A stretch of DNA of 50,356 nucleotides from a virus. Taxonomy: Duplodnaviria > Caudoviricetes. This document shows positions 1-50,356 of the stretch, one piece after another; positions within the stretch are counted from its first letter, which is position 1; each line of letters opens with the position of its first letter. A program made the position numbers and the translations under genes. The stretch is taken from the IMG/VR virus record IMGVR_UViG_3300048823_000117, positions 1-50,356 of that record; one strand, 5' to 3'. The notes below the pieces were generated by a model. It saw only the letters and a program-made list of their open reading frames with translations, searched no databases and was not told the DNA's origin.

Positions 1-127
1 GCGAGTCGCCGAACCTTATTATTGCAACAGGCAATACGCCGATGTGGGCCCTTACAGGACGCTTTGGTATTACAAAATGGCGCGGCAGCCAATTGTACAC
101 CGACGGCCAATGCGGACCAGCCGGAAT
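1..127. repeat. Terminal direct repeat, copy 1 (circular-assembly overlap)
   Basis: 1-127 is identical to 50230-50356. It lies inside a coding sequence, and 127 nt is a common assembler k-mer length. Confidence 0.95.
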
Positions 128-2201
128 CCAAGTAATCCCCATCCTCCACCCAGCGAGTATCCTACGTGAATGGAAAACCCGACAAGCCACCGTACAGGAC
201 CTTCGCCGTGCCAAACGGTTCGCACAATCGCGATGGCAAGTGCCCGAGTACCACTTCGACATCCGACCAAGTTACGATCGAGCTGTCGCTGTCCTCCAAT
301 GGCTCCGCTATCGACTCGACTGCGGGGAACGACTCCGACTCAGCTTCGACATTGAAACTGCATCCGGACATATCACTTGCTGTGGAGTTGCTTGGTCTTA
401 CCGCGATGCCATCTGCACCCCCTTCACCGAGCGGGGGGCTGCGTGCTGGACCGAGACGCAGGAACTCGAAATTGTGTGCTTGTGGCGGGAGTTACTCACT
501 CACCCAAACGCACAGGTCGTCGGCCAAAACATTCTGTATGACGCCCAGTATACCTGGAAGCATTGGGGCTTTGCCCCAAGGGTTGCCCAAGATACGATGA
601 TCTCCCAACACTCCATCTTCAGTGACCTGCCCAAGTCCTTAGCGTTCATCGCCAGCCTGTACTGCGACCACTACGTCTTTTGGAAGGACGAGGGTAAGCA
701 GCACAACCCTGGCGACGCTGGCGAGCAGCTCTGGTGGTACAACTGCCTCGACTGCGCCTACACCTTAGAATGCGCCGACGTCCTCGTCCAGACCGCCGAC
801 CGAATGGGCCTCATGGAGGTCCACCGTTTCCAGCAATCGATGTTCTGGCCCGTTCTTCGAGCTATGCAACTCGGCCACCGAGTCGATACCAAGACCCGTG
901 ACGAGATGATCTTCGACGTGCAGGAGGAAATCGCCAAGCGCGAAGCCTACCTCTTCACCATCCTCGGCCACCCACTTAACCCCGACTCGCCGAAGCAGAT
1001 GCACTCTCTATTCTACGACGACCTCAAGCTCCCCGTCCAAATGAGCCGAGCCGGGAAGGGCAAGAAGGCCCATCCAACCTTGGACGACGATGCGATGATG
1101 AAGCTCGCTCTGAAGGAACCGCTCATCCGCCCGCTGGTAAGCGCCATCGGCGACATCCGCACCCTCGGCAAATTCATCAGCAATTTCCTCACCCGCCGCC
1201 TCGACTCTGACGGCCGGTGGCGCTGCAGCATAAACATCGGAGGTTCCGCCAGTGGTAAATCTGCTCCTAAAACTTATCGACTGTCGACAAGCGAAAGCGC
1301 CTTCGACACCGGCGCAAATATGCAGAACATTCCCTCGGAAAAGAGTAAATCTATTGGCAAAGCAGCTGCTCGGGCGGCTTTGGCTAACGTCGGGGATCCT
1401 TATTCTCTGCCTAATATTAGGTCTATCTTTATTCCTGACCCTGGGCAGATTTACATCGAGCTTGATCTCCAGCGCGCGGACCTGTTCGTGGTCGCCTACG
1501 AGGCGAATGATACAATCCTTAAACGAGTAATGCACAGTGGCGCAGATATTCACCTGGCTAACGCCTTCAGCCTGGAAGGCAAGATCGTTCCGCCGATTGA
1601 GGAACTGGTTGAAGGCCATCCAGCGTACCTCGACCACCGGAAACCGATGAAACTGATTCGCGAATTCGCAAAGGTATGGTGTCATGGAACAAATTACGGA
1701 GGTCAACCTCGCACTATGTCTGCGAACACTGGTCGCAGTATTGCGGAATGCGAGCGAAACCAGCGGATCTGGTTCGGAGCACATCCAGGAATTCTTGAAT
1801 GGCACGAGAGAGTTAAAACTCAAGTTGCTGCCCGGCGGTTTATTGCAAATAAGCTTGGATACCGTTGGTATATCTTCGACCGTATCGACTCGATTATCCC
1901 CGAAGCGATCGCCTGGGTCCCGCAGTCAACCGTCTCGGTCGTGATTAATCGGATCTGGATGAACATCTTTGAACGGGCTCCTTGGATCCAGGTCCTAATC
2001 CAAGTCCACGACTCGCTCTGCATGCAGGTCCCTAGGGAACGACTCCTCGAAGCGCTGCCCATCATCCGGTCGGCGGCCGAGATAACCGTCCCGTATCCAG
2101 ATCCTCTGGTTATACCACATTCGCTAACTCTAAGCTCACATTCTTGGGGGTGCTCCTGTGACCGATGTAAGGACCTCACCGCGCAGCACGCCTTGACGTG
2201 A
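1..2201 (+). CDS. polA: Family A DNA polymerase with N-terminal UDG domain and 3'-5' exonuclease (3' part; gene starts at 49881 across the join, about 849 aa)
   Basis: ExoI SFDIET, ExoII GQNILYD, ExoIII YNCLD; motif A ELDLQRADL, motif B REFAKVWCHGTNYG, motif C QVHDSL; UDG motif ILHPAS. The frame is continuous with the GTG at 49881. Confidence 0.95.
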   Translation, partial: ESPNLIIATGNTPMWALTGRFGITKWRGSQLYTDGQCGPAGIQVIPILHPASILREWKTRQATVQDLRRAKRFAQSRWQVPEYHFDIRPSYDRAVAVLQWLRYRLDCGERLRLSFDIETASGHITCCGVAWSYRDAICTPFTERGAACWTETQELEIVCLWRELLTHPNAQVVGQNILYDAQYTWKHWGFAPRVAQDTMISQHSIFSDLPKSLAFIASLYCDHYVFWKDEGKQHNPGDAGEQLWWYNCLDCAYTLECADVLVQTADRMGLMEVHRFQQSMFWPVLRAMQLGHRVDTKTRDEMIFDVQEEIAKREAYLFTILGHPLNPDSPKQMHSLFYDDLKLPVQMSRAGKGKKAHPTLDDDAMMKLALKEPLIRPLVSAIGDIRTLGKFISNFLTRRLDSDGRWRCSINIGGSASGKSAPKTYRLSTSESAFDTGANMQNIPSEKSKSIGKAAARAALANVGDPYSLPNIRSIFIPDPGQIYIELDLQRADLFVVAYEANDTILKRVMHSGADIHLANAFSLEGKIVPPIEELVEGHPAYLDHRKPMKLIREFAKVWCHGTNYGGQPRTMSANTGRSIAECERNQRIWFGAHPGILEWHERVKTQVAARRFIANKLGYRWYIFDRIDSIIPEAIAWVPQSTVSVVINRIWMNIFERAPWIQVLIQVHDSLCMQVPRERLLEALPIIRSAAEITVPYPDPLVIPHSLTLSSHSWGCSCDRCKDLTAQHALT

Positions 2202-3382
2202 GGCATTTCGACGACTGGATTCTGGCGTACTGCAACTACGCCGGGTTCTCGGAAGCCCCGAGATATATGCACTTCTTTACAGCCGTCAGTACCATTGCGA
2301 GTACACTAACAAGAAAGGTCTGGATTAATCAGGTCCATTTCAAGTGGTACCCAAATTTTTTCATTGTCCTGGTGGCTGAACCGGGAATCGTGTCCAAATC
2401 AACTACGATGGACATAGGAATGAAATTACTGAGGCAAGTGCCTGACATACATTTTGGCCCGTCTGTGGTTACATGGCAGGCACTAGTGAAACGATTTACC
2501 GAGGCGAAGTCGGCGTTCGAGTTCCCCCCAGGGGAGACGAAGTTCGTTATACAGTCGGCCCTTACATTAGCCGCAAGCGAGTTCGGCAATCTGGTCAACC
2601 CGACCGAACGGGAGACAATCGACCTGTATGTAGATTTGTGGGACTGCCGTACTGGTGTGCTGGAGAAGCTGACCAAGACCTCGGGTCACGACAAGGTAGA
2701 GAACCCTTACATCAACATGATTGCATGTACGACCCCTGCGTGGATTGCGGGTACTTTTCCCGACTACGTTATTGGTGGAGGCTTCGTAAGCCGGTGCCTG
2801 TTCGTCTACGCTGAGGCGAAGGAGAAGCTAGTCGCCTATCCCTCTCGCCACGCCCCGGCGGATTTCGAAGATACCGGCCGTCGGCTCATCGAGGACCTCA
2901 TCGAGATGTCCAAGCTAATCGGCCAGTACGAGCTAACCGAGGAAGCCTACCAATGGGGTGAGGAGTGGTATCATATCCTCTGGAAGGGCAAGCCGGCCGA
3001 GATGGCCGACGAACGATTTAAGACTTATCTGTCCCGGAAGCAAACTCACATCCACAAACTCGCGATCGTATTGGCAGCCAGCCAAAGCGACCACCTCCTC
3101 ATCACCGACCAGCACCTATTCGTTGCGAATAAGATGATCACCGACTTGGAACTGGAAATGCCCAAGGTCTTCGCCAAGATCGGCCGTACCGAGCAATCGG
3201 TCCAGGCAGAACGCTTCATCAAGTTCGTTGAAAAGCGAGGGCTAGTCAGCTTCGGCGAAGCCTACCAGTACGTTCACTCCGCCTTCCCCGGATTCCGCGA
3301 CTTCGAGAACATCGTGGCGGGAGCCTGTAAGGCTGGCTACATCCACTTCGACGGGGCGATGCTGAAGAGCCTGAAGAAGTAA
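2198..3382 (+). CDS. DUF3987/YfjI-like P-loop NTPase (putative replicative helicase-like protein)
   Basis: Walker A-like VLVAEPGIVSKST, ASEFG, LYVDLWD, GGFVSRCLFVY; GTGA-coupled to the polymerase. Confidence 0.7.
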   Translation: MRHFDDWILAYCNYAGFSEAPRYMHFFTAVSTIASTLTRKVWINQVHFKWYPNFFIVLVAEPGIVSKSTTMDIGMKLLRQVPDIHFGPSVVTWQALVKRFTEAKSAFEFPPGETKFVIQSALTLAASEFGNLVNPTERETIDLYVDLWDCRTGVLEKLTKTSGHDKVENPYINMIACTTPAWIAGTFPDYVIGGGFVSRCLFVYAEAKEKLVAYPSRHAPADFEDTGRRLIEDLIEMSKLIGQYELTEEAYQWGEEWYHILWKGKPAEMADERFKTYLSRKQTHIHKLAIVLAASQSDHLLITDQHLFVANKMITDLELEMPKVFAKIGRTEQSVQAERFIKFVEKRGLVSFGEAYQYVHSAFPGFRDFENIVAGACKAGYIHFDGAMLKSLKK

Positions 3383-3420
3383 ACGATACCATGTTACGTC
3401 TATTAACCCAATATCATTAA
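3381..3420. promoter_or_regulatory. Conserved 40-bp dyad element, copy A
   Basis: AAACGATACCATGTTAC-GTCTA-TTAACCCAATATCATTAA; same layout at 16745, 33671 and 39942. Confidence 0.7.
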
Positions 3421-3433
3421 CCCGGAGCCACTT

Positions 3434-3667
3434 ATGAACACCCTACTCGTTAAGCTAACCGAAGCCTCAACTCGGTCGGCGTTCTTCCTCGATGCAGCGA
3501 ACATCCGAATGACCACCCGATCGGCGGAGAACCCGTTGGTCACGATGATAATCACCTATACCATGACGCAAAAAGGACCCCAGGCCTACGAGGTCCTGGA
3601 GTCCCCAGAGGAAGCGGCTCGGTTGGTAAACGCCGGCCGACTCGGCAAGGACCTGCTAGTTAGCTAA
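3434..3667 (+). CDS. Hypothetical protein, last gene of the plus arm
   Basis: 77-aa ORF with GGAG RBS; converges on the lysis cassette. Confidence 0.7.
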   Translation: MNTLLVKLTEASTRSAFFLDAANIRMTTRSAENPLVTMIITYTMTQKGPQAYEVLESPEEAARLVNAGRLGKDLLVS

Positions 3668-3825
3668 AGCCTACCGCCTAGCAGCAACAGAATCAGCACA
3701 ACAACGATCACTACCCCGATCCCCGACGGGTACCAGCCGTACGAGTGGTGCCAGGGACCAATCCCTGGCGCCCCAATCAGGGCGAAGATCACCAGTACCA
3801 AGATAATCAAAAAGAGTGGATTCAC
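3664..3825 (-). CDS. DUF3309-like small two-TM membrane protein (53 aa, not in the ORF track)
   Basis: Hand translation MNPLFLIILVLVIFALIGAPGIGPWHHSYGWYPSGIGVVIVVVLILLLLGGRL; GTG start with AAGGGGA RBS; pattern PW..SYGWYPSG..GRL resembles DUF3309. Confidence 0.75.
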   Translation of the reverse strand: MNPLFLIILVLVIFALIGAPGIGPWHHSYGWYPSGIGVVIVVVLILLLLGGRL

Positions 3826-3835
3826 AATAGTCCCC

Positions 3836-4414
3836 TTATTTCAGCTTAACCTTAAGCCTGTGATCGACCATCCAGCCGGCCCAGGCCTTTAGCTTAACCG
3901 GCGTGAAGAAATCCGAGTGCCCCAGTACCACAGGCATGCCTGGAGTCTTGTCGCAGAAGTAGTTAGGAATCAACGGGTCCTTTCCTGTATACCCAAGGTG
4001 GCCCAGTTCACCCCAGACCGAGTCAACCAGGCCAAGCCTAGCCCCGAGCATCGCCGCTTCGGTAAGCGTATCGCCTTGGTTCGAGTAAACATCAATCCAC
4101 TTACAAGTCCCCGGTCGGATGATATTCGTCTCCAGGGCCCCGTTGATGAAGATTGCCCCTTCGGCCGGAGCGCCAAGTAACATGAGGTGGTAAGCAATCG
4201 CGCAGCCATTCGAGTGGCCGATCAAAATATCTCCTGGTTTAATATAAGGCAACAGCGTCCCGACGAGCATCGAGTTAACCACCCTCGTTTCAAGCGCCAG
4301 TTCGTACCCATACTCTGGGTACGCTACCTCGAACCCCGCCTCCAATAGATAGCCGATCAGCCCTTTTACCTGACTAGTCGGCTCTGTGTGGATCCCGTGG
4401 ATCAGATGGATCAC
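3836..4414 (-). CDS. Alpha/beta-hydrolase (esterase/lipase-like) in the lysis cassette
   Basis: LIHGI oxyanion strand, GHSNG nucleophile elbow (GxSxG), NQGD acid, C-terminal GHSDFF His. Confidence 0.8.
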   Translation of the reverse strand: MIHLIHGIHTEPTSQVKGLIGYLLEAGFEVAYPEYGYELALETRVVNSMLVGTLLPYIKPGDILIGHSNGCAIAYHLMLLGAPAEGAIFINGALETNIIRPGTCKWIDVYSNQGDTLTEAAMLGARLGLVDSVWGELGHLGYTGKDPLIPNYFCDKTPGMPVVLGHSDFFTPVKLKAWAGWMVDHRLKVKLK

Positions 4415-4698
4415 GGTGCTGCCGGCGGCACGGTCGAACCAGGTGCCTTGCTTGCAATATACGCCTGTACCTTCGTAATAACCAGCTGCGCCAGTTGCTG
4501 TTCAACCTCAATCTCCAGGGCAATTCCTGCCCCCGGTGCTGCTGCCTGAAACTGGAGTAGGTCGGCGGCCTGCTGCAGGGTATTACCCGCATGAGCCTTC
4601 CAGTCAGTGAAGAGGGTGATAATCGGCGACCCAGCTACACTAGCCACATCCGACTCGAGTGTGGCCAGAATTAATTGGCCGACTGATTGTGTTGTCAT
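4411..4698 (-). CDS. Hypothetical lysis-cassette protein
   Basis: 95 aa, 4-nt overlaps with both neighbours. Confidence 0.65.
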   Translation of the reverse strand: MTTQSVGQLILATLESDVASVAGSPIITLFTDWKAHAGNTLQQAADLLQFQAAAPGAGIALEIEVEQQLAQLVITKVQAYIASKAPGSTVPPAAP

Positions 4699-5012
4699 TT
4701 GGAAGTTTCCTTTGGTTGCGTTGGGGATAAAGGGCTCTTGTCCAGGACCGCCTGGGCCTGGTCTACATGCGTCTGCGCAACAGGAATGCCATAGTTCTTA
4801 CCCTGGTTGCGCACTTGGGCGATTATGACTCCGAGAATCCCGCCCGCCGTCCCGAGCCATTTCAAGGCTGGGTAGTCGGCGATCAGTTGGATAACAATAT
4901 CCTGCCCCGCAAGCAGGATCGTCAGCGGGTTGAAGTAAATCCACCGACAGATCATCCAGAACACATAACGTAAGCCGAATCCCTTCGGCATAACGGGGTC
5001 AGGACTGTTCAT
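4695..5012 (-). CDS. Putative holin
   Basis: Hydrophobic segments, hydrophilic C-terminal tail, directly after the endolysin. Confidence 0.5.
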   Translation of the reverse strand: MNSPDPVMPKGFGLRYVFWMICRWIYFNPLTILLAGQDIVIQLIADYPALKWLGTAGGILGVIIAQVRNQGKNYGIPVAQTHVDQAQAVLDKSPLSPTQPKETSK

Positions 5013-5449
5013 ACTAATTCTCCTGGAACATCCGCGAGGATTTGCGCCACGTAGTCCTTCGTCTCGGTCGGTAGGCCAGCAATCTTATGCCTCAGGTACT
5101 TATCCTCATTCCCCGGACCGAAGTTATACGCCGCCAGGGCCTCCGACCAAGTTCCGAATCGTTCATAGAGGTGCGCGATGTACAGCCCGGCGTCCTTGAT
5201 CTGTAACGTCACCGCCGCGTCGTCAAAGGGAATCGTATGGACCGAGGGGAAGTCCTGGGGCATAAGTTGCATAATCCCCAGCGCACCCGCTGGACTCTGC
5301 CTAACCCCTTCGATAACATCCCGACGGAACGACGATTCCTCGAAGGCCATCCTGCAGAGCAAGTCGGTCGGAAGGCTGAGATCCTTCTCCACCCCTCGGA
5401 TAACCGGAATCCACTTCGGCCCGTCGTTAGCTTGTCTCCAGTCAATCAT
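5009..5449 (-). CDS. Endolysin, soluble lytic transglycosylase (SLT/GH23)
   Basis: EESSF catalytic Glu, AGALGIMQLMP, ALAAYNFGPG, ETKDYV. Confidence 0.9.
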   Translation of the reverse strand: MIDWRQANDGPKWIPVIRGVEKDLSLPTDLLCRMAFEESSFRRDVIEGVRQSPAGALGIMQLMPQDFPSVHTIPFDDAAVTLQIKDAGLYIAHLYERFGTWSEALAAYNFGPGNEDKYLRHKIAGLPTETKDYVAQILADVPGELV

Positions 5450-5700
5450 CGTAACCTCTGCCTGTTAATTCGTCGTAAGTTGTTTCGAGCCATGAGTTGC
5501 TCGAGTTCTCCGTCGAACACTAAGATGTCCTCATTTACTTTCGCAGCATCGCCGGTCAGCCTATTAATCGCCTTATCGTGAATATCGACCTTAACCTCCA
5601 ACCTCACCAGACTAATCTTAATGCCCATCCATGAGCCTATAAACCCCCCTACCAGTCCAACTGTGGGGGATACTATATAAGGTACCCAATCGGGAACCAC
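5446..5700 (-). CDS. Single-TM coiled-coil protein (holin/antiholin candidate)
   Basis: N-terminal TM helix followed by a coiled coil; immediately upstream of the endolysin. Confidence 0.5.
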   Translation of the reverse strand: MVPDWVPYIVSPTVGLVGGFIGSWMGIKISLVRLEVKVDIHDKAINRLTGDAAKVNEDILVFDGELEQLMARNNLRRINRQRLR

Positions 5701-6558
5701 CTACAGCCCCATACAGGTCAGTATAAAGTGGTTATCCTGAAAAGCGATCGAAACGTTGAACATAAAGAGTGAGATAATAAACGGAGGTGACGAGCCAACC
5801 TCCAGCGATTCGACGCTATTACCATTCGCCCCGCCTCCGGCACCCGAGCCTGGCGAGACAGTACAAGCTGGCGGCTGGGTGAACTGTCCTGTCAGCGGGA
5901 CGATCTGATACTGCCCCGTACCCAACCTCGTGCAAGTGAAGTTCCCCGGTTGGAACCCAGAGATCGCAATCTGCGTATCCTGTATACAACCCCCGACTCC
6001 ATCCCAGCCGCCAAAGGCGACCTTCGGCCAGGGGACGCTCGTCGCCCGAGGGAAAGTAACTGCACCGGCTTGGTTAATACACTCAACAGAGCCCAGAGCG
6101 GCAGTAAAGACTGAATAAGTCCCTGGTGCGGCGCCGTTACAGTACCCCGAGATTGTATCCCACTCGACGTTCCCTGCCTGTCCATCGACCAGCCCGTAGG
6201 AGCTCGCCGTGGCAGTCGGCGATTGATTCTTCACAATTCCTGTACCAATAGTCACTCCACCCGATGAGCCAACTATCCCTACTGGGCCTAACAGCATATT
6301 TCCGGTTAGCACCGATAGGCTTGGAGCAATCAGCTGCTGCGAAAACGCCACGTTGCCTGTAAACGTAAGGTTCTGCGCGACCAGCCAGGCGGCGATCTGC
6401 GACAAGGTCATTTTCTTCGTCGCACCCGACTGTACCACCGGGAACGGCTCAAGGCCAGTAGTCGAGGTACTAGCCGCTGGCAGCGCTGAAATTGGCGTCT
6501 GCGCTTGGGCCAGTCCACAAGCCAGCAACAATACCCCTAGGGCTAAAATGCGCTTCAT
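5701..6558 (-). CDS. Tail-fibre/receptor-binding-like protein with Sec signal peptide
   Basis: ATG at 6558 with AAGGAG RBS. MKRILALGVLLLACGLAQA|Q is followed by a fibre-type N-terminal module (PISALPAA..FPVVQSGATKKMTLSQI) and a C-terminal TRLGTGQYQI..FILTCMG tip. Confidence 0.65.
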   Translation of the reverse strand: MKRILALGVLLLACGLAQAQTPISALPAASTSTTGLEPFPVVQSGATKKMTLSQIAAWLVAQNLTFTGNVAFSQQLIAPSLSVLTGNMLLGPVGIVGSSGGVTIGTGIVKNQSPTATASSYGLVDGQAGNVEWDTISGYCNGAAPGTYSVFTAALGSVECINQAGAVTFPRATSVPWPKVAFGGWDGVGGCIQDTQIAISGFQPGNFTCTRLGTGQYQIVPLTGQFTQPPACTVSPGSGAGGGANGNSVESLEVGSSPPFIISLFMFNVSIAFQDNHFILTCMGL

Positions 6559-6568
6559 AGTTGTCTCC

Positions 6569-7204
6569 TTAAGTACTAACACTTGCAGTCGCCGTCGATA
6601 CGCCACCAAGGCTATCGACGATGGTTACTTCCAGTACACCGTTGACTGGGCTAGCCAAGGCGAACAGTTGGGTACCGACTGAATTGGGGGAGAGAATCTG
6701 AATCCCTGCCCCGCCGGAAGCCCAGGTCCAGTTAATCGACGTCACAAACACACCTTGACTCGGATCCCCCGCGTCAACCGAAGCGACCCAAGGGGGTAAG
6801 ACCGCAGCCGCAAACCCCTGGAACGATCCCGCTTCAGTTACCAGGTCACTCCCTCCTTCAGTAGTTAGGAACGATCCGACTTCAGTCGTGATTGGGGTTT
6901 CGCCCATCTCGGCGAGCTGAATTACATTCGGCCTGATGACGAGGGGGAAGCCTAGATTGAGCTGCCGGAAGTTAACAATCGGGGGCTGTACCCTCGGTAC
7001 CGACATATGCTCAGGGATTCCCCGGACGAACTCTTGAGGGTGTCGGCGGTCGGCGTGCTCAGGACAGCACCACATCTTTCGGGCGAACTCGTCGTCAGTT
7101 ATGAGTTCGTTCGATTTCCTTTTCCTGCCACAGTATGCACACATGACGTTCCAGGCGCCAAGTTCAAGGAAATCGCGGCCTCCTTTTGTAAAGCCGTTAC
7201 CCAT
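6569..7204 (-). CDS. Conserved phage virion-associated protein (N-terminal CxxC..CPEH..HPQ zinc-binding motif)
   Basis: CAYCGRK...WCCPEHADRRHPQ motif; internal ITTEVGSFLTTEGGSDLVTE repeats. Confidence 0.55.
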   Translation of the reverse strand: MGNGFTKGGRDFLELGAWNVMCAYCGRKRKSNELITDDEFARKMWCCPEHADRRHPQEFVRGIPEHMSVPRVQPPIVNFRQLNLGFPLVIRPNVIQLAEMGETPITTEVGSFLTTEGGSDLVTEAGSFQGFAAAVLPPWVASVDAGDPSQGVFVTSINWTWASGGAGIQILSPNSVGTQLFALASPVNGVLEVTIVDSLGGVSTATASVST

Positions 7205-8522
7205 CAGAGTAGCTCATGCTACGGGCGTAGCCTAAAGACTGCAGTAATGGCAATTCCCCCGCTAACTTCCTGCCCACGTCGGTGCGCATCATTCGGTTAG
7301 AAGGCCACCGAACCCCCCACGCAACGCCATATGCGGCCATAGCGGCCGATTCTACCGTAGGACCGCTTCCTGTGACCACCGCCACGTACGTCCCCGCCGT
7401 TGTGAGACATCGCCTGTGACGGAGGTTTCCATCGTCGTCGATGACTGGTTCCATGCCCATCCGCACCATCTGCCAGTGGATGTGATTCGCCGACTCCTCG
7501 TCGAAGTGTATCGGGAACCCAGACCACTTCTCGTGCGGGTCGTTTGAGATTGGGTAGTCGCCGTGGGTCATTACAACGCCGACTGCGATATCAGGTCGGG
7601 GGTTAAACTCATCCCGGCCGGCAAGCATCGCTGCCATCCACTCGACAGGGTCGTGGTCGATTACCTCTTGGCGGATGTTGAAGTCAGGCCAGCCTAACCT
7701 CGAGGTGAACTCCAACGGCCACGGCGTTCCGTCCGAGTCCACAATGCAGTTCACCGAACAATCTCCCACATACCCAATCTGGTACAGGTAGTCCGTCAAG
7801 GGCTTCAGCACCCGGTCGAACAGCAGAGATTCCTGCACGTGCCGCAGGACGGTTCCCTGCTCGCCGGTGTTCTGCCCCAGGTCGTCGTTGAGGAAGCGTT
7901 TGTGTTCCCAAGATTCCTCCACCATTCGCAACCAGCCCGACTGCGGGCTAAACCAGCCGGCAATCCCGACCTCCACCCCGTCGGCTTTCTTCTGCAGCAT
8001 GAGCTTGCTGTTCAGCCCGGCGTCCCTCCACCGTTCGAGTTGGAAAATCGCTTCTTCCGGCGAATTGGCGACACAGGTAAGGGACTTATCGCCTTCCCCT
8101 CCCCAGGGCTTGATGACAACTGGCTCCCTCGAGGCGACGACATACTCAATTGCATCATTGAGATTCTCGACAGTAACATACGGCAGAATCTGAACTCCTT
8201 GAGACTGGAGCACTTGCTGTCCGAGAGCCCGGTCAAGTTCAAGCTGCGCGCTCGCCGCATTGGCGCCAAAGATAGGGTAACCAGATTCAAAGTACGGTTC
8301 GAGTTTGTTGGCATAGCGAGAATTCCCGTTGACGATTACCAAATCGCTCCCGTCCATTAAGGGTTCCCAGTCTCGCGGGCGATCAACCAGCCCCTCGCCG
8401 AAGGTTAGTTCTTGGCGGCTGGGCGGTAGCCAGTACCTGACATCATGCCCCCACTCCTTCGCTCGCAGGGCGATTCCCAGCCCCGTTGCCTCGCCCTCGA
8501 CTTCGATGATCAGTATTCTCAC
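7197..8522 (-). CDS. PurD (GAR synthetase)-like ATP-grasp ligase
   Basis: AQLELDR, PVVIKP, EHKRFLNDDLGQNTGEQG (cf. PurD DHKR..GPNTGGMG), PLEFTSRLGWP, TAGTYVAVVTG, MMRTDVG. The PurD N-terminal GxGGREHA motif is absent. Confidence 0.85.
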   Translation of the reverse strand: MRILIIEVEGEATGLGIALRAKEWGHDVRYWLPPSRQELTFGEGLVDRPRDWEPLMDGSDLVIVNGNSRYANKLEPYFESGYPIFGANAASAQLELDRALGQQVLQSQGVQILPYVTVENLNDAIEYVVASREPVVIKPWGGEGDKSLTCVANSPEEAIFQLERWRDAGLNSKLMLQKKADGVEVGIAGWFSPQSGWLRMVEESWEHKRFLNDDLGQNTGEQGTVLRHVQESLLFDRVLKPLTDYLYQIGYVGDCSVNCIVDSDGTPWPLEFTSRLGWPDFNIRQEVIDHDPVEWMAAMLAGRDEFNPRPDIAVGVVMTHGDYPISNDPHEKWSGFPIHFDEESANHIHWQMVRMGMEPVIDDDGNLRHRRCLTTAGTYVAVVTGSGPTVESAAMAAYGVAWGVRWPSNRMMRTDVGRKLAGELPLLQSLGYARSMSYSDG

Positions 8523-10063
8523 GGCTGGTCCGCCGGCTGGGGGTCGTCTTCCTGCGCAGCTTCGCTCCCACGAATCGCCGACCCACGAGCGACTCGTTTC
8601 ACGAGCGCCTTAGTCTTCGGCATTCCGCGAACGATCTTACCCTGAACGACTTTCGTCCCAAGGGCAGCCCTTACCGCTGGCCGAGCTATCGCCATTCCAG
8701 TTGCAATAGGATGACTAGCTGCCAGGCCTGTCCCACCGATCAGGAAGTCCATCGCCGAGAACAAGCCCTCAGAGCCTTTCTTCTCCAGGTACTGAGCGTT
8801 CCTTGGAAAGTGCTTCGCCGTGTCGGCGATTACCTTCATCCCACCAGTCATCTTAATCCCGGCCTCTTGTGCCGCTGCGACGACCTGTGCCATGACGTGT
8901 CCGCCTGGGCCGAGAGAGTCGTCAACTGTAGCGATCTTAGCGAGTTGTTCTCGGGCCTGTACATAGTCCTTATACACATCGGGCGGCACAACCCCTTGTT
9001 TCGCAAGCACTCCAGCTCGACGGTCCAGTCGTGCGTCAAGGGCATCGGCTAGCTGTCGTTGTACCATCCCTAAAGCGTTATTTTCTGGGTGCCGAATCTT
9101 TAGATTCAGCTTAGAGTCATGTCTTAACGCTCTAATCTCGTCAATGGTTTCCTGCGCAGTAACAGTACCACTATTCAAGTAATGTGACTTTTCATCTTCA
9201 ATTGACTTGTATCTGTACTTCCCGCCATACCCAGATGAACGCTGTGCGAACCTGCCACCAGTGGCTTTGACGGCTGCGTCGTATAGGGGGTCAGGTGGTA
9301 AATTGCCAATCGCTGCCAGACGATCATAGCCAGTGTTCGCGCCCTTACGCAGCAAGTCCAGATTATGATCGTTCAGCTCATCATCTGGGTGCAGGCCGAT
9401 TGAGGTCTTCGCCAGTCGGTCGTAAACGGGCTGATTCAGATCCGACAGGTACTTGTCAGTTTTTGCCCCGCCGACAGCACCTTGAACAGCCTTCGACACA
9501 CGCCCGCCGACGTAGCTCGGCGAGAGCATGATCCCGGCGTTGTGGGCTTGTTCCGCAGCCTGAGACGTCACAAGTGTTAATCCCTGGTGCGGCGTATGTC
9601 CGACGAACTTCTGTGAGAGTTTCTTCCCCACAGCCTTAACCGCGTCCTCAACCAGCCGACCACCTACTTTCCCAGCCGCCTCACCGCCCGAGGCAACAAT
9701 CGCAGCAGCTTCTTCCGAGAACTTACCCAGTCCCGAGGTCGGCGCTCGGGTGTACTGGTCCAGCTTATTCAGCCAAAAGGTCGACGGTTGCTCAACGTCA
9801 GGTTCCTTCGGCAGTATGCCCGCCTTCGTTCCTGCGCTGCCGATCACGTTCGCGAGGGAAGTCGCCATGTCAGGAATGAAGGTTGCGGCGTAGATTCCTG
9901 CCTTCGCCACTGGTCGGACGATCGCCGAGCCCCAGTCCTTCGCCACGTCAGTCGCAGACTCCTTAGCCGCAGGTTTCTGCCCAGGATCTGGCACAAAGCT
10001 CCCGGCCGAGTTAGGATCCGCCTGGGGCGTAGCTGGTTGCGAAGTATCTGGAACAAATGGCAT
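8519..10063 (-). CDS. Internal virion/DNA ejection protein (large)
   Basis: Ala/Gly/Lys-rich helical protein at the end of the podovirus ejection block; likely start MPFVPD at 10063. Confidence 0.55.
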   Translation of the reverse strand: MPFVPDTSQPATPQADPNSAGSFVPDPGQKPAAKESATDVAKDWGSAIVRPVAKAGIYAATFIPDMATSLANVIGSAGTKAGILPKEPDVEQPSTFWLNKLDQYTRAPTSGLGKFSEEAAAIVASGGEAAGKVGGRLVEDAVKAVGKKLSQKFVGHTPHQGLTLVTSQAAEQAHNAGIMLSPSYVGGRVSKAVQGAVGGAKTDKYLSDLNQPVYDRLAKTSIGLHPDDELNDHNLDLLRKGANTGYDRLAAIGNLPPDPLYDAAVKATGGRFAQRSSGYGGKYRYKSIEDEKSHYLNSGTVTAQETIDEIRALRHDSKLNLKIRHPENNALGMVQRQLADALDARLDRRAGVLAKQGVVPPDVYKDYVQAREQLAKIATVDDSLGPGGHVMAQVVAAAQEAGIKMTGGMKVIADTAKHFPRNAQYLEKKGSEGLFSAMDFLIGGTGLAASHPIATGMAIARPAVRAALGTKVVQGKIVRGMPKTKALVKRVARGSAIRGSEAAQEDDPQPADQP

Positions 10064-10064
10064 G

Positions 10065-11516
10065 TTAGTTCTTCCAGGTTCCTGATACACCATTAATGGT
10101 TATCTTATCACCGTCCTGTAGCTTGCCCGCCTTGGCAGCGGCCTGTGCCATTGCTTGACTGGTGAATACCTTCGGTGCTCCAGCGTTCAGCGCTTCCTGG
10201 ATCGTCTTCCCCGCTTTCAGCGCATCCATCACAGTCTTGTTTCCCTTCTGCACCGCGTCGATCACTTTGCGTGAAGCGCCGACGGCCGCCTGCAACTCAG
10301 GATAGCTCATAGTGTCGGGTAGCGAAGCAGTCGCCTGTTCTCGAGCATGGTCGGTGGTCTGTCCCGACCGCGAAAGAACCGTCGCGAGATCAGCTCGAGT
10401 ATCCTCAAGCGTCGTAGCATAGGCCTGAATCGTCGGATTGGCGTAGACGTGCTTCTGCAGAGCCGTTCGTACCTGCGAAGCCGTCTTCGAATCACCGAAG
10501 TTAACTTGCTTAGCCGCCGCGTCAAGCTGCTCAAACAGACCACCCGACTCGGTCAGAGCTGCCTGCGCCGACTCAATGTTACCCTCTCTACGAGCCACTA
10601 CTCCAGCCTCGGTCAGGTCGCCCTTCATGCCAATATACCCAGACTTCATATCCGCGACAATTTCCTCTGGCGTTCGATCAGGATTATTCTTAATCGCGTC
10701 AGCGAAGAACTGATTCCTCGCCGCCAGCGACCGAGTGCCCAAGGGCAGAGGAATCTGATCCTTCGCAACGAGGAACCGCAATTGGCTTAACTTATCCCCC
10801 GTCGAATCACCCTCAGCATCCTCGTCAAACGCACCAGTCTTCTGCAGGTACTTCTCCCGAGTCTTATCCAGGTTAATCTGTTCCTCCTTCACCCGCTGGT
10901 CAACCTCCTGCGTCTTGGTCTCAGCGTTAGCCTTCAGCGCGTTCGCCTCGTCCAGCTTCGCCTGGGCCTTCGTCTTCAGATGTTCCAGGAACTCTGGCAT
11001 GACCTTGACTTTGTTAGGATCGTAGGCGCTAGTTAGAAGGCTCTTAATCGTTGGATTCTTCATCATCTCAGGCGGGAGTTCTCCTTGCACAACTATCTGC
11101 GCCGCATGCCATTCCTCAGGAGTCGTCACTCCAGCGAAGGTCTTGTTCGCCAAGTCGATGTAGCTCAGTGCATCATTCGCCTGCTTCGACATGATATCCG
11201 ACTGAGTCTTAGCCGTATCGTTAGCCATCTTCGAAATCTGCGCTGCCTGTTCAGGGAACCCGTCGGAGAGATAAGTGTTGGCCAGCTTCGTCAGCGCGTC
11301 GGTATGCTCGGTCGGATCCTTGGAGTTAATCCCGTCGAACTGCCCCGAGGCTAAGCTCCCCTGGAGCTTCGTCATGTTGTCCAGTTCCATTTGGCTCTGT
11401 TGTAACTTGACCTGCTTCTGCTTATTATCAATCTCCCCCGTTTGCAGAGACTGATATAACTGAAGGGCATCCGCCACTCCCCCAGCACCGAAACCTAATT
11501 CTGAACCTTCAGCCAT
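10065..11516 (-). CDS. Internal virion/DNA ejection protein
   Basis: Gln/Ala-rich helical 483-aa protein following the gp7-like gene. Confidence 0.55.
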   Translation of the reverse strand: MAEGSELGFGAGGVADALQLYQSLQTGEIDNKQKQVKLQQSQMELDNMTKLQGSLASGQFDGINSKDPTEHTDALTKLANTYLSDGFPEQAAQISKMANDTAKTQSDIMSKQANDALSYIDLANKTFAGVTTPEEWHAAQIVVQGELPPEMMKNPTIKSLLTSAYDPNKVKVMPEFLEHLKTKAQAKLDEANALKANAETKTQEVDQRVKEEQINLDKTREKYLQKTGAFDEDAEGDSTGDKLSQLRFLVAKDQIPLPLGTRSLAARNQFFADAIKNNPDRTPEEIVADMKSGYIGMKGDLTEAGVVARREGNIESAQAALTESGGLFEQLDAAAKQVNFGDSKTASQVRTALQKHVYANPTIQAYATTLEDTRADLATVLSRSGQTTDHAREQATASLPDTMSYPELQAAVGASRKVIDAVQKGNKTVMDALKAGKTIQEALNAGAPKVFTSQAMAQAAAKAGKLQDGDKITINGVSGTWKN

Positions 11517-11523
11517 AAATGCC

Positions 11524-12135
11524 TCAGTTAAAGACGAACTGGTTTTGGTCGATGGGCTGGTTCGCAGGCGCGCCGGTCACGTTAATCGAACCAGCAGGTG
11601 TACTCGCCGGCGCCCCGGTCTGCCCCTTCTGGTACCCCAGCATGCCGTAGAAGCCGAGGCTATTCAGCAAGCTGCTAATCGTACTGGTCGCTTGCCCTGT
11701 CGCTCCAGTCGCAGCATTAATACTCGACGCAGGTGAACTTGGCGCCGTTACGCCAGACAACGCCGAGAGCAACTGCGTCTGTTGGCCGTAGAACGAACTC
11801 GCCAGCCCCTGGCCGAACGACGTCAGCGCTGCTCCCTCGTTCCCACTCCCGGCAAACCCCCCTGCAGCCATCTGATCGGCCACCGCAGCTGCTCCAGTCT
11901 GCTCTTGAAACTGAAACCCAGGCAGTTGCCCCACACTCGACGGATTCGCGATAAGCGTCTTCAGCAGGTTATTGTAATATCCCTGCTCCCCTGCAGTGTT
12001 CTGCGCCAGGCTAAGCGCAGAGCTTGCCTCCGACCCAGACTGGCTCGCCTCGTATCCTCCAATAGCCAGACTCCCGGCGGCCGCCACCGCAGTCAACCCG
12101 GCCGTCAGACCTATCCCTGTTACTAAGCCAACCAT
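11524..12135 (-). CDS. DNA ejection/pilot protein (P22 gp7-like)
   Basis: Gly/Ala-rich hydrophobic N-terminus; PGFQFQ..G..A....AAGG..GSG...AL..FGQGLAS motif. Confidence 0.7.
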   Translation of the reverse strand: MVGLVTGIGLTAGLTAVAAAGSLAIGGYEASQSGSEASSALSLAQNTAGEQGYYNNLLKTLIANPSSVGQLPGFQFQEQTGAAAVADQMAAGGFAGSGNEGAALTSFGQGLASSFYGQQTQLLSALSGVTAPSSPASSINAATGATGQATSTISSLLNSLGFYGMLGYQKGQTGAPASTPAGSINVTGAPANQPIDQNQFVFN

Positions 12136-12581
12136 AGCTGCTCCTGGACACCTTGCCCTCGCATCAGCAGCGGCGCAACCGGCTCGAAGAACTCATCTTC
12201 AAGTTCTTCTATATCACGAATCTCGTTCGGATTAGCGTGAATGCTGCAAGCGGTTATCGGGGTCAAGGTGTGAATCACTGTTTGAAACCCAGGGACCGTC
12301 ATAAGACGGTCGATGGCGTTATGAACTGTAGTGCCCTTTTCAGTGATCAGCTCAGTTCGGCCACGGAGTAGCTCTACCAAGTGCCCCTTCTTATGGACTC
12401 GGCCGATGAAGATGAAGTCGGCCGGCAGGTCGAATTCGCGAACATAGCGCCCAGGATGAAAGATGTGGCGAACCTCGAAGTCTTCCACTTGATAGCCGCC
12501 GACCTGACGAATCTTCCACGCCAAGTAAGCGATCTTATCCTTCCAACTCAGCTCAGGTTGGAGCGGTGTACTGAGTGACAA
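12123..12581 (-). CDS. Cupin-like phage protein
   Basis: VRHIFHPGRYVREFDLPA..IGRVHKKGH..SIHAN pattern. Confidence 0.6.
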   Translation of the reverse strand: MSLSTPLQPELSWKDKIAYLAWKIRQVGGYQVEDFEVRHIFHPGRYVREFDLPADFIFIGRVHKKGHLVELLRGRTELITEKGTTVHNAIDRLMTVPGFQTVIHTLTPITACSIHANPNEIRDIEELEDEFFEPVAPLLMRGQGVQEQLWLA

Positions 12582-12789
12582 TTCCGTTTACCACCGTGAT
12601 CGAGCCATTTGTACCGCCGGTAGTTAACTTAACCAGCACCACCGTAGTCGAGATTCCTGGTGCCAGTACCCCCTTAACCTGCCGCATCCACTGCTTCATC
12701 CAAGTACTGGCCTTGCCTGTTAGCGGATTCACGACCACCGACTGATCCGACGGTGCAGTCGAGATCGGATTCCTCGTCGGGCTAGCCAT
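12553..12789 (-). CDS. Small virion/tail-associated hypothetical protein
   Basis: Overlap-coupled; C-terminal GSITVVNGIVT beta motif. Confidence 0.55.
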   Translation of the reverse strand: MASPTRNPISTAPSDQSVVVNPLTGKASTWMKQWMRQVKGVLAPGISTTVVLVKLTTGGTNGSITVVNGIVTQYTAPT

Positions 12790-13015
12790 TCAGCTTCGCC
12801 CCAGTCGCTGGATCGATCATCGCCTGACGGCTATCAACCAGCCGCTGTTTCGCCGCGATAAACGCTGCCTGAGGGTCCCTGCCAGCTGCCGGGATGTGGA
12901 TGGCAATCTTCTCCAGCAGGCTCTGCGCCTCTTGCTGAACCGCCGGCAGGTCCTTGGCAGCCGTCAGGAGCCCATTAACGATGTTCAGTATCAGTACGAC
13001 TGTCGTGAGTGGCAT
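12782..13015 (-). CDS. Hypothetical protein (hydrophobic N-terminus)
   Basis: 77 aa, coupled to both neighbours. Confidence 0.55.
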   Translation of the reverse strand: MPLTTVVLILNIVNGLLTAAKDLPAVQQEAQSLLEKIAIHIPAAGRDPQAAFIAAKQRLVDSRQAMIDPATGAKLNG

Positions 13016-14619
13016 TAGATTGTCCCTATGTCGAGTTGAAGATCAGAGGCCTTAATCCTAAACGGCGTTGGCGCTGTATGGCGGAGGTTAAGCGCTCGCT
13101 TGGTAAACGACCCGCAGCGGGTTAGACTCGGTCGGTTGACCGACAGCGACACCGCCCTGAACGGCGACCAGCTGCGGTAGTCGTTGTCCGACTTCCGAAC
13201 AAACATCTTACTACCAGATACCTGATCGTTCTGGAAATACATCGCGTTGAGTTGCTTCCTGCGCTTCGTCCCAGCGTCCCAGCTCGGCGTGTAGATATCC
13301 ACCTGGGCGGGAGTCCCGGCGTCGGTCGGATAGACTTGATCGATGTCCATCACGTAGAACTGGCCGGAGGAAATGTCCTGGCAGTAGACTCCTGGGCCGA
13401 CGAACGGATCGTCACTCCCGTGGCCTGAGACTCCTGTAACGGACCAATACGACAGCCCTGGGCTCATCCACAGGTACCACATCTGCTGGTCGAGATCGTA
13501 GGCGAGGGTGAACGGGAGGCAGTCGGTTAGTACCTGAAGAGCGGTGATTACATAGAACCTATGCCCACCACGCTTAATCCCAGCTGAATAGATGATGTTA
13601 GCAGGGACACTCGGCTGGGCGGAGAAGACAGCCATTTGCAGCTGCTGGAGCAATCGCTCGACCGCCGGCGTTGAGACAACGCTCACTTGTAACCCGTCCA
13701 TGCGGGCAATTTGGGGGGTGGTCTTGTCGTTGTTAGTTAGCCAGAGGAGCGACTGGTCGATCAACTGAACCGACCCGGCGTTCGCACAGCCATAGTTGGC
13801 ATCCGCCCCTTCGACCCAGGCCAGGTTACTCCCCACACCGGCGGTGTTCGCCGCTGCCCCAGCGTCGTAGAAGCAGCGTAGGCTGGTTGACTTCAGCGCT
13901 ATTACATATTCAAGTTGCTGCACCAGGCAAACGGGCAGGTCCGACCGGCCGCCAGCTTCGATCACCGTAGTCGCTGTCCAAGACCCAACCGAGTTGTTAT
14001 CCGATCCCCAGATATTCCCTTGCTGGTCCATCACGTACAGAACGCCGTCGAGGAACACGCAGCCGTCGACTAAGGGAACTGTCCAAGGGACAGTCGTCGC
14101 GAAATCGAGCACGCTCTTATAATACGGTGGGCCGAGAAACAGTACTGCTCCCCAAAGGTTACCATTCGCGCACCAGAACAGATACGGTAAGGTATTGCTC
14201 TCGGTGACTTGAATAAAATTAGCCACCCGACCGGGTACCCAGGGCTGAGCGTTCGTGCCCATATAAGGGACGTTGACGAACCCTGACGGGCTGTACGAGA
14301 ACACCAAGAGGCCGAAAATCGTTAGCGCAAGTGGCGTTGCCGCTCCAGCCGCGTAGCCAAGGCCAACCCCGCCGGCCTGACCGCCGACTGGGTTGCGCAG
14401 TGACTTCAGTCCGAATCGCTTCTCCACCCAGTACTGACCGTCCTCAGGATCAAGTTCAGCGTAGCCGTTAATGATCACCGAGTCGGAGACTGGCGACCGA
14501 ATGGAAGGATCCGTCAGTGCAACGGTACTCGACCTGAACCCAGGCTTACTTGCCAGCGGAAACCTCTTCGGCACTCGAACGCTCGGCGCTTGACTAACCT
14601 GCTCGCCAGGGGTGCTCAT
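13015..14619 (-). CDS. Tail hub / packaged-DNA stabilization protein (P22 gp10-like)
   Basis: YGCANAGSVQLIDQSLLWL, VSTPAVERLL, GHRFYVI, TLAYDL..WY.W, SDNDY..WS..R, RCGSF..R. Confidence 0.8.
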   Translation of the reverse strand: MSTPGEQVSQAPSVRVPKRFPLASKPGFRSSTVALTDPSIRSPVSDSVIINGYAELDPEDGQYWVEKRFGLKSLRNPVGGQAGGVGLGYAAGAATPLALTIFGLLVFSYSPSGFVNVPYMGTNAQPWVPGRVANFIQVTESNTLPYLFWCANGNLWGAVLFLGPPYYKSVLDFATTVPWTVPLVDGCVFLDGVLYVMDQQGNIWGSDNNSVGSWTATTVIEAGGRSDLPVCLVQQLEYVIALKSTSLRCFYDAGAAANTAGVGSNLAWVEGADANYGCANAGSVQLIDQSLLWLTNNDKTTPQIARMDGLQVSVVSTPAVERLLQQLQMAVFSAQPSVPANIIYSAGIKRGGHRFYVITALQVLTDCLPFTLAYDLDQQMWYLWMSPGLSYWSVTGVSGHGSDDPFVGPGVYCQDISSGQFYVMDIDQVYPTDAGTPAQVDIYTPSWDAGTKRRKQLNAMYFQNDQVSGSKMFVRKSDNDYRSWSPFRAVSLSVNRPSLTRCGSFTKRALNLRHTAPTPFRIKASDLQLDIGTI

Positions 14620-15491
14620 CAGGCAAACCGCCGGGTGGTCATGAAGTTCCTCGGATCAGCTTGGATGTACGTCGAAGTATCTTCAACGTCGAAGTCCATC
14701 AGCTTCTCATGATAGCTATCCCGCATAGATTCGTTCTTCGCCTGGATAGCCATCGGCTGCCCTTGGTCGATCTCGCACGCCAGGGCCCAGTGCATCCACT
14801 GGAACCATTCGATCGGGAAGTTCATCTGGTCGGTGATCGAGATCGCTTGATTGACCTGGACCTGAGTCGTGAAGGTGACCGTCGCTTGCGACGTGAACGC
14901 ATCTGGGTTGAGCCATAACCAAAGGTTCAGATAGAACTGCTGCTTGTCTGCGAAGAAGCTATTCGTTAACCCGCCGGCGTTCAACACACCCAAGTTGTTC
15001 CACTCGTCCCTCGAGAGCTGGTAAAGTGGGAACCGATTCTGGATGTTCGACAGAGCAGCTCCGCCCCCACTGGTTGTAATTGACAGTCCAGAGTCGGTCT
15101 GAATAGTGATTCCAGCGTCGGTTTGAATCACATTCCCTGCGGTGGTTGTAGGGAAAGTAAAGTATCCAGCGATGATCCTCGTCGGCCGGGGCATCTGGAT
15201 ATCGCCGCCAGGACCCCAAGAATAACGCTGCTGGCCGAGGACTGGAATAAAGGAAATGTCTTCCTGGAGGAACAACTTCAGCCCCTGGGTCTGCTCGAAG
15301 TTGATCATCATATTCAGCCGACCGAGGTACTGACGATAGTCCTCCGAGTCAGGCTCGTCCATCTTGTCCAGCAACCCAGCATCTCGCATCGCGAGTTCAA
15401 CGGCGTACGACGCGCTCTGCGCAAACGGGTCGCCAGTCCCTGGCGGCTGTGGAACTGGATTCGGCGGATTCGGAACTGGTAGTTGGCTCAT
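14619..15491 (-). CDS. Head-tail adaptor (P22 gp4 / tail tubular A-like)
   Basis: AMRDAGLL..EPDSED..LNMMI, RPTRII, FPIEWFQWMHWALACEI; lies before the gp10-like gene; has an insertion with IQTDxG repeats. Confidence 0.7.
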   Translation of the reverse strand: MSQLPVPNPPNPVPQPPGTGDPFAQSASYAVELAMRDAGLLDKMDEPDSEDYRQYLGRLNMMINFEQTQGLKLFLQEDISFIPVLGQQRYSWGPGGDIQMPRPTRIIAGYFTFPTTTAGNVIQTDAGITIQTDSGLSITTSGGGAALSNIQNRFPLYQLSRDEWNNLGVLNAGGLTNSFFADKQQFYLNLWLWLNPDAFTSQATVTFTTQVQVNQAISITDQMNFPIEWFQWMHWALACEIDQGQPMAIQAKNESMRDSYHEKLMDFDVEDTSTYIQADPRNFMTTRRFA

Positions 15492-15889
15492 CTTTCCAGC
15501 ACCTTGTCGAACTCAAGTTGAAACCAGAACCACTTCGCATCGACGACACCAAACGGCTCGAGGTACAACTTGCCCTTCCACCCATCCAGTGGCATATCCC
15601 TGTCGAACCGAATGAAGTTCCTAGACTCCATAATCAACAGCAAAGACTCGGGCTTTCGTTCCTGGTTCGTCCAGACGTAAAACCCGAGTTTCTCTTGCAG
15701 GGTCCAAAGGGCGCTTACCAAGGATAGCGTCCGCAAGGTCTTGCCGTGCGGATCGACAGCCAGGCTCTTCGTATCAAAGATCTCAACCAAAGGGTAAGCA
15801 GCTCCCCCATTGACCGGCTCTACACTCCCTCTAACCCAGATCCCGACGTTCTTGCTCGCGTCGCCCAGGAGCTTAACGTGAAGGTCCAC
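15488..15889 (-). CDS. Hypothetical virion-module protein
   Basis: 133-aa ORF coupled within the structural operon. Confidence 0.6.
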   Translation of the reverse strand: MDLHVKLLGDASKNVGIWVRGSVEPVNGGAAYPLVEIFDTKSLAVDPHGKTLRTLSLVSALWTLQEKLGFYVWTNQERKPESLLLIMESRNFIRFDRDMPLDGWKGKLYLEPFGVVDAKWFWFQLEFDKVLER

Positions 15890-15890
15890 G

Positions 15891-16718
15891 TTATCGCTCC
15901 TGCTTAGCGCCTACGAAGTCGAGCGTGAGCGTCTGAGCCGCCCCTGTTGAGGTAATAACTCCAACGGTATTGCTCAGATTCGCCGACGGCAAGGTATAGC
16001 CGCTGGCGACGGTCGTCGGCTGGTTGCCCGAATACAGCTTACCAGTCGGGCACAGAACCGGCAAAGTTGGTACTCCACTCGTCGAAACAGCTGACGTACC
16101 GCTCTGTGGGATCCAACCGAACAGCTGTACCCCGATCGAATACTGCACGTTGCCGTACTGATCGACGTAGAACGCAACGTCGAACTCGGTCGCGGCAGTC
16201 GGCACAAACGATAGAGCCGTTGCGAGGTTAGTACTGCTTGCACTGACGTTGATGCTCAACGGATTCGAGCCGATCGCCCCGGCGACCTTCGAGAACCAAA
16301 TGCCGTCGGTGATCTGGCCTGCGGTAAATGGCGTCGTGGTCGAGTTAACCACCCCGGCGATGAACCCGCTGTTCAACGAAGCGAGCATCAACCTCGCACC
16401 GAAGAAGAACTTCTTCCCTGCGTTTGTTCCCTGGGGAATAACCAGGTTCGCAACAGCCCGCTGGATCGAGGCGTAGTTAGTCGCAACTACTCCGGTGGTG
16501 AACAGGAGGAGCCCCCCTCCACCAGCGGTCAGGGCAATGGTACCGCCGTTGTTCTCGGTCGCTGTCCACGCAGCAGTTGGTAGACAGTTGAAATCATCTG
16601 CATCGGTCTGATAGAAGAAATCGTCCCCGGCGCCACAGTCGGCCCAGGGGCCATACGGTGGCTGAGGCGTGTACCCAGACGGGTTCCGCTTTGGGACTTG
16701 GCTTGCGATCTTAGACAT
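15891..16718 (-). CDS. Putative capsid-associated/decoration protein (beta-rich)
   Basis: Directly after the MCP, strong GGAGG RBS, Thr/Gly/Ala beta-rich, ends LDFVGAKQER. Confidence 0.55.
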   Translation of the reverse strand: MSKIASQVPKRNPSGYTPQPPYGPWADCGAGDDFFYQTDADDFNCLPTAAWTATENNGGTIALTAGGGGLLLFTTGVVATNYASIQRAVANLVIPQGTNAGKKFFFGARLMLASLNSGFIAGVVNSTTTPFTAGQITDGIWFSKVAGAIGSNPLSINVSASSTNLATALSFVPTAATEFDVAFYVDQYGNVQYSIGVQLFGWIPQSGTSAVSTSGVPTLPVLCPTGKLYSGNQPTTVASGYTLPSANLSNTVGVITSTGAAQTLTLDFVGAKQER

Positions 16719-16744
16719 GAATTTGCTCCAAGTTAGATTAGTAT

Positions 16745-16784
16745 AAACGATATCGGGTCACCGGCCGTAACCCGATACCATTAA
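16745..16784. promoter_or_regulatory. Conserved 40-bp dyad element, copy B (may double as terminator after the MCP)
   Basis: AAACGATATCGGGTCAC-CGGCC-GTAACCCGATACCATTAA; on the minus strand it is a stem followed by TTTAT. Confidence 0.7.
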
Positions 16785-16800
16785 CTACCAGCCACTCTCA

Positions 16801-17724
16801 TCAAGGTCCCTGACTACCATAAATCCCGCGCGGCTCGGTATTACCGAACGAGACACGGAAGTACGTCGAGGCCAAGGCGTTCTTCGTCGCGAAGTCGTTG
16901 TCTTGGTCGAAGATCGGCTTATCTCGCCAGAACATCATCATGCCATGCTCAGCGTTCGTGCGGGTGAACCAGCTATCGGGGGCCGACAGGTAATGGTTCA
17001 TCTTGATGCCTTCCGGAAAGGCGTTCGTTGCCTTGAGCACGTTGATGTCGTTATTGTCGGTACCCGGCTGCATCACCGACTTCAGCAACCGGTTCGCGTT
17101 GAACCACTGCTGCCAGGCGATGATCAGCGACCTCGGCATGATCGAGATCTTGTTGCCTCGGTCGTCGGTCGCACCCATGATCAAGATGCACATGTCTTCG
17201 AGACTCGCCTCGAGGAGACCTGCCCCTGGGCTCAGTTCGTTCGAGAACGTCCCACCAGTCGTGTTCGGATTTGCCGTTGAGCAGAGGCTCTGTCCATTGG
17301 CGTTCTGATACACTGCCCCGGTAAAGGCGTCGTTATAGACCGCTACTGCGAGGGTCTCGAGGGTCTGCCGAATGCTAAACGCATTCGCTGCAGTTCGATT
17401 ACGCGCTACCTTCTCGTACAGGTTGTCGCGCAGCTCTTCGAACGTAACGATCCAGCCCAGAGCGTACGGGATGTGCAGATAGGTCTGCACCGGACCCTGG
17501 GTCTCGTAGTCGTAGGTTATGGGTCCGCCCTGGGACTTCCTCGGGGCTAGGCCAAAGGGCGTCACCTGGACGTCCTGTTCATAGGCCATATTCGAGGTTT
17601 CGTCCGAGAACAGATCCGGGTACTCTGGGGGGTGTTCAGAGTACTTCTGCCCCCAGATTCCGTGCACGCCCGGCCATAATAGCTTCGGATGTGCGCCTGT
17701 AGTAATTACTCCACCGACTGCCAT
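16801..17724 (-). CDS. Major capsid protein (HK97 fold, Mu gpT-like)
   Basis: ITTG..PKLLWPGV..WG..Y, YALGWIVTFEELRDNLY, GQSLCSTANP, NHYLSAPDSWF, RVSFG..PRGIYGSQG; AAGGAG RBS; follows scaffold. Confidence 0.9.
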   Translation of the reverse strand: MAVGGVITTGAHPKLLWPGVHGIWGQKYSEHPPEYPDLFSDETSNMAYEQDVQVTPFGLAPRKSQGGPITYDYETQGPVQTYLHIPYALGWIVTFEELRDNLYEKVARNRTAANAFSIRQTLETLAVAVYNDAFTGAVYQNANGQSLCSTANPNTTGGTFSNELSPGAGLLEASLEDMCILIMGATDDRGNKISIMPRSLIIAWQQWFNANRLLKSVMQPGTDNNDINVLKATNAFPEGIKMNHYLSAPDSWFTRTNAEHGMMMFWRDKPIFDQDNDFATKNALASTYFRVSFGNTEPRGIYGSQGP

Positions 17725-17736
17725 TTCATTTCTCCT

Positions 17737-18459
17737 TTAAGGTGCCGTGGTGCCGGCGCGAAGGAAGTGGTTGTTCAGACAAACCCACCACTTCTGCCCG
17801 CCGCCGCCAGTTGACGGTACGGTGGTAAAGCCGTTGTCGACCCGAGGCGCAAGCCGTAGGATCTTCAACGGGAAGGTTGCGGTCGTAGCTGGTGGGTTGG
17901 TGTCGTTGTCCAACTGTGTACCAGACTGCGCCGTAACGCCAATCGTGGCGGGATTCGCCACGATGACCTCTGCGTTCAGACCGACGGCTGTCTGGGTCAG
18001 ATTGGTCGTCGCACCGCCTTCCTGGATCTCGTAGATCACGAACGGATCGTCCAGGACGAACGCGTAGAAGTACACGCTCTGTGCGGCGGCCGGTCGGTAT
18101 GTCGCCCCGCCTGGACCGGCGTACGGATAGTTACTCGCCGCCCCGCCCAGCACGTTTGGGTTGATGAACTGCGATCCAGTCGGGTCGATACCAACCGCCT
18201 GGACCACACCCACGACTGGGTGGCCAGATCCTGCGACGTACTTCGTGATGATCGGCGTTCCTAGGGTATCACCCCCGGCGCCGAACGTGTTACCTGCACT
18301 AGTCCCGGAGGTGACTAAGTCACCCGGCCAGTAGCCCGACGTGTCCCCAGGTGCAATCGCGTATAGATTGCCCATTCCAGCGAAGCCGCCTACCGATGAA
18401 ATCAGAGAAGCGATCGCTGCCAGACCGGCGGGCTTGCTTGGGTTATTGAAAACACTCAT
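17737..18459 (-). CDS. Capsid decoration/cement-like protein
   Basis: GDLV..VVGVV..VLDDPFVIYEIQE..VGLNA..LKILRL..VCLNNH pattern typical of the gene preceding this MCP type. Confidence 0.65.
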   Translation of the reverse strand: MSVFNNPSKPAGLAAIASLISSVGGFAGMGNLYAIAPGDTSGYWPGDLVTSGTSAGNTFGAGGDTLGTPIITKYVAGSGHPVVGVVQAVGIDPTGSQFINPNVLGGAASNYPYAGPGGATYRPAAAQSVYFYAFVLDDPFVIYEIQEGGATTNLTQTAVGLNAEVIVANPATIGVTAQSGTQLDNDTNPPATTATFPLKILRLAPRVDNGFTTVPSTGGGGQKWWVCLNNHFLRAGTTAP

Positions 18460-18478
18460 AACAAACCTCGTTAGTTGA

Positions 18479-19207
18479 TTAGTAAGTTCGGACTCTTCCG
18501 CCAGTTACCTGGGGCGCTACTCTTCCACCTCGATTGAACAAGGCGGTGTATGGCTGCTTCTTCACATAAGTCTGACCAGTGGGCGCTGCTCCACCACTTG
18601 GGTCTACTACTGAGTCGGGTCGGCCAGATTGGCCGTCGGGCATCATGATCAGCTCGCCGTCGAAGATCGCACGCATCTGCTTGGCGTGTTCTTCGAAGAT
18701 CGTTCGCTTATCGTCGAGGTAGTATTCCTCGGGGATCTTCATCAGGACGAGGCGTTCGCCAGTTCCGGCCGAGCCGACGATTGAGACTTCGCTGCCCAGA
18801 GCAGTATTGCCACCAATACCATAGGCAGCGCCAATTTGGCGACTATTCACCCGGACCTCGGCCTTGTCGACGAACACGTACCCAGCGTCGATTGCACGCT
18901 CGATATCCGACTGCCGATGCCAATACAACCTGAAGCCTGCGAGCGGGGCGACCTCCAACTTCCGCCGAGGGATGTTCATCGGCGTCCGATTGAACCGAGT
19001 AATGCCGTTGTTCGCAGGATTCGGCTGAGCTTGTTCCTGCACTGGGGTAGTCTTCGGCCCGAGGCTCTGAGCGAGCAACTCTGCTTCTCGATTCGCAGCT
19101 CGCTGTTCAGCCTCCTCCCTCGCAAGGCGATTCTGGACGGTTGGGTTGATTGGCTTTCTTTCCACGACGATCTCCTTCAGATTAATTGCCCGGCGGGCGG
19201 TAGTCAT
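18479..19207 (-). CDS. Conserved head-module hypothetical protein
   Basis: LEVAPLAGFRLYW..IERAIDAGYVFV..LVLMKIPEEYY. Confidence 0.65.
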   Translation of the reverse strand: MTTARRAINLKEIVVERKPINPTVQNRLAREEAEQRAANREAELLAQSLGPKTTPVQEQAQPNPANNGITRFNRTPMNIPRRKLEVAPLAGFRLYWHRQSDIERAIDAGYVFVDKAEVRVNSRQIGAAYGIGGNTALGSEVSIVGSAGTGERLVLMKIPEEYYLDDKRTIFEEHAKQMRAIFDGELIMMPDGQSGRPDSVVDPSGGAAPTGQTYVKKQPYTALFNRGGRVAPQVTGGRVRTY

Positions 19208-20090
19208 AGCCTACGCCGTCGGCGTATCGGCTGAGTTGTTGCACGTAGTGCTTGCGCCAGTCGACCAGGGTAGCGAACGACTTTCCCTTACCGACAAGGC
19301 CCATCCGTTCACCCTGGGCGTCACATTCGGCTTTCGCCTGAGCGGACAAGCCTTCGAAGGTCGGGCCGTCGACTTGCTGCTGGCCGCCACCGCCAGAACC
19401 AGATCCTCGAGAGCCGCTCTCTGCGCGGGAGATGTTGCTGCGATTCGGCATATACTTCTCTGCGACGATCTTCGCTGTGGCGTTCAGTTGGGCGGTGAGG
19501 TCCATTCCGGTTAGCTTACCCGCTGCACGGAGTTCAGCCCCCTCGACCGACATCGCTTGCATGTAGACGGGGTTCTTCGCCCAGGCGTTCTCGGCGAGCC
19601 AGTCGGTCATCGCTTGCGGGACCTGTTGCTGGGTAGGTTCCTGGCGCTGTTGCTGCTGAACAGGCGGCTTGGCGGCCGGCGGCGGGGTGGACAGCTGCCC
19701 GAGGATCCTCGCCTCAGCCTGGGTGTCGCCTGATTCGCGCGCAGCGTGTAGCTCGGCCGCCAGTTCGTTCCGAATTCGCTCCCGCTCCTTGCCAGCCAGC
19801 TCCGTTTGGAAGGCGGTTAGGCCAGTTATCTGAGTGCGGAGTTCCTCTTGCTCGCGTTCGAGCTTGATTCGACCGGCCCGCTCAGTAGCGAGTTCCTGTT
19901 CCAACTTCGCCGCATGACGCTGTACATGCGGCAGGACTTCGCGTCCGCGCTTTACAAACGTCCCAGCATCGACCCAGACATTCGGATCGCCGTTGAATTC
20001 TTCCTTCGGCCGCCAGCCGCCACGACGAGCCTCGGCGAGGACTTCCGGATCAGGACCTTGGTTCTGTTCAACTACTGCTTCATCAGCCAT
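19182..20090 (-). CDS. Capsid scaffolding protein
   Basis: ARRGGWRPKEEF.GDP..WVDA.TFV followed by a coiled coil; lies between portal and MCP. Confidence 0.75.
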   Translation of the reverse strand: MADEAVVEQNQGPDPEVLAEARRGGWRPKEEFNGDPNVWVDAGTFVKRGREVLPHVQRHAAKLEQELATERAGRIKLEREQEELRTQITGLTAFQTELAGKERERIRNELAAELHAARESGDTQAEARILGQLSTPPPAAKPPVQQQQRQEPTQQQVPQAMTDWLAENAWAKNPVYMQAMSVEGAELRAAGKLTGMDLTAQLNATAKIVAEKYMPNRSNISRAESGSRGSGSGGGGQQQVDGPTFEGLSAQAKAECDAQGERMGLVGKGKSFATLVDWRKHYVQQLSRYADGVGYDYRPPGN

Positions 20091-20102
20091 GACTGCTATC
20101 TC

Positions 20103-20546
20103 CTAGTGGGGGTATTCGACAACTGCTGCTTCTTCGACAATCTTAACGAAGATATCTTCCTCGTTAACCATGCGGTACTGCTTGCCGTTTAGAGTGCCAA
20201 CGACGATTGCACCCGAGTACTTCTGGACCAGGATCTTATCCCCCGGGAGGCACCTCGGCCGCCAAGGAGTCATCAGCCGACGCAACCAAGTCGCATTCTC
20301 CGGCCGGTACGCCTCGCTTCCAAGTGCCACCACAATCGCCCTCATCTCGACCATGATCGAGTTGTTACGAAGGTTATCGGGGATGATGAGTCCGCTTCGC
20401 CTGGCGGCGTCGAAGTCCGGTTCATAAGGTTCTAGGAGAACCGCGTGGCCTACCGGCTGTAGGCCCGAAGGGTTCAGACACTCCGGCCGGCGGTTTGAGG
20501 CCTTTATCCTCAGACTCCCCGGTATAATTTGCATAAAACTCAGCAT
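20103..20546 (-). CDS. groES: GroES (Cpn10)-like co-chaperonin
   Basis: LQPVGHAVLLEP..SGLIIPD..VVALG..PGDKILVQKYSG..GKQYRMVNEEDI; start uncertain. Confidence 0.85.
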   Translation of the reverse strand: MLSFMQIIPGSLRIKASNRRPECLNPSGLQPVGHAVLLEPYEPDFDAARRSGLIIPDNLRNNSIMVEMRAIVVALGSEAYRPENATWLRRLMTPWRPRCLPGDKILVQKYSGAIVVGTLNGKQYRMVNEEDIFVKIVEEAAVVEYPH

Positions 20547-20763
20547 ACTCCATCTCCATTAACTGCTTGTACAATCTGCACTTGCCAATGACGAAGGCTA
20601 ATTCCTCGCCAGAGGCTACTGCTCCATCAGCCAAGAGCTCCTGCAGGCGCTCCCGCTCCAGGGCCAGGAGCCGCAGGAACGCCACCGTCACCGGGTGCTG
20701 GTGCCATTCCCCCCATTCCGTCTCCACTGGAGGGCTTCCCGCCCTGGGATCCATCTTGGGCAT
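20422..20763 (-). CDS. Hypothetical protein overlapping the portal end and the GroES start
   Basis: EWGEWHQHPVT motif typical of small post-portal genes; GGAG upstream. Confidence 0.6.
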   Translation of the reverse strand: MPKMDPRAGSPPVETEWGEWHQHPVTVAFLRLLALERERLQELLADGAVASGEELAFVIGKCRLYKQLMEMEYAEFYANYTGESEDKGLKPPAGVSEPFGPTAGRPRGSPRTL

Positions 20764-22759
20764 CGCTCATTGCTCCTATTCGGTCGGTAAGGTGCTGACT
20801 GTACTGCTGCAATACCCCAAGCGCCAGCTCTACTTTCTTGAGGCCATTTTGCTGCTCGTCGCTCTTAACGCCGGCGATTAACGAATAAGCCTGCGCTTCA
20901 AGCTGCATAATCTTCGCTTGGTTGAGCCGACGCTCTTCCATCAGGTGGTTGGCCCATTCCTGCTTCTTCGCCTCGAGCTCCATCTGCTTGCCCTTGAGCT
21001 TGAGCTCTTCGACCTGGGCCTTTGGATTCGGCAGCGGCGTTGAACGAGGGTCGTTCGGGCCGACGTACAGGCGGCTGATGTTCTGCACCCGAGCGGCTTT
21101 GAGAATCGCCCGTTCAACTTCCTCATGGACGTAGCCAGGGACGGTCATCGCACGCTGAGCGACGAACATCGCTTGCTGCAGACGCATTACGCTCGATGGC
21201 AAGTTCGGATCAACCACCGGGCAGATCTGATCCGCATCACCGGAGTAGTCCTCCCGGTAGATTAACGAATTCTCCTGCCCGTAGTGGTTGACCGATCGCA
21301 GCGATCGCTTGTTGATCTCGTACCGCTGCTTGAACTCCTGCTTCATCGCCCGCCAGATGCGCTTGAAGATCCAGACGTAAATTCGAGATCCACGTTCTTG
21401 CATTCCCTGGAAGGTACTGGCTGGGGTGTTCTGCCCAGGGTTCTCGCCGACCATGGTGTCGGTAGTCCCGGCGATTCGATTCGCGTACTCGATCAGCAGA
21501 CCGAGGAGCTTAAAGAGCATCTCCGGCGGGGCGTTCGGCTCGAACAGAACGAGGTTCTTTCGGATATCGTCGCCGGTTGAATCGACTCGCTTCAGCTCGA
21601 ATGGAGCCATGGTGTAGTTGCCACCACGAATCTTCATCCCCCGACCGATGAATCCGCCACTGAGGTTGTGCAACGTGGCGTTATCGATGATCTGGTTGAT
21701 GATCGTCGAAACGGACTCGTTCAGCGGCCCAAGGAGAATCCCGAATCCGAGGTCGTAGAACCCGCCGTCTGGATTCGGGATGAACGGGTACTTGGTGTAG
21801 AACTCCTCGGGCTTGATCGAGAGGATTTCGCCAGACGAATTACGTCGGACGTCTTCCTCGTCAGCAACTCGGGCGACGATTCGACAAACGCACTGCGAGG
21901 TCTCCTCGATCGTTACGATATACGGCTCGGCGTAGCCGTCGTGATCGAGGTCCATGAAGCGGTGTTGTTCCAGGAACTGGAACGGGGCGTCGGCATCGGG
22001 TTCGATGGGAGACTGACCCGAGCGCAGATCGTGCTCTCCAGAGTCGGTCGGGGTGGTCGGTAATGAGTTGAACCAGGCTTCATTACGAACGTCTCGGAAC
22101 GTACCGTTATGAATGCGCTCGAGGATATCATTGCGGTACAGAGCAATTCGCTGTGTCTTGCGCTTCGCAGTCTCAAGCGACTTGGCCCAGTAGTCGACGA
22201 CCAGGTCCCAGGCGGAGACAAACTCCCCGATGGGATAGCCTTCCGACGAGCCCAACTGATTCTTAACAAACGCAGTGCCAACCACCGACAGGTTGATGAA
22301 CAGTCGGTCGTGCTGTTCCTCCCAAGACTGGTCCTGTTCCATCGCTTGCCAGGACATATGACGGCCGACCCGGTCGGCGCGCTTGGCCAGCGCCCCTGAC
22401 TTGTCATCACCGATTACTCGGTAGTTGACGATGTCGTTTCCTTGGATGATATCTGAGTAGCTATTCGCGGAGAACTGTAGGGCACCGATTGTAATCAGTG
22501 GGAACGCTACCGACGAAGCGCCTTCCCAGGGGAAGCTCTTAGGCTTCTGGAGCTGGATCGCTAGCTCCATCGCAGCGGTCATCCGACGTTCCCAGTGACT
22601 GCGGGATAGTTTGTCCTTATAGTAACCCTGGTAGACCCAACTGCCGAGGGTGTCGAGGTCGTCGAAGGTGAACTTGCTGCACAGGTTCGCCGCCTCGATC
22701 GTCGCCGTATCGAAGGTGATCTTGGTTTCGAGTTGCAGGAGTGCGGCGTTAGCGGCCAT
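20627..22759 (-). CDS. Portal protein
   Basis: KSFPWEGASSV.FPLITIGALQF, FLEQH..DLD.DGYAEPYIVT, FIPNPDGGFYDLGFG.LL.PLNES; C-terminal coiled coil; follows TerL. Confidence 0.9.
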   Translation of the reverse strand: MAANAALLQLETKITFDTATIEAANLCSKFTFDDLDTLGSWVYQGYYKDKLSRSHWERRMTAAMELAIQLQKPKSFPWEGASSVAFPLITIGALQFSANSYSDIIQGNDIVNYRVIGDDKSGALAKRADRVGRHMSWQAMEQDQSWEEQHDRLFINLSVVGTAFVKNQLGSSEGYPIGEFVSAWDLVVDYWAKSLETAKRKTQRIALYRNDILERIHNGTFRDVRNEAWFNSLPTTPTDSGEHDLRSGQSPIEPDADAPFQFLEQHRFMDLDHDGYAEPYIVTIEETSQCVCRIVARVADEEDVRRNSSGEILSIKPEEFYTKYPFIPNPDGGFYDLGFGILLGPLNESVSTIINQIIDNATLHNLSGGFIGRGMKIRGGNYTMAPFELKRVDSTGDDIRKNLVLFEPNAPPEMLFKLLGLLIEYANRIAGTTDTMVGENPGQNTPASTFQGMQERGSRIYVWIFKRIWRAMKQEFKQRYEINKRSLRSVNHYGQENSLIYREDYSGDADQICPVVDPNLPSSVMRLQQAMFVAQRAMTVPGYVHEEVERAILKAARVQNISRLYVGPNDPRSTPLPNPKAQVEELKLKGKQMELEAKKQEWANHLMEERRLNQAKIMQLEAQAYSLIAGVKSDEQQNGLKKVELALGVLQQYSQHLTDRIGAMSDAQDGSQGGKPSSGDGMGGMAPAPGDGGVPAAPGPGAGAPAGALG

Positions 22760-22941
22760 CAGTTAGCATTCTCACAGTTCTTGCAACGGGGCAATGGACT
22801 CCGACTGGCGGTCCACCATAACCAGCCCTTGCTGACGTACAGTCCACAGGCGGTTAGTCCTTCACTATGCGACTTACCGTACATTATGTGCTTGACCTTG
22901 CCAAGCGGCCGAGCTACGTAGAAGAAACGTTTCATACTCAA
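22759..22941 (-). CDS. Small zinc-finger-like protein
   Basis: H..TACG..CKNC; coupled between TerL and portal. Confidence 0.55.
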   Translation of the reverse strand: MSMKRFFYVARPLGKVKHIMYGKSHSEGLTACGLYVSKGWLWWTASRSPLPRCKNCENAN

Positions 22942-24416
22942 TATCCCGTCACTTGGTTGCGACCTTCAGCCTGTCGCGCAGCATTACCGCCGGCGATCCA
23001 GTCGAGTTCCTCGTCAGTCACATCATCCTCAGGTTCGACCTCTGGCATAGAATCAGTTCCGATGACGAGCCAGGCGGTGGAGTCGAAATCGTCATCCTCA
23101 AGGGCTTCGGCCTCGGCGGTGAACAAGAGCATCACAGATTCGTACTCGGGGTACCAGTCGGCGTCTTTGTCAAACGACATACCCTTGTTTTTCATTCGCT
23201 TCTGCATCGGTCGGCCGCGAGCAGCTTTGTCCTTAGACGCAGTCTTCGGCTCGATGTTGAGGTAGATGTTCCGCGAGCGCATTTCGGCTTCAAGGGTCGA
23301 CTTGAGCGTCAACCAGATCTGCCCCGACTCGACGAAGAAGAACTCTGGGTTCCAGCGAACCTGGATTGAGAAGAACTCCTCAATCAGCTGCGAACCATCC
23401 ATGCGGCCCTTTCGGCGGTCGACCACGTCCAGATGGCCGCCAATACATCGCCGACCTACGGTGAAGACGGAATTGTTCGCGCTATCCGCTTGGCTGATGG
23501 CCAAGTCCACACCCACTGCGAACCGACCGAAGCGCTCTTTTTCGTGCTCTTCAAGGGCGATGAACCATTCCTTTTTCAGATAAGCGTCTTCACGGTCCCG
23601 AGGCGCGTTCAGGTACTCGCACGAGTAACCAGCCGGATCCTTCGCGTCTATGAACTCTTGCTGCCGGCGGCGGAGTTCCGCCTCGTTGAACCTCGACGGC
23701 CAAAGAATGGCGCTAAAATTGCTGTAGCTTGCATGGGCTCGATAGATCCTATGGGTCCACGACTTACTATGGGTAAGATTCCACAGTAACGAGTCATCGT
23801 GAAGAATCGTCCCGTGGATTCGGGACAGACCGCCCTCGCCAAGGAGCTGCTTCGCCACTCGGAAGAACCACGCACGGAACGCCTTACGGGTCTCGGTAGT
23901 TGAAACGTTTTCCTCTGATTCAAGATCGTCTCCAAGGAGTAGGTCCGGCCGCATTCCGAGCCATAGCATGCCACGGATCTTCTGCCCGCTGCCCTTGGCG
24001 GAGATTCGGAACTTGTACCCGTCGGTACACTCGACGATGATGTCGGTCTGAGTATCGACGATGAAGTCTTTAATGCCGAAGTCCCGGCGCAGGGCCTCGT
24101 TGTTCTTCAGCGCATCTACCGACCGACCGAGGTGCTCGATCGCCAGGGCCTCGCTCGCGCTGAACAGTACCACGTACCTGCGCCAGCGGAACAGCACAGC
24201 CGCCAGCATGAACGCATCGGTGAACGCGGATGACTTCCCGTGCTTACGAGGAGCCGCCAGGGCGACGTTTTCGTCCGACGCATCGCAGTACAGAGCCCAT
24301 CCCTCCCGGTGCATACCGCACACCGGGTGGGGCTGATCGTACCCAGGGCTCAGGTAAGCCCCGGCGAAATTCTCGATCAGCTGCGCGTCGAGCGCAATGA
24401 GACCCTGGCCCTTCAC
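22938..24416 (-). CDS. terL: Terminase large subunit
   Basis: Walker A APRKHGKS, Walker B LLLGDDLE, GTILH, nuclease VGVDLA and DDDFDS. Confidence 0.93.
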   Translation of the reverse strand: MKGQGLIALDAQLIENFAGAYLSPGYDQPHPVCGMHREGWALYCDASDENVALAAPRKHGKSSAFTDAFMLAAVLFRWRRYVVLFSASEALAIEHLGRSVDALKNNEALRRDFGIKDFIVDTQTDIIVECTDGYKFRISAKGSGQKIRGMLWLGMRPDLLLGDDLESEENVSTTETRKAFRAWFFRVAKQLLGEGGLSRIHGTILHDDSLLWNLTHSKSWTHRIYRAHASYSNFSAILWPSRFNEAELRRRQQEFIDAKDPAGYSCEYLNAPRDREDAYLKKEWFIALEEHEKERFGRFAVGVDLAISQADSANNSVFTVGRRCIGGHLDVVDRRKGRMDGSQLIEEFFSIQVRWNPEFFFVESGQIWLTLKSTLEAEMRSRNIYLNIEPKTASKDKAARGRPMQKRMKNKGMSFDKDADWYPEYESVMLLFTAEAEALEDDDFDSTAWLVIGTDSMPEVEPEDDVTDEELDWIAGGNAARQAEGRNQVTGY

Positions 24417-25012
24417 GCTGGCTTAGCAGCCGGTGGCAACGGCGCCGGGCTCGGAGGAGCTGGCTGACCGACCGCGTTAGCGGGTAGACTCGCTGGCATT
24501 GGGCTACCTGAGACCGGCGGAGCGACGTTCTGCGGCAGCGGCGTTGCCGCCTTGAGTTCAGCCTCAGTTGGGGTAGGAGCTACAACTGGCGTGACTGACG
24601 GGGGCGGAGCCCCTGTACTGAAGCCGTCAACCGGGGTGGCGTTGACAGTTGGGGTACCAGCCGCCGGCGGATCGAGCTTCGCGGCATACCCTGGTGGTGG
24701 GTAGTCGGCGGCCGAGAAGCCCTCCGCGAGGAACTCCTTCAGCGTCGGGCCATCTTCACGCAACTTAGTCCAGCCGGGGGCAGCCGCCACAGGACGAGGA
24801 ACTGGGTTGTTGACCATTTGGTCCTTATGCCAGGCAATGTAGGGCAGGGCGCCCGGCGGTCCACCTGACATAAGAGCAGAGCCGAGGCTGAGGAGTGCTC
24901 GTCGCATACAGGCGAACTCGAACTCGAGGTCCGACAGTCGGCTGTCAGCAGTCTCAGTCGGAGGGGTTGACGCCTTGGAAGTCGGCGCAGGTGCGGTTGT
25001 GGTATCAGTCAC
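24413..25012 (-). CDS. Pro/Ala-rich hypothetical protein
   Basis: Low-complexity 199-aa ORF, GTGA-coupled to terL. Confidence 0.6.
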   Translation of the reverse strand: MTDTTTAPAPTSKASTPPTETADSRLSDLEFEFACMRRALLSLGSALMSGGPPGALPYIAWHKDQMVNNPVPRPVAAAPGWTKLREDGPTLKEFLAEGFSAADYPPPGYAAKLDPPAAGTPTVNATPVDGFSTGAPPPSVTPVVAPTPTEAELKAATPLPQNVAPPVSGSPMPASLPANAVGQPAPPSPAPLPPAAKPA

Positions 25013-25021
25013 GAAGGTCTC

Positions 25022-25351
25022 CTAGTTAAGGGGCGGCTTAATCGCAAGCGCCGCAGTTTTAGTAATGACTCGAGCGAGGTTAGTCGTGGCGGTCACGACG
25101 ACTTGATAAATTGTGCCTAACACACCTGCGGACAAGACGACCGCTACTACCGCCGGAACGCCAGCGTAGTTGTTAAGAATGTTCTGCCCAGTGATGATTG
25201 CCTGAGGGTTAAGGTCATTGCCGCTGTAGACAGTTGAAGTCATAGTCACAACATTAACCGACTCGCCCGTGGCCAATTCGTCGGTGCAGTCCGCGTATCG
25301 AACCACCGTCTCTCCAATGGTCTTCGGCTTCCAGTCAAGTTTCCCGCTCAT
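25022..25351 (-). CDS. Putative fibre/tail adaptor-like small beta protein
   Basis: K..GE....YAD....L..GE..G..GTIYQVVVTATT pattern. Confidence 0.5.
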   Translation of the reverse strand: MSGKLDWKPKTIGETVVRYADCTDELATGESVNVVTMTSTVYSGNDLNPQAIITGQNILNNYAGVPAVVAVVLSAGVLGTIYQVVVTATTNLARVITKTAALAIKPPLN

Positions 25352-27240
25352 TTACATGCAGCGTAGTTAGTCGGACAGGCGCCATTGATACGCCAACCAG
25401 CAGAGTTAATAGCAGTGCGTACTCCAGCTAAAGTCTGGGTCGAATTGCCATTTGTCTGCGTGTCGATCCAGATAAAATGGGTTACTCCCAGGTTGCTGAA
25501 TCCATAGCTTTCGGTACCCGCTGAGGTCTGATTGGTCCAAGAGTAAGCGTTCGCCTGGACTTGGAACCCTAACGGCACCTTGCCCTTGAAGACGTTCGTG
25601 CCATAACTGCTACCCTCGCCCTGCACAATAGCCTCACCCGAGGTCTCGCATTGTGTGGTACTGGTTGCGGTACAGTGGGGGGTGGTCGCTCCGTAAGGAG
25701 TTAGATAGATGACATCGGGTCCACCAAATCCCCAGCCAGTATTGCCGGCGATAACAGGGAAGCGGGCGGCCATCGTAGAGAGCGCTTCACCCTGAATGCC
25801 CCAGTTGTCGTTGAAGAACTTGTTGGTCGTCGGCCACGAGACTGACAGAGCAGTGGCCATAGCTTCGTACTGGGTTTGATAAGCACTGGCTGAATAGTCA
25901 GCCGGCTCAGACCCAGGACCAGAACTGTTCCAAGTCAAGCCAGTTTCGGGTATAGGGACTATTCCCTCGACGTTCGGGTTGCCGTCGTACTTCTTGCCGA
26001 GGTAGTTAAACAGATTTATATAGGCCGTCATCGTGGCAGGACGCCACAAGGCTACGGTGGCGGTGTTCTGAGTACGGACGAGATCAGTACCGAAGCCGCC
26101 TACGCCTGTAATGATGTAGTCAGGGGCGATTGAGGAGCTATTGTTGGAGGCGCCATAAGGCGCCCCCTGTGGAACGGTCGGAAGAGTACCAGGTGCCTGC
26201 CAGTACTCGCTCATTACGAGGATGATTAACTTGTACGTTACACCATCAGCCGCACTGGCTGAAGCCAGAGTAGCTAAGTCAGTATCAATCAGTATAGTGT
26301 TATAAACCGTACTGCTTACACCAGCCGGCAGGGTACCGCCTCCAGCCGTCCCGTCGGTCGGCCCGCCAGTTGGCTCGAGATAGAACCAACTATAGTCGTT
26401 CTCGATCCCTTTGAACCCGGGCTTTCCGGTCGCAGAGTTAATTGACCCCCGCATATCTGGGCCAAAGGAGGACCAGTTTGTTGATTGGTTCGTCGGGTTG
26501 ATCGGCGCTTGGCTAAGCGCTACCGGGTAATTAAAGTAGTGGCCAGGAGTCCACTTGATAGCAACCACTCCACTGGGCGGAACGCTTGTACCGAGATACA
26601 TCCCCGACCAGTTGGCCAGGACGACGTCAGTCGGCGCCTGGCCGTTCGAGTTGATAATCAACCCTGGTTGGCCAGAAGCAATCGACGAGTCGGTATAGTT
26701 AAAAGCGGCGACCTTAGTCCCGCGAAGGGTGACGTATAGGCTGGTGCCTTGAGCACAAACGCCGACGAGGTCGCCGGAATTAACTGTCTCGGTAGTCGCT
26801 GTAACGAGGGTTGTGACCGAGCCAGCTATGTTCTTGAACAGTAACATGCTTGCGGTGGCGCCTAGAGGGCCAGTCACCGCTACCCCGTAGAAGGTGCTGG
26901 CGGACGAGCTACTGCGAACCAGGACCTGGAAACTGGCTGAGCTAACTGCGTTCAAAGTGTTGACTTGAACCTGCGAGCACTGGTCGTTGGGGTAAGCGAT
27001 GTTGAACTGATTCCCGCAGTCAGTCACACCGACGTGCGAGCACTGGAGGGTATTGCTCACTACGCTTAGCGTAACATCGGACAATCCACCATTAACTACT
27101 ACCCAGTTCGACTGGCCGGACAGATTGCCGTTCGCGTAAGAGAACTTGTCCAGGGATAGAATGTTCCAATAGAACGCCGCCTGCGGCAAGGCCGTCGAGG
27201 CGACGAAGGTCAAGACCAGGGCAATTAACAAACGACGCAT
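25348..27240 (-). CDS. Signal-peptide protein: N-terminal lectin-like beta-sandwich plus clan GH-A-like glycoside hydrolase domain
   Basis: MRRLLIALVLTFVASTALPQA signal; KWTPGHY, FKGI...YSWFYLEP, LGKKYDGNPNVEG..ETG, GFGGPDV. Confidence 0.6.
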   Translation of the reverse strand: MRRLLIALVLTFVASTALPQAAFYWNILSLDKFSYANGNLSGQSNWVVVNGGLSDVTLSVVSNTLQCSHVGVTDCGNQFNIAYPNDQCSQVQVNTLNAVSSASFQVLVRSSSSASTFYGVAVTGPLGATASMLLFKNIAGSVTTLVTATTETVNSGDLVGVCAQGTSLYVTLRGTKVAAFNYTDSSIASGQPGLIINSNGQAPTDVVLANWSGMYLGTSVPPSGVVAIKWTPGHYFNYPVALSQAPINPTNQSTNWSSFGPDMRGSINSATGKPGFKGIENDYSWFYLEPTGGPTDGTAGGGTLPAGVSSTVYNTILIDTDLATLASASAADGVTYKLIILVMSEYWQAPGTLPTVPQGAPYGASNNSSSIAPDYIITGVGGFGTDLVRTQNTATVALWRPATMTAYINLFNYLGKKYDGNPNVEGIVPIPETGLTWNSSGPGSEPADYSASAYQTQYEAMATALSVSWPTTNKFFNDNWGIQGEALSTMAARFPVIAGNTGWGFGGPDVIYLTPYGATTPHCTATSTTQCETSGEAIVQGEGSSYGTNVFKGKVPLGFQVQANAYSWTNQTSAGTESYGFSNLGVTHFIWIDTQTNGNSTQTLAGVRTAINSAGWRINGACPTNYAACK

Positions 27241-28301
27241 CAGGTTTCCCCTGTGCCAGTGGTATGCCAGCCGGTCGTCGTATCCTTGTCAATTGACACG
27301 TCGGCTCCAGCCGCAAGCGTCCGACTCCCTGTCGTATTCACCGGGCTGAATGTCAGGGTATCGCTTACGATCTGCAGGGTCACAACCGCCGACGCGGCTG
27401 AGACGTAGATGCGGATCTTGGTCGGCACGACGAAGGCGACCGACGAGTTCGCTGGGATCGTCTCGGTGCAGGCAGAGGCGCAGTTGATATAGATCTTATT
27501 ATTAGCGTCTCCAATCGCCATAGTATCGTTGCCAGTCACATTACGCTGGGTAACCGCGCCGCTAGGCGTTGAACAGTTCGCAGCACCAGCCGTCGTGACG
27601 CCAGTAGCAAATTGGCCGCCAGTACACTGACTAGGAGATGAGGCTAAGGCGGCGGCGGTCGAGGCGGCGATTGTCCCTGTCCCAGTGAAGGACATTGAGC
27701 AGCCAGTCCCACAAACCATCGCGGCGATAGTGTTGGTTGAACTGGTAATCGAGCTAAACGCGCTCGAGCTCCCCGAGCCGCAGGCAGCGCCCGAGTCAAC
27801 CGCTACTCCAAGGGCAGACCACTGCATACAGTGGCCGGAGGTTATACCGCCATTGAAGATAACCAAGGCGCAGTTAATCAGCGAAGTGCAACCCGTTCCA
27901 CCGTTTACTTGTGGGAGGACCCCATTAAAGGCGTTTGCTGTTATGTTGCCACTGAGCTGGCAAGAACTGTTACAAATCATTACGGCTGTGGCGTTAGTGC
28001 CGCCAGTTACCAAGGCCCAGCTCGAGCCACCTGCTCCTGTACCACAAGGCGCTCCAGCGTCGCCGATAGTCGTTGAGGTGAAGAACTTGGCGCAATCGTT
28101 CGGCGTCGGCGAGGCGACGATCAGGGCCTGCTGCATGTACGCAAGGAACATCGAAAAGGTGCACTTGCTAGTCGTGCCGGACTGATCGCAGATAGAGTAA
28201 TCGCTGCCGGAAATCGACCCGCCTAAGGGTAAGTTCTGCACCGAGACTTGAGCAAAGGCTAATACCGGCAACAGGGCTAGCAACAGGAATAGCTTTTTCA
28301 T
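27240..28301 (-). CDS. Signal-peptide, Cys-rich tail-fibre-like protein
   Basis: MKKLFLLLALLPVLAFA|Q (upstream in-frame starts also possible); fibre-type N-terminal module; two C..DxGAxCG modules; LPQVNGGTG; C-terminal fibre tip ending W...G. Confidence 0.65.
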   Translation of the reverse strand: MKKLFLLLALLPVLAFAQVSVQNLPLGGSISGSDYSICDQSGTTSKCTFSMFLAYMQQALIVASPTPNDCAKFFTSTTIGDAGAPCGTGAGGSSWALVTGGTNATAVMICNSSCQLSGNITANAFNGVLPQVNGGTGCTSLINCALVIFNGGITSGHCMQWSALGVAVDSGAACGSGSSSAFSSITSSTNTIAAMVCGTGCSMSFTGTGTIAASTAAALASSPSQCTGGQFATGVTTAGAANCSTPSGAVTQRNVTGNDTMAIGDANNKIYINCASACTETIPANSSVAFVVPTKIRIYVSAASAVVTLQIVSDTLTFSPVNTTGSRTLAAGADVSIDKDTTTGWHTTGTGET

Positions 28302-28434
28302 TGTAAAGTTACTCATATAACTCAATCCCTAATCCGCTTCTACCGGGCACCGGATTAAGATGGGCCATGGCGAAGAAAAAGAAGATGGATGCGCATACCC
28401 GAAATTTAACTACGGGTGCTAGAGGTTCCAACAG

Positions 28435-29289
28435 CTAGTTGGATCCGACGGCGCCAGTGGATAGCAAATAACTGCCCGTAGTGCAGTTGGGCGTCGTGAA
28501 ACTGCCGGTCCCCTCATTCCAATACGAGCCGCTAGTGCCATTCGGAACTGCGAAGACGCCCGTACTGGACCAGAAGGAGTGCGTACACGAGGCGCCGGAT
28601 CCTTCCGTAAACACCAGTCCCGTGGTATCCCAATTATCGTACTGCCCCACCCCGGATGAGCCGAAGGTCGCAGCGTTGGATCCTGTGGAGGTTACCCGCC
28701 TATCCTCGAACAGCACCAGATTCCCGGATGGAGAGAGCCAAGGATTTCCCCTGGTGGTGAACCCGGTTCCAGCGGTGGGTGCCACTCCATTGTTCTCATT
28801 GGCAGTCATACCCCACAGCATGGCTGGCACTGAGGTGATCGAAATCGTCGTGGAGGTCACCGTATCCGTGCCGTTGGTGGTGCCGGCTTGGGTTTGTCCA
28901 ATACACCCGGCATAAGCGCCTAGCCCTGAGTATTCCGATACCAAGATACCCGACAGGCCGCCTACCGCTGTCGCGGTGACGACCGTGGCTCCAGCGGCTG
29001 CGGCCAATACGTAATAGTAAGAAGTGCTGAAAGCAGCCCCCGTGACGGTGCAGGCGGCCGTGTAGGTGTTGCCGTTTCCGGTCACAGTAGCGATAGGTTT
29101 GCCGCTATTTGCGATATAGACGCCAACGATGAGCGTGTCACCGGCAGTCACAGTGATCGAGCTTGCGGCGATGGAACCCACGCCAGATGCGGTGTTGTTC
29201 TGCCCATCTTGAACGTGTGCGTAGGTTGCGAATGCCGGGGATGCAATCGCAAGAAGAAACAGCGCAAGAGTTGCGCGCAGTAGTTTCAC
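28435..29289 (-). CDS. Signal-peptide beta-rich (fibre/adhesin-like) protein
   Basis: GTG at 29289 overlapping the upstream stop; MKLLRATLALFLLAIASPAFA|T; VTAGDTLIV..SEYSG..PTAGTGFT. Confidence 0.6.
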   Translation of the reverse strand: MKLLRATLALFLLAIASPAFATYAHVQDGQNNTASGVGSIAASSITVTAGDTLIVGVYIANSGKPIATVTGNGNTYTAACTVTGAAFSTSYYYVLAAAAGATVVTATAVGGLSGILVSEYSGLGAYAGCIGQTQAGTTNGTDTVTSTTISITSVPAMLWGMTANENNGVAPTAGTGFTTRGNPWLSPSGNLVLFEDRRVTSTGSNAATFGSSGVGQYDNWDTTGLVFTEGSGASCTHSFWSSTGVFAVPNGTSGSYWNEGTGSFTTPNCTTGSYLLSTGAVGSN

Positions 29290-31271
29290 TGTATGTACCC
29301 CTGGATTGCCTGCCACTTAGCTGGTGCACTGCCAATAGGTGAGATCGTCTGCATGATGCTTTCGAGCGCTCCCCATGCGCCGTTGAAAGTGATCGGCCCA
29401 ACATCTGAGAAGATGTTGTTGATGTTTGTGGAAGTGGCGCCGACGTTGGTCTTCCAATAGTTCAGGTACGTCGTGTATGCAGTGCCCATTCGCGCATCAC
29501 GCTCAGCGCTAATGACAAGTGCAGGCCATCCGCTTGCTGTCCCTGATGATGTCGCATAGAAGTTCTGGCCGCCCTCATAGGCAACGAGGCTCAACGTCGG
29601 ATAGGTCGGCATGATCGCCGTGTAACTGTTTATCTGGCCCTCGATCTGCCCCAGCCATCCACCCGATGGGACGCTCGAATAGCTCTGTGATCCATTACCA
29701 ACGGTGCCTGTTTGGCTGTAGAGGGTTGCAAAGAAGTCATCTAAGGGAGTGGTGACGCCGGTCATCGTCGTGGCATCACCGGAACTTGGATTTCCGCCCC
29801 AGTAAGGAGCTATCGAGAGTGCTTTTACCGGGTAGCTGGTGACCGGCCCGCTTGGCCAATCAGCCGCCGCAATCGCAAGTGTTGCGGTCGCTGTGAAGGA
29901 AGCCTGTCCGCCTAAGACAGGAATACAGTTGGCAAAGAGCGTTGAGCCCACCGCGGTTTGAATGTCGGTGGCCATCTGCGCCACCCGCATGCCGTACCAA
30001 CTGCGGTTATATTCAAATCCACCGGCCGCGGTGTCGGACGGCCACAGCACATATCCTGCGGTAGAGGCAATCGTGTTTTGAGGAAATGCGCCGTTCCACA
30101 CCTCGTTGGAGAACTCAGAGTAGAACTTCAAACCTGAAGTAAGCGCAGAATATCCCGACTGTGCCCCGGTCCCGCTCATGACCAGTTGCGCCCAGCTTTC
30201 TATGTAGGCGTCGGAGGCGTTCACGGGCACGTTCATCCAACAATTGGCACCGATCGCATTGCACATCGCGACCTGGACTTCGTAGGGCACGCCATCCGAT
30301 CGGGTGTACGAAGCATTAGACGGCAGCGCCCGATTCGCCCAGGACTTGGAAATATCGACTGGGAAATAGGGCAGGTAGTTGAACGAGGTCCCCCCGGTCC
30401 AACTGACAGTTGTGCTCCCATAGGTAAAGGATGCCGCCTTTACCTCGCTTTGCGGGGCGCTGTTGCTTAAAGTGCCGAAGTAGATGTTGTAGGTTCCGGT
30501 CGGATACGGCCATGCTTGGTTGAGCGTAAGACCTGTGGCACCTGAGTTGATCTGCGTTCCGCTAGAACACGCGCCAGATGATGCACAGGCTGCCTCGTAG
30601 GCTTGAGCATTCGTGTTGCGCCAGTCCATCATGCGCAATAGCTTGAAGTTAGCCATCGCGGTGAGGAATGATGGGGCAAATATCGCTCCGGCGTTGTAGG
30701 CGGCAACATTGCTGGTCTGAACGATGCTCAGGTTTGTGAGATGGTTTCCTGAAGTTGACGATGTGATATTGACGAAGAGGCCGTTCGTCGTGGCGCTTGA
30801 GACCGTAAAGGTACTTCCGGATGTCGTGATCGTCGCGCTCGCATCCCCTGAAATGACGACTGTTCCGGCACCTGAGAACTGAACGGTGTAACTGCCCGTG
30901 GGGTAATAGAGGCTCTGTCCGGGAGCCAGCGAATATCCGCCAGGTGCCCGATAGACGAGGCAATAGACCTGCGTGCTGGTGAGGCCGCTTTGAGGAATGA
31001 TCAGCGGATAGCCGTCAGAGTCCGTATTGAGCGAGTATTCCTCGCTCGTGTCGCCCCCTCCGTTCGAGGTACTGGTGACCCAGGTAGAATCTAGCGTGTT
31101 GCTGCCGCACATCTTCATGATATTCATGAAGGGAAATTCGGTCGTGAAGTAGTTGACGGAAGTCAGCTCAATGCCTAACGGGTTTACAACTATCGGAACA
31201 GCCCCCCACGGGCGCGCGAAAGTGGGCAGCGATGCCGTCAAACACAGCAGAACCGGAAGTAAGCGCTTCAT
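29286..31271 (-). CDS. Signal-peptide clan GH-A-like glycoside hydrolase (putative depolymerase)
   Basis: MKRLLPVLLCLTASLPTFA|R; FPFMNIMK, LRMMDW, GVPYE..CN...WMNVP, EFSNEVWN (acid/base), AYEGGQ (nucleophile), WGALE. Confidence 0.7.
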   Translation of the reverse strand: MKRLLPVLLCLTASLPTFARPWGAVPIVVNPLGIELTSVNYFTTEFPFMNIMKMCGSNTLDSTWVTSTSNGGGDTSEEYSLNTDSDGYPLIIPQSGLTSTQVYCLVYRAPGGYSLAPGQSLYYPTGSYTVQFSGAGTVVISGDASATITTSGSTFTVSSATTNGLFVNITSSTSGNHLTNLSIVQTSNVAAYNAGAIFAPSFLTAMANFKLLRMMDWRNTNAQAYEAACASSGACSSGTQINSGATGLTLNQAWPYPTGTYNIYFGTLSNSAPQSEVKAASFTYGSTTVSWTGGTSFNYLPYFPVDISKSWANRALPSNASYTRSDGVPYEVQVAMCNAIGANCWMNVPVNASDAYIESWAQLVMSGTGAQSGYSALTSGLKFYSEFSNEVWNGAFPQNTIASTAGYVLWPSDTAAGGFEYNRSWYGMRVAQMATDIQTAVGSTLFANCIPVLGGQASFTATATLAIAAADWPSGPVTSYPVKALSIAPYWGGNPSSGDATTMTGVTTPLDDFFATLYSQTGTVGNGSQSYSSVPSGGWLGQIEGQINSYTAIMPTYPTLSLVAYEGGQNFYATSSGTASGWPALVISAERDARMGTAYTTYLNYWKTNVGATSTNINNIFSDVGPITFNGAWGALESIMQTISPIGSAPAKWQAIQGYIQ

Positions 31272-31964
31272 TTAATTGAAGTCGCAGTTGAAGCTGATGA
31301 CATCAGTTGTCGCAGCTGCTGCCGGAATCGGCAGCGTCGCCGTCGTGGTGGTGCTGGCCGATTGAATCCAGGCCGGGATCCACGTACCCGCGTTCATGGC
31401 TGTCTGATCCCCTACGCTGCAGTGATAGCCGTACGGTGCAGTGAAGCCAGTAGCGCCGTTTATCTCAATGGTGACCGCCGTGCACGGACCTGAAGCCAAC
31501 GTAAACGTGCCCCCGAACGGCCCTGCGTGCGTGATCGTGGGAGTGCAGCCAGTGCCGCTGATCGTATAGGCGGTGGTGGCGCCGATATCTGCGATAGTGC
31601 TTGCAGAGGCCGCGACGAATGAGGTTCCTCCCGCTCCCGTCTGATACGGGATATTGTTCGCTGCGCCGCCGGCGATGTTGGTGGCTGTACCGACAGTGAC
31701 GGTTGATGCAGCAGTACCCGTGCAATTGGTTGTACTGGTGAAGATGCACAGCTGACCGACAGAGCCAGGACCAATACCAGCGCTTCCACTGCCACAAGCT
31801 GCCCCAGCGTCTGCCAAGACGCCGACCTGTTGCCACTTCGTACAGTCACCAGGAGTAATTGGGGTGATGTAGGTCAGTCCGCTAACCGATCCACCACCGA
31901 CGCCTTGGGCGAACCCGATGATCGGGACCAGGGCTAGGAGGAGCAGGGCGAGTAGGCGGCACAT
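31272..31964 (-). CDS. Signal-peptide, Cys-rich fibre-like protein
   Basis: MCRLLALLLLALVPIIGFA|Q; ITPGDCTKW..LADAGAACGSG module; ATNIAGGAANNIPYQTGAG fibre repeat. Confidence 0.6.
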   Translation of the reverse strand: MCRLLALLLLALVPIIGFAQGVGGGSVSGLTYITPITPGDCTKWQQVGVLADAGAACGSGSAGIGPGSVGQLCIFTSTTNCTGTAASTVTVGTATNIAGGAANNIPYQTGAGGTSFVAASASTIADIGATTAYTISGTGCTPTITHAGPFGGTFTLASGPCTAVTIEINGATGFTAPYGYHCSVGDQTAMNAGTWIPAWIQSASTTTTATLPIPAAAATTDVISFNCDFN

Positions 31965-31966
31965 GG

Positions 31967-32572
31967 CTAATTCCTGCCCTGTGAGGCGACGAGGAACGCC
32001 TTACCCGCACCAGTGAAGGCGGTACAGATGAGGCGAGACATCCAGACTGGGTAGGCGTAATTGCCAGTTGCGCGAGCTACGAGGCCAGTTAGCGACGGGT
32101 GGGTGAACACGCGGGCGGAGGTCACTCGGGCCTGGAATACGCTTGTCTGGTTAACCGGAGTCACGACGGTGTAGGTATTCACGCCCGTTACCGTAACCGG
32201 GTAGCCAGACTGGTTGCCCGAGTCAACGCCGACTTGCGAGCCCTGGAGGAATACCAAGTCGCCGGTTAGCAGCCCATGACCGAACGGGCCACCCCAGGCC
32301 TGGTTCGACGGTGCGCCGTTAATGGTCTCGGGGCCGTAGTCGGTTATCGTAGCAGTAGTCGAGGCAGACTGAACGCCTTGAACCAGACGCTCAGAGGTCT
32401 GTGACTGGTCGTCGGCGACGTACTGAACCGCAAGAGTGGCGTTGAGGACGCTGTCGAAGAACACGCTCAGCGTGACGTCGAACGGACTCTGCCCAGTGTC
32501 GTGCTTGATCCAGGGGCTTACCGAGGCAGTCCCAGCGACCGCCATGGCGACCTGTTGGATTCGCGTAGCCAT
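31967..32572 (-). CDS. Putative virion protein (beta-sandwich with an E1-FCCH-like insertion)
   Basis: SPWI..PFDV..VQY..DD..GNYAYPV..RL frame with an inserted HGLLTGDLV..YPVTVTGVNTYT. Confidence 0.55.
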   Translation of the reverse strand: MATRIQQVAMAVAGTASVSPWIKHDTGQSPFDVTLSVFFDSVLNATLAVQYVADDQSQTSERLVQGVQSASTTATITDYGPETINGAPSNQAWGGPFGHGLLTGDLVFLQGSQVGVDSGNQSGYPVTVTGVNTYTVVTPVNQTSVFQARVTSARVFTHPSLTGLVARATGNYAYPVWMSRLICTAFTGAGKAFLVASQGRN

Positions 32573-32862
32573 TAGGCAACTCCCTTCAATCGCTTCGACG
32601 GCCGGATAGGATCTCGGCCCTCGTCTTGGGCCTTGGGCTCCGAGTCGAACATCGGATTCCGGTCGGCGAACCGAGTTCCTCGAGTACCATCCGGTACCGG
32701 CTTCCCAGGACCCGGGACCGACGAATTAACCCTCCCGGGGGCCAGGACCGCAAGGTTCGGCACTGGCTGTCGAGTCGCCTGTCCACGTTTCGACCACTTG
32801 GTTGTCACAGAATTAACCTCCGGCAGCCCCGGAGGCTGCTGACTTAACGACGATCTCGGCAT
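32572..32862 (-). CDS. Hypothetical basic Pro-rich protein
   Basis: Coupled ORF after terS. Confidence 0.5.
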   Translation of the reverse strand: MPRSSLSQQPPGLPEVNSVTTKWSKRGQATRQPVPNLAVLAPGRVNSSVPGPGKPVPDGTRGTRFADRNPMFDSEPKAQDEGRDPIRPSKRLKGVA

Positions 32863-33436
32863 CCGAGACGTCGGGAGACTGGTTGAGGTTGCGCAGATTG
32901 TCGCGCAGCTGATGCAGGTGCAAGTGCATATCCACCCGCTGCGGGGTGCCGGGCAGGTCCCGGGCGCCGTAACCGAGGAGCTTCGAGGTCATCTCGGCCG
33001 ACTTGATGATTAGCTGAGGAGGAATGAGTTCCTCGGGCTGGTCGAGCTTACTCGCCAATAGCCGAAGGCTATTCTTGAGAATCCCCCGGGCTTCTTCCTC
33101 GATCGAGGCGAACCGGAGCTTAAACGCCGCCTGGCGCTCGGGCTCGATTGACTTCTCGATTCGATCCGCAAGGCGGACCTGGAATGCGTCGCTGGCGATC
33201 AGCCGGCTGAGGTAGCTCTGGGTATAGCCAAGGCGCTTGGCCAGCTGCCCCTGCGTCTCGGTCGGGGGGCTAAGTAAGAGCGCATCAACGATCTGCTCAT
33301 AGGTCAACGAGACTGTAGTTATTGGTGGCAACCTAGCCGAGGCGGCTGGACTGGCACCTGATACCTGCGGGGCAGACGGTTCGTCTGGGGGTGATGCGAT
33401 CCCCAGTAGGCTTAACGTCCCTGCGGTGCCGTCCAG
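32813..33436 (-). CDS. Putative terminase small subunit / HTH protein (CTG start at 33436 proposed; ORF track start 33331)
   Basis: HTH TQGQLAKRLGYTQSYLSRLIASDAFQ; first gene of the late arm; the frame is open to a CTG preceded by GGGGAGAAGGGA. Confidence 0.6.
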   Translation of the reverse strand: MDGTAGTLSLLGIASPPDEPSAPQVSGASPAASARLPPITTVSLTYEQIVDALLLSPPTETQGQLAKRLGYTQSYLSRLIASDAFQVRLADRIEKSIEPERQAAFKLRFASIEEEARGILKNSLRLLASKLDQPEELIPPQLIIKSAEMTSKLLGYGARDLPGTPQRVDMHLHLHQLRDNLRNLNQSPDVSDAEIVVKSAASGAAGG

Positions 33437-33472
33437 TCCCTTCTCCCCCGGTCGTTCTGCGACCGTATCGAG

Positions 33473-33501
33473 AACATACCATAAGCGGCGACCCGTGTCA
33501 A
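33473..33501 (-). promoter_or_regulatory. Sigma70-type promoter for the late arm
   Basis: Minus strand TTGACA-17 nt-TATGTT with extended TG. Confidence 0.7.
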
Positions 33502-33670
33502 CTAAGTAATGAAACTATTTTCACGACTGAGCCGGTCAGGTCCAGGTCATCGGGGCGGCGGGCCGGTCGGCGGATGGCCCCAGGACTGCATACGGCGGCC
33601 GGTGGGCGGCGATCGTCGGCGGCCGGTACCCTAGTGGCGGGTCCGTTCGCCCCGCCCATATCGCGTCTGA

Positions 33671-33710
33671 TTACGATATCTTGTTATGGGGGTTAACCTG
33701 ATATCGTTAA
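33671..33710. promoter_or_regulatory. Conserved 40-bp dyad element, copy C
   Basis: TTACGATATCTTGTTAT-GGGGG-TTAACCTGATATCGTTAA. Confidence 0.7.
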
Positions 33711-33805
33711 TGGCAGGACCCGCAATGTTCGAGAAAGCCTGGTACACTTTTACTGTGGGCGAATTATTTGCCCCCCAGGCGGCCCAGTCAGCGGGCGACC
33801 CTGGC

Positions 33806-34031
33806 TGCGGCAGTGCAACAAGCTAATGCGAATGATTATCAATCGCAGTCGCTAATGCGAATGATAATCATTCGCAGTCGCATTAGCATTAGCAATTGCG
33901 CTTGACTGTGCTAGTGATGTAGCACACCAGCCTACTACATAGCTACTCATGTAGGCTGCTACACTACCACTAGGCTAGACGGCTGGCCTGTTGCAGCGCC
34001 GCATGAACGCGGTTCAGGGTGCAGTGCGACA
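33806..34031. promoter_or_regulatory. Three PhaR-like TGC-rich pseudo-palindromes (33806-33820, 33989-34003, 34017-34031)
   Basis: TGCGGCAGTGCAACA, TGTTGCAGCGCCGCA (inverted near-copy of the first) and GGGTGCAGTGCGACA, all close to TGTTGCAnTGCAACA. Confidence 0.45.
33822..33879. promoter_or_regulatory. Two tandem 29-bp repeats, each containing a Fur box
   Basis: GCTAATGCGAATGATTATCAATCGCAGTC and GCTAATGCGAATGATAATCATTCGCAGTC. The second is a perfect 10-1-10 palindrome matching 15/19 of GATAATGATAATCATTATC. Confidence 0.75.
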
Positions 34032-34150
34032 ATCCATGCGGTCGATGGCTGGTATCACTACGATGGATTATCCAGCCGATGGATAGCTATCATTCGTCAG
34101 ATGGATAATCCATCGCGTCGATGGCTGGTATTCGTGGAACGAATGGCGAG

Positions 34151-34166
34151 TGTTCCACGTGGAACA
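34151..34166. promoter_or_regulatory. parS: parS centromere site (chromosomal ParB type)
   Basis: Perfect 16-bp palindrome TGTTCCACGTGGAACA matching the consensus TGTTNCACGTGNAACA. Confidence 0.85.
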
Positions 34167-34183
34167 TAAATGATCCGCGCGCG

Positions 34184-34201
34184 TAGCAAGATGCGTGCCA
34201 A
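34184..34201 (-). promoter_or_regulatory. Sigma54 (RpoN) -24/-12 site
   Basis: Minus strand TTGGCACGCATCTTGCTA = TGGCAC-N5-TTGC. Confidence 0.7.
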
Positions 34202-34252
34202 TTCGTCGGGCGAAAGATTACGAAAATGTAATGCAAATCGTTGAACAAACCC

Positions 34253-34281
34253 TTGACGGCGATGGACTAACTAGGTAGACT
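34253..34281 (+). promoter_or_regulatory. Sigma70 early promoter P1
   Basis: TTGACG-17 nt-TAGACT, followed by GGAGG RBS and the ATG at 34314. Confidence 0.75.
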
Positions 34282-34313
34282 GACATCGTTAGCTAAACGA
34301 ATGGAGGAACGAC

Positions 34314-34523
34314 ATGACGACATTGCAATTAACCCGGCCGATGGCGAATTGGCGAACGGCCGTCAATACCGGCATCACGTACATGTGGAGTCGGTTGAAT
34401 CGAATTGACCGGCACAACGAACGGGCTCGGAATCGAATTGACCGGCACAACGAACGGGCTCGGACGTGGCGGGTGCTGGAACAAATTGACCGCAACAATG
34501 TGCAGATGAATGTCAAATATTAG
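34314..34523 (+). CDS. First early gene, hypothetical, with an internal 11-aa duplication
   Basis: GGAGGAACGAC-ATG; NRIDRHNERAR twice. Confidence 0.7.
   Translation: MTTLQLTRPMANWRTAVNTGITYMWSRLNRIDRHNERARNRIDRHNERARTWRVLEQIDRNNVQMNVKY
34397..34462 (+). repeat. Perfect 2 x 33-bp in-frame tandem repeat
   Basis: GAATCGAATTGACCGGCACAACGAACGGGCTCG twice, with a degenerate third copy near 34479. Confidence 0.9.
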
Positions 34524-34552
34524 TTGACACGTTCTGGGCATTCGTGTAATGT
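34524..34552 (+). promoter_or_regulatory. Sigma70 early promoter P2
   Basis: TTGACA-17 nt-TAATGT. Confidence 0.7.
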
Positions 34553-34589
34553 CCAGGCGCGTGGCAATTACGCCATTAGGAGGAACGAC

Positions 34590-34982
34590 ATGGAAACGAA
34601 ACGAAAGACTGGGATTGCCGTTAACTACACGGCTGGTGTCATCACATGGTCGGACATTGAGGGGAAATCGGCTCCGATTACATTGTCGGTTCCGGACCTG
34701 TCGCAGGAAATCCGTGACCAAGGTTTGATGCATGGCATTGACCAGAAGGTGACTGATGCCGGGGCGATGGGCACTGACCATTGGGATGGCAAAGACAAGG
34801 CCAAACGTCCTGCCACAACGGCGGAGCGGCTCGCGAGAATGCGTCGGGTAGCTGACAATCTCGTTTCAGGTAACTGGAATGTCAGACAATCGGCCGATCC
34901 CCTTGCCAATAAGACTCCTGAACAGCTGGAACAGCTGATGGCCGCCATTCAGGCGAAATTGACGGCGATTGGAGTTAGCTGA
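34590..34982 (+). CDS. Early protein, paralog of 39069-39791
   Basis: AGGAGG RBS and ATG at 34590; HGIDQKVTDAGA..LVSGNWNVR. Confidence 0.75.
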   Translation: METKRKTGIAVNYTAGVITWSDIEGKSAPITLSVPDLSQEIRDQGLMHGIDQKVTDAGAMGTDHWDGKDKAKRPATTAERLARMRRVADNLVSGNWNVRQSADPLANKTPEQLEQLMAAIQAKLTAIGVS

Positions 34983-34999
34983 TAGGCTAATCGTGACGC

Positions 35000-35032
35000 G
35001 GGCCTGGGGATTGACGATTAGTCCCCAGGTCC
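35000..35032 (+). terminator. Strong hairpin after the early gene (terminator or processing stem)
   Basis: GGGCCTGGGGATTGA-CGA-TTAGTCCCCAGGTCC followed by a weak U tract. Confidence 0.5.
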
Positions 35033-35051
35033 ATGTTGTTATCAACACCTA

Positions 35052-35205
35052 TCATCATTATCCCGAAACAACATACGGGCCTTATTTCGGCGGCCGGGTT
35101 CCTTGTTCCTTTTAATATATTCTCTTTCAGATAGAACACTCAAAACGCAAAATGACTGAGCGGGGGTATAAAAGAGGATCGTATGTTGTATCGGGATGAT
35201 AATGA
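35052..35205. repeat. 26-bp imperfect inverted repeat enclosing an AT-rich core (origin candidate)
   Basis: TCATCATTATCCCGAAACAACATACG (35052-35077) versus CGTATGTTGTATCGGGATGATAATGA (35180-35205), 23/26. Confidence 0.65.
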
Positions 35206-35241
35206 GGTTGTTAAGACTATATCAACCATATCATTACTTGG

Positions 35242-35270
35242 TTGACAACACCATACGGCCGTGGTACAAT
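35242..35270 (+). promoter_or_regulatory. Sigma70 early promoter P3
   Basis: TTGACA-17 nt-TACAAT with extended TG. Confidence 0.8.
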
Positions 35271-35291
35271 GCGCGTTCACCTGGAGGTTAT

Positions 35292-35504
35292 ATGAAAATG
35301 GTTTGCGGTTGTGAAGTGAGTAAGGGCAAGGAGTTTGTATCAAACGCCGACTGCCCGGCGCACAAAGGAATGCAATTCATTGCAACGAAGCAAGTGCTAT
35401 GCACTGGATATGTACCCTGGCGCGAGCCGGTACGAGAAACCGACTGGCCTAAGTGCCGGTGCGGCGAGATTGCGCAGATGCACGACGAGAAGGCCCGATG
35501 TTAA
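35292..35504 (+). CDS. Cys/His-rich small hypothetical protein
   Basis: GGAGG RBS, ATG at 35292; CGC..CPAH..C..CRCG..H. Confidence 0.65.
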   Translation: MKMVCGCEVSKGKEFVSNADCPAHKGMQFIATKQVLCTGYVPWREPVRETDWPKCRCGEIAQMHDEKARC

Positions 35505-35893
35505 GCCCGCATGAAGAATGGTTGATTGCGAATCGGCTGAAGGCCCAGGAAATGGCGCCTAAGATGACCGACCAGGATAAGGCGCGGTTGCATAAGGCGA
35601 TTGCGAAAGTCGCTTATATGAAAGACGCGCAAGCGGCCAGGGCAGCATTAGGCGCGCATTCGATGACAGCCGGAGACGCAGTTTACCTTTTGGTTGTCCA
35701 GAATAGCTATTGCGCCTGCTGTCCGCAGGACTTATCCAGCGATGAAGTAAACCGCTGGGGGGTTGACCACAATCGACAAAAGCACCGCGTTCGGGGGATT
35801 CTCTGCTTTAGTTGCAATACAGGCATCCGGCCGGTCTGGCAAGTGAAGTGCATGGTTGAGTACTTAAAACGCAATGGAGACTGGGATGAGTAA
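35498..35893 (+). CDS. Endonuclease VII-like (beta-beta-alpha-Me) nuclease
   Basis: QNSYCACC..VDHN....VRGILCFSCNTGI..EYL. Confidence 0.8.
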   Translation: MLSPHEEWLIANRLKAQEMAPKMTDQDKARLHKAIAKVAYMKDAQAARAALGAHSMTAGDAVYLLVVQNSYCACCPQDLSSDEVNRWGVDHNRQKHRVRGILCFSCNTGIRPVWQVKCMVEYLKRNGDWDE

Positions 35894-36377
35894 TAGATTT
35901 GGCAGCAGGAATACTCGAGCGGCCGAATTAACTCCGGTTCAGGTGCTGGAGATTCGAGAATTGTATCACAATCAGCAATACACACAGCGTCGACTTGGGA
36001 GGATGTACAATGTCGCCACAGAGACAATTGGGCGTATTGTGAGGAATGATACCTGGAAAGGAGTAGGCGGCCCAGGGACGGACAGGGAACCGTCGGCAGA
36101 TGAAAATCTGCACGAAGCGGCGCTGGAGATGGCAGCGAAGCTACCATTGTCACCGCAAGCACAGGCTGAGGCTACTGCAGCCGCAGCACGGATTATGGCA
36201 AGGTTAACACAAAACGAGGAACGCACCGATGATTTACCGAGACAGACGAACGATTTACATTCCGACGACCAATCAGCCGGACTCAACGTACCAAGCCACG
36301 ACGTATCCGAGCATCAATCTGGCGAAGAAGCAGAGCCGGTTGCTGGGCGGATCCCGGGGACTGGTGAGGGTCGGTAA
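35874..36377 (+). CDS. HTH DNA-binding protein (HNH-endonuclease C-terminal-type domain)
   Basis: GSRNTRAAELTPVQVLEIR..TQRRLGRMYNVATETIGRIVRNDTWK. Confidence 0.7.
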   Translation: METGMSNRFGSRNTRAAELTPVQVLEIRELYHNQQYTQRRLGRMYNVATETIGRIVRNDTWKGVGGPGTDREPSADENLHEAALEMAAKLPLSPQAQAEATAAAARIMARLTQNEERTDDLPRQTNDLHSDDQSAGLNVPSHDVSEHQSGEEAEPVAGRIPGTGEGR

Positions 36378-36435
36378 GCCCCCACGGAACGTGGCGGAGG
36401 TTAACCCTGTGGCTAAGGAGACAGCCAGTGGCTAA
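36229..36435 (+). CDS. Hypothetical protein
   Basis: GAGG RBS; overlaps the tail of the previous ORF and is coupled to the next. Confidence 0.5.
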   Translation: MIYRDRRTIYIPTTNQPDSTYQATTYPSINLAKKQSRLLGGSRGLVRVGKPPRNVAEVNPVAKETASG

Positions 36436-36832
36436 GTACCATGTGATCTTTGAGCAGGGGGTTGTACGAACCGCCGACTGGCTATTGCCGCTCCAGTTCG
36501 GTTGCCCGAGGTTCGAGCATATTCGAGACTCTCTGGGGTTTAAGCCAGATGCGCCGTTAGAGCATGTTTCGGTTCTCTGGCAAGGTAAGCTGGCGCATAT
36601 GTTCGTCGATGAAATCGGCCTGATGACAGGGCGGGAGCTAAACCCAAAGGCAACCCGAGTCTACTGGAACAACACACTCAGCCGTCACGGGAGGAAGTCG
36701 CTTCTCTACAACGACCTGACCGCCGACCCGGCAGTTAACCAGATAGTCGATACGGCTATTCTGGAAGGGCTTGGGCTATTCGAGGCAGTGATCGTCGGCC
36801 CGGCGTTACTTTGGGAAGGAGATATGGAATGA
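36428..36832 (+). CDS. Hypothetical protein (DUF3846-like)
   Basis: MFVDEIG....LNPKAT..IVGPALL. Confidence 0.6.
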   Translation: MAKYHVIFEQGVVRTADWLLPLQFGCPRFEHIRDSLGFKPDAPLEHVSVLWQGKLAHMFVDEIGLMTGRELNPKATRVYWNNTLSRHGRKSLLYNDLTADPAVNQIVDTAILEGLGLFEAVIVGPALLWEGDME

Positions 36833-37083
36833 CCACGCAGGCAACACTGTTCGTACAGCTTTGGCAAGACGGGGAAGATGTCGCACAGGTGACGAATGAG
36901 CATCTGACGGCGGTTATGACCGGCCGCCGAGAAGACGACAAGACCGAATGGACTTGCTGGGTATTCAACGACCGCTCTGCAGTCATTACGATGGAAGGAA
37001 CCGATTCCGACGGAACTCGGCATAGGGTAGTGCAGATCATGTATCCAGGCGGTGATGCACTGGCAGGAGAGGTTAAGTTATGA
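36829..37083 (+). CDS. Hypothetical protein
   Basis: ATGA-coupled start MTTQ with GGAG RBS. Confidence 0.6.
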   Translation: MTTQATLFVQLWQDGEDVAQVTNEHLTAVMTGRREDDKTEWTCWVFNDRSAVITMEGTDSDGTRHRVVQIMYPGGDALAGEVKL

Positions 37084-37337
37084 TCCGACTACTGATCAAG
37101 GGCGGCATGTCGGTCGCCGAGGCCGAACTCGCGAAGCGAGGCATTCCGACCTACGATAAGACCTTCACCTCGCATTCCGACCTGGGCGGGCTGCAGACGC
37201 ACACCTCGGTGCCGAGCATGTATCAGGCTAAAGTGACGAAGTGGTTCGGGGAGCCGGCCCAAGCGCCGTTCCCGAGCGGGACGCTCTTGCTGTTCACACT
37301 GAGCGTGGGCGGGGTAAGCGGCCGCCGGGTGGCCTAA
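37080..37337 (+). CDS. Hypothetical protein
   Basis: GAGG RBS; WFGEP..APFPSGTLL. Confidence 0.6.
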   Translation: MIRLLIKGGMSVAEAELAKRGIPTYDKTFTSHSDLGGLQTHTSVPSMYQAKVTKWFGEPAQAPFPSGTLLLFTLSVGGVSGRRVA

Positions 37338-37643
37338 CCGAGCGTCCGCGCACGTTAAGTTGACCGTTTTCGATTAACTGGAGATAATCATGCGATACGA
37401 GGTTAAGGTACAGAGGACTGTGGTTAAGACCACGGTTGTGGATGTCGAGGCGAAGAATGAGGAGTCAGCCTCCGACAAGGCAACGATGATGGTCGAGAAG
37501 ACTCCTGACGCTTGCGAATGGGAACTGGAATCCGACGATCTGGATGTGATCGAGGTGAGTGAGCTGGACAACGAGCCAGACGAAGACGACGAAGACTGAG
37601 ATCCCACCCCCGAGCGTCCTCGCGCGTTAAGCTGAGGACGCTC
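37338..37643 (+). repeat. 26-bp direct repeats (37338 and 37610) flanking one gene; the second forms a hairpin
   Basis: CCGAGCGTCCgCGCaCGTTAAGtTGA versus CCGAGCGTCCtCGCgCGTTAAGcTGA; stem GAGCGTCCTC..GAGGACGCTC. Confidence 0.7.
37390..37599 (+). CDS. Small acidic hypothetical protein
   Basis: GGAG RBS; V.VEAKNEE.A motif and a very acidic tail. Confidence 0.7.
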   Translation: MRYEVKVQRTVVKTTVVDVEAKNEESASDKATMMVEKTPDACEWELESDDLDVIEVSELDNEPDEDDED

Positions 37644-37681
37644 TTAGGTGTGATTTAAGATAAACGAACGGAGGAACGAAC

Positions 37682-38383
37682 GTGACCAAACGAGACATCA
37701 AGACGCTTCTGGCGGCGAGCCAGATCGTTAACGAGATGAACAAGTACGGGAGTCCCTGGCTGAGCCAAATCGCCGGCGGGCTGGCCGATATTGCAGCGTC
37801 GGCGATTACGCTAGAGCGGGTGATGGCGAAGCCGAAGGAGCAGACTGTGGAGAAAAACATGAGTGACGATATGGCAGCAAAAATGGATGACCAGATTGAG
37901 GGCGCGCTTTGTGAGAACGAGCGCCTTCTCAACGAAATCGATCATCTACGCAAGATTGCCGCCAAGGCCGACTGCCAGGACGAGAATTGTGTCCTGTTCG
38001 GGCTGGTGCATACGCATGTTTACCTCGAACAGGCCGAGCGTACTGAGGAACAGTACCTCGGTGATGGAGTCTATGCCAGCTTCGACGGCTACCAGATCTG
38101 GCTCGCAGCGAACGATCATACGAATCAAGTGATTGCGATCGAGCCGCAGGTCTGGGCGCAGCTGGTCAAGTATGCCTCCCGCGTCTGGGGCCAAAGACAA
38201 GCCCCTAACCTTCCGGCCGCCTCGGCCATTGCCTGTAACGACGGCGAGGAGCCGATCCGTTTCGACCAGGATGGTGGCAGGGATGAACCGCCTGACCCAG
38301 ACGGCGAAGAGTTTCGCGGAGGCGAGGCAGCAGCGTATAACGCGCAAGAACAGGACCGCATTCAAAGGGAGCTGAAGCGATGA
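37682..38383 (+). CDS. Hypothetical mosaic protein
   Basis: GGAGG RBS; contains a YLGDGVYASFDGYQIWL module. Confidence 0.65.
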   Translation: MTKRDIKTLLAASQIVNEMNKYGSPWLSQIAGGLADIAASAITLERVMAKPKEQTVEKNMSDDMAAKMDDQIEGALCENERLLNEIDHLRKIAAKADCQDENCVLFGLVHTHVYLEQAERTEEQYLGDGVYASFDGYQIWLAANDHTNQVIAIEPQVWAQLVKYASRVWGQRQAPNLPAASAIACNDGEEPIRFDQDGGRDEPPDPDGEEFRGGEAAAYNAQEQDRIQRELKR

Positions 38384-38790
38384 AGATCTTAATCGAGACG
38401 ATTCCGCACTCCGAGCAACGGTACCCGACGGTCGGGGACTGGTTCTGGAAGTCATCGCGAACCAAGGACTTCGACGACAAGGGTAAAGGTCCAGATTGGC
38501 ACAAGAAGGACACGCTCGTGATTCGCGTCTCCTCCATGTCCGACTGGCGTTACGAAGCCCTCGTCGGCCTCCACGAAGCGGTCGAGGCCCTGTTGTGCAA
38601 GCACGCAGGAGTGAGCGAAGCCATCGTCGATGCGTTCGACCTTAACTTCAAGGGCGAGGGCGAACCGGGGGACGACATCGGAGCCCCTTATCACCGGCAG
38701 CACGACATCGCCACGAGTGTCGAGGTGTTCCTCGCGCAGAATCTGGGCGTTAACTGGCTCCATTACGAACAGGAGGTCGACTCCCTATGA
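38380..38790 (+). CDS. Conserved phage protein with HExxE/His motifs (possible metal-binding)
   Basis: QRYPTVGDW..LHEAVEALLC..EPGDD..APYHRQH. Confidence 0.65.
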   Translation: MKILIETIPHSEQRYPTVGDWFWKSSRTKDFDDKGKGPDWHKKDTLVIRVSSMSDWRYEALVGLHEAVEALLCKHAGVSEAIVDAFDLNFKGEGEPGDDIGAPYHRQHDIATSVEVFLAQNLGVNWLHYEQEVDSL

Positions 38791-38933
38791 AACCAACCAT
38801 CAAGCACGCTTACGCGACAAGTCGCTTCAGCGGCCATTCGCCGGCGGCCGCCGCTTGGTTTAGTTTACGGTGGTACTTCGCGGAGCGATTGAGGATTCGT
38901 AAACTGCGCGCGTTCTTGAACAAGTACGGGTGA
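38787..38933 (+). CDS. Small basic hypothetical protein (48 aa)
   Basis: AGGAGG RBS, ATGA overlap; hand translation MKPTIKHAY..FLNKYG. Confidence 0.5.
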   Translation: MKPTIKHAYATSRFSGHSPAAAAWFSLRWYFAERLRIRKLRAFLNKYG

Positions 38934-38961
38934 GTTAGCGATTAACCCCCTCATTACTCCG

Positions 38962-38990
38962 TTGACATGCGCGTTCGCGTATGATAATGT
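38962..38990 (+). promoter_or_regulatory. Sigma70 promoter P4
   Basis: TTGACA-17 nt-TAATGT with extended TG. Confidence 0.75.
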
Positions 38991-39068
38991 GTGACCTGTT
39001 CATCGTGGTTAATGCCCCGCCGCCACGCAAAACACTGACGGGCAAGTTAGCGATTAGGAGCATGTAAC

Positions 39069-39791
39069 ATGTCAGCAGAAGCAGCAGAAGTCGGTCAGGC
39101 GGTTGCCGCCAAGCGACCGAAGACTGAGTACGAGAAGGTCAAGATGTCCGACGGCCGGGAGGTCGAGTTCCCGAAGAATCGCAAGCTCCAGAAGACGAGC
39201 TTGATTACTGGGGTCGACGGCCATACTGGCCCGACAGCAGTGCGTCTGGATTACGCCAACGGGGAGACCCGGACGGTGGTGATCCCAGGCGCGGACACCG
39301 TAAGCGAGATGATTTCGACGTTGGAGTTGCAGCCGGCTGAGTTGTCGAAGGTGCAGTTCCTCTTGAAATCAGCCGCCCACGGGATGGAGCAGAAGCTCGG
39401 CGACGAGATGGCCTATCAGCCGAAGAAGGACGAGCCCGAACCGACACTCGAGGATAAGATCGAGTGGGTTGATGAGCTGATCGGAAGGCTCGGTTCCTTG
39501 GAGTGGACGGTCGCCCGAGAGGGCGGTGGTGGTGGACTGGCTGGTGCCAGCACCCTCATCCAGGCCCTGTGCGAACTGTCGGGCAAGACGAAGGAAGAGA
39601 TCCGAGACTTCCTCAAGACGGCCGGCAAGGACGCCGAGGGCAAGGCGGCTCCCCTCAGTCGGGAGGAGCGCGCTGCGATTCGCCGGTCGAAGGCGGTCAA
39701 GGCCAAGATCGACGAGATCGAGGCTGCGCAGGCCAAGGCCAAGGGTATCGACGTCACGTCGAACCTGGGCAGCTTGGGCATCCCCGCCTAG
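39069..39791 (+). CDS. Early protein, paralog of 34590-34982
   Basis: AGGAG RBS; HGMEQKLGDEMA..LGSLEWTVARE; has its own promoter and terminator. Confidence 0.75.
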   Translation: MSAEAAEVGQAVAAKRPKTEYEKVKMSDGREVEFPKNRKLQKTSLITGVDGHTGPTAVRLDYANGETRTVVIPGADTVSEMISTLELQPAELSKVQFLLKSAAHGMEQKLGDEMAYQPKKDEPEPTLEDKIEWVDELIGRLGSLEWTVAREGGGGGLAGASTLIQALCELSGKTKEEIRDFLKTAGKDAEGKAAPLSREERAAIRRSKAVKAKIDEIEAAQAKAKGIDVTSNLGSLGIPA

Positions 39792-39849
39792 TCGGTAGAC
39801 ACTACCAGGACCCCCTGGGCCGTTCCTCCACAGACGCCCTGGAAAGTGG

Positions 39850-39884
39850 GCAAACGCCGGCAGCAATGTCGGCGTTTGTTTTTG
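39850..39884 (+). terminator. Rho-independent terminator
   Basis: GCAAACGCCGGCA-GCAA-TGTCGGCGTTTGT followed by TTTT. Confidence 0.8.
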
Positions 39885-39924
39885 TCCGGCGGCCGGCAGT
39901 AATGCACATGGCATCAATACTTAG

Positions 39925-39981
39925 TGGACAATGGCCGGTGAATATGATATTGTGTCATCCGTTGTAACCTAATATCGTTTC
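39925..39981 (+). promoter_or_regulatory. Promoter overlapped by 40-bp dyad copy D (39942-39981)
   Basis: TGGACA-17 nt-TATTGT; dyad ATATGATATTGTGTCAT-CCGTT-GTAACCTAATATCGTTTC; GGAGG RBS follows. Confidence 0.65.
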
Positions 39982-39999
39982 GCATTTGGAGGAACCAGA

Positions 40000-40377
40000 A
40001 TGCTCGATCTAAACGCACTAGCTGCGCAAGTTCGCGTCGAAGCGCGAATTCGGACGCAAGCACAGTCAATCACAGCTCGATTGGCCCAACGCCAAACGGC
40101 CGAACAAATTGCCGACGCAGCCGCAAGGGAACTCGCCAAGCGAGAGTCGTTGGCCAGGGCACTCAGTTCCGAGTCCTTGGACGCCACTCGGTTCCGCTGG
40201 CTCGGCTCCCACAGTACCCGGGCGTGCGAACTCTGTGGCCAGTCCACCGACGAGATGCGTCGGACGCTCGACGGCTGGATCAGCGCCGAAGCAAAACGCC
40301 GACTGGTCGAGATGCGAAAGGACTTCGCTGAGCGGACCGGGCGCCAACTGCCGAACTTGGAGTTCGACCGGGCATGA
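40000..40377 (+). CDS. Hypothetical protein
   Basis: GGAGG RBS; DATRFRWL motif. Confidence 0.65.
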   Translation: MLDLNALAAQVRVEARIRTQAQSITARLAQRQTAEQIADAAARELAKRESLARALSSESLDATRFRWLGSHSTRACELCGQSTDEMRRTLDGWISAEAKRRLVEMRKDFAERTGRQLPNLEFDRA

Positions 40378-40486
40378 CTTACTGTCAGCCCCATAACTGG
40401 TCCGAATGGACCTGGACAATGACTTTGTGTATGTACAAGCGTCAATGCTCAGTATGCAAAGTCTGGGAATACAGGCGAACTCGCTA

Positions 40487-40687
40487 ATGCCCCGTCCCAG
40501 ATCCATCATTCCCCGCCGCCAGTACAACGTGAAGATCCCCGACGATCTCTACGCCCGAGTCCTGGCCCACTTATGGTCGCCCGCAGAGAACTGCGTCCCT
40601 TACGGCGCATTCAGCGAGTTCGTAAACGACTGCATTCGCGACAAATTCCGCCGAATCGACGAGGTAAAGACCGATGTTATCCCCTGA
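40487..40687 (+). CDS. Ribbon-helix-helix-like DNA-binding protein
   Basis: MPRPR..QYNVKIPDDLYARV..FSEFVNDCIR (strand-helix-helix pattern). Confidence 0.6.
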   Translation: MPRPRSIIPRRQYNVKIPDDLYARVLAHLWSPAENCVPYGAFSEFVNDCIRDKFRRIDEVKTDVIP

Positions 40688-40904
40688 AGACCTATCCACG
40701 ATGCAACTGCTCCGCAGCCGCATCCTAATGAACGAACAGATCCCGCCGGAGGAACTTGGAGCGGCCCTGCGACTGATGCGCGCGGACCGGCTAAGCGCCG
40801 CAACTCGGGCCAAGACGACCAAGTCCCGCAGCGCGGGTAAGGCCAAGGCTCCCGCCCAGGCGGCCGGGGCGTTGCTCGGCCAGTTGGGAATCCCTGGGGT
40901 ATGA
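40674..40904 (+). CDS. Hypothetical protein
   Basis: GAGG RBS, coupled ORF. Confidence 0.6.
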   Translation: MLSPEDLSTMQLLRSRILMNEQIPPEELGAALRLMRADRLSAATRAKTTKSRSAGKAKAPAQAAGALLGQLGIPGV

Positions 40905-41131
40905 TCCCAGTCCAATTTCCCGAGGCCAATGGCGTCTTGGCAATGGGCCAGGACGAGTACGAGCCTCTACCCTTTTACAAGACCGCCGACGGTCGGACGA
41001 TTTGCTGCTTTCGCTTATCTCCAGCGGAGCTGGAGGAAATCGCCCGTACCCGAACGCTCTGGATTATGCAGTTGACCTTCAACCAGCCATTCCAGCCAAT
41101 TGGCCTATCTACCCAGCGGCCGTTTGAGTGA
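40901..41131 (+). CDS. Conserved phage hypothetical protein
   Basis: P..FPEAN....GQDEY.PLP..ICCF.LS..E..EI..T. Confidence 0.65.
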   Translation: MIPVQFPEANGVLAMGQDEYEPLPFYKTADGRTICCFRLSPAELEEIARTRTLWIMQLTFNQPFQPIGLSTQRPFE

Positions 41132-41307
41132 TGTACGAGCCCATCTTCAACCTCGAATGCGTCGAATGCGATTCCGAACCTGTCGTCGGCATCCGAGACG
41201 ACGAAGGTTCGCTCCGCTGCACGCACCTTTGCGGCAGCTGTTTTTTCAGTGACCGCAGCATGAACGACTGGGACCTCTGGAACGAACCTCAGGAGTCTAC
41301 AGAGTGA
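41131..41307 (+). CDS. Small CxxC-CxxC protein (58 aa, not in the ORF track)
   Basis: Hand translation MYEPIFNLECVECD..LCGSCFF..; coupled on both sides. Confidence 0.6.
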   Translation: MYEPIFNLECVECDSEPVVGIRDDEGSLRCTHLCGSCFFSDRSMNDWDLWNEPQESTE

Positions 41308-41537
41308 CCGACGAAGAGGCCAACTATACCAAGGTCGCCGACGGAGTCGACGCACTAATGGCCAAGATCTACCCAGGGAGTAAGTTCCTCGTCGTCACCG
41401 TCTGGGTCTGCGAAGCAGAGGCCTGGGTCCACGTCGCCTCGAATAGCAAGATGATGGCGCTGAAGTTACTAACCGACGCCAAGGATTGCATCGAAGGTAA
41501 CATCGGCTACGCACCTATAAGGAGCCTGGATTCATAA
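41304..41537 (+). CDS. Hypothetical protein
   Basis: AGGAG RBS, GTGA coupling. Confidence 0.55.
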   Translation: MTDEEANYTKVADGVDALMAKIYPGSKFLVVTVWVCEAEAWVHVASNSKMMALKLLTDAKDCIEGNIGYAPIRSLDS

Positions 41538-41538
41538 A

Positions 41539-41667
41539 CTGATAACTCCTAAGAGACGGGCCTGGCTCTCAGTCCCAATGAGTTGCGACCTGGGCGTAAT
41601 GTGCGAGTTGGCCCAGGCACGTGTGGTGGACAAGCCATAATTAGGCCCGTCTCTTAGTAGTTAACAG
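41539..41667 (+). ncRNA. Candidate structured RNA (long closing stem with three internal hairpins)
   Basis: CTAAGAGACGGGCCT (41549-63) pairs with AGGCCCGTCTCTTAG (41643-57). Inner arms CTCA/TGAG, CCTGGGC/GCCCAGG and TGTGGT/GCCATA; loops GTCC and GGAC are complementary. Confidence 0.65.
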
Positions 41668-41684
41668 CAGTAAGGAGGACGACG

Positions 41685-41942
41685 ATGGACGTTAAGCGAC
41701 TTAACATCTTCGCAACCGAAGATGAGATCAAGTATATAAAGCATTGCCAGTCAATGCCTATCATGGCATTCACAAACCCAGGACCACCAGGGCCAGGGGT
41801 ATCGCCAGTTATTCCCCTGAGCGAAGCCCCGATTAAGGCAGTTCACCGAGCAGCTCTCGCCCACGGTCTGCCGGAGATCCCTGGTTACTACGGTATCGAC
41901 TTGACGAATGGTGAATTCGTGACTGTCGAAGGAGCAGAATGA
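41685..41942 (+). CDS. Hypothetical protein
   Basis: TAAGGAGG RBS; HGLPEIPGYYG. Confidence 0.7.
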   Translation: MDVKRLNIFATEDEIKYIKHCQSMPIMAFTNPGPPGPGVSPVIPLSEAPIKAVHRAALAHGLPEIPGYYGIDLTNGEFVTVEGAE

Positions 41943-42844
41943 TGTTTCCAGAAGTCATAGATAGCTCCATGATGGCCTCCTTCAAGGAGTGCCCGGCGAA
42001 GTTCAAGTTACAATACATCGAGGAGTGGAAACCCCGGGGCATCTCGACTCACCTCCACGCGGGTGGAGCGTTCGCCCACGGCCTGGAAGCCTCTCGTCGG
42101 GCGTTCTACGAACAGGACGTCAGTAGCGACGACGCTCAGGCCATTGGAATCGACGCCCTGTTGCGCTTCTACGGCGATCACCGGCCGCCGGACTTCGGCA
42201 CCGCCGCGAACAAGTCCGCGATCCGAATGGCCGGCGCGCTGGAGTTTTATTTTGCTAACTACCCACTGAATCACGACAGCGCCTACCCTGTCATCATGCC
42301 TGGAGGCAAGCGTGGAATCGAATTCAACTACACTTATCCCTTGGGGATTGACCATCCAGAGACAGGACAACCAATCCTGTACACAGGACGATCTGATGGG
42401 ATATTCCAGTTCTCTGGCGGAACCTACATATTCGACGACAAGACTGCCAGCCAACTCGGACCAACTTGGGCAAAGCAATGGAAGTTACGAGCACAGTTTT
42501 CAGGGTACTGCTGGCTCGCACAGAAATGCGGAATCAAGGTTGATGGTGTTGTTGTGCGCGGTGTGTCGATACTGAAGAACTCCTACGGCACGGCCGAGGA
42601 CATTTCGTTCCGAGGCGAGTACATGCTCACCACGTGGGAGGCCGAGTTATTGACCTGGATCGCGATGATGAAGGAATGCTACCGAACCGGCCGCTGGGTT
42701 CATAACTTCGACCATGCCTGCAGTAACTACGGCGGCTGCGAATTCGACTCCATTTGCGACATGGAGGAGCCGAAGCCGTTCCTCGAACAGTCCCACGAGC
42801 GCCGACATTGGGACCCGATCACCAGAATTGAAACTAAATTGTGA
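41939..42844 (+). CDS. PD-(D/E)XK exonuclease, Cas4/RecB-like
   Basis: SMMASFKECP, GRSDG..DDKT, QFSGY, C..YGGCEF..IC (four Cys for an Fe-S cluster). Confidence 0.85.
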   Translation: MMFPEVIDSSMMASFKECPAKFKLQYIEEWKPRGISTHLHAGGAFAHGLEASRRAFYEQDVSSDDAQAIGIDALLRFYGDHRPPDFGTAANKSAIRMAGALEFYFANYPLNHDSAYPVIMPGGKRGIEFNYTYPLGIDHPETGQPILYTGRSDGIFQFSGGTYIFDDKTASQLGPTWAKQWKLRAQFSGYCWLAQKCGIKVDGVVVRGVSILKNSYGTAEDISFRGEYMLTTWEAELLTWIAMMKECYRTGRWVHNFDHACSNYGGCEFDSICDMEEPKPFLEQSHERRHWDPITRIETKL

Positions 42845-42853
42845 GGAACTGCC

Positions 42854-43171
42854 ATGTATACACTAACTGTAGCAATGTACAAGTGGACCGAACACCCTGA
42901 CTGGACGCCCGACTTACACGTGATGTCGTTCCAGGACGACGGGACCGAGAACCTAATCAGCGAGCGCCATCGAGTCAGTGAGCCTATTACAGTCAATCTG
43001 CCAGAACGGTCGGCTCAAGAGTCCACATTAGACGCCTTGACTGTTATCGCTAAGCTAAAGAGCGAACAGGTAACCGAGCACGTCTCAAAGATGCAGGCTC
43101 TGAATGAAGCCGAGGCGAAGTATCTATGCCTGACGCACGAGGTGCCCAGTGAACAGGATATGGAAATTTAA
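42854..43171 (+). CDS. Hypothetical protein
   Basis: GAGG RBS; ends KYLCLTHE. Confidence 0.6.
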   Translation: MYTLTVAMYKWTEHPDWTPDLHVMSFQDDGTENLISERHRVSEPITVNLPERSAQESTLDALTVIAKLKSEQVTEHVSKMQALNEAEAKYLCLTHEVPSEQDMEI

Positions 43172-43451
43172 GATCTTGGGGCCTGACAACCAATTCGACG
43201 GTCCAGCCGGCGCTCGGGCCGTCACGGCCGTGATCGAGCCGGACGGACAGCCTGTCTTATACCTCATGTGCCCAGACGGGACGTCGAAGGTTAAGTACAA
43301 CGTCAGGCTATTCAGTACCGCCCAGCCAATCCCCGAAGGCTCGGGCGAGTACGTGGCGACTTTGCGAATCCCTACCCCGGAAGTCGACCGCCGAGGCACA
43401 TTCGTAATGCACGTTTTCTGGCAACAGACGCCAATTGCCCTTGCGAACTAA
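43149..43451 (+). CDS. Hypothetical protein
   Basis: IWKF..TAQPIP..YVAT..VMHVF phage pattern. Confidence 0.6.
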   Translation: MNRIWKFKILGPDNQFDGPAGARAVTAVIEPDGQPVLYLMCPDGTSKVKYNVRLFSTAQPIPEGSGEYVATLRIPTPEVDRRGTFVMHVFWQQTPIALAN

Positions 43452-43474
43452 CCACTCAATCAAGGAGTAAAGCC

Positions 43475-43930
43475 ATGACAGCCGATGCCGCACCGACCTA
43501 TATGCTTCGATACCCTGGCGGCACCGAACAGCACGAATTCGTGCTCGCGGAGAATTACGACGCGATGAAGGCCGAACGGGATGCCGCGCGCGAGAGGATT
43601 CTCGGGTTGACAAATGAACTTGCGACAGCTAACGACGGGCTGAATGTGTGGAAGACCGAGGCAGAGCGCTTATGCAAGGATGCTGCATGGTTCCGATGGA
43701 TGATGGCCGACGCCGACCGTTGTGCCAGCATTGTGGGCGATGCCTACAACGGCTGGGATACGGACTTGTCTTGGGAAGACGCGGTGAAACGCGAGATTGA
43801 CGATTTCATCGCAGCATGTACGACCTGCGGTGGCACTGGCGAGATTGACGAGACCCTCGGCGGCATAGCCACATCAAATCCGCATGCGCCGTGTCCGGAT
43901 TGTGCAGGAGCCAAGCATGGCGACGTGTAA
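43475..43930 (+). CDS. Hypothetical protein with C-terminal DnaJ-type CxxCxGxG zinc finger
   Basis: CTTCGGTG..PCPDCAG; AAGGAG RBS. Confidence 0.65.
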   Translation: MTADAAPTYMLRYPGGTEQHEFVLAENYDAMKAERDAARERILGLTNELATANDGLNVWKTEAERLCKDAAWFRWMMADADRCASIVGDAYNGWDTDLSWEDAVKREIDDFIAACTTCGGTGEIDETLGGIATSNPHAPCPDCAGAKHGDV

Positions 43931-44132
43931 CGGCTGTGGGGGCGTCGTCGGCCGCGATTGCTGGAACCCGGTTGAGTGCGAGCAAATTGCCAATCAGATG
44001 GAGCAGAACAAGCATTATAGCCTAGAGCAGCGCGTTCAGTCGTTAGAGCAAGAGTTGGCGGAACTGCGGCGCTTGCTGCTGCCGTTGGAACGACACTCAC
44101 CTCTCAATCAAGGTGGTAAGTCTGATGGATGA
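43917..44132 (+). CDS. Hypothetical Cys-containing coiled-coil protein
   Basis: AGGAG RBS; CNGCGG..DCWNP.EC. Confidence 0.55.
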   Translation: MATCNGCGGVVGRDCWNPVECEQIANQMEQNKHYSLEQRVQSLEQELAELRRLLLPLERHSPLNQGGKSDG

Positions 44133-44307
44133 GACAGTGCACAGCACCGAGGTCTCGCGGCTCCGGGATGCGCTCCAATTGATCGCGGATGGGGTCATGT
44201 GCGAGGAACTGTTTCCGGGAGTCACAGACGATTACCACGTTAAGGCATTGACCGCCCAGACAATCGCCTTGGCCGCATTGGCCCACGAGACAGGGCCAAA
44301 GCTTTGA
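44125..44307 (+). CDS. Hypothetical protein
   Basis: Coupled short ORF. Confidence 0.5.
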   Translation: MDETVHSTEVSRLRDALQLIADGVMCEELFPGVTDDYHVKALTAQTIALAALAHETGPKL

Positions 44308-44687
44308 TCCACCTCCGCCTACCGACCGAGCACTCCTTCCTCTGGGTCTGCCCACAGTGTTCCACCACCTGGGCAGTCCTGGACTCATCCTTCGGCGGCA
44401 AGGCGCATTTCTTCCTACACGCCGAGTGCGAGTCCTGTGGCGGCGGAATCCTAACTTGCGACTTCTGGCTCGACCAGAACCCGCTCGACGACACCCTTAG
44501 CAACATCCTAGCAGTCCTCCCCTACGACATGCTCGTCCGGGAGGTTCGTTTATACTTGGAGGAACTCTTTGATGAACGTACAGGCCATCCCTTCGTCCAG
44601 CAGCCTCTCAACGCAGGCATCTGGAACGACGACCTCCCCCGCACCAGCGGATTCCTCAATTCTCAAGGGAGTGAAAGTACTCCTTGA
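44304..44687 (+). CDS. Zinc-finger hypothetical protein
   Basis: CPQC..CESC. Confidence 0.5.
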   Translation: MIHLRLPTEHSFLWVCPQCSTTWAVLDSSFGGKAHFFLHAECESCGGGILTCDFWLDQNPLDDTLSNILAVLPYDMLVREVRLYLEELFDERTGHPFVQQPLNAGIWNDDLPRTSGFLNSQGSESTP

Positions 44688-45483
44688 AGGCCCAGCCGGC
44701 ACGGGGAAGACCCACGCCCTTGGCACCCTGGTGGACACAGGTCTCGAGGTATTCTACCTATCGATCGATTCTGGCAGAGAATCGCTGGTCGGCTATTACA
44801 CCGATCGACAGAAACCCGTACCGGCTAATTTGCACTGGCACGACATCGAGACCGCCGACTGGTCGTTCGAGACGATGATCGCAGCAGCGAACAACACGCT
44901 CAACCTCACCTACGAGTCCCTGACCAAGGTCTCCGACCCGTACAAGTCCCAGTACAACCAGTACGTAAAGATGCTAACCGCGTTGCACGACTTCCCTGCC
45001 GACGACTTAGGCGGGAAGAAGTTCGGCGATGCAAGCACTTGGGGAACGAATCGAGTATTAGTGATTGATAGCCTGTCGGGCGTCAATACCTGCGTCATGT
45101 CAATGGTAGTTGGGACTAAGCCCGTCGTTAGCCCCGGTGAATGGCAAATCGGGATGCAGCATATCGAGAAGCTTGTCAAGAAGTTCATGTCGATGCGCTG
45201 CCATATGGTCTTAATCGGCCATGTTGAGCGAGAAATCGACGAAGTGGAAGGCGGGACGAAGATCACTGTCAGCACCCTTGGCAAGAAGCTCGCACCGAAG
45301 CTACCGAGCCTGTTCGGCGATGTCATAATGGCACAGCGAAAAGGTGCTACTTGGATGTGGTCTACAGCGAATTCGCAGTCGGATCTCAAAACGCGAAACC
45401 TGCCCGTCGCCGAGGGCATCAAGCCCGACTTCGGGCAGATCATCAGCAAGTGGGAATCCCGAGGTGGAAGGAGAACCCCATGA
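44569..45483 (+). CDS. Sak4-like (AAA_24) ATPase / single-strand annealing recombinase
   Basis: GPAGTGKT, VLVIDSLS, VLIGHVE, LGKKLAPKLPSLFGDV, DLKTR; located with an exonuclease and an SSB. Confidence 0.8.
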   Translation: MMNVQAIPSSSSLSTQASGTTTSPAPADSSILKGVKVLLEGPAGTGKTHALGTLVDTGLEVFYLSIDSGRESLVGYYTDRQKPVPANLHWHDIETADWSFETMIAAANNTLNLTYESLTKVSDPYKSQYNQYVKMLTALHDFPADDLGGKKFGDASTWGTNRVLVIDSLSGVNTCVMSMVVGTKPVVSPGEWQIGMQHIEKLVKKFMSMRCHMVLIGHVEREIDEVEGGTKITVSTLGKKLAPKLPSLFGDVIMAQRKGATWMWSTANSQSDLKTRNLPVAEGIKPDFGQIISKWESRGGRRTP

Positions 45484-45671
45484 CTGAGCTTCATTACGCC
45501 TCCGCAATGTTCGATATGCTTGACCGTGATGATCAAAGCGTTAAGAAGTTCATAGCATACCCCATTACTAAGGTAGTTCTCAGGTCCATTCAGAGTACGA
45601 CTAATCCTGAAGGGCATCCAATGAAAACTTTTATCGTAAATGATAAAGATGAATGGGAGCAAGTGTCGTGA
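45480..45671 (+). CDS. Hypothetical protein
   Basis: AAGGAG RBS, ATGA coupling. Confidence 0.55.
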   Translation: MTELHYASAMFDMLDRDDQSVKKFIAYPITKVVLRSIQSTTNPEGHPMKTFIVNDKDEWEQVS

Positions 45672-45961
45672 AGTTTAATCTCGGCGATCTGGTTTGGATA
45701 CGCTCACTAGGCCCCCCAGAAGACGACCCAGCAGCCGGCGAGTACCCTGGCTGCATAATAGGGCCTGCCGAATTATGGCAGATAAAGCCTGGCTTTACAG
45801 GTTATCGCTGTGAGGTCCCTTTCGATACTAAAGTCTGGATCGTGGCTGGACAGCGTCTCCGCCCCCGTAGGGACGACTACCAGCAGCACGAACCTCGAAT
45901 GACCTGGGAAGATATCAAGATCTTAGCCACAACTCCAGGGCTAGTTGAGGAACCGAGATGA
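45668..45961 (+). CDS. Hypothetical SH3-like protein
   Basis: MKFNLGDLVW..LRPR. Confidence 0.55.
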   Translation: MKFNLGDLVWIRSLGPPEDDPAAGEYPGCIIGPAELWQIKPGFTGYRCEVPFDTKVWIVAGQRLRPRRDDYQQHEPRMTWEDIKILATTPGLVEEPR

Positions 45962-46128
45962 CCTCCCCTCGTTTCGACTACCGAGCAATCAACTACTGGC
46001 GGCGCATCATGCGACCCAGTCCCGAGCAACAGGACGCCAGTCGTCCTTCGCGTCTGCGAGAAGTCCTTCGCGGTCTTTACAACTTGGCACATGGTACATT
46101 ACAAGGATCAAGGAAACATGGAAACTAA
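45958..46128 (+). CDS. Small hypothetical protein (56 aa)
   Basis: GAGG RBS, ATGA coupling; hand translation MTSPRFDYRAINYWRR.. Confidence 0.45.
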   Translation: MTSPRFDYRAINYWRRIMRPSPEQQDASRPSRLREVLRGLYNLAHGTLQGSRKHGN

Positions 46129-46591
46129 CACAGGTGGCTTTAACCCGGAACTGTTCCTGGATATGCCCACTGACAAGGCGGCCGTCCGCCGTCCGCCCGT
46201 CGCTTCGGGCCTCTCGTTCCTCGGAACAATCGGTGAGCCGAAGGCTCGGGTCGTCCAGGGCAAGCAGGATGCGTCGAAGACCTACGTCTTCTGCGACATT
46301 CCAATTACCCTGGACCTGTCCACAAGCCCGTCGGAAGTCCATCGTATCGGCATCGACAAGGTCACCCTCCGCCACGGTATCAGCCTCGACATTGGTGACG
46401 ACGGCCAGCTCGACTGGTCGACCGGCCGCAATCGGGGTCTCGCTCAGTACCGGGAGGCCCTTGGCCTGAACGACGACGGGCGAACTTTTACCCCTCGTAT
46501 GCTGCAGGGGCGAATCGTCCGGGCGAAAGTCAAGCATCGTACCAACGAAGGCGAAATTTATGATGACATCGACTCGGTAGCGAAGCCGTAA
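46118..46591 (+). CDS. Single-stranded DNA-binding protein (DUF669-like)
   Basis: FNPELFLD..N.GLAQYREALGLN..PRMLQGR..VKHR..EIYD; position after the Sak4-like gene. Confidence 0.65.
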   Translation: METNTGGFNPELFLDMPTDKAAVRRPPVASGLSFLGTIGEPKARVVQGKQDASKTYVFCDIPITLDLSTSPSEVHRIGIDKVTLRHGISLDIGDDGQLDWSTGRNRGLAQYREALGLNDDGRTFTPRMLQGRIVRAKVKHRTNEGEIYDDIDSVAKP

Positions 46592-46821
46592 TGGCCAAGG
46601 GTCCACTCCCGGACTACCGTCTGTCGGCTCTCAACAAGTCGACCGACGAGACTCGGAACATCGGGGCGGCCTGGAATAAACCCCACGGGCGCATCAGCAT
46701 CAAGCTCGATGCGTTCACGGTCTTGCAGTCCAGCCCCGACCTAATCATCACTCTCTTCCCAGCTAACGAGCGGGATAAGAAGCGAATGACCGAGGAACCT
46801 GTCCGGGAAGAGCCGTTCTAA
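46591..46821 (+). CDS. DUF736-like small protein
   Basis: PDYR..IGAAW....ISIKLD; acidic EEPF tail. Confidence 0.6.
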   Translation: MAKGPLPDYRLSALNKSTDETRNIGAAWNKPHGRISIKLDAFTVLQSSPDLIITLFPANERDKKRMTEEPVREEPF

Positions 46822-46828
46822 GCGAATC

Positions 46829-46858
46829 GACGGCAGGGAATTGGCCCTGCCGTCTTTT
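46829..46858 (+). terminator. Rho-independent terminator
   Basis: GACGGCAGGG-AATTGG-CCCTGCCGTC-TTTT. Confidence 0.8.
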
Positions 46859-46870
46859 GGGGGAACAAGG

Positions 46871-47047
46871 TTGAAAAAGTGTTACCATTGCAAACGCATA
46901 ATCTGGCCGTGGCAGGCTCGTTCGTACAGCACGATACCAGAGCACAAACGGTGCGCTGTATTAGCGTTCATCCATGATGCTTACAGAGATCTCCCTATTA
47001 CACAGGCAAGTAACCAAATTGCCCTGTACAGGGAGAGCCAAAAGTGA
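46871..47047 (+). CDS. Small Cys/His hypothetical protein
   Basis: CYHCKRIIWPWQ..HKRC. Confidence 0.5.
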   Translation: MKKCYHCKRIIWPWQARSYSTIPEHKRCAVLAFIHDAYRDLPITQASNQIALYRESQK

Positions 47048-48366
47048 AAGTCCATCTGATCGACTTCGAAGAACTCCACATCGAGGAGGGCCGGCAACGA
47101 AAGGACATCTCCGCTGAGGCGATCCTCGAACTGGCCGGCAGCATAACCCACAACGGCCTGATCCACGCTTGTGTAGTCCGCCTTGACGACGAAAACCGAA
47201 CTGTCCTCGTCGCAGGCGAACGTCGTGTAAAAGCGATGGAATACATCTGGAATTTCGGCCAGTCGGTTCGCTATGGCGAATACGATATACCTGCTTATAA
47301 GATCCCGTGTAACTACCTCGGCGAGATCGACCCGATAGCGGCGTTCGAGATTGAGCTTGAGGAAAATATTCGACGTAAGGATATAAGTTGGCAGGAGAGA
47401 GCCCAAGCGGTCGCTCGCCTGGCCAAACTTAAATCTGAACTTGAAGGGGAAGAGCCCTCACCGGCGAGGCTCGCCGAGACCCTAGGGCTGTCCGTCAGTG
47501 GTGGCGGTGGGGGCACCCCTGCCCAAGACGTCCGACAGGACCTCATCCTCGCTCGCCATATGGCCGACCCGGATATCGCGAAGGCGGCTAGCCGGTCGGA
47601 TGCGTTTAAGATCCTCAAGCGCAAGGAAGAAGTAACCCAGAACGCCGCCCTCGGCGCAGCGATCAGCACTCAGACCCTCGCCAACGAGCATAAGCTCCTA
47701 AAGGGGAACTGTCTTGAAATCCTACCTACCCTCCCTGATGCTAGCTTCGACGTTATCCTTAGTGATCCTCCTTATGGCATGGAAGCCCAGGACTTCGGGG
47801 ATTCCGGCGGAACGGGTGGTGCAGTGGGCGGGCACTTCTACGACGACACCCACGACAACTGGATCCGTCTCATGTCTGGCTTGGCAGCAGCGATCGACCG
47901 ACTCGCCAAGCCTCAAGCGCACTTATACCTGTTCTGTGACATCGACAGATTTGCGGCGCTGCGAGATTTCATCGGCGCCAGTGGCGTGTGGAAGTGCTTC
48001 CGCACCCCGCTGATTTGGTTCAACCCAGGAGGTTCTCGTGCACCTTGGCCACAAAACGGACCCCAACGTAAGTCGCAGTATATACTCTATGCTGTCCGGG
48101 GTTCAAAGCCTGTTATTAGTATGCTTGGCGACGTCCTTACTCACGGAAGCGATTCTAACCTTGGACACCACGCACAGAAGCCTGTATCGTTATATAACGA
48201 TTTGCTTCGCCGTAGCGTGCGCCCTGGAGATTCCGTGCTGGATCCTTTTTGCGGGACTGGTACGATCTTCCCGGCCGCCCACGCGCTGAAATGCAAAGCA
48301 ACGGCAATCGAAATGGACGACATGGCCCTTGGAATAGCAGCCGCCCGGCTGAAGGAACTAAAGTGA
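47044..48366 (+). CDS. ParB-like N-terminal domain fused to an amino (N6A/N4C) DNA methyltransferase, beta class
   Basis: RQR..ELAGSI..GLIH..LVAGERRVKA..ELEENIRR and an HTH-like region; SDPPY, HHAQKP, VLDPFCGTG. Confidence 0.9.
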   Translation: MKVHLIDFEELHIEEGRQRKDISAEAILELAGSITHNGLIHACVVRLDDENRTVLVAGERRVKAMEYIWNFGQSVRYGEYDIPAYKIPCNYLGEIDPIAAFEIELEENIRRKDISWQERAQAVARLAKLKSELEGEEPSPARLAETLGLSVSGGGGGTPAQDVRQDLILARHMADPDIAKAASRSDAFKILKRKEEVTQNAALGAAISTQTLANEHKLLKGNCLEILPTLPDASFDVILSDPPYGMEAQDFGDSGGTGGAVGGHFYDDTHDNWIRLMSGLAAAIDRLAKPQAHLYLFCDIDRFAALRDFIGASGVWKCFRTPLIWFNPGGSRAPWPQNGPQRKSQYILYAVRGSKPVISMLGDVLTHGSDSNLGHHAQKPVSLYNDLLRRSVRPGDSVLDPFCGTGTIFPAAHALKCKATAIEMDDMALGIAAARLKELK

Positions 48367-48695
48367 CCCCCGACAATAAACTCGCCGCGCTGGAACGCGC
48401 CTTCGAAGCCCGCATGATCGACCTTATGAAGGCAACCGATGGGGCTGGTCTCAAGATCATGCTTACACCTCACAGACCAATAACACCAGGAGTTAACCCA
48501 TTAACTGTCCCAGGCAGCGGCATACCAATGCCAGAGGACTTTGTTAAGCAGATCAACACACTGATGTGTAAAGTCGGCGACGTTCATATAGCGTATCGTG
48601 GAGAGGAAGCTCTCGCCCGCAACATCGGCCTATTAGCCGCCGCTTGGGAAGCCGCCGTACGGTACTGGGACTTTAAGAAGGAGGTAGCAAAGTGA
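48363..48695 (+). CDS. Hypothetical protein
   Basis: AAGGA RBS, GTGA coupling. Confidence 0.55.
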   Translation: MTPDNKLAALERAFEARMIDLMKATDGAGLKIMLTPHRPITPGVNPLTVPGSGIPMPEDFVKQINTLMCKVGDVHIAYRGEEALARNIGLLAAAWEAAVRYWDFKKEVAK

Positions 48696-48901
48696 CAACC
48701 GCCGACCCAATCAACCCTGCCCATTACAAAGCCCACCCCTCTGGAATCGAGTGCATCGAAGTAACTCGGCACTTCAACTTCAACCTCGGCAACGCCATCA
48801 AGTACATCTGGCGAAGCGGCCATAAGGCCAATACCCTGCAGGACCTCAAAAAAGCCCAGTGGTATATTGAAGATGAAATCAAACGCCTGGAGAGCCGCTA
48901 A
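48692..48901 (+). CDS. DUF3310 (SaV / T7 gp1.7-like) protein
   Basis: DPINPAHY..IECIEV..FNLGNAIKYIWR.G.K...DLKKA.WYI. Confidence 0.85.
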   Translation: MTTADPINPAHYKAHPSGIECIEVTRHFNFNLGNAIKYIWRSGHKANTLQDLKKAQWYIEDEIKRLESR

Positions 48902-48902
48902 G

Positions 48903-49097
48903 ATGGCTAACTCATTCGACTCGGCCGGCAACCAGCACTTCACCCGTTATGGCGAGTGGGAAGTTGCTTGTCGGAAGCGCGGCTTACAAGGCCCCGTCGA
49001 TAGCGACTCCGGTAAGCACTTCCTCAACTCGTTCGGCGAGGTCAAGGGCACGTGGAACTCGGTCGGCGGGACAAGTACAGGGGTATTACTTAAATGA
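48903..49097 (+). CDS. Hypothetical protein
   Basis: GGAG RBS, ATG at 48903. Confidence 0.55.
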   Translation: MANSFDSAGNQHFTRYGEWEVACRKRGLQGPVDSDSGKHFLNSFGEVKGTWNSVGGTSTGVLLK

Positions 49098-49465
49098 GCC
49101 AAATAGACGAGTCCCGCTACATGCTCCATATGAACCCGTACCAAGGCAACACACTGAAAGCGCTGTTTGTCTGTTCGGGCGGAATCCTTCGATCGCCGAC
49201 CGCCGCCCACTTCGCCCATAAGAAGCTTGGCTGGAATACTCGATCAGCCGGAATCTTAGTTGATGCAGTCCCACAAGTCACAGGAACATTACTTCGTTGG
49301 GCCGATCACATTTTTTGTTTGGAGCGTAAACATGAAAGCTGGATCGTCGAGCATGGAGGGGATCAGTATCTAAATAAGATAACTGTGCTCGATATACCAG
49401 ATAACTTTAGGTATGGAGACGAAGAGCTACTTCGGTTGCTTGATACACATTCAGAACTGAAATGA
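49094..49465 (+). CDS. Low-molecular-weight protein-tyrosine-phosphatase-like protein
   Basis: LFVCSGGILRSPTA (CX5RS), TRSAG, WADHIF, LDIPD. Confidence 0.85.
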   Translation: MSQIDESRYMLHMNPYQGNTLKALFVCSGGILRSPTAAHFAHKKLGWNTRSAGILVDAVPQVTGTLLRWADHIFCLERKHESWIVEHGGDQYLNKITVLDIPDNFRYGDEELLRLLDTHSELK

Positions 49466-49884
49466 GACCACCCGACTTAATCATCGGTACCAAGGATGAC
49501 CACTACCTCTATCGTTGGCACCTGATCAAGACCCGCTGGCTAAAAATCTACCTACACAAAATCCTTCGGTCGGACGACGAGCGAGCCTTACACGACCACC
49601 CTTGGCATAACATATCAGTCATCCTAAAGGGTGGTTATAAAGAAATCCAAGGCATTCCCTGTGGTGAACGCTGGTACTACCGCCGACCAGGGAATGTAAT
49701 ATTCCGCCGAGCAACTCTACCACATCGATTGGTAGTCTTGAACAAAGAGCCTTGTTGGAGCCTATTTATAACCGGCCCGACTATTCGAGAGTGGGGGTTC
49801 CATTGCGCTCGTGGCTGGCAGCATCACGACAAGATGGTTGAATATAAAGACGGTTACTCTATGCCCAAGGGCGGCTGTCCGTGA
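49462..49884 (+). CDS. Cupin/double-stranded beta-helix protein
   Basis: YLHKILRSD..LHDHPW..GGY.E..HRL..WSLFITG..EWGF. Confidence 0.75.
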   Translation: MRPPDLIIGTKDDHYLYRWHLIKTRWLKIYLHKILRSDDERALHDHPWHNISVILKGGYKEIQGIPCGERWYYRRPGNVIFRRATLPHRLVVLNKEPCWSLFITGPTIREWGFHCARGWQHHDKMVEYKDGYSMPKGGCP

Positions 49885-50356
49885 CCAAGGTCCTAATCGT
49901 AGGGGAGGCTCCGGGAGCTGATGAAGAAACATTACAAAGGCCCTTCGTCGGCGTCTCCGGTTGTGAACTCGCCCGCATGTGCGGCGAAGCCGGGTTCCGA
50001 ACCGCCACGACCAGTTGGTCGCCCGCCCTTGGCAAGTACGCCGCCGACTGGTCGGCGTCCGAGTTCACACTTACAAACGTATGCCAGACGCGTCCGCCGG
50101 GCAACGATATTACAGCGTTCTTTGCTAAAGCCAAAAAGGATCGGACGACCTCCCACAAATTACTCCGAGACCGTTATGTTCTTCCTCCGATTAGAGAAGG
50201 ATTCGCCCTTCTTGGCGAAACGATTACCCGCGAGTCGCCGAACCTTATTATTGCAACAGGCAATACGCCGATGTGGGCCCTTACAGGACGCTTTGGTATT
50301 ACAAAATGGCGCGGCAGCCAATTGTACACCGACGGCCAATGCGGACCAGCCGGAAT
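49881..50356 (+). CDS. N-terminal family-4-like uracil-DNA glycosylase domain of the DNA polymerase (continues through the join to 2201)
   Basis: Hand translation MTKVLIVGEAPGADEE...PFVGVSG..TNVCQTRPPGND..PNLIIATGN, in frame with MWALTG at 42. Confidence 0.9.
   Translation, partial: MTKVLIVGEAPGADEETLQRPFVGVSGCELARMCGEAGFRTATTSWSPALGKYAADWSASEFTLTNVCQTRPPGNDITAFFAKAKKDRTTSHKLLRDRYVLPPIREGFALLGETITRESPNLIIATGNTPMWALTGRFGITKWRGSQLYTDGQCGPAG
50230..50356. repeat. Terminal direct repeat, copy 2
   Basis: Identical to 1-127. Confidence 0.95.

Follow-up and report, generated by a model that had tools for sequence, protein, structure and literature searches.

The window, by which we mean the whole analysed stretch of 50,356 nucleotides, represents a complete genome (about 50 kb) of a tailed phage. 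It encodes six fibre-like or sugar-cutting proteins, here called A to F, each with a predicted N-terminal export signal; a precedent for this did not emerge from the literature searched. All six genes are located on the minus strand. Five of them are consecutive: A (31272..31964, 230 aa; signal peptide 31964-31908 ending at GFA|Q, 8 Cys in the mature part), B (29286..31271, 661 aa; signal peptide 31271-31215, TFA|R, 7 Cys), C (28435..29289, 284 aa from GTG 29289; AFA|T, 4 Cys), D (27240..28301, 353 aa from ATG 28301; AFA|Q, 16 Cys) and E (25348..27240, 630 aa; PQA|A, 8 Cys). The sixth gene, F (5701..6558, 285 aa; AQA|Q, 6 Cys), is found elsewhere in the genome.

The interval that contains A-E is delimited downstream by the gene for the large terminase (terL, 22938..24416, minus strand). 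At its other end lies J (32813..33331, minus strand), which encodes a terS-like HTH protein of 172 aa whose homologues are positioned directly upstream of terL in relatives. Synteny thus bears out the claim, made previously in a sequence-only reading of this DNA, that five consecutive signal-bearing genes separate terS from terL. Genes without signal also occur in the interval. These are G (31967..32572, minus strand, 201 aa), the first gene of the inserted block, for which no family match was found, H (25022..25351, minus strand, 109 aa), a probable homologue of the Gp77-type tail-fibre adapter (collar), I (25012-24413), and possibly 32862-32572. With H, a PDB sequence search gave no match, and its score against Pfam PF23148 (Gp77 fibre-tail adaptor) is 25.0 bits (E 2.8e-5) at a curated cut-off of 27 bits. 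Its homologue in G001, the closest complete relative, reaches 49.3 bits, and PF23148 is pre-annotated in five of nine H homologues.

The block with A-E is inserted between the terS-like gene and the Gp77-type collar gene adjoining terL, and is not present in G001. Its GC content equals that of the genome. The block is co-transcribed and translationally coupled with neighbour genes. A promoter-like site is found upstream of J (33501-33473), and no sigma-70-like promoter and no convincing terminator were detected inside the block. The B stop codon overlaps the GTG 29289 start of C as GTGA, the D stop overlaps the E start, and the E stop overlaps the H start (ATGA). In at least one other contig, H likewise directly follows D-E. 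The possibility of a self-contained moron was considered and rejected for want of a separate promoter and terminator in the block and because its genes adjoin or overlap those next to them.

The N-termini of all six genes, whether given or only implied by the sequence-only reading, were found in the sequence: MCRLLALLLLALVPIIGFA|Q in A, MKRLLPVLLCLTASLPTFA|R in B, MKLLRATLALFLLAIASPAFA|T in C (from GTG 29289; a start at GTG 29316 adds 9 residues, giving 293 aa), MKKLFLLLALLPVLAFA|Q in D (from ATG 28301; a start at TTG 28325 adds 8 residues), MRRLLIALVLTFVASTALPQA|A in E and MKRILALGVLLLACGLAQA|Q in F (from ATG 6558). For F, an alternative is a possible lipobox, LLA|C. Signals were scored by a home-made measure of n-, h- and c-regions (not SignalP) with a flagging cut-off of 4.5. 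A-F received the six highest N-terminal scores, 4.82-6.36, among 75 greedy ORFs of the window. Scores of at least 4.5 were obtained for eight of 73 window ORFs, namely A-F, 17737-18459 (4.52) and an internal ATG of 41304-41537 (4.93), and for none of the ORFs in two complete relatives (0/61 and 0/77, 0/138 together). The difference between 6/73 and 0/138 is significant (Fisher's test, p=0.0015), and a run of at least five of six marked genes among 73 is expected by chance with a probability of about 2e-5.

Each of the six N-termini consists of a basic n-region, an uncharged hydrophobic h-region of 7-15 residues and small residues at positions -1 and -3. No further 19-residue window with mean Kyte-Doolittle hydropathy of at least 1.8 is found in mature A-F. 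Signals are also retained in orthologues while their sequence drifts. All six aligned members of the E family carry one, with predicted cleavage just before conserved AFYWN, and so do 6/6 members of the close family of D. The proposal that six late proteins begin with cleavable-looking Sec type I signals is thus upheld by the home-made score, by conservation and by the cysteine pattern described below.

It might be argued that the hydrophobic N-termini are not export signals, either because translation starts downstream of them or because they tether the proteins in the cytoplasm or at the membrane, and that A-F are assembled in the cytoplasm like ordinary fibres. C and D indeed have two candidate starts each. 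However, both candidates include the hydrophobic core in either gene. Signal-including starts are preceded by SD-like motifs (A, E, F, the TTG of D, the GTG of C) or abut or overlap the upstream stop codon (B, C, E). Together with the n/h/c architecture, the conservation despite drift and the strong association of signals with high cysteine content, this makes the cytoplasmic alternative very improbable. Export of A-F is well supported, as far as it can be predicted from sequence.

The sequence-only reading described several of these proteins as Cys-rich, and the counts given above agree with this. Cysteine makes up 2.1% of mature A-F vs 0.65% of other late proteins, and the mature count is even in five of the six. 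In the D family, eight of 41 homologues have a signal and carry 8-16 Cys; the 33 without signal carry 0-3, with one exception (Mann-Whitney, p=8e-6). The exceptional member contains 11 Cys and has an uncharged hydrophobic N-terminus, in which no signal was scored. Similarly, among 43 viral ORFs with the repeat of D, the 27 signal-bearing ones are Cys-rich (p=5e-6). A strict link between signal and cysteines across the whole family of the E N-domain was rejected, as the difference in 117 domain instances is weak (mean 2.44 vs 1.46 Cys). The link is limited to the own clade of E, with four invariant Cys, and to the D family. Cysteine richness of A-F, as read from the sequences, would fit oxidative folding, and the predicted signals suggest that folding of these proteins takes place outside the cytoplasm, the compartment of virion assembly.

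The mature parts had been taken for fibres, adhesins or glycosidases. This holds for D, F and A, which are fibre-like and are connected by shared motifs, and for B and E, which are glycosidase- or lectin-like. The model of B (pLDDT 91.7) consists of a beta-sandwich (about residues 30-310) and a (beta/alpha)8 barrel (about 310-660), with disorder confined to residues 1-26. In 36 sequences, N389-E390 and E566 do not vary. In the model, N389-E390 follows strand 383-387 and E566 follows strand 561-564, with strands 449-454 and 484-487 in between. Glycosidases of clan GH-A (4/7) have one glutamate after strand 4, in an N-E motif, and another after strand 7. With the strand numbering that we take to place N389-E390 and E566 as these two residues, the predicted structure of B fits the clan GH-A pattern. 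No Pfam GH family was found for any of the 36 members, and neither sequence nor profile search with B gave a PDB match.

B has relatives at no fewer than 554 bacterial loci, and its family is composed mostly of secreted proteins or lipoproteins of bacteria: 16 of 36 homologues score as having signal peptides and several have lipoboxes. Structural neighbours of B belong to clusters of "putative cellulose-binding protein" fused to CBM9, PA14, dockerin or RTX modules. In viral contigs, 75 loci were detected by an alignment-based scan; a single-protein scan gave none. The N-domain of E (residues 22-225) adopts a predicted ConA-like lectin fold with the four invariant Cys. Over residues 22-219, it resembles PF06439, Laminin_G_3 and GH59_C modules with TM 0.70-0.81, both sides of the comparison being predicted models. 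ConA-like modules of this type are accessory modules of secreted pectate lyases and proteases. The C-domain of E (about 225-627) is exchanged in relatives in which the N-domain is kept at 71% identity. Both B and E look like ordinary secreted carbohydrate-active proteins of bacteria rather than fibres.

A further question is that of passenger genes, meaning host-derived exoenzymes (auxiliary metabolic genes) whose role would be only to feed or help the host. The overwhelmingly bacterial family of B and the lack of the block in the closest complete relative are in accord with such an explanation, as are published accounts of viral and prophage CAZymes in these terms (PMC13507307). D and F, however, are fibre derivatives and not metabolic enzymes, the block is embedded in and coupled to a late structural operon without regulatory signals of its own, its GC content matches the genome, and no evidence of lysogeny was seen in the record. 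We therefore regard a mere passenger role as quite improbable.

Protein A has a mature part rich in Gly, Ser, Thr and Ala and contains the motif C..W....G...D.GA.CG.G, which occurs twice in D. D combines the N-terminal motif of fibres with two fibre repeats and, at the C-terminus, a tip domain also present in signal-less phage tail fibres. Homologues of this tip domain occur in many signal-less fibre proteins with PF18454/PF07880 and in minor tail proteins of Gordonia phages. An AF2 monomer of D, built from a 6-sequence alignment, has a mean pLDDT of 32. An N-terminal motif, ..ISALPA....G.E..P..Q.G.TKK.T..Q, is common to D and F. A signal-less fibre aligning with it (contig L128) matches a PHROG tail fibre at 1.6e-42. 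From their sequences, D and F are classed as tail-fibre derivatives; a close homologue of either was found in no cultured phage. Homologues of C without signal are present in two other phage contigs.

Aligned with signal-less fibres of related podophages, the predicted mature N-termini of D and F fall in register with residue 2 of these. The same register is observed for a signal-bearing fibre of the related phage L021, and two more viral contigs have their predicted cleavage site immediately before DTKISALPA. Among 80 sampled viral genes with the N-terminal fibre motif, 78 begin directly with it and two bear a signal. In addition, F occupies the position of a signal-less 597-aa fibre in G001.

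Such placement of the predicted cleavage sites leads to a reading in which A-F (D and F at least, perhaps A-E as a set) are real fibres or spikes of the virion. They would fold oxidatively and trimerise in the periplasm and become attached to the tail or Gp77-type collar only on lysis or shortly thereafter, when holin and endolysin mix the compartments. We consider this a serious contender, albeit one with the odds somewhat against it. Besides the N-termini, which in D, F and the L021 fibre correspond to the very beginning of signal-less fibres, and the replacement of the G001 fibre by F, it is favoured by the collar gene H, which was kept, is overlapped by the E stop and recurs in D-E-H synteny. 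E moreover shows the pattern of receptor-binding proteins, a conserved N-domain with swapped C-domains.

A further point for docking at lysis is that all variable fibre-like genes of this genome bear signals, and the conserved virion core (portal, capsid, 275-aa protein, N-domain of a 211-aa protein, adaptor and nozzle) contains no evident large fibre. The sequence-only reading saw no signal-less tailspike or fibre gene. For an obvious large fibre in the conserved core this is correct; small candidates without signal are nevertheless present. A 152-aa protein (12581-12123) matches PHROG short tail fibre and tail fibre adhesin families (E 7.9e-14 and 2.3e-12); its PDB sequence search gave no match. 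The related podophage type GP4 is described as having fibres built from subunits of about 140 aa (PMC13730344). Another candidate is a 211-aa protein (7204-6569) whose N-terminal 75 residues are common with the gene preceding the 597-aa fibre of G001. The 275-aa gene following the capsid gene was also considered as the missing fibre and rejected, as its position is conserved in four relatives, which resembles what is expected of a core protein of head or connector. Since small signal-less candidates exist, the virion need not depend on A-F, which weakens the case for docking.

Signal-bearing, Cys-rich fibre genes recur in structural modules of other uncultivated phages. L021 has its signal-bearing fibre together with a B-like gene in the fibre slot between capsid and adaptor. 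This fibre contains an S74 chaperone domain (identified by eye) and gives PHROG tail-fibre matches over residues 429-527. In other lineages, signal-bearing fibre genes are situated between terL and portal (L242), next to terL (L235) and near the nozzle gene (L248). Both arrangements speak for docking. On the other side, no case of a tailed-phage virion protein routed through Sec was found in the literature searched, docking would have to take place inside a lysing, rapidly diluting cell, and no domain recognisable as one for docking was seen in B and E, which are similar to plain secreted enzymes of bacteria. Two near-complete phage records contain the fibre motif as well and gave no Gp77 match, although this comes from a loose search of five motif records whose empty result is in itself uninformative.

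Our preferred reading, which we hold tentatively and at somewhat less than even probability, is that A-F act free, unattached to the virion. They would be proteins of tail-fibre, tailspike and carbohydrate-binding kinds that have acquired Sec (type I) signals, are made late from the same operon as terminase and virion genes, pass into the periplasm and are processed by cleavage at the AxA-like site. Disulfide locking in this compartment would deny them access to the virion assembling in the cytoplasm. Enzymes B and E, perhaps also C, may cut or bind polysaccharides of the host surface or matrix, at first from within the periplasm and, once lysis has occurred, also extracellularly, and fibre-like A, D and F may bind these glycans too. 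Jointly, they could open the way for progeny, and could also destroy or mask the receptors that the dying cell and its debris still present. In this scheme, signals and their conservation, the cysteine pattern, homologies and operon structure are observed, and we infer actual export, cleavage, disulfides, the substrate and the absence of A-F from the virion. The interpretation offered by the sequence-only reading is partly supported, and its two alternatives, attachment at or after lysis and remodelling of the infected cell surface, both keep appreciable probability.

Free action is favoured by the ordinary exoprotein look of B and E, by the small signal-less fibre candidates and, by analogy, by signal-bearing prophage CAZymes, soluble phage depolymerases and Llp of T5 (see below). 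Several observations count against it. The N-terminal fibre motif was retained in D and F, in register with residue 2, although a free adhesin has no evident use for it, and F sits in the slot of a true fibre of a relative. Lack of an own promoter and terminator, coupling to the collar gene and D-E-H synteny give the block the look of a structural module and not of a moron. If trimeric fibres with receptor-binding tips were free, progeny would have to compete with them for receptors, and a type I signal alone leaves a protein in the periplasm of a diderm host.

According to the textbook view, tail fibres, which decide host range, are made and attached in the cytoplasm. A two-compartment receptor-binding apparatus would depart from this: capsid and tail would be cytoplasmic, and fibres or spikes would pass through Sec, be cleaved to a docking N-terminus, disulfide-bonded and clipped to the Gp77-type collar at lysis. 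We give this model a sizeable minority of our belief. If true, signal-bearing fibre genes in unrelated uncultivated phages would make it a recurrent strategy and not a one-off. What the complete genome presents is an export signal on each variable fibre-like gene and a predicted cleavage site placed to regenerate the normal fibre N-terminus. This would point either to exported phage adhesins and depolymerases as a class so far unrecognised, whose action reshapes the surface or surroundings of infected cells, or to an unrecognised assembly route. It matters for annotation, because signal-bearing fibre genes risk being thrown out as "host" or "AMG", for host-range prediction, and for production of stable disulfide-locked receptor-binding proteins and depolymerases.

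Several known systems invite comparison. In filamentous phages, pIII and pVIII are virion proteins with signal peptides that need periplasmic disulfide formation. These phages belong to a different virus realm and assemble by extrusion at the membrane, and we know of nothing comparable for tailed phages. Phage proteins that take the Sec route to the envelope of the infected cell are represented by T5 Llp, a receptor-masking lipoprotein, and Cor, which shield progeny from receptors on debris and block superinfection. A-F resemble them in the predicted route, and F in its possible lipobox; Llp and Cor, however, are small, unrelated to fibres and expressed early or from a prophage.

Soluble phage depolymerases are mostly signal-less and freed by lysis. 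Like the proteins proposed here, they and prophage CAZymes are phage-encoded, glycan-active and act outside the virion; unlike them, A-E form five consecutive exported-type proteins, including fibre derivatives, between terS and terL. Among prophage CAZymes, a signal peptide is reported in 5% (3261/64,678; PMC13507307).

MAT fibre adhesins of Bdellovibrio bacteriovorus are described as Sec-signal-bearing and phage-tail-fibre-like, with variable tips (PMC10769870). Going by that description, and not by sequence, they are like A-F in all three respects, and some of them possess an S74 chaperone domain, as does the signal-bearing fibre of L021. In contrast to A-F, which belong to the late operon of a lytic-looking phage, MATs are cellular genes whose products are, by the same account, displayed on the predator surface. 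Ordinary podophage tail fibres and tailspike depolymerases share with D its tip domain and repeats and with D and F the N-terminal motif, and both kinds of genes occupy variable fibre slots. They are signal-less, whereas in the present proteins the motif follows a cleavable-looking Sec signal and paired Cys are abundant in the mature part.

Six genes of the window begin with Sec-type signal peptides: the adjacent genes A (31964-31272), B (31271-29286), C (29289-28435), D (28301-27240) and E (27240-25348), and the more distant F (6558-5701). Their N-termini read as the sequence-only reading had described them. In a home-made score (n-region charge, uncharged hydrophobic core, small residues at -1/-3), A-F take the six top values, 4.82 to 6.36, among 75 non-overlapping ORFs. 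At a cut-off of 4.5, 8 of 73 window ORFs were flagged, these six plus two borderline cases, of which one starts at an internal ATG and the other belongs to a head protein, whereas none of 61 and none of 77 ORFs were flagged in two complete relatives (6/73 vs 0/138, p=0.0015, Fisher's test). Five of the six marked genes would lie side by side by chance with a probability of ~2e-5. No further hydrophobic stretches were found in mature A-F. SD-like motifs occur at the signal-including starts of A, E and F, at the TTG of D and at the second GTG of C; D has an ATG at 28301, and C likely starts with the GTG at 29289. The start of B directly abuts the TAA of A, and C and E overlap upstream stops as GTGA and TGATG, respectively.

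Conservation, Cys composition and covariation of signals with Cys argue that these signals are in use; judged from sequence, A-F are very probably exported and oxidatively folded. All six aligned members of the E family possess a signal peptide, whose sequence drifts with the site before a conserved AFYWN kept; a signal is likewise present throughout D's close family (six of six). The proposed Cys-richness of the mature parts was borne out (49 Cys in 2327 residues of A-F, or 2.1%, vs 0.65% in other late-operon proteins); the Cys count is even in five of six mature proteins and many Cys pairs are closely spaced. Among 41 D homologues, the 8 signal-scoring ones contain 8-16 Cys and the 33 others 0-3 (p=8e-6), bar one with 11 Cys and a hydrophobic, uncharged N-terminus. 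The internal repeat of D occurs in 43 viral ORFs, where the 27 with signals are the Cys-rich ones (p=5e-6), 27/43 being a biased frequency since the set was found by patterns from the signal-bearing clade. In the wider family of E's N-domain the link is weak (mean Cys 2.44 vs 1.46, 117 domain instances) and confined to E's own clade, where four Cys are invariant.

Greedy ORF picks outline a single long late operon on the minus strand, from ~33.5 kb to 3.8 kb. It is headed by J (33331-32813), a terS-like HTH gene, with the only good promoter-like site upstream. The block follows (signal-less G, 32572-31967, then A-E), and after it the Gp77-like collar gene H (25351-25022), Pro-rich I, large terminase and portal. 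Downstream lie head genes with the capsid gene (17724-16801), an adaptor-like 290-aa and a nozzle-like 534-aa gene, then internal proteins, a 211-aa gene, F and lysis genes. Gene I (24413-25012, minus strand; 199 aa, Pro/Ala-rich) is wedged between H and terL, overlapping the terL start; neither a family nor a counterpart in the closest relative was found for it. A 441-aa ATP-grasp protein (7197-8522, minus strand; Pfam GARS_A 8.8e-8, GARS_C 6.7e-6) sits amid structural and ejection-protein genes, an odd site for such an enzyme.

Synteny with G001, the closest complete relative (terL 47%, capsid 62% identity), shows G and A-E (and I) to be inserted between the terS-like and Gp77-like genes, the latter preceding terL. 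No promoter-like or convincing terminator-like site was detected inside the block, and no DNA match to it among cultured phages. Among deposited phages even the nearest are distant, with terL identities of 37% (an uncultured Caudoviricetes record) and 36% (an Alcaligenes podophage). GC is even along the window (0.51-0.60), which has no tRNA genes. The window (50,356 bases) is the whole virus record and has direct terminal repeats. A DNA polymerase ORF (3-2201, plus strand) is open at the first bases of the record, and another ORF (49881-50354, plus strand) runs past the last. As the polymerase is open and shorter than that of G001 (719 vs 1147 aa), its gene may span the record ends; the genome may be circularly permuted, without true terminal repeats.

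D ends in ~100 residues that make up the tip domain found in many signal-less fibres of phages, and it contains, twice over, a fibre repeat also present in A. The mature parts of both F and D open with the motif ..ISALPA....G.E..P..Q.G.TKK.T..Q, with which signal-less tail fibres of related podophages start outright. In F and D, and likewise in a fibre of L021, a related phage, predicted cleavage leaves the mature N-terminus at most one residue from position 2 of signal-less fibres. A motif scan returned 318 viral stretches; 78 of the best 80 begin directly with the motif and two carry a signal peptide, with predicted cleavage immediately before DTKISALPA. Cleavage in register, together with these 2 of 80, indicates that signals were grafted onto intact fibre genes, a rare but repeated event. 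Cleavage sites so placed in D and F fit the possibility, which we consider less likely than not, that the exported proteins join the virion at lysis.

Gene context also fits virion attachment, as the fibre slot is replaced and the block is coupled to the collar gene. G001 has a signal-less 347-aa beta-helix-like gene after the capsid gene and, in the position of F, a 597-aa fibre that likewise lacks a signal. H is a probable member of the GP4 gp77 family; gp77 is a 93-aa Ig-like adapter, 15 copies of which encircle the head-to-tail adaptor, where they anchor three sets of fibres (PMC11445570). The order D-E-H recurs in one metagenome contig with different genes upstream of D, and a second contig has D and then the beginning of E at its end. 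The longest contigs with an H homologue and with a D homologue, 20,565 bp each and of the same source, are a candidate single contig. In L021 (capsid 57%, portal 37% identity), the slot between capsid and adaptor holds a signal-bearing fibre with tail-fibre PHROG matches and a B-like gene. This 529-aa fibre (L021:8416-10005) ends in a stretch that is S74-type chaperone-like by eye and matches tail-fibre PHROGs. Signal-bearing Cys-rich fibre genes were also found in unrelated lineages, where L242 has its gene between terL and portal, L235 immediately behind terL and L248 near the nozzle gene; those of L242 (9335-11506) and L235 (9464-11326) are fibre-like and directly downstream of terL.

That the exported proteins act unattached has close to an even chance of being right, and fits B and E, which look like ordinary secreted carbohydrate-active proteins. 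B has 36 relatives in a large protein collection, 75 viral loci and at least 554 bacterial loci, foremost in Gammaproteobacteria MAGs (35-42% identity). Signal peptides are scored in 16 of the 36 relatives, several of the relatives have lipoboxes and a few a long signal-less N-terminal extension; of the viral B-like ORFs, 12/36 score >=4.5 (36 of 75 loci taken in). The AF2 model of B (pLDDT 91.7, pTM 0.91, disorder limited to residues 1-26) consists of a beta-sandwich and a (beta/alpha)8 barrel. N389-E390 and E566 are invariant, and both Glu follow strands three apart, which we take to be the 4/7 pattern of clan GH-A. No curated GH family or solved structure was matched by the sequence of B; its neighbours in the Atlas belong to clusters named "putative cellulose-binding protein", with fusions to modules of a typical extracellular kind. 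E consists of a ConA-like lectin module (PHROG 2804) and a C-terminal domain that is swapped in relatives whose N-domain is still 57-71% identical. Two homologues of C in other phage contigs lack the signal, and relative to them C has a ~15-residue hydrophobic insertion past residue 3. Contig L009 (9926-12709) shows the same B-C order: a B-like gene of 684 aa and 12 Cys precedes a C-like one of 242 aa, and no signal was found in either.

The earlier claim that no signal-less fibre gene is visible stands for large ones in the conserved core, which favours virion attachment, but small candidates do exist, and these help the unattached reading. A signal-less 152-aa protein (12123-12581, minus strand) matches PHROG short tail fibre (7.9e-14) and tail fibre adhesin (2.3e-12), with no PDB sequence match, and may serve as one subunit in a chain fibre of the GP4 kind; fibre subunits of ~140 aa are described for GP4-type phages (PMC13730344). 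The other candidate is the 211-aa protein (6569-7204, minus strand), whose N-terminal Cys-x2-Cys...Cys-Cys-x2-His domain is kept in 18 loci of terL-related phages. In those phages a small gene preceding the adaptor gene usually encodes it; in the window and G001 the domain is extended and adjoins the fibre slot.

Virion attachment is without precedent among tailed phages in the literature searched, where Sec-signal tail fibres are not reported. The nearest analogues are Bdellovibrio MAT fibres (PMC10769870), whose S74 subfamily has the same architecture as the signal-bearing L021 fibre with its apparent S74-type end, and the 5% of prophage CAZymes that carry signal peptides (PMC13507307).

What the first reader, a model, noticed from the sequence alone, without database searches (positions are those of the whole stretch)
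33806..34281. Dense array of host DNA-binding-protein sites at the head of the early arm
Seen: about 450 bp of non-coding DNA made almost entirely of palindromes. It holds two Fur boxes, three PhaR-like TGC dyads, a nested hairpin, a GATGG dyad cluster, a perfect parS, a consensus sigma54 site and an ATTAC-N6-GTAAT dyad, and ends at the first sigma70 promoter. Established: Fur, ParB and RpoN are unrelated, widely conserved bacterial proteins with these consensus sites. Most of the sites lie 50-450 bp from the nearest promoter, too far for simple repression. Inference: this is a landing pad for abundant host proteins, probably near the physical genome end between terS and the first early gene. 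It could ratchet DNA into the cell, shield the end from nucleases or defence sensors, titrate regulators, or read host iron, carbon, nitrogen and cell-cycle state. This is my best candidate for an undescribed system.
Basis: partly seen in the sequence, partly recalled or inferred. Interest (0 to 1): 0.92.

Follow-up and report, generated by a model that had tools for sequence, protein, structure and literature searches.

The report
Host-protein docking hub in phage spacer
A gene-free stretch between the early and late gene blocks of an uncultured peat phage carries conserved, near-perfect binding sites for bacterial proteins that the phage does not encode, in an arrangement that resembles the unexplained repeat region of phage T5.

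Summary
The observation largely holds. 33806-34281 is non-coding and is the most palindrome-rich window of the genome. It holds an exact parS, an exact sigma-54 -24/-12 element, two Fur-box dyads, a GATGG dyad cluster and an ATTAC-N6-GTAAT dyad, none found elsewhere in the 50 kb. The "nested hairpin" and the "PhaR" label are not supported.

The phage encodes no ParB HTH domain, Fur, or sigma-54 activator domain, so host proteins are the likely readers.

In a close relative (L255), all 37 of 37 positions of parS, the sigma-54 element and the ATTAC arms are kept, against 41 of 65 neighbouring positions. The Fur and GATGG blocks are missing there, so the hub has a conserved core plus swappable cassettes.

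In more distant relatives the same spacer carries tandem DnaA boxes, Fur-like dyads or parS just upstream of a conserved G-tract motif. Contig ends cluster at that motif, which suggests a packaging site or genome end.

The closest known case is the T5 injection-stop repeat region. Earlier notes of this scan reported similar site sets in T5-like phages, on other DNA.

No protein binding, genome termini or function were shown here. This is a new variant of a known but unexplained kind.

The parts
33806..34281 (.). The array as reported: the non-coding, palindrome-rich inner part of the spacer between the two gene arms
   Evidence: Palindrome cover is 28% against 4.6% in shuffles, with 0 of 500 shuffles reaching it. 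It gives the highest value of 998 genome windows.
33806..33823 (.). Left arm of an imperfect 18-nt inverted repeat. Its partner is 33986-34003.
   Evidence: I6, 83% complementary. The left arm is poorly kept in L255 (9 of 24 columns over 33800-33823); the right-arm zone is partly kept.
33822..33879 (.). Two tandem 29-nt repeats. Each is centred on a Fur-box-like dyad (33827-33847 and 33856-33876).
   Evidence: The DNA fold z-score is -6.9. blastn matches Fur-like repeats in the T5-like phage DT57C. The block is absent or replaced in L255.
33907..33985 (.). The 'hairpin zone'. Its sequence is conserved, but it is not a supported structure.
   Evidence: 67 of 79 positions are identical in L255. 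The fold z-score is -0.56. The arms change without compensation in L255.
33986..34027 (.). Right-hand TGC-rich repeat zone, holding the partner arm of the inverted repeat and the GCAGTGCGACAA direct repeat
   Evidence: I6, D13. The zone is partly conserved in L255.
34028..34145 (.). GATGG cassette. It has three 38-nt-phased units, dyads at 34062-34076 and 34100-34114, two exact copies of GTCGATGGCTGGTAT, and the dyad ATTCGTGGAACGAAT.
   Evidence: 6 GATGG against 0.24 expected. The fold z-score is -2.9. The whole block is missing from L255, as 104 gap columns.
34151..34166 (.). Exact chromosomal-type parS (TGTTCCACGTGGAACA)
   Evidence: It is unique in the genome. It is 16 of 16 identical in L255. 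The same 16-mer lies in the spacer of Alcaligenes phage vB_Af_QDWS535. It occurs as a single copy in 7 of 49 related records, against 0 of 49 for the reversed control.
34185..34200 (-). Sigma-54 -24/-12 promoter element (TGGCAC-N5-TTGCT) pointing towards parS and the terS arm
   Evidence: It is the only exact match in the genome. In L255 all 11 specified positions are kept while 2 of the 5 spacer bases differ.
34217..34232 (.). ATTAC-N6-GTAAT dyad between the divergent sigma-54 and sigma-70 promoters
   Evidence: In L255 both 5-nt arms are kept while 3 of the 6 spacer bases differ, and the 32-nt start-to-start spacing to the sigma-54 element is the same.
34253..34281 (+). First early sigma-70-type promoter (TTGACG-17-TAGACT), upstream of the first early ORF at 34314-34523
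   Evidence: 9 of 12. The -35 hexamer is kept in L255.
33760..33776 (-). G-tract anchor motif (GGGGGGCAAATAATT...). It lies outside the reported coordinates but belongs to the hub. It is conserved across the phage group and may be a packaging site, a genome end or a promoter.
   Evidence: The zone is 50 of 57 identical in L255. Contig ends of relatives cluster 0-90 nt upstream of it. A variant strain shares only 33728-33784.
33673..33707 (.). Dyad with arms 33673-33686 and 33694-33707.
   Evidence: I15. Note e1-6338667. 30 of 40 positions are identical in L255.
33524..33672 (.). GC-rich segment that is present in some strains and absent in others
   Evidence: It is skipped in a variant contig of run X2 and absent from L255. 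Its fold is no better than shuffles.
33473..33501 (-). Leftward sigma-70-type promoter (TTGACA-17-TATGTT, with TG) at the head of the terS/late arm
   Evidence: 10 of 12. The -35 hexamer is kept in L255.
32813..33331 (-). terS-like HTH protein, the first sizeable gene of the late arm
   Evidence: It has weak HTH matches, below Pfam's cut-off. Its homologues lie just upstream of TerL in G002 and G047.

Best explanation
The stretch is the inner part of a roughly 750-bp gene-free control hub. The hub lies between two divergent sigma-70 promoters, one leftward for the terS/late arm and one rightward for the early arm. The phage is a 50-kb virus in which I found no integrase or ParA.

The hub is modular. 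Its conserved core is an ATTAC dyad, a leftward sigma-54 promoter and an exact host-type parS. The two Fur-box dyads and the GATGG dyad cluster are swappable cassettes.

The phage encodes no ParB DNA-reading domain, no Fur and no sigma-54 activator domain. The core sites are therefore most likely read by host proteins. Host ParB would load at parS. Sigma-54 RNA polymerase would sit on its promoter 8-23 nt upstream of parS. Fur would bind the dyads.

The hub adjoins a motif conserved across the phage group, at which relatives' contigs end. It therefore probably lies next to the packaging site or physical end, on the DNA that enters the cell together with the early genes.

My best reading is a host-protein docking site that acts at or soon after DNA entry. 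It would build a host nucleoprotein complex at the leading end, which holds or organises that end and sets the balance between the early and late promoters. Relatives use other host proteins (DnaA, Fur) at the same place. This works like the T5 injection-stop repeat region.

Shown: the motifs, their uniqueness, their selective conservation, their recurrence in relatives, and the absence of phage-encoded readers. Inferred: host-protein binding, the position near a genome end, and the function.
For: 1. The motifs exceed chance. Palindrome cover is reached by 0 of 500 shuffles. The parS and sigma-54 matches are the only ones in the genome.

2. Selective conservation in L255, a close relative with 104 of 117 identical nt in the terS N-terminus. 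There, 37 of 37 motif positions are identical (parS 16, sigma-54 11, ATTAC arms 10). In the same stretch 41 of 65 non-motif positions are identical, with 22 gap columns (Fisher P = 3e-6).

3. No phage-encoded readers. Six-frame searches of the genome find no PF17762, PF01475 or PF00158. The only ParB-like protein (47044-48366) has the ParB_N domain alone, fused to a methylase.

4. parS does not track a phage ParB among the 24 records searched. None of the 7 parS-carrying records in that search, 4 of them at least 90% complete, has ParB_N. G002 has ParB_N but no parS.

5. Recurrence among 24 dereplicated relatives that have the G-tract anchor. I scanned the 400 nt upstream of the anchor:
- Exact DnaA boxes: 12 in 7 of 24 records, 0.09 expected, reversed control 0.
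- Fur-like sites: 8 in 5 of 24 records, 0.25 expected, reversed control 1.
- parS: 2 of 24 records, 0.06 expected, reversed control 0.
In 6 sequences (4 distinct lineages) the DnaA boxes are tandem pairs 42-147 nt upstream of the anchor.

6. The cultured Alcaligenes phage vB_Af_QDWS535 has the identical parS 16-mer in its spacer. GenBank record MW202796 has a Fur-like palindrome about 130 nt upstream of its anchor.

7. Position near an end. Of 31 related contigs whose end lies within 10 kb upstream of TerL, 7 begin 0-90 nt upstream of the anchor (with L021 read by eye). One complete relative (G044) starts with sequencing adapter 60 nt upstream of the anchor, while its other end reads through.

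8. T5 parallel. blastn links the Fur-like repeats to the non-coding terminal-repeat region of the T5-like phage DT57C. That locus holds two tandem DnaA-box pairs, 12 Fur-like sites (reversed control 1) and a perfect LexA-type box.
Against: - No binding data exist, and the host is unknown.
- The Fur and GATGG blocks are absent from the close relative L255, so they are dispensable or strain-specific.
- The two nearest TerL relatives with the spacer in hand (L006, L061) carry other repeats (AATGTGACAA-type) and no parS or Fur site.
- Only 7 of 49 related records have parS. In several it lies kilobases inside the early arm, not in the spacer.
- The sigma-54 element recurs only in L255. It is found in 0 of 24 anchor windows.
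- Among 120 other parS-carrying viral contigs, DnaA, Fur and sigma-54 sites do not clearly cluster near parS. The counts are 4 against 1.3 expected, 10 against 6.4, and 1 against 0.26.
- The termini of this phage are unmapped. Its 'direct terminal repeat' is a 127-nt assembler overlap inside the DNA polymerase gene, and only contigs could be laid.
- Contig ends can also cluster at G-runs, AT repeats or strain-variable spots. Adapter also occurs at an unrelated contig end, L059.
- The phage has HTH proteins of its own (32813-33331 and 35874-36377). These could read the GATGG, ATTAC and TGC elements.
Confidence: 0.45

Rival explanations
1. The hub is a replication origin with a segregation site. 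The spacer would be the phage origin, fired with help from host DnaA. parS would recruit host ParB-ParA to position or segregate phage DNA, either in a plasmid-like carrier state or in replication foci. This would mirror parS sites clustering near oriC on chromosomes.
For: - Tandem perfect DnaA boxes lie 42-147 nt upstream of the anchor in 6 sequences (4 distinct lineages).
- Long pure-AT tracts follow the anchor in several relatives and could be unwinding elements.
- This window has an iteron-like GATGG cluster with 38-nt phasing.
- parS lies in the same spacer in this phage and in QDWS535.
- DnaA boxes are enriched overall: 31 exact against 6 for the reversed control in 1.39 Mb.
Against: - This window has 0 consensus DnaA boxes in the spacer.
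- It has no strong AT tract. The most AT-rich 40-mer has 32.5% GC.
- The iteron-like cluster is absent from L255.
- No integrase or ParA was found in 5 of 5 complete genomes, and no initiator gene was recognised next to the hub.
- Fur and sigma-54 sites have no role in known origins.
- Cumulative GC skew turns near 24 kb and 40 kb, not at 33.8 kb.
Confidence: 0.2
2. The sites are read by the phage's own proteins. The dyads and repeats would be operators for phage regulators, and TerS recognition repeats of a cos/pac site, as in lambda cosB upstream of Nu1. On this view the likeness to host motifs is convergence or coincidence.
For: - The hub lies directly upstream of the terS-like gene.
- The GATGG, ATTAC and TGC elements match no host consensus that I could test.
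- The phage encodes HTH proteins at 32813-33331 and 35874-36377.
- The nearest relatives have their own lineage-specific repeats in the same spacer.
- A dyad at 33673-33707 is said to recur at other intergenic sites (note e1-6338667; not checked by me).
Against: - An exact 16-of-16 parS is kept in L255 and in an Alcaligenes phage. It recurs in relatives that lack any ParB_N protein.
- The sigma-54 element keeps exactly the 11 consensus positions while its spacer changes.
- None of the array motifs recurs elsewhere in the genome, as operators of a phage regulator usually do.
- Perfect DnaA boxes in relatives cannot be phage-specific operators.
- This explanation probably holds for part of the array (GATGG, ATTAC), but not for parS, sigma-54 or DnaA.
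Confidence: 0.15
3. The sites are a regulator sponge or sensor. As the phage DNA replicates, they would titrate Fur, ParB, or DnaA in relatives. That would derepress iron uptake or disturb host replication and segregation. Alternatively, they couple the early/late promoters to host iron, nitrogen and cell-cycle state.
For: - The Fur dyads are duplicated in tandem.
- The T5-like phage DT57C has 12 Fur-like sites in its repeat region, against 1 for the reversed control.
- Different host regulators are targeted in different relatives.
- The ATTAC dyad is centred about 63 nt upstream of the predicted early transcription start (my estimate from the hexamers). That is a usual position for an activator.
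Against: - There is one parS and only two Fur sites per genome.
- The Fur block is lost in L255.
- The Fur dyads lie about 360-400 nt from either sigma-70 promoter.
- No iron-related gene is adjacent.
- Titration does not explain why the sites sit at one fixed place next to the anchor motif.
Confidence: 0.15
4. The array is chance or neutral repeat debris in a spacer, with no function.
For: Two blocks are dispensable in L255. The nested hairpin is no better than shuffles.
Against: 0 of 500 shuffles reach the palindrome cover. 37 of 37 motif positions are conserved against 41 of 65 neighbouring positions. The reversed controls are near zero.
Confidence: 0.03

Closest known systems
Untranslated repeat regions and injection stop signal (iss) of the first-step-transfer DNA of phage T5 and its relatives. 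Source: Davison, bioRxiv 10.1101/866236. I read the abstract, section 3.3 and passages found by term search.
   Same: - Both are gene-free, dense with repeats and palindromes, and lie at the head of the earliest genes near a genome end.
- Both carry host-protein sites. Tandem DnaA boxes occur in T5-like phages (pairs 3 nt apart, per the paper; seen in DT57C). They also occur in this phage's relatives (pairs 2 nt apart).
- Fur-like repeats in DT57C match the Fur dyads of this window by blastn (81.8% over 60 nt, E = 4e-7).
- In both cases the function is unproven.
   Different: - This is a different phage group, with a 50-kb genome. PHROGs and Pfam searches of the early proteins returned only an endonuclease VII and an HTH/HNH-type match, so no A1/A2-like early proteins were recognised.
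- This window has no DnaA box. Its conserved core is parS plus a sigma-54 promoter, which I did not find in DT57C.
- The preprint does not mention Fur or LexA (0 occurrences each).
- A terminal repeat and two-step entry are not shown for this phage.
Chromosomal ParB-parS centromere, and mobile elements that carry a parS to use another replicon's ParB. Example: SGI1 hijacking the IncC plasmid parABS, PMC10954446 (search listing and start of abstract only).
   Same: An exact match to the chromosomal parS consensus, on an element that lacks a cognate ParB with an HTH domain.
   Different: There is no ParA and no sign of a plasmid lifestyle. The site is single and sits 8-23 nt downstream of a sigma-54 promoter. 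No paper on phages borrowing host ParB through a chromosomal parS turned up in my two searches.
Lambda cos region (cosB R sites and IHF site upstream of Nu1). Recalled from general knowledge, not from a call.
   Same: A cis-acting site directly upstream of the small-terminase gene. It combines repeats for a phage protein with a site for a host DNA-binding protein.
   Different: No cohesive ends or TerS binding are shown here. The host sites are ParB, Fur and sigma-54 rather than IHF; 0 matches to a recalled IHF pattern fall in the spacer.
DnaA-dependent iteron origins such as P1 oriR. Recalled from general knowledge.
   Same: Tandem DnaA boxes next to AT-rich DNA and iteron-like repeats in relatives.
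   Different: This window lacks DnaA boxes and a clear AT tract. No initiator gene was found.

Membership tests
T5-type first-step-transfer repeat region / iss | Untranslated, repeat- and palindrome-dense DNA at the head of the earliest genes | tested here: met
   The early arm starts at 34314 behind a sigma-70 promoter.
T5-type first-step-transfer repeat region / iss | Paired DnaA boxes | tested here: not met
   There are 0 consensus DnaA boxes in 33483-34313. The feature is met in relatives G038, G044, G029 and L017.
T5-type first-step-transfer repeat region / iss | Lies in a long terminal repeat that is injected first; two-step transfer needing A1/A2 | not testable with these tools
   Only contigs could be laid. 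The record's own repeat is a 127-nt assembly overlap. PHROGs/Pfam searches of the early proteins returned only an endonuclease VII and an HTH/HNH-type match, so no A1/A2-like protein was recognised.
T5-type first-step-transfer repeat region / iss | Same order of repeats conserved among relatives | tested here: inconclusive
   The core order (ATTAC, sigma-54, parS, TGC zone, anchor) is kept in L255, but two blocks are missing there. Content differs in more distant relatives.
ParABS partition system | 16-bp palindrome matching the chromosomal parS consensus | tested here: met
   Exact match at 34151-34166. It is 16 of 16 identical in L255.
ParABS partition system | Cognate ParB with an HTH domain, and ParA, encoded by the element | tested here: not met
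   No PF17762 in the genome. The only ParB-like protein has ParB_N alone, fused to a methylase. No PF13614.
ParABS partition system | ParB binding and spreading at the site | not testable with these tools
   This needs ChIP or EMSA with the unknown host's ParB.
Fur box | Dyad matching the 19-bp consensus (recalled) | tested here: met
   15 of 19 at 33857-33875 and at 33822-33840. All hits with <=5 mismatches in the genome lie in the array.
Fur box | Overlaps the promoter of an iron-regulated gene | tested here: not met
   The dyads lie about 360-400 nt from either sigma-70 promoter. No iron-related gene is adjacent.
Fur box | Conserved in close relatives | tested here: not met
   The block is absent or replaced in L255. 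Fur-like dyads do occur at the equivalent place in L012, L057 and MW202796.
Sigma-54 promoter | TGGCAC-N5-TTGCW with GG and GC 10 nt apart | tested here: met
   It is the only exact match in the genome. All 11 specified positions are kept in L255 while the spacer changes.
Sigma-54 promoter | Enhancer-binding activator and its upstream site; a gene downstream | tested here: inconclusive
   No PF00158 in the phage, so a host activator would be needed. The conserved ATTAC dyad lies 32 nt upstream and could serve, which is unproven. No ORF with a ribosome site follows for about 690 nt (by eye).
Iteron-type DnaA-dependent origin | Iterons plus DnaA boxes plus an AT-rich unwinding element plus an initiator gene | tested here: not met
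   The iteron-like GATGG cluster is present but dispensable in L255. There are no DnaA boxes. The most AT-rich 40-mer has 32.5% GC. No initiator was recognised.
cos/pac site with TerS recognition repeats | Adjacent to terS; a motif conserved in relatives; termini mapped there | tested here: inconclusive
   Adjacency is met. The conserved G-tract anchor lies at 33760-33776. Termini are inferred only from the clustering of contig ends.

The most novel reading that the evidence does not exclude
Phages of unrelated groups, T5-like phages and this 45-50-kb group, place interchangeable cassettes of high-affinity sites for abundant, oligomerising host DNA-binding proteins on the first DNA to enter the cell. 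The proteins are ParB, DnaA, Fur and sigma-54 RNA polymerase. The host itself then assembles a nucleoprotein cap on the incoming end, before any phage protein exists. The cap would anchor, pause or protect the end. In this phage, a poised sigma-54 closed complex would act as a one-sided barrier. ParB loaded at parS would then spread towards the genome end and the late promoter, but not over the early promoter.
Probability: 0.2. Interest if true: 0.88.

Novelty: new variant of a known kind. Interest (0 to 1): 0.68.

Why it matters
What stops and organises phage DNA as it enters the cell has been an open question since the two-step entry of T5 was described. The only proposed host partner in the preprint I read is DnaA.

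This report shows that a second, unrelated phage group has the same kind of gene-free hub, with sites for other host proteins (ParB, sigma-54 polymerase, Fur, and DnaA in relatives). For parS and the sigma-54 element there is direct comparative evidence of selection, and no phage-encoded reader was found.

A cultured member of the group, Alcaligenes phage vB_Af_QDWS535, carries the identical parS in its spacer. The idea is therefore testable at the bench.

The exact parS 16-mer is also far more common in viral contigs than its reversed control: at least 120 stretches against 3. Phage use of host ParB may thus be widespread and under-studied.

Tried and rejected
- Close relatives through the 661-aa neighbouring protein: none found in viral contigs.
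- Host assignment through TerL in bacterial genomes: only two short MAG fragments, which tell nothing. No tRNA genes.
- Rfam: nothing near a gathering score in the spacer or in six relatives' parS loci.
- A phage ParB reading parS: rejected. The methylase fusion has only ParB_N, and parS and ParB_N do not co-occur among relatives.
- The GC-rich segment 33530-33665 as a structured RNA: its fold is no better than shuffles (z = +1.9). It is an indel between strains and does not align with the GC-rich element beside parS in low-GC relatives.
- The nested hairpin: rejected as a structure.
- Terminus mapping: all 23 runs listed are kept as contigs. The laid contigs cannot show starts or ends. In the probable source run, the contig over 32841-34426 has depth 27.3 against 18.8 and 16.5 beside it. 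I could not tell terminal redundancy from a segment shared between co-occurring strains.
- An exact 23-nt anchor pattern in metagenome contigs: 0 hits.
- General co-clustering of host sites around parS in 120 other viral contigs: weak or absent.
- GC skew as an origin marker: uninformative.
- Literature. No paper linked a chromosomal parS on a phage to host ParB. None held 'Fur box', 'phage genome' and 'intergenic' together. None was found for QDWS535. Supplementary files were not consulted. The supplements of the Davison preprint, said to describe further repeats, may bear on the Fur-like repeats.
- I did not use structure prediction, complex prediction, the search for homologous proteins or the search of protein representatives. 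No claim here rests on them.
Full report
CONTEXT

The window is a whole IMG/VR virus record of 50,356 bases. Its "direct terminal repeat" is a 127-nt overlap of the contig ends inside the DNA polymerase gene. That is an assembly artefact and says nothing about physical ends. Runs that hold the stretch are labelled peat, permafrost and lake-water metagenomes. Only the four best, all peat or permafrost, were laid.

Genes form two arms that diverge from the spacer under study.
- The - strand arm runs from 33482 down to about 3400. It holds a terS-like HTH protein (32813-33331), TerL (22938-24416), the portal and the virion genes.
- The + strand arm starts at 34314. It holds small early genes, endonuclease VII, an exonuclease, a ParB_N-methylase fusion and, across the record's ends, DNA polymerase and primase.
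- The homologue of the 172-aa HTH protein lies just upstream of TerL in relatives G002 and G047. In this window six genes lie between terS and terL.
- A leftward sigma-70-type promoter (TTGACA-17-TATGTT, 33501-33473) and a rightward one (TTGACG-17-TAGACT, 34253-34281) bound about 750 bp of non-coding DNA.

THE OBSERVATION

Perfect inverted repeats (arms >=6 nt, loop <=10 nt) cover 28% of 33806-34281. The mean in 500 dinucleotide-preserving shuffles is 4.6%, and none reaches the observed value. The windows over the stretch give the highest value of 998 windows in the genome.

These elements are real, and each is confined to the spacer (unless stated):
- An exact parS at 34151-34166.
- An exact TGGCAC-N5-TTGCT on the - strand at 34185-34200.
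- Two Fur-like dyads inside tandem 29-nt repeats. The better one is a perfect 10-1-10 palindrome that matches 15 of 19 positions of the recalled Fur consensus.
- A GATGG cluster, with 6 copies in 104 nt against 0.24 expected and three 38-nt-phased units.
- ATTAC-N6-GTAAT at 34217-34232.

Two items fail. The "nested hairpin" folds no better than shuffles (z = -0.56). The "PhaR" label could not be tested.

WHO READS THE SITES

Six-frame searches of the genome find no HTH_ParB, FUR or Sigma54_activat domain. The only ParB-like protein has the ParB_N domain alone, fused to a methylase. Pfam and PHROGs searches of 46 predicted proteins named no such factor.

Among the 24 related records searched for ParB_N, none of the 7 parS-carrying records has it, and 4 of those are at least 90% complete. 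G002 has ParB_N but no parS. Host proteins are the likely readers of parS, the sigma-54 element and the Fur dyads.

A CLOSE RELATIVE SHOWS WHICH PARTS ARE UNDER SELECTION

A 1,282-nt metagenome contig (L255) carries the terS N-terminus (104 of 117 nt identical) and the whole spacer.
- In the stretch 34146-34252, all 37 predicted motif positions are identical: parS 16, sigma-54 11, ATTAC arms 10.
- Only 41 of 65 other aligned positions are identical, and 22 columns are gaps (Fisher P = 3e-6).
- The N5 spacer of the sigma-54 element differs at 2 of 5 positions. The N6 spacer of the ATTAC dyad differs at 3 of 6.
- The 32-nt start-to-start distance from the dyad to the sigma-54 element is kept.
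- The GATGG cluster with its neighbouring dyad is absent (104 gap columns). The Fur block is replaced by unrelated sequence. The GC-rich segment 33524-33660 is absent; a variant contig in run X2 skips about the same segment.
- The "hairpin zone" is 67 of 79 identical, but its arms change without compensation.

The hub therefore has a conserved core plus cassettes that come and go. The core holds the early promoter, the ATTAC dyad, the leftward sigma-54 promoter, parS, a TGC-rich zone and a G-tract motif.

WIDER RELATIVES

TerL finds 61 related loci in IMG/VR at 30-48% identity. I fetched 17 near-complete genomes. Most have a long non-coding spacer between the early arm and the terS/TerL arm.

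On the TerL strand, most spacers hold a conserved G-tract motif, roughly TAGGGGTAGGnAGGGGGG(C)AAAT. I saw it in 14 of 18 genomes and in many partial contigs. In this window it lies at 33760-33776, 30 nt left of the array, and its zone is 50 of 57 identical in L255.

I took 24 dereplicated records that have this anchor and scanned the 400 nt upstream of it:

| Site | Found in window | Expected | Reversed control |
|---|---|---|---|
| Exact DnaA boxes | 12 sites in 7 of 24 records | 0.09 | 0 |
| Fur-like (<=5 mismatches) | 8 sites in 5 of 24 records | 0.25 | 1 |
| parS (<=1 mismatch) | 2 of 24 records | 0.06 | 0 |
| Sigma-54 element | 0 | 0.04 | 0 |

Other points from the relatives:
- In 6 sequences (4 distinct lineages) the DnaA boxes form tandem pairs 2 nt apart, 42-147 nt upstream of the anchor.
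- The cultured Alcaligenes phage vB_Af_QDWS535 has the identical parS 16-mer in its 1.3-kb spacer, about 300 nt upstream of its anchor.
- GenBank record MW202796 has a Fur-like palindrome about 130 nt upstream of its anchor.
- A parS with at most one mismatch occurs once in each of 7 of 49 related records. The reversed control occurs in 0 of 49. In several records the site lies inside the early arm, not in the spacer.
- The two nearest TerL relatives with the spacer in hand have other repeats and none of these sites.

IS IT NEAR A PHYSICAL END?

This is not shown for this phage. The evidence is indirect.
- Of 31 related contigs whose end lies within 10 kb upstream of TerL, 7 begin 0-90 nt upstream of the anchor. 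Three more begin elsewhere in the spacer (L021 was read by eye).
- The complete relative G044 begins with a sequencing adapter followed by sequence 60 nt upstream of the anchor. Its other end reads through the same point, with a 228-nt overlap.
- Two caveats apply. G-runs, AT repeats and strain-variable spots also break assemblies. Adapter also occurs at an unrelated contig end, L059.

If packaging starts at the terS side, as in lambda, T7 and T5 (recalled from general knowledge), the early-gene end with the array would enter the cell first. This step is inference.

COMPARISON WITH WHAT IS KNOWN

blastn of the region against 50,697 phage records hits only four records of two T5-like phages, DT57C and DT571/2. 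The match falls in the unannotated part of the terminal repeat. That locus holds two tandem pairs of perfect DnaA boxes, 12 Fur-like sites (reversed control 1) and a perfect LexA-type box. It has no parS or sigma-54 element.

Davison's preprint (10.1101/866236; I read the abstract, section 3.3 and term passages) describes this region as dense in repeats and palindromes, with paired DnaA boxes. It proposes that membrane-bound DnaA stops DNA injection. It does not mention Fur or LexA.

Earlier notes of this scan, on other DNA, report DnaA, Fur, sigma-54 and ParB sites in the first-injected DNA of T5-like phages (e1-5871866, e1-5871848, e1-5871179). Another reports a parS in the hub of a different phage (e1-1920047). 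These are unchecked AI notes. I checked the pattern only in DT57C.

Its reversed control occurs in 3. Around those 120 sites the other host motifs do not clearly cluster.

MECHANISM AND VERDICT

My best reading (confidence 0.45) is a modular docking hub for host proteins at the head of the early arm, next to the probable packaging site or end. Host ParB would load at parS. Sigma-54 polymerase would occupy the promoter immediately upstream. Fur would bind a strain-specific cassette, as DnaA would in relatives. The hub would act at or soon after DNA entry, and on the balance between the early and late promoters.

Rivals are:
- An origin and segregation hub (0.2). It fits the DnaA pairs and AT tracts of relatives, but not this window.
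- Sites for the phage's own regulators or TerS (0.15). This probably holds for the GATGG and ATTAC elements.
- Titration or sensing of host regulators (0.15).
- Chance (0.03).

The finding is a new variant of a known but unexplained kind. It is made testable by a cultured relative that carries the same parS.

Noticed in passing
window 33760-33776 (- strand); relatives: A G-tract motif (about TAGGGGTAGGnAGGGGGG(C)AAAT on the TerL strand) is conserved in the spacer of 14 of 18 genomes of this phage group. Contig ends cluster just upstream of it. It could be a packaging site, a genome end or a promoter; a weak sigma-70-like match at 33791-33763 overlaps it.
   Followed up: partly
G038, G044, G029, L017, L036 and L038: Tandem pairs of perfect DnaA boxes, 2 nt apart and in the same orientation, lie 42-147 nt upstream of the G-tract motif. 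In G044 the pair begins about 20 nt from an adapter-tagged contig start.
   Followed up: partly
L066:1180-1300, L069:1720-1860, L070:1310-1440, L017:4960-5090, L068:1080-1220: Low-GC relatives have a conserved GC-rich element of about 120 nt with hairpins next to parS, just upstream of a gene with a strong ribosome-binding site. It has no Rfam match. It could be an undescribed leader or small RNA.
   Followed up: partly
window 33332-33465 (- strand): The long 5' leader of the terS-like gene is 127 of 134 identical in L255. That is more conserved than the coding start (104 of 117) and far more than the promoter (15 of 29). It may be a regulatory leader.
   Followed up: no
window 25022-32572: Six genes lie between the terS-like gene and terL in this window, whereas the two are close neighbours in relatives G002 and G047.
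   Followed up: no
L004 (Escherichia phage DT57C, record 6828-8726): The unannotated terminal-repeat region of this T5-like phage holds 12 Fur-like sites (reversed control 1) and a perfect CTGT-N8-ACAG box, besides the DnaA boxes. The Davison preprint does not mention Fur or LexA.
   Followed up: partly
Its reversed-order control occurs in 3.
   Followed up: partly
window 34397-34460: The first early ORF holds a tandem 33-nt duplication, giving the peptide NRIDRHNERAR twice. Logan contigs break there. L255 has an unrelated first early gene.
   Followed up: no
window 32841-34426: In the probable source run, the contig over terS and the spacer has depth 27.3, against 18.8 and 16.5 for its neighbours. 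This could reflect terminal redundancy or a module shared by co-occurring strains. It is unresolved.
   Followed up: no
L128 (Alcaligenes phage vB_Af_QDWS535) about 3960-4240: Four to five iteron-like repeats of about ATGGGGACA lie between parS and the G-tract motif. A pure-AT tract of about 100 nt lies further downstream.
   Followed up: no

Follow-up and report, generated by a model that had tools for sequence, protein, structure and literature searches.

An intergenic element of 129 bases, at positions 41539-41667 in the genome of an uncultivated peat phage, is closed by a long stem that is real and not a product of chance. The small hairpins within that stem are no more stable than shuffled sequence. 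We tentatively interpret the element as a lineage-specific cis RNA structure of the early mRNA, in which the duplex of about 24 bp may serve as an RNase III-type processing or stability site. We hold this reading at somewhat under even confidence. Here, we describe the element and its distribution, and then weigh that reading against other explanations and against the known systems that it resembles.

Genomic setting of the element

The window (the whole stretch of DNA that was analyzed) is the complete virus record IMGVR_UViG_3300048823_000117, 50,356 bp in length with direct terminal repeats, and the runs that hold it are peat and permafrost metagenomes. A minus-strand block from about 3.8 to 33.3 kb consists of large genes, mostly without a family, and presumably encodes the structural proteins; a GARS-like ATP-grasp protein is also encoded within it, at 7197-8522 on the minus strand. 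The plus-strand block, which runs from about 34.5 kb through the genome end to 3.4 kb, carries small early genes together with replication and recombination genes. Recognizable proteins of the phage include a family A DNA polymerase, a DUF3987 protein, a UDG-like protein and a DUF7352 protein, and the first recognizable gene of the recombination module is that of a PD-(D/E)XK exonuclease. The element and its neighbors are laid out as follows.

41304..41537, plus strand: upstream 77-aa ORF, without a PHROG or Pfam match; its stop codon (41535-41537) lies 1 nt before the element
41539..41563, plus strand: 5' arm of the closing stem, part of an inverted repeat that is unique and beyond chance
41565..41586, plus strand: predicted hairpin 1, 2+4 bp with a 7-nt loop, GUCCCAA
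41589..41617, plus strand: predicted hairpin 2, a 7-bp G+C-rich stem (CCUGGGC/GCCCAGG) plus 4 weak pairs, with a 6-nt loop
41622..41639, plus strand: predicted hairpin 3, 6 bp including 2 G-U pairs, with a 6-nt loop, GGACAA
41643..41667, plus strand: 3' arm of the closing stem, the inverted-repeat partner of the 5' arm
41672-41678, plus strand: Shine-Dalgarno (SD) sequence AAGGAGG, 5 nt 3' of the stem and unpaired in the minimum free energy (MFE) fold
41685..41942, plus strand: 85-aa ORF of no known family, missing from one strain variant (X4, see below)
41939..42844, plus strand: PD-(D/E)XK exonuclease (phrog_1218, 3.2e-10; PF12705, 6.2e-06)
44569-45483, plus strand: Sak4-like/AAA_24 annealing protein (phrog_124, 3e-18; PF13479)
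47044-48366, plus strand: ParB-N domain fused to an N6/N4 DNA methyltransferase

All genes around the element lie on the plus strand, and the element occupies the 147-nt gap that separates the end of the 77-aa ORF from the next start codon (ATG, 41685), which agrees with an earlier first-pass annotation of the sequence in which the structure was said to fill the intergenic gap before a strong ribosome-binding site. A consensus scan found no plus-strand sigma-70-like promoter in the element and no terminator-like site at 41539-41690. An intrinsic terminator was rejected on the same scan and on the absence of a T-run, the stem being followed by CAGTAAGGAGGACG. Given the co-directional ORFs, the lack of promoter- or terminator-like sites and the lack of a T-run, the element is most simply part of a polycistronic plus-strand mRNA. 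A peptide reading was rejected, as the longest internal ATG frame is 20 codons long and has no SD sequence. Stop codons are present in all six frames of the core.

Anatomy of the element

The two arms are 25 nt long and 92% complementary (23/25), with 79 nt between them. In the plus-strand MFE fold they form 15 contiguous Watson-Crick pairs (41549-41563 with 41643-41657) plus a terminal G-U pair, and the stem reaches outward by a further 5 bp and then 3 bp across the mismatches C41548/A41658 and A41542/A41664. The predicted closing helix thus contains 24 pairs over 26 positions, namely 23 Watson-Crick pairs over 25 positions and the G-U pair. It encloses a four-way junction with the three predicted hairpins listed above. 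On these points the first-pass annotation, which had noticed a perfect 15-bp closing stem extendable on both sides and three hairpins inside it, was correct.

The minus strand folds just as well (-65.7 kcal/mol, z -6.49), keeping the long stem and hairpin 2, the sole inner helix that it also forms, and losing the three-hairpin interior. The plus-strand fold includes five G-U pairs, and the three-hairpin fold is therefore specific to the transcribed strand. Loop 1 contains GUCC, which is complementary to GGAC in loop 3. The element was also said to lack TTCGA and CCA; TTCGA is indeed absent and no CCA forms the 3' end, but CCA occurs three times internally.

One further complementarity concerns the downstream ribosome-binding site. 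At 41546-41550 the 5' arm reads CUCCU, the complement of AGGAG, the core of the downstream SD sequence (41673-41677), while the counterpart of this stretch in the 3' arm reads AGUAG rather than AGGAG, this being the position of the C/A mismatch. As far as the letters go, the 5' arm could conceivably pair with the SD sequence instead once the long stem was opened or cut.

Significance of the fold

A 161-nt plus-strand segment folds at -65.7 kcal/mol (z -4.74), and none of 200 shuffled versions was as stable. An inverted repeat of 23/25 with a spacer of 30-200 nt occurs once in the window, and the best inverted repeats in 60 first-order Markov simulations reached only 18-20 of 25. When the genome was scanned for folding in sliding segments of 150 nt, with correction for G+C content, the element came second in structure, behind only the repeat-rich stretch at 33.7-34.1 kb.

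The interior is a different matter. Folded alone (41565-41641, 77 nt), it gives z -1.62, with 14 of 200 shuffles equaling it, and the minus strand gives z -0.89; the inner hairpins are no more stable than shuffled sequence. The 4-nt match of GUCC to GGAC has a probability of about 0.042 for the pair of loops 1 and 3 and of 0.11 for any of the three pairs of loops, so that the complementary loops are present as first described and stand at chance level. In sum, the main point of the first-pass annotation, the very long closing stem, is real, and the cloverleaf, the elbow-like loop pairing and the tRNA shape were overstated.

Other structured regions of the genome

Other parts of the genome are structured as well. 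The most structured and repeat-rich stretch, 33726-34115, holds several overlapping inverted repeats. It separates the minus-strand block, whose end is at 33331, from the plus-strand early genes, and an origin or a divergent control region is a candidate role for it. A second long-stem element, at 35040-35215, is built on a repeat (35052-35205) with 36-nt arms that are 81% complementary and have 82 nt between them, and it folds at -59.8 kcal/mol (z -5.70). It is flanked by a terminator-like hairpin (35000-35032) and by the best sigma-70-like promoter of the region (35242-35270, 11/12, with a TG extension), and minus-strand promoter-like sites are found inside it. This second element may serve the early operon as an operator or control region. 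A kinship between the element at 41539 and that at 35052-35205 was considered and rejected: the two do not align, and their shared 8-mer, ACGGGCCT, is a chance match (3 matches versus 2.07 expected).

Near-identical strains and a mosaic hot spot

Near-identical copies of the element were found in three other peat or permafrost samples (runs X2, X3 and X4). A 481-nt contig from X3 spans 41466-41946 with 20 differences and no gaps, and a contig from X2 begins within the element, at 41592. The contig from X4 matches 41491-41670 with 8 differences and then skips 41671-41968, which includes the whole gene for the 85-aa protein; 39 other letters stand there instead, and these include a ribosome-binding site and the beginning of the exonuclease gene. 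In X4 the element therefore adjoins the exonuclease gene and ends 15 nt before its ATG. The element is thus found in two gene contexts, in each of which it ends 15-17 nt before a start codon, and the block shared with X4 ends at 41670, 3 nt past the stem.

The left side is also variable. X4 passes from 41289 to 41305 with 197 other letters between, X2 skips 41289 to 41469, and an X2 contig diverges after 41488. With whole-gene differences on both sides, the region 41289-41969 is a mosaic hot spot within the early region.

Among the differences listed (40 of 141), G41625A in X2 is the only one within the element; it would put A-C in place of a predicted G-C pair in hairpin 3, and no change at 41636 is among those listed. 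The element segment is less diverged than its flanks in X2, X3 and X4. Recent common ancestry within a mosaic stretch could account for this lower divergence, which provides no evidence of selection. A single contig from a metatranscriptome run (X5) covers 42130-42396, outside the element; contigs of this kind cannot show RNA ends.

Distribution among relatives

A set of 66 related loci was gathered by way of the exonuclease, the 85-aa protein and a 76-aa protein encoded two genes upstream, with exonuclease relatives drawn from viral, metagenome and genome collections; the 77-aa ORF and a 59-aa ORF had no relatives in viral contigs. Neither the element nor a comparable gap is present in any of the 66. 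In none of the 14 assessable viral relatives does a gap of more than 30 nt precede the exonuclease, most of them showing a 4-nt overlap (by mechanical ORF calls), and in nine relatives of the 85-aa gene no free gap precedes the gene. The closest relative with upstream sequence (L035), whose exonuclease is 82% identical at the N-terminus, has different upstream genes, a 4-nt overlap with the exonuclease start and no element.

Direct searches for the element gave a consistent result. A blastn search against a phage database left it unmatched, an 18-nt pattern had no matches in IMG/VR viral contigs, and the exact two-arm pattern was found neither in those contigs nor in the genomes of about 186,000 species. 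A blastn-short comparison with 44 loci returned only matches of 11-15 nt (best E 0.42). A covariance model (R1), built from the element alone with its sequence entered twice, recovered only itself from the window plus 59 loci (363 kb) and nothing from 7 further loci (36 kb). Inverted repeats with arms of at least 18 nt at 90% and a spacer of 60-100 nt were absent from all of the 34 loci screened out of the 44, duplicates and very short loci having been set aside, and from 7 loci added later. Judging from these comparisons, the element is an orphan of one sub-lineage, without diverged homologs. The relatives are compact and coupled at this junction, and the sub-lineage would therefore appear to have gained a gap and an independent strong SD sequence in place of a compact coupled junction.

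Exonuclease relatives at loci L048-L062, with 38-57% identity, were found on contigs of about 20-46 kb that belong to metagenome-assembled genomes (MAGs) labeled Acidobacteriota, Gammaproteobacteria, Bdellovibrionota, Verrucomicrobiota, Actinomycetes, Planctomycetota, Nitrospinota and Saccharibacteria. Since many of these contigs are probably of phage origin and ended up in the bins by accident, they do not establish the host. A search of 401 genomes from the class of the best-matching MAG, a weak guess at the host, gave chance matches of 20-43 nt in 26 of the 401 (E<=0.1) and never the whole element.

A putative RNase III-type site

The substrate of RNase III is a dsRNA helix of about two turns, which corresponds to some 20 bp or more. 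The first-pass annotation had suggested that the stem is RNase III-like and that the element might regulate the recombination genes in cis. That suggestion holds up insofar as the helix is long enough to be a plausible substrate and lies in cis before those genes, and it forms the core of the model that we tentatively favor. An early plus-strand polycistronic transcript would run through the element, and the 25-nt arms would pair in vivo to form a helix of about 24 bp, approximately two turns of dsRNA, just 3' of the stop codon of the 77-aa ORF. This helix would terminate 5 nt short of the free SD sequence of the next gene. RNase III would then cut or shield the message between the small early ORFs and the recombination module, which consists of the 85-aa ORF, the PD-(D/E)XK exonuclease and the Sak4-like annealing protein. 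The stability and translation of the two mRNA halves would thereby be uncoupled; in relatives, the same genes are translationally coupled through their overlapping stop and start codons. The three inner hairpins would probably reflect no more than the way a G+C-rich spacer of 77 nt folds, and cutting of both stem strands would free them as a by-product.

This RNase III model is supported by the unique 23/25 helix, which is beyond chance (fold z -4.74), and by the constant position of the element before a start codon in two gene contexts. The co-directional setting with no promoter- or terminator-like site, the unpaired SD sequence, the compact junction of relatives and the specificity of the full fold for the transcribed strand also speak for it. 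By analogy, it may also draw support from the Correia elements, as they are described in the cited part of PMC2649163. Several points count against it. The closest exonuclease relatives occur in MAGs of many phyla and so point to no one host whose RNase III specificity could be consulted. Conservation is limited to near-identical strains, the classical phage sites are simple hairpins and not four-way junctions, and the equally stable fold of the minus strand would also fit a role at the DNA level.

If the element is indeed a processing or stability signal, a phage sub-lineage has rewired a coupled gene junction by gaining one palindromic element, and the junction would be independently controlled at a spot where close strains swap whole genes. 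The element is a well-defined orphan and does not open a long-standing question.

Alternative explanations

A mobile, MITE-like origin is compatible with a role in RNase III processing, and the leading alternative is that the element has such an origin and no role at all: a functionless or selfish palindromic insert, either MITE-like or a scar left where mosaic segments were joined by illegitimate recombination, which would have come to rest and been tolerated between two abutting genes and whose folding as RNA would be a side effect. We consider this possible, if unlikely. Its dimensions are those expected of such an insert (129 bp, with 25-bp terminal inverted repeats around a non-coding core of 79 nt), the interior is not more structured than chance, and it is confined to one sub-lineage, the genes of relatives abutting or overlapping at the junction. 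It also sits in a highly mosaic stretch with whole-gene insertions or deletions on both sides, and the right border of the block shared between strains falls 3 nt after the inverted repeat. Correia elements, in the cited part of PMC2649163, have a comparable size and layout and are found in a prophage region as well. Other observations count against an insert. The phage has a single copy, and no copies were found elsewhere (in genome or viral contigs, in the phage database, or in the 401 genomes), which is a weak objection given that these searches were strict or relied on a guessed host. Nor is there a target-site duplication: the flanks read ...CATAAA, then the element, then CAGTAAGG..., with no direct repeat abutting the arms.

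The equal folding of both strands raises the question of whether the element acts as DNA, for example as a structured single-strand initiation or origin signal or as a binding site for a phage protein. Both strands fold equally well because the signal is an inverted repeat, and the phage does encode replication and recombination proteins of its own, including the family A polymerase, the DUF3987 protein, the Sak4-like protein, the exonuclease and the fusion of ParB-N with a methyltransferase. Relatives with the same replication and recombination genes do without the element, however. The element has no iterons, no A+T-rich tract and no repeats elsewhere, and the cumulative GC skew has its minimum at about 22.5-24.5 kb and no extremum near 41.6 kb. 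The stretch at 33.7-34.1 kb is far more repeat-rich and is the better candidate for an origin or control region. Extrusion of a cruciform from duplex DNA is improbable with a spacer as long as 79 nt. On balance, a DNA-level site seems rather improbable.

It is likewise improbable that the long stem serves to excise a discrete trans-acting noncoding RNA, whether a tRNA mimic or decoy against anticodon nucleases, as the first-pass annotation had proposed, or a self-associating form like the pRNA of phi29. A double-strand cut in the 24-bp helix would free a capped four-way-junction RNA of about 100 nt, and the three-hairpin interior, found on the transcribed strand only, would present two loops (1 and 3) with 4 complementary G+C-rich bases. 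Precedents for the separate parts of this idea can be named: in Y RNAs a long terminal stem is joined to a tRNA-like domain, as set out in the cited part of PMC4201824, and pRNAs kiss loop-to-loop between molecules, as set out in that of PMC4201828. The interior of the element is at chance level, however, both in its stability (z -1.62) and in its loop match (P 0.04-0.11), and the G41625A change of X2 weakens hairpin 3 with no compensation among the differences listed. ARAGORN and Rfam (tRNA, Y RNA, pRNA, riboswitch, ribozyme) were negative, there is no T-loop or GNCGAA motif and no TROVE/Ro60 protein among 45 ORFs, and the element is missing from all relatives. The idea of a tRNA mimic, in particular, is not supported.

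The most far-reaching version, in which the stem would release a stable RNA of about 100 nt whose GUCC/GGAC pairing gives a tRNA-elbow-like fold or a pRNA-style multimer of a new trans-acting class, would place a trans-acting RNA, such as a decoy for host RNA-targeting defense or an assembly RNA, at the head of the recombination module, and we regard it as highly improbable.

Comparison with known systems

Two of the checks against known RNAs that had been proposed along with the first-pass annotation, ARAGORN and Rfam, gave negative answers. ARAGORN found no tRNA or tmRNA gene across the whole window, in keeping with the earlier statement that the element is not a tRNA. A search of 1.2 kb against Rfam 15 at E<=10 gave no match in the element; at the same threshold, 41520-41690 (171 nt) gave two chance matches only, a Tetrahymena snoRNA and osmY (E 6-7), and nothing in the whole window reached the gathering score of any of the 4227 families. 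By these sequence and covariance-model comparisons, the element is outside all described RNA families. Riboswitches and self-cleaving ribozymes were rejected with no Rfam aptamer or ribozyme model matched, and a P1-like helix of 24 bp would presumably be unable to switch.

The likeness to a tRNA is one of topology only, in that both have a four-way junction with three hairpins and a terminal helix. The element differs in its terminal helix, the supposed acceptor stem, which has about 24 bp versus 7; in lacking T-loop and D-loop consensus sequences and a 3' CCA; and in its middle arm, which has no anticodon-type 7-nt loop on a 5-bp stem. Its loops had been likened to those of a tRNA elbow, but none of them carries the T-loop motif, and loop 3 is 6 nt long.

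The Y RNAs of bacteria and phages, as presented in the cited part of PMC4201824, have a long terminal stem and a tRNA-like domain, and YrlA has a T-arm and a D-arm with tRNA-like conserved bases, carries the motif GNCGAAN0-1G and adjoins the gene for Ro60/Rsr. The element shares with them a long end-to-end stem that bears a multi-hairpin domain. Membership in the YrlA group was rejected: CGAA is absent from 41539-41667, so that there can be no GNCGAA, and no Rfam match was obtained. No TROVE/Ro60 protein was found among the 45 ORFs scanned with Pfam, a set that left out ORFs of less than 150 aa outside 39-48 kb.

The element resembles the pRNAs of the phi29 family in that its two ends pair into a terminal helix, several helices meet at a junction, and two loops share a short Watson-Crick match. 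Rfam, which presumably includes a model for these RNAs, gave no match, and the loop match of the element is at chance level; a phi29-type pRNA was rejected on these grounds. The pRNAs multimerize by intermolecular loop-loop kissing, according to the cited part of PMC4201828. The phage itself is not phi29-like, with a genome of 50 kb, direct terminal repeats and a family A polymerase, and the element shows a complementarity of only 4 nt where phi29-type pRNAs pair between molecules into a ring on the portal.

A closer likeness is to the Correia elements of Neisseria (CREE/NEMIS) and to similar MITEs (ERIC, BOX, RUP), which are intergenic, measure about 100-160 bp, have inverted repeats of about 25 bp and often lie 5' of genes. 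The cited part of PMC2649163 describes how the transcribed inverted repeats of Correia elements form a hairpin in the mRNA that RNase III binds and either cleaves or protects, and how its action on the repeats alters the expression of the adjacent gene. Correia elements differ in number, with at least 100 copies in a genome, and in having TA target sites and a conserved core, joined in some cases by an IHF site, whereas the phage element has one copy, no visible target duplication and no sequence similarity to them.

In position, the element also resembles the RNase III sites of other phages. Sites of this kind punctuate phage early polycistronic mRNAs, as in the R sites of T7 and T3 and the N-leader and sib sites of lambda. 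Both are structured and intergenic, both fall between a stop codon and a ribosome-binding site within an early operon whose genes share one direction, and both have a helix of about two turns. Classical phage sites, however, are single hairpins with internal loops, often cut in one strand, whereas the element is a predicted, near-perfect helix of 24 bp capped by a four-way junction. The element is best classed as a new orphan among the palindromic, long-stem elements that lie between genes of phage operons, and it may well act through RNase III.
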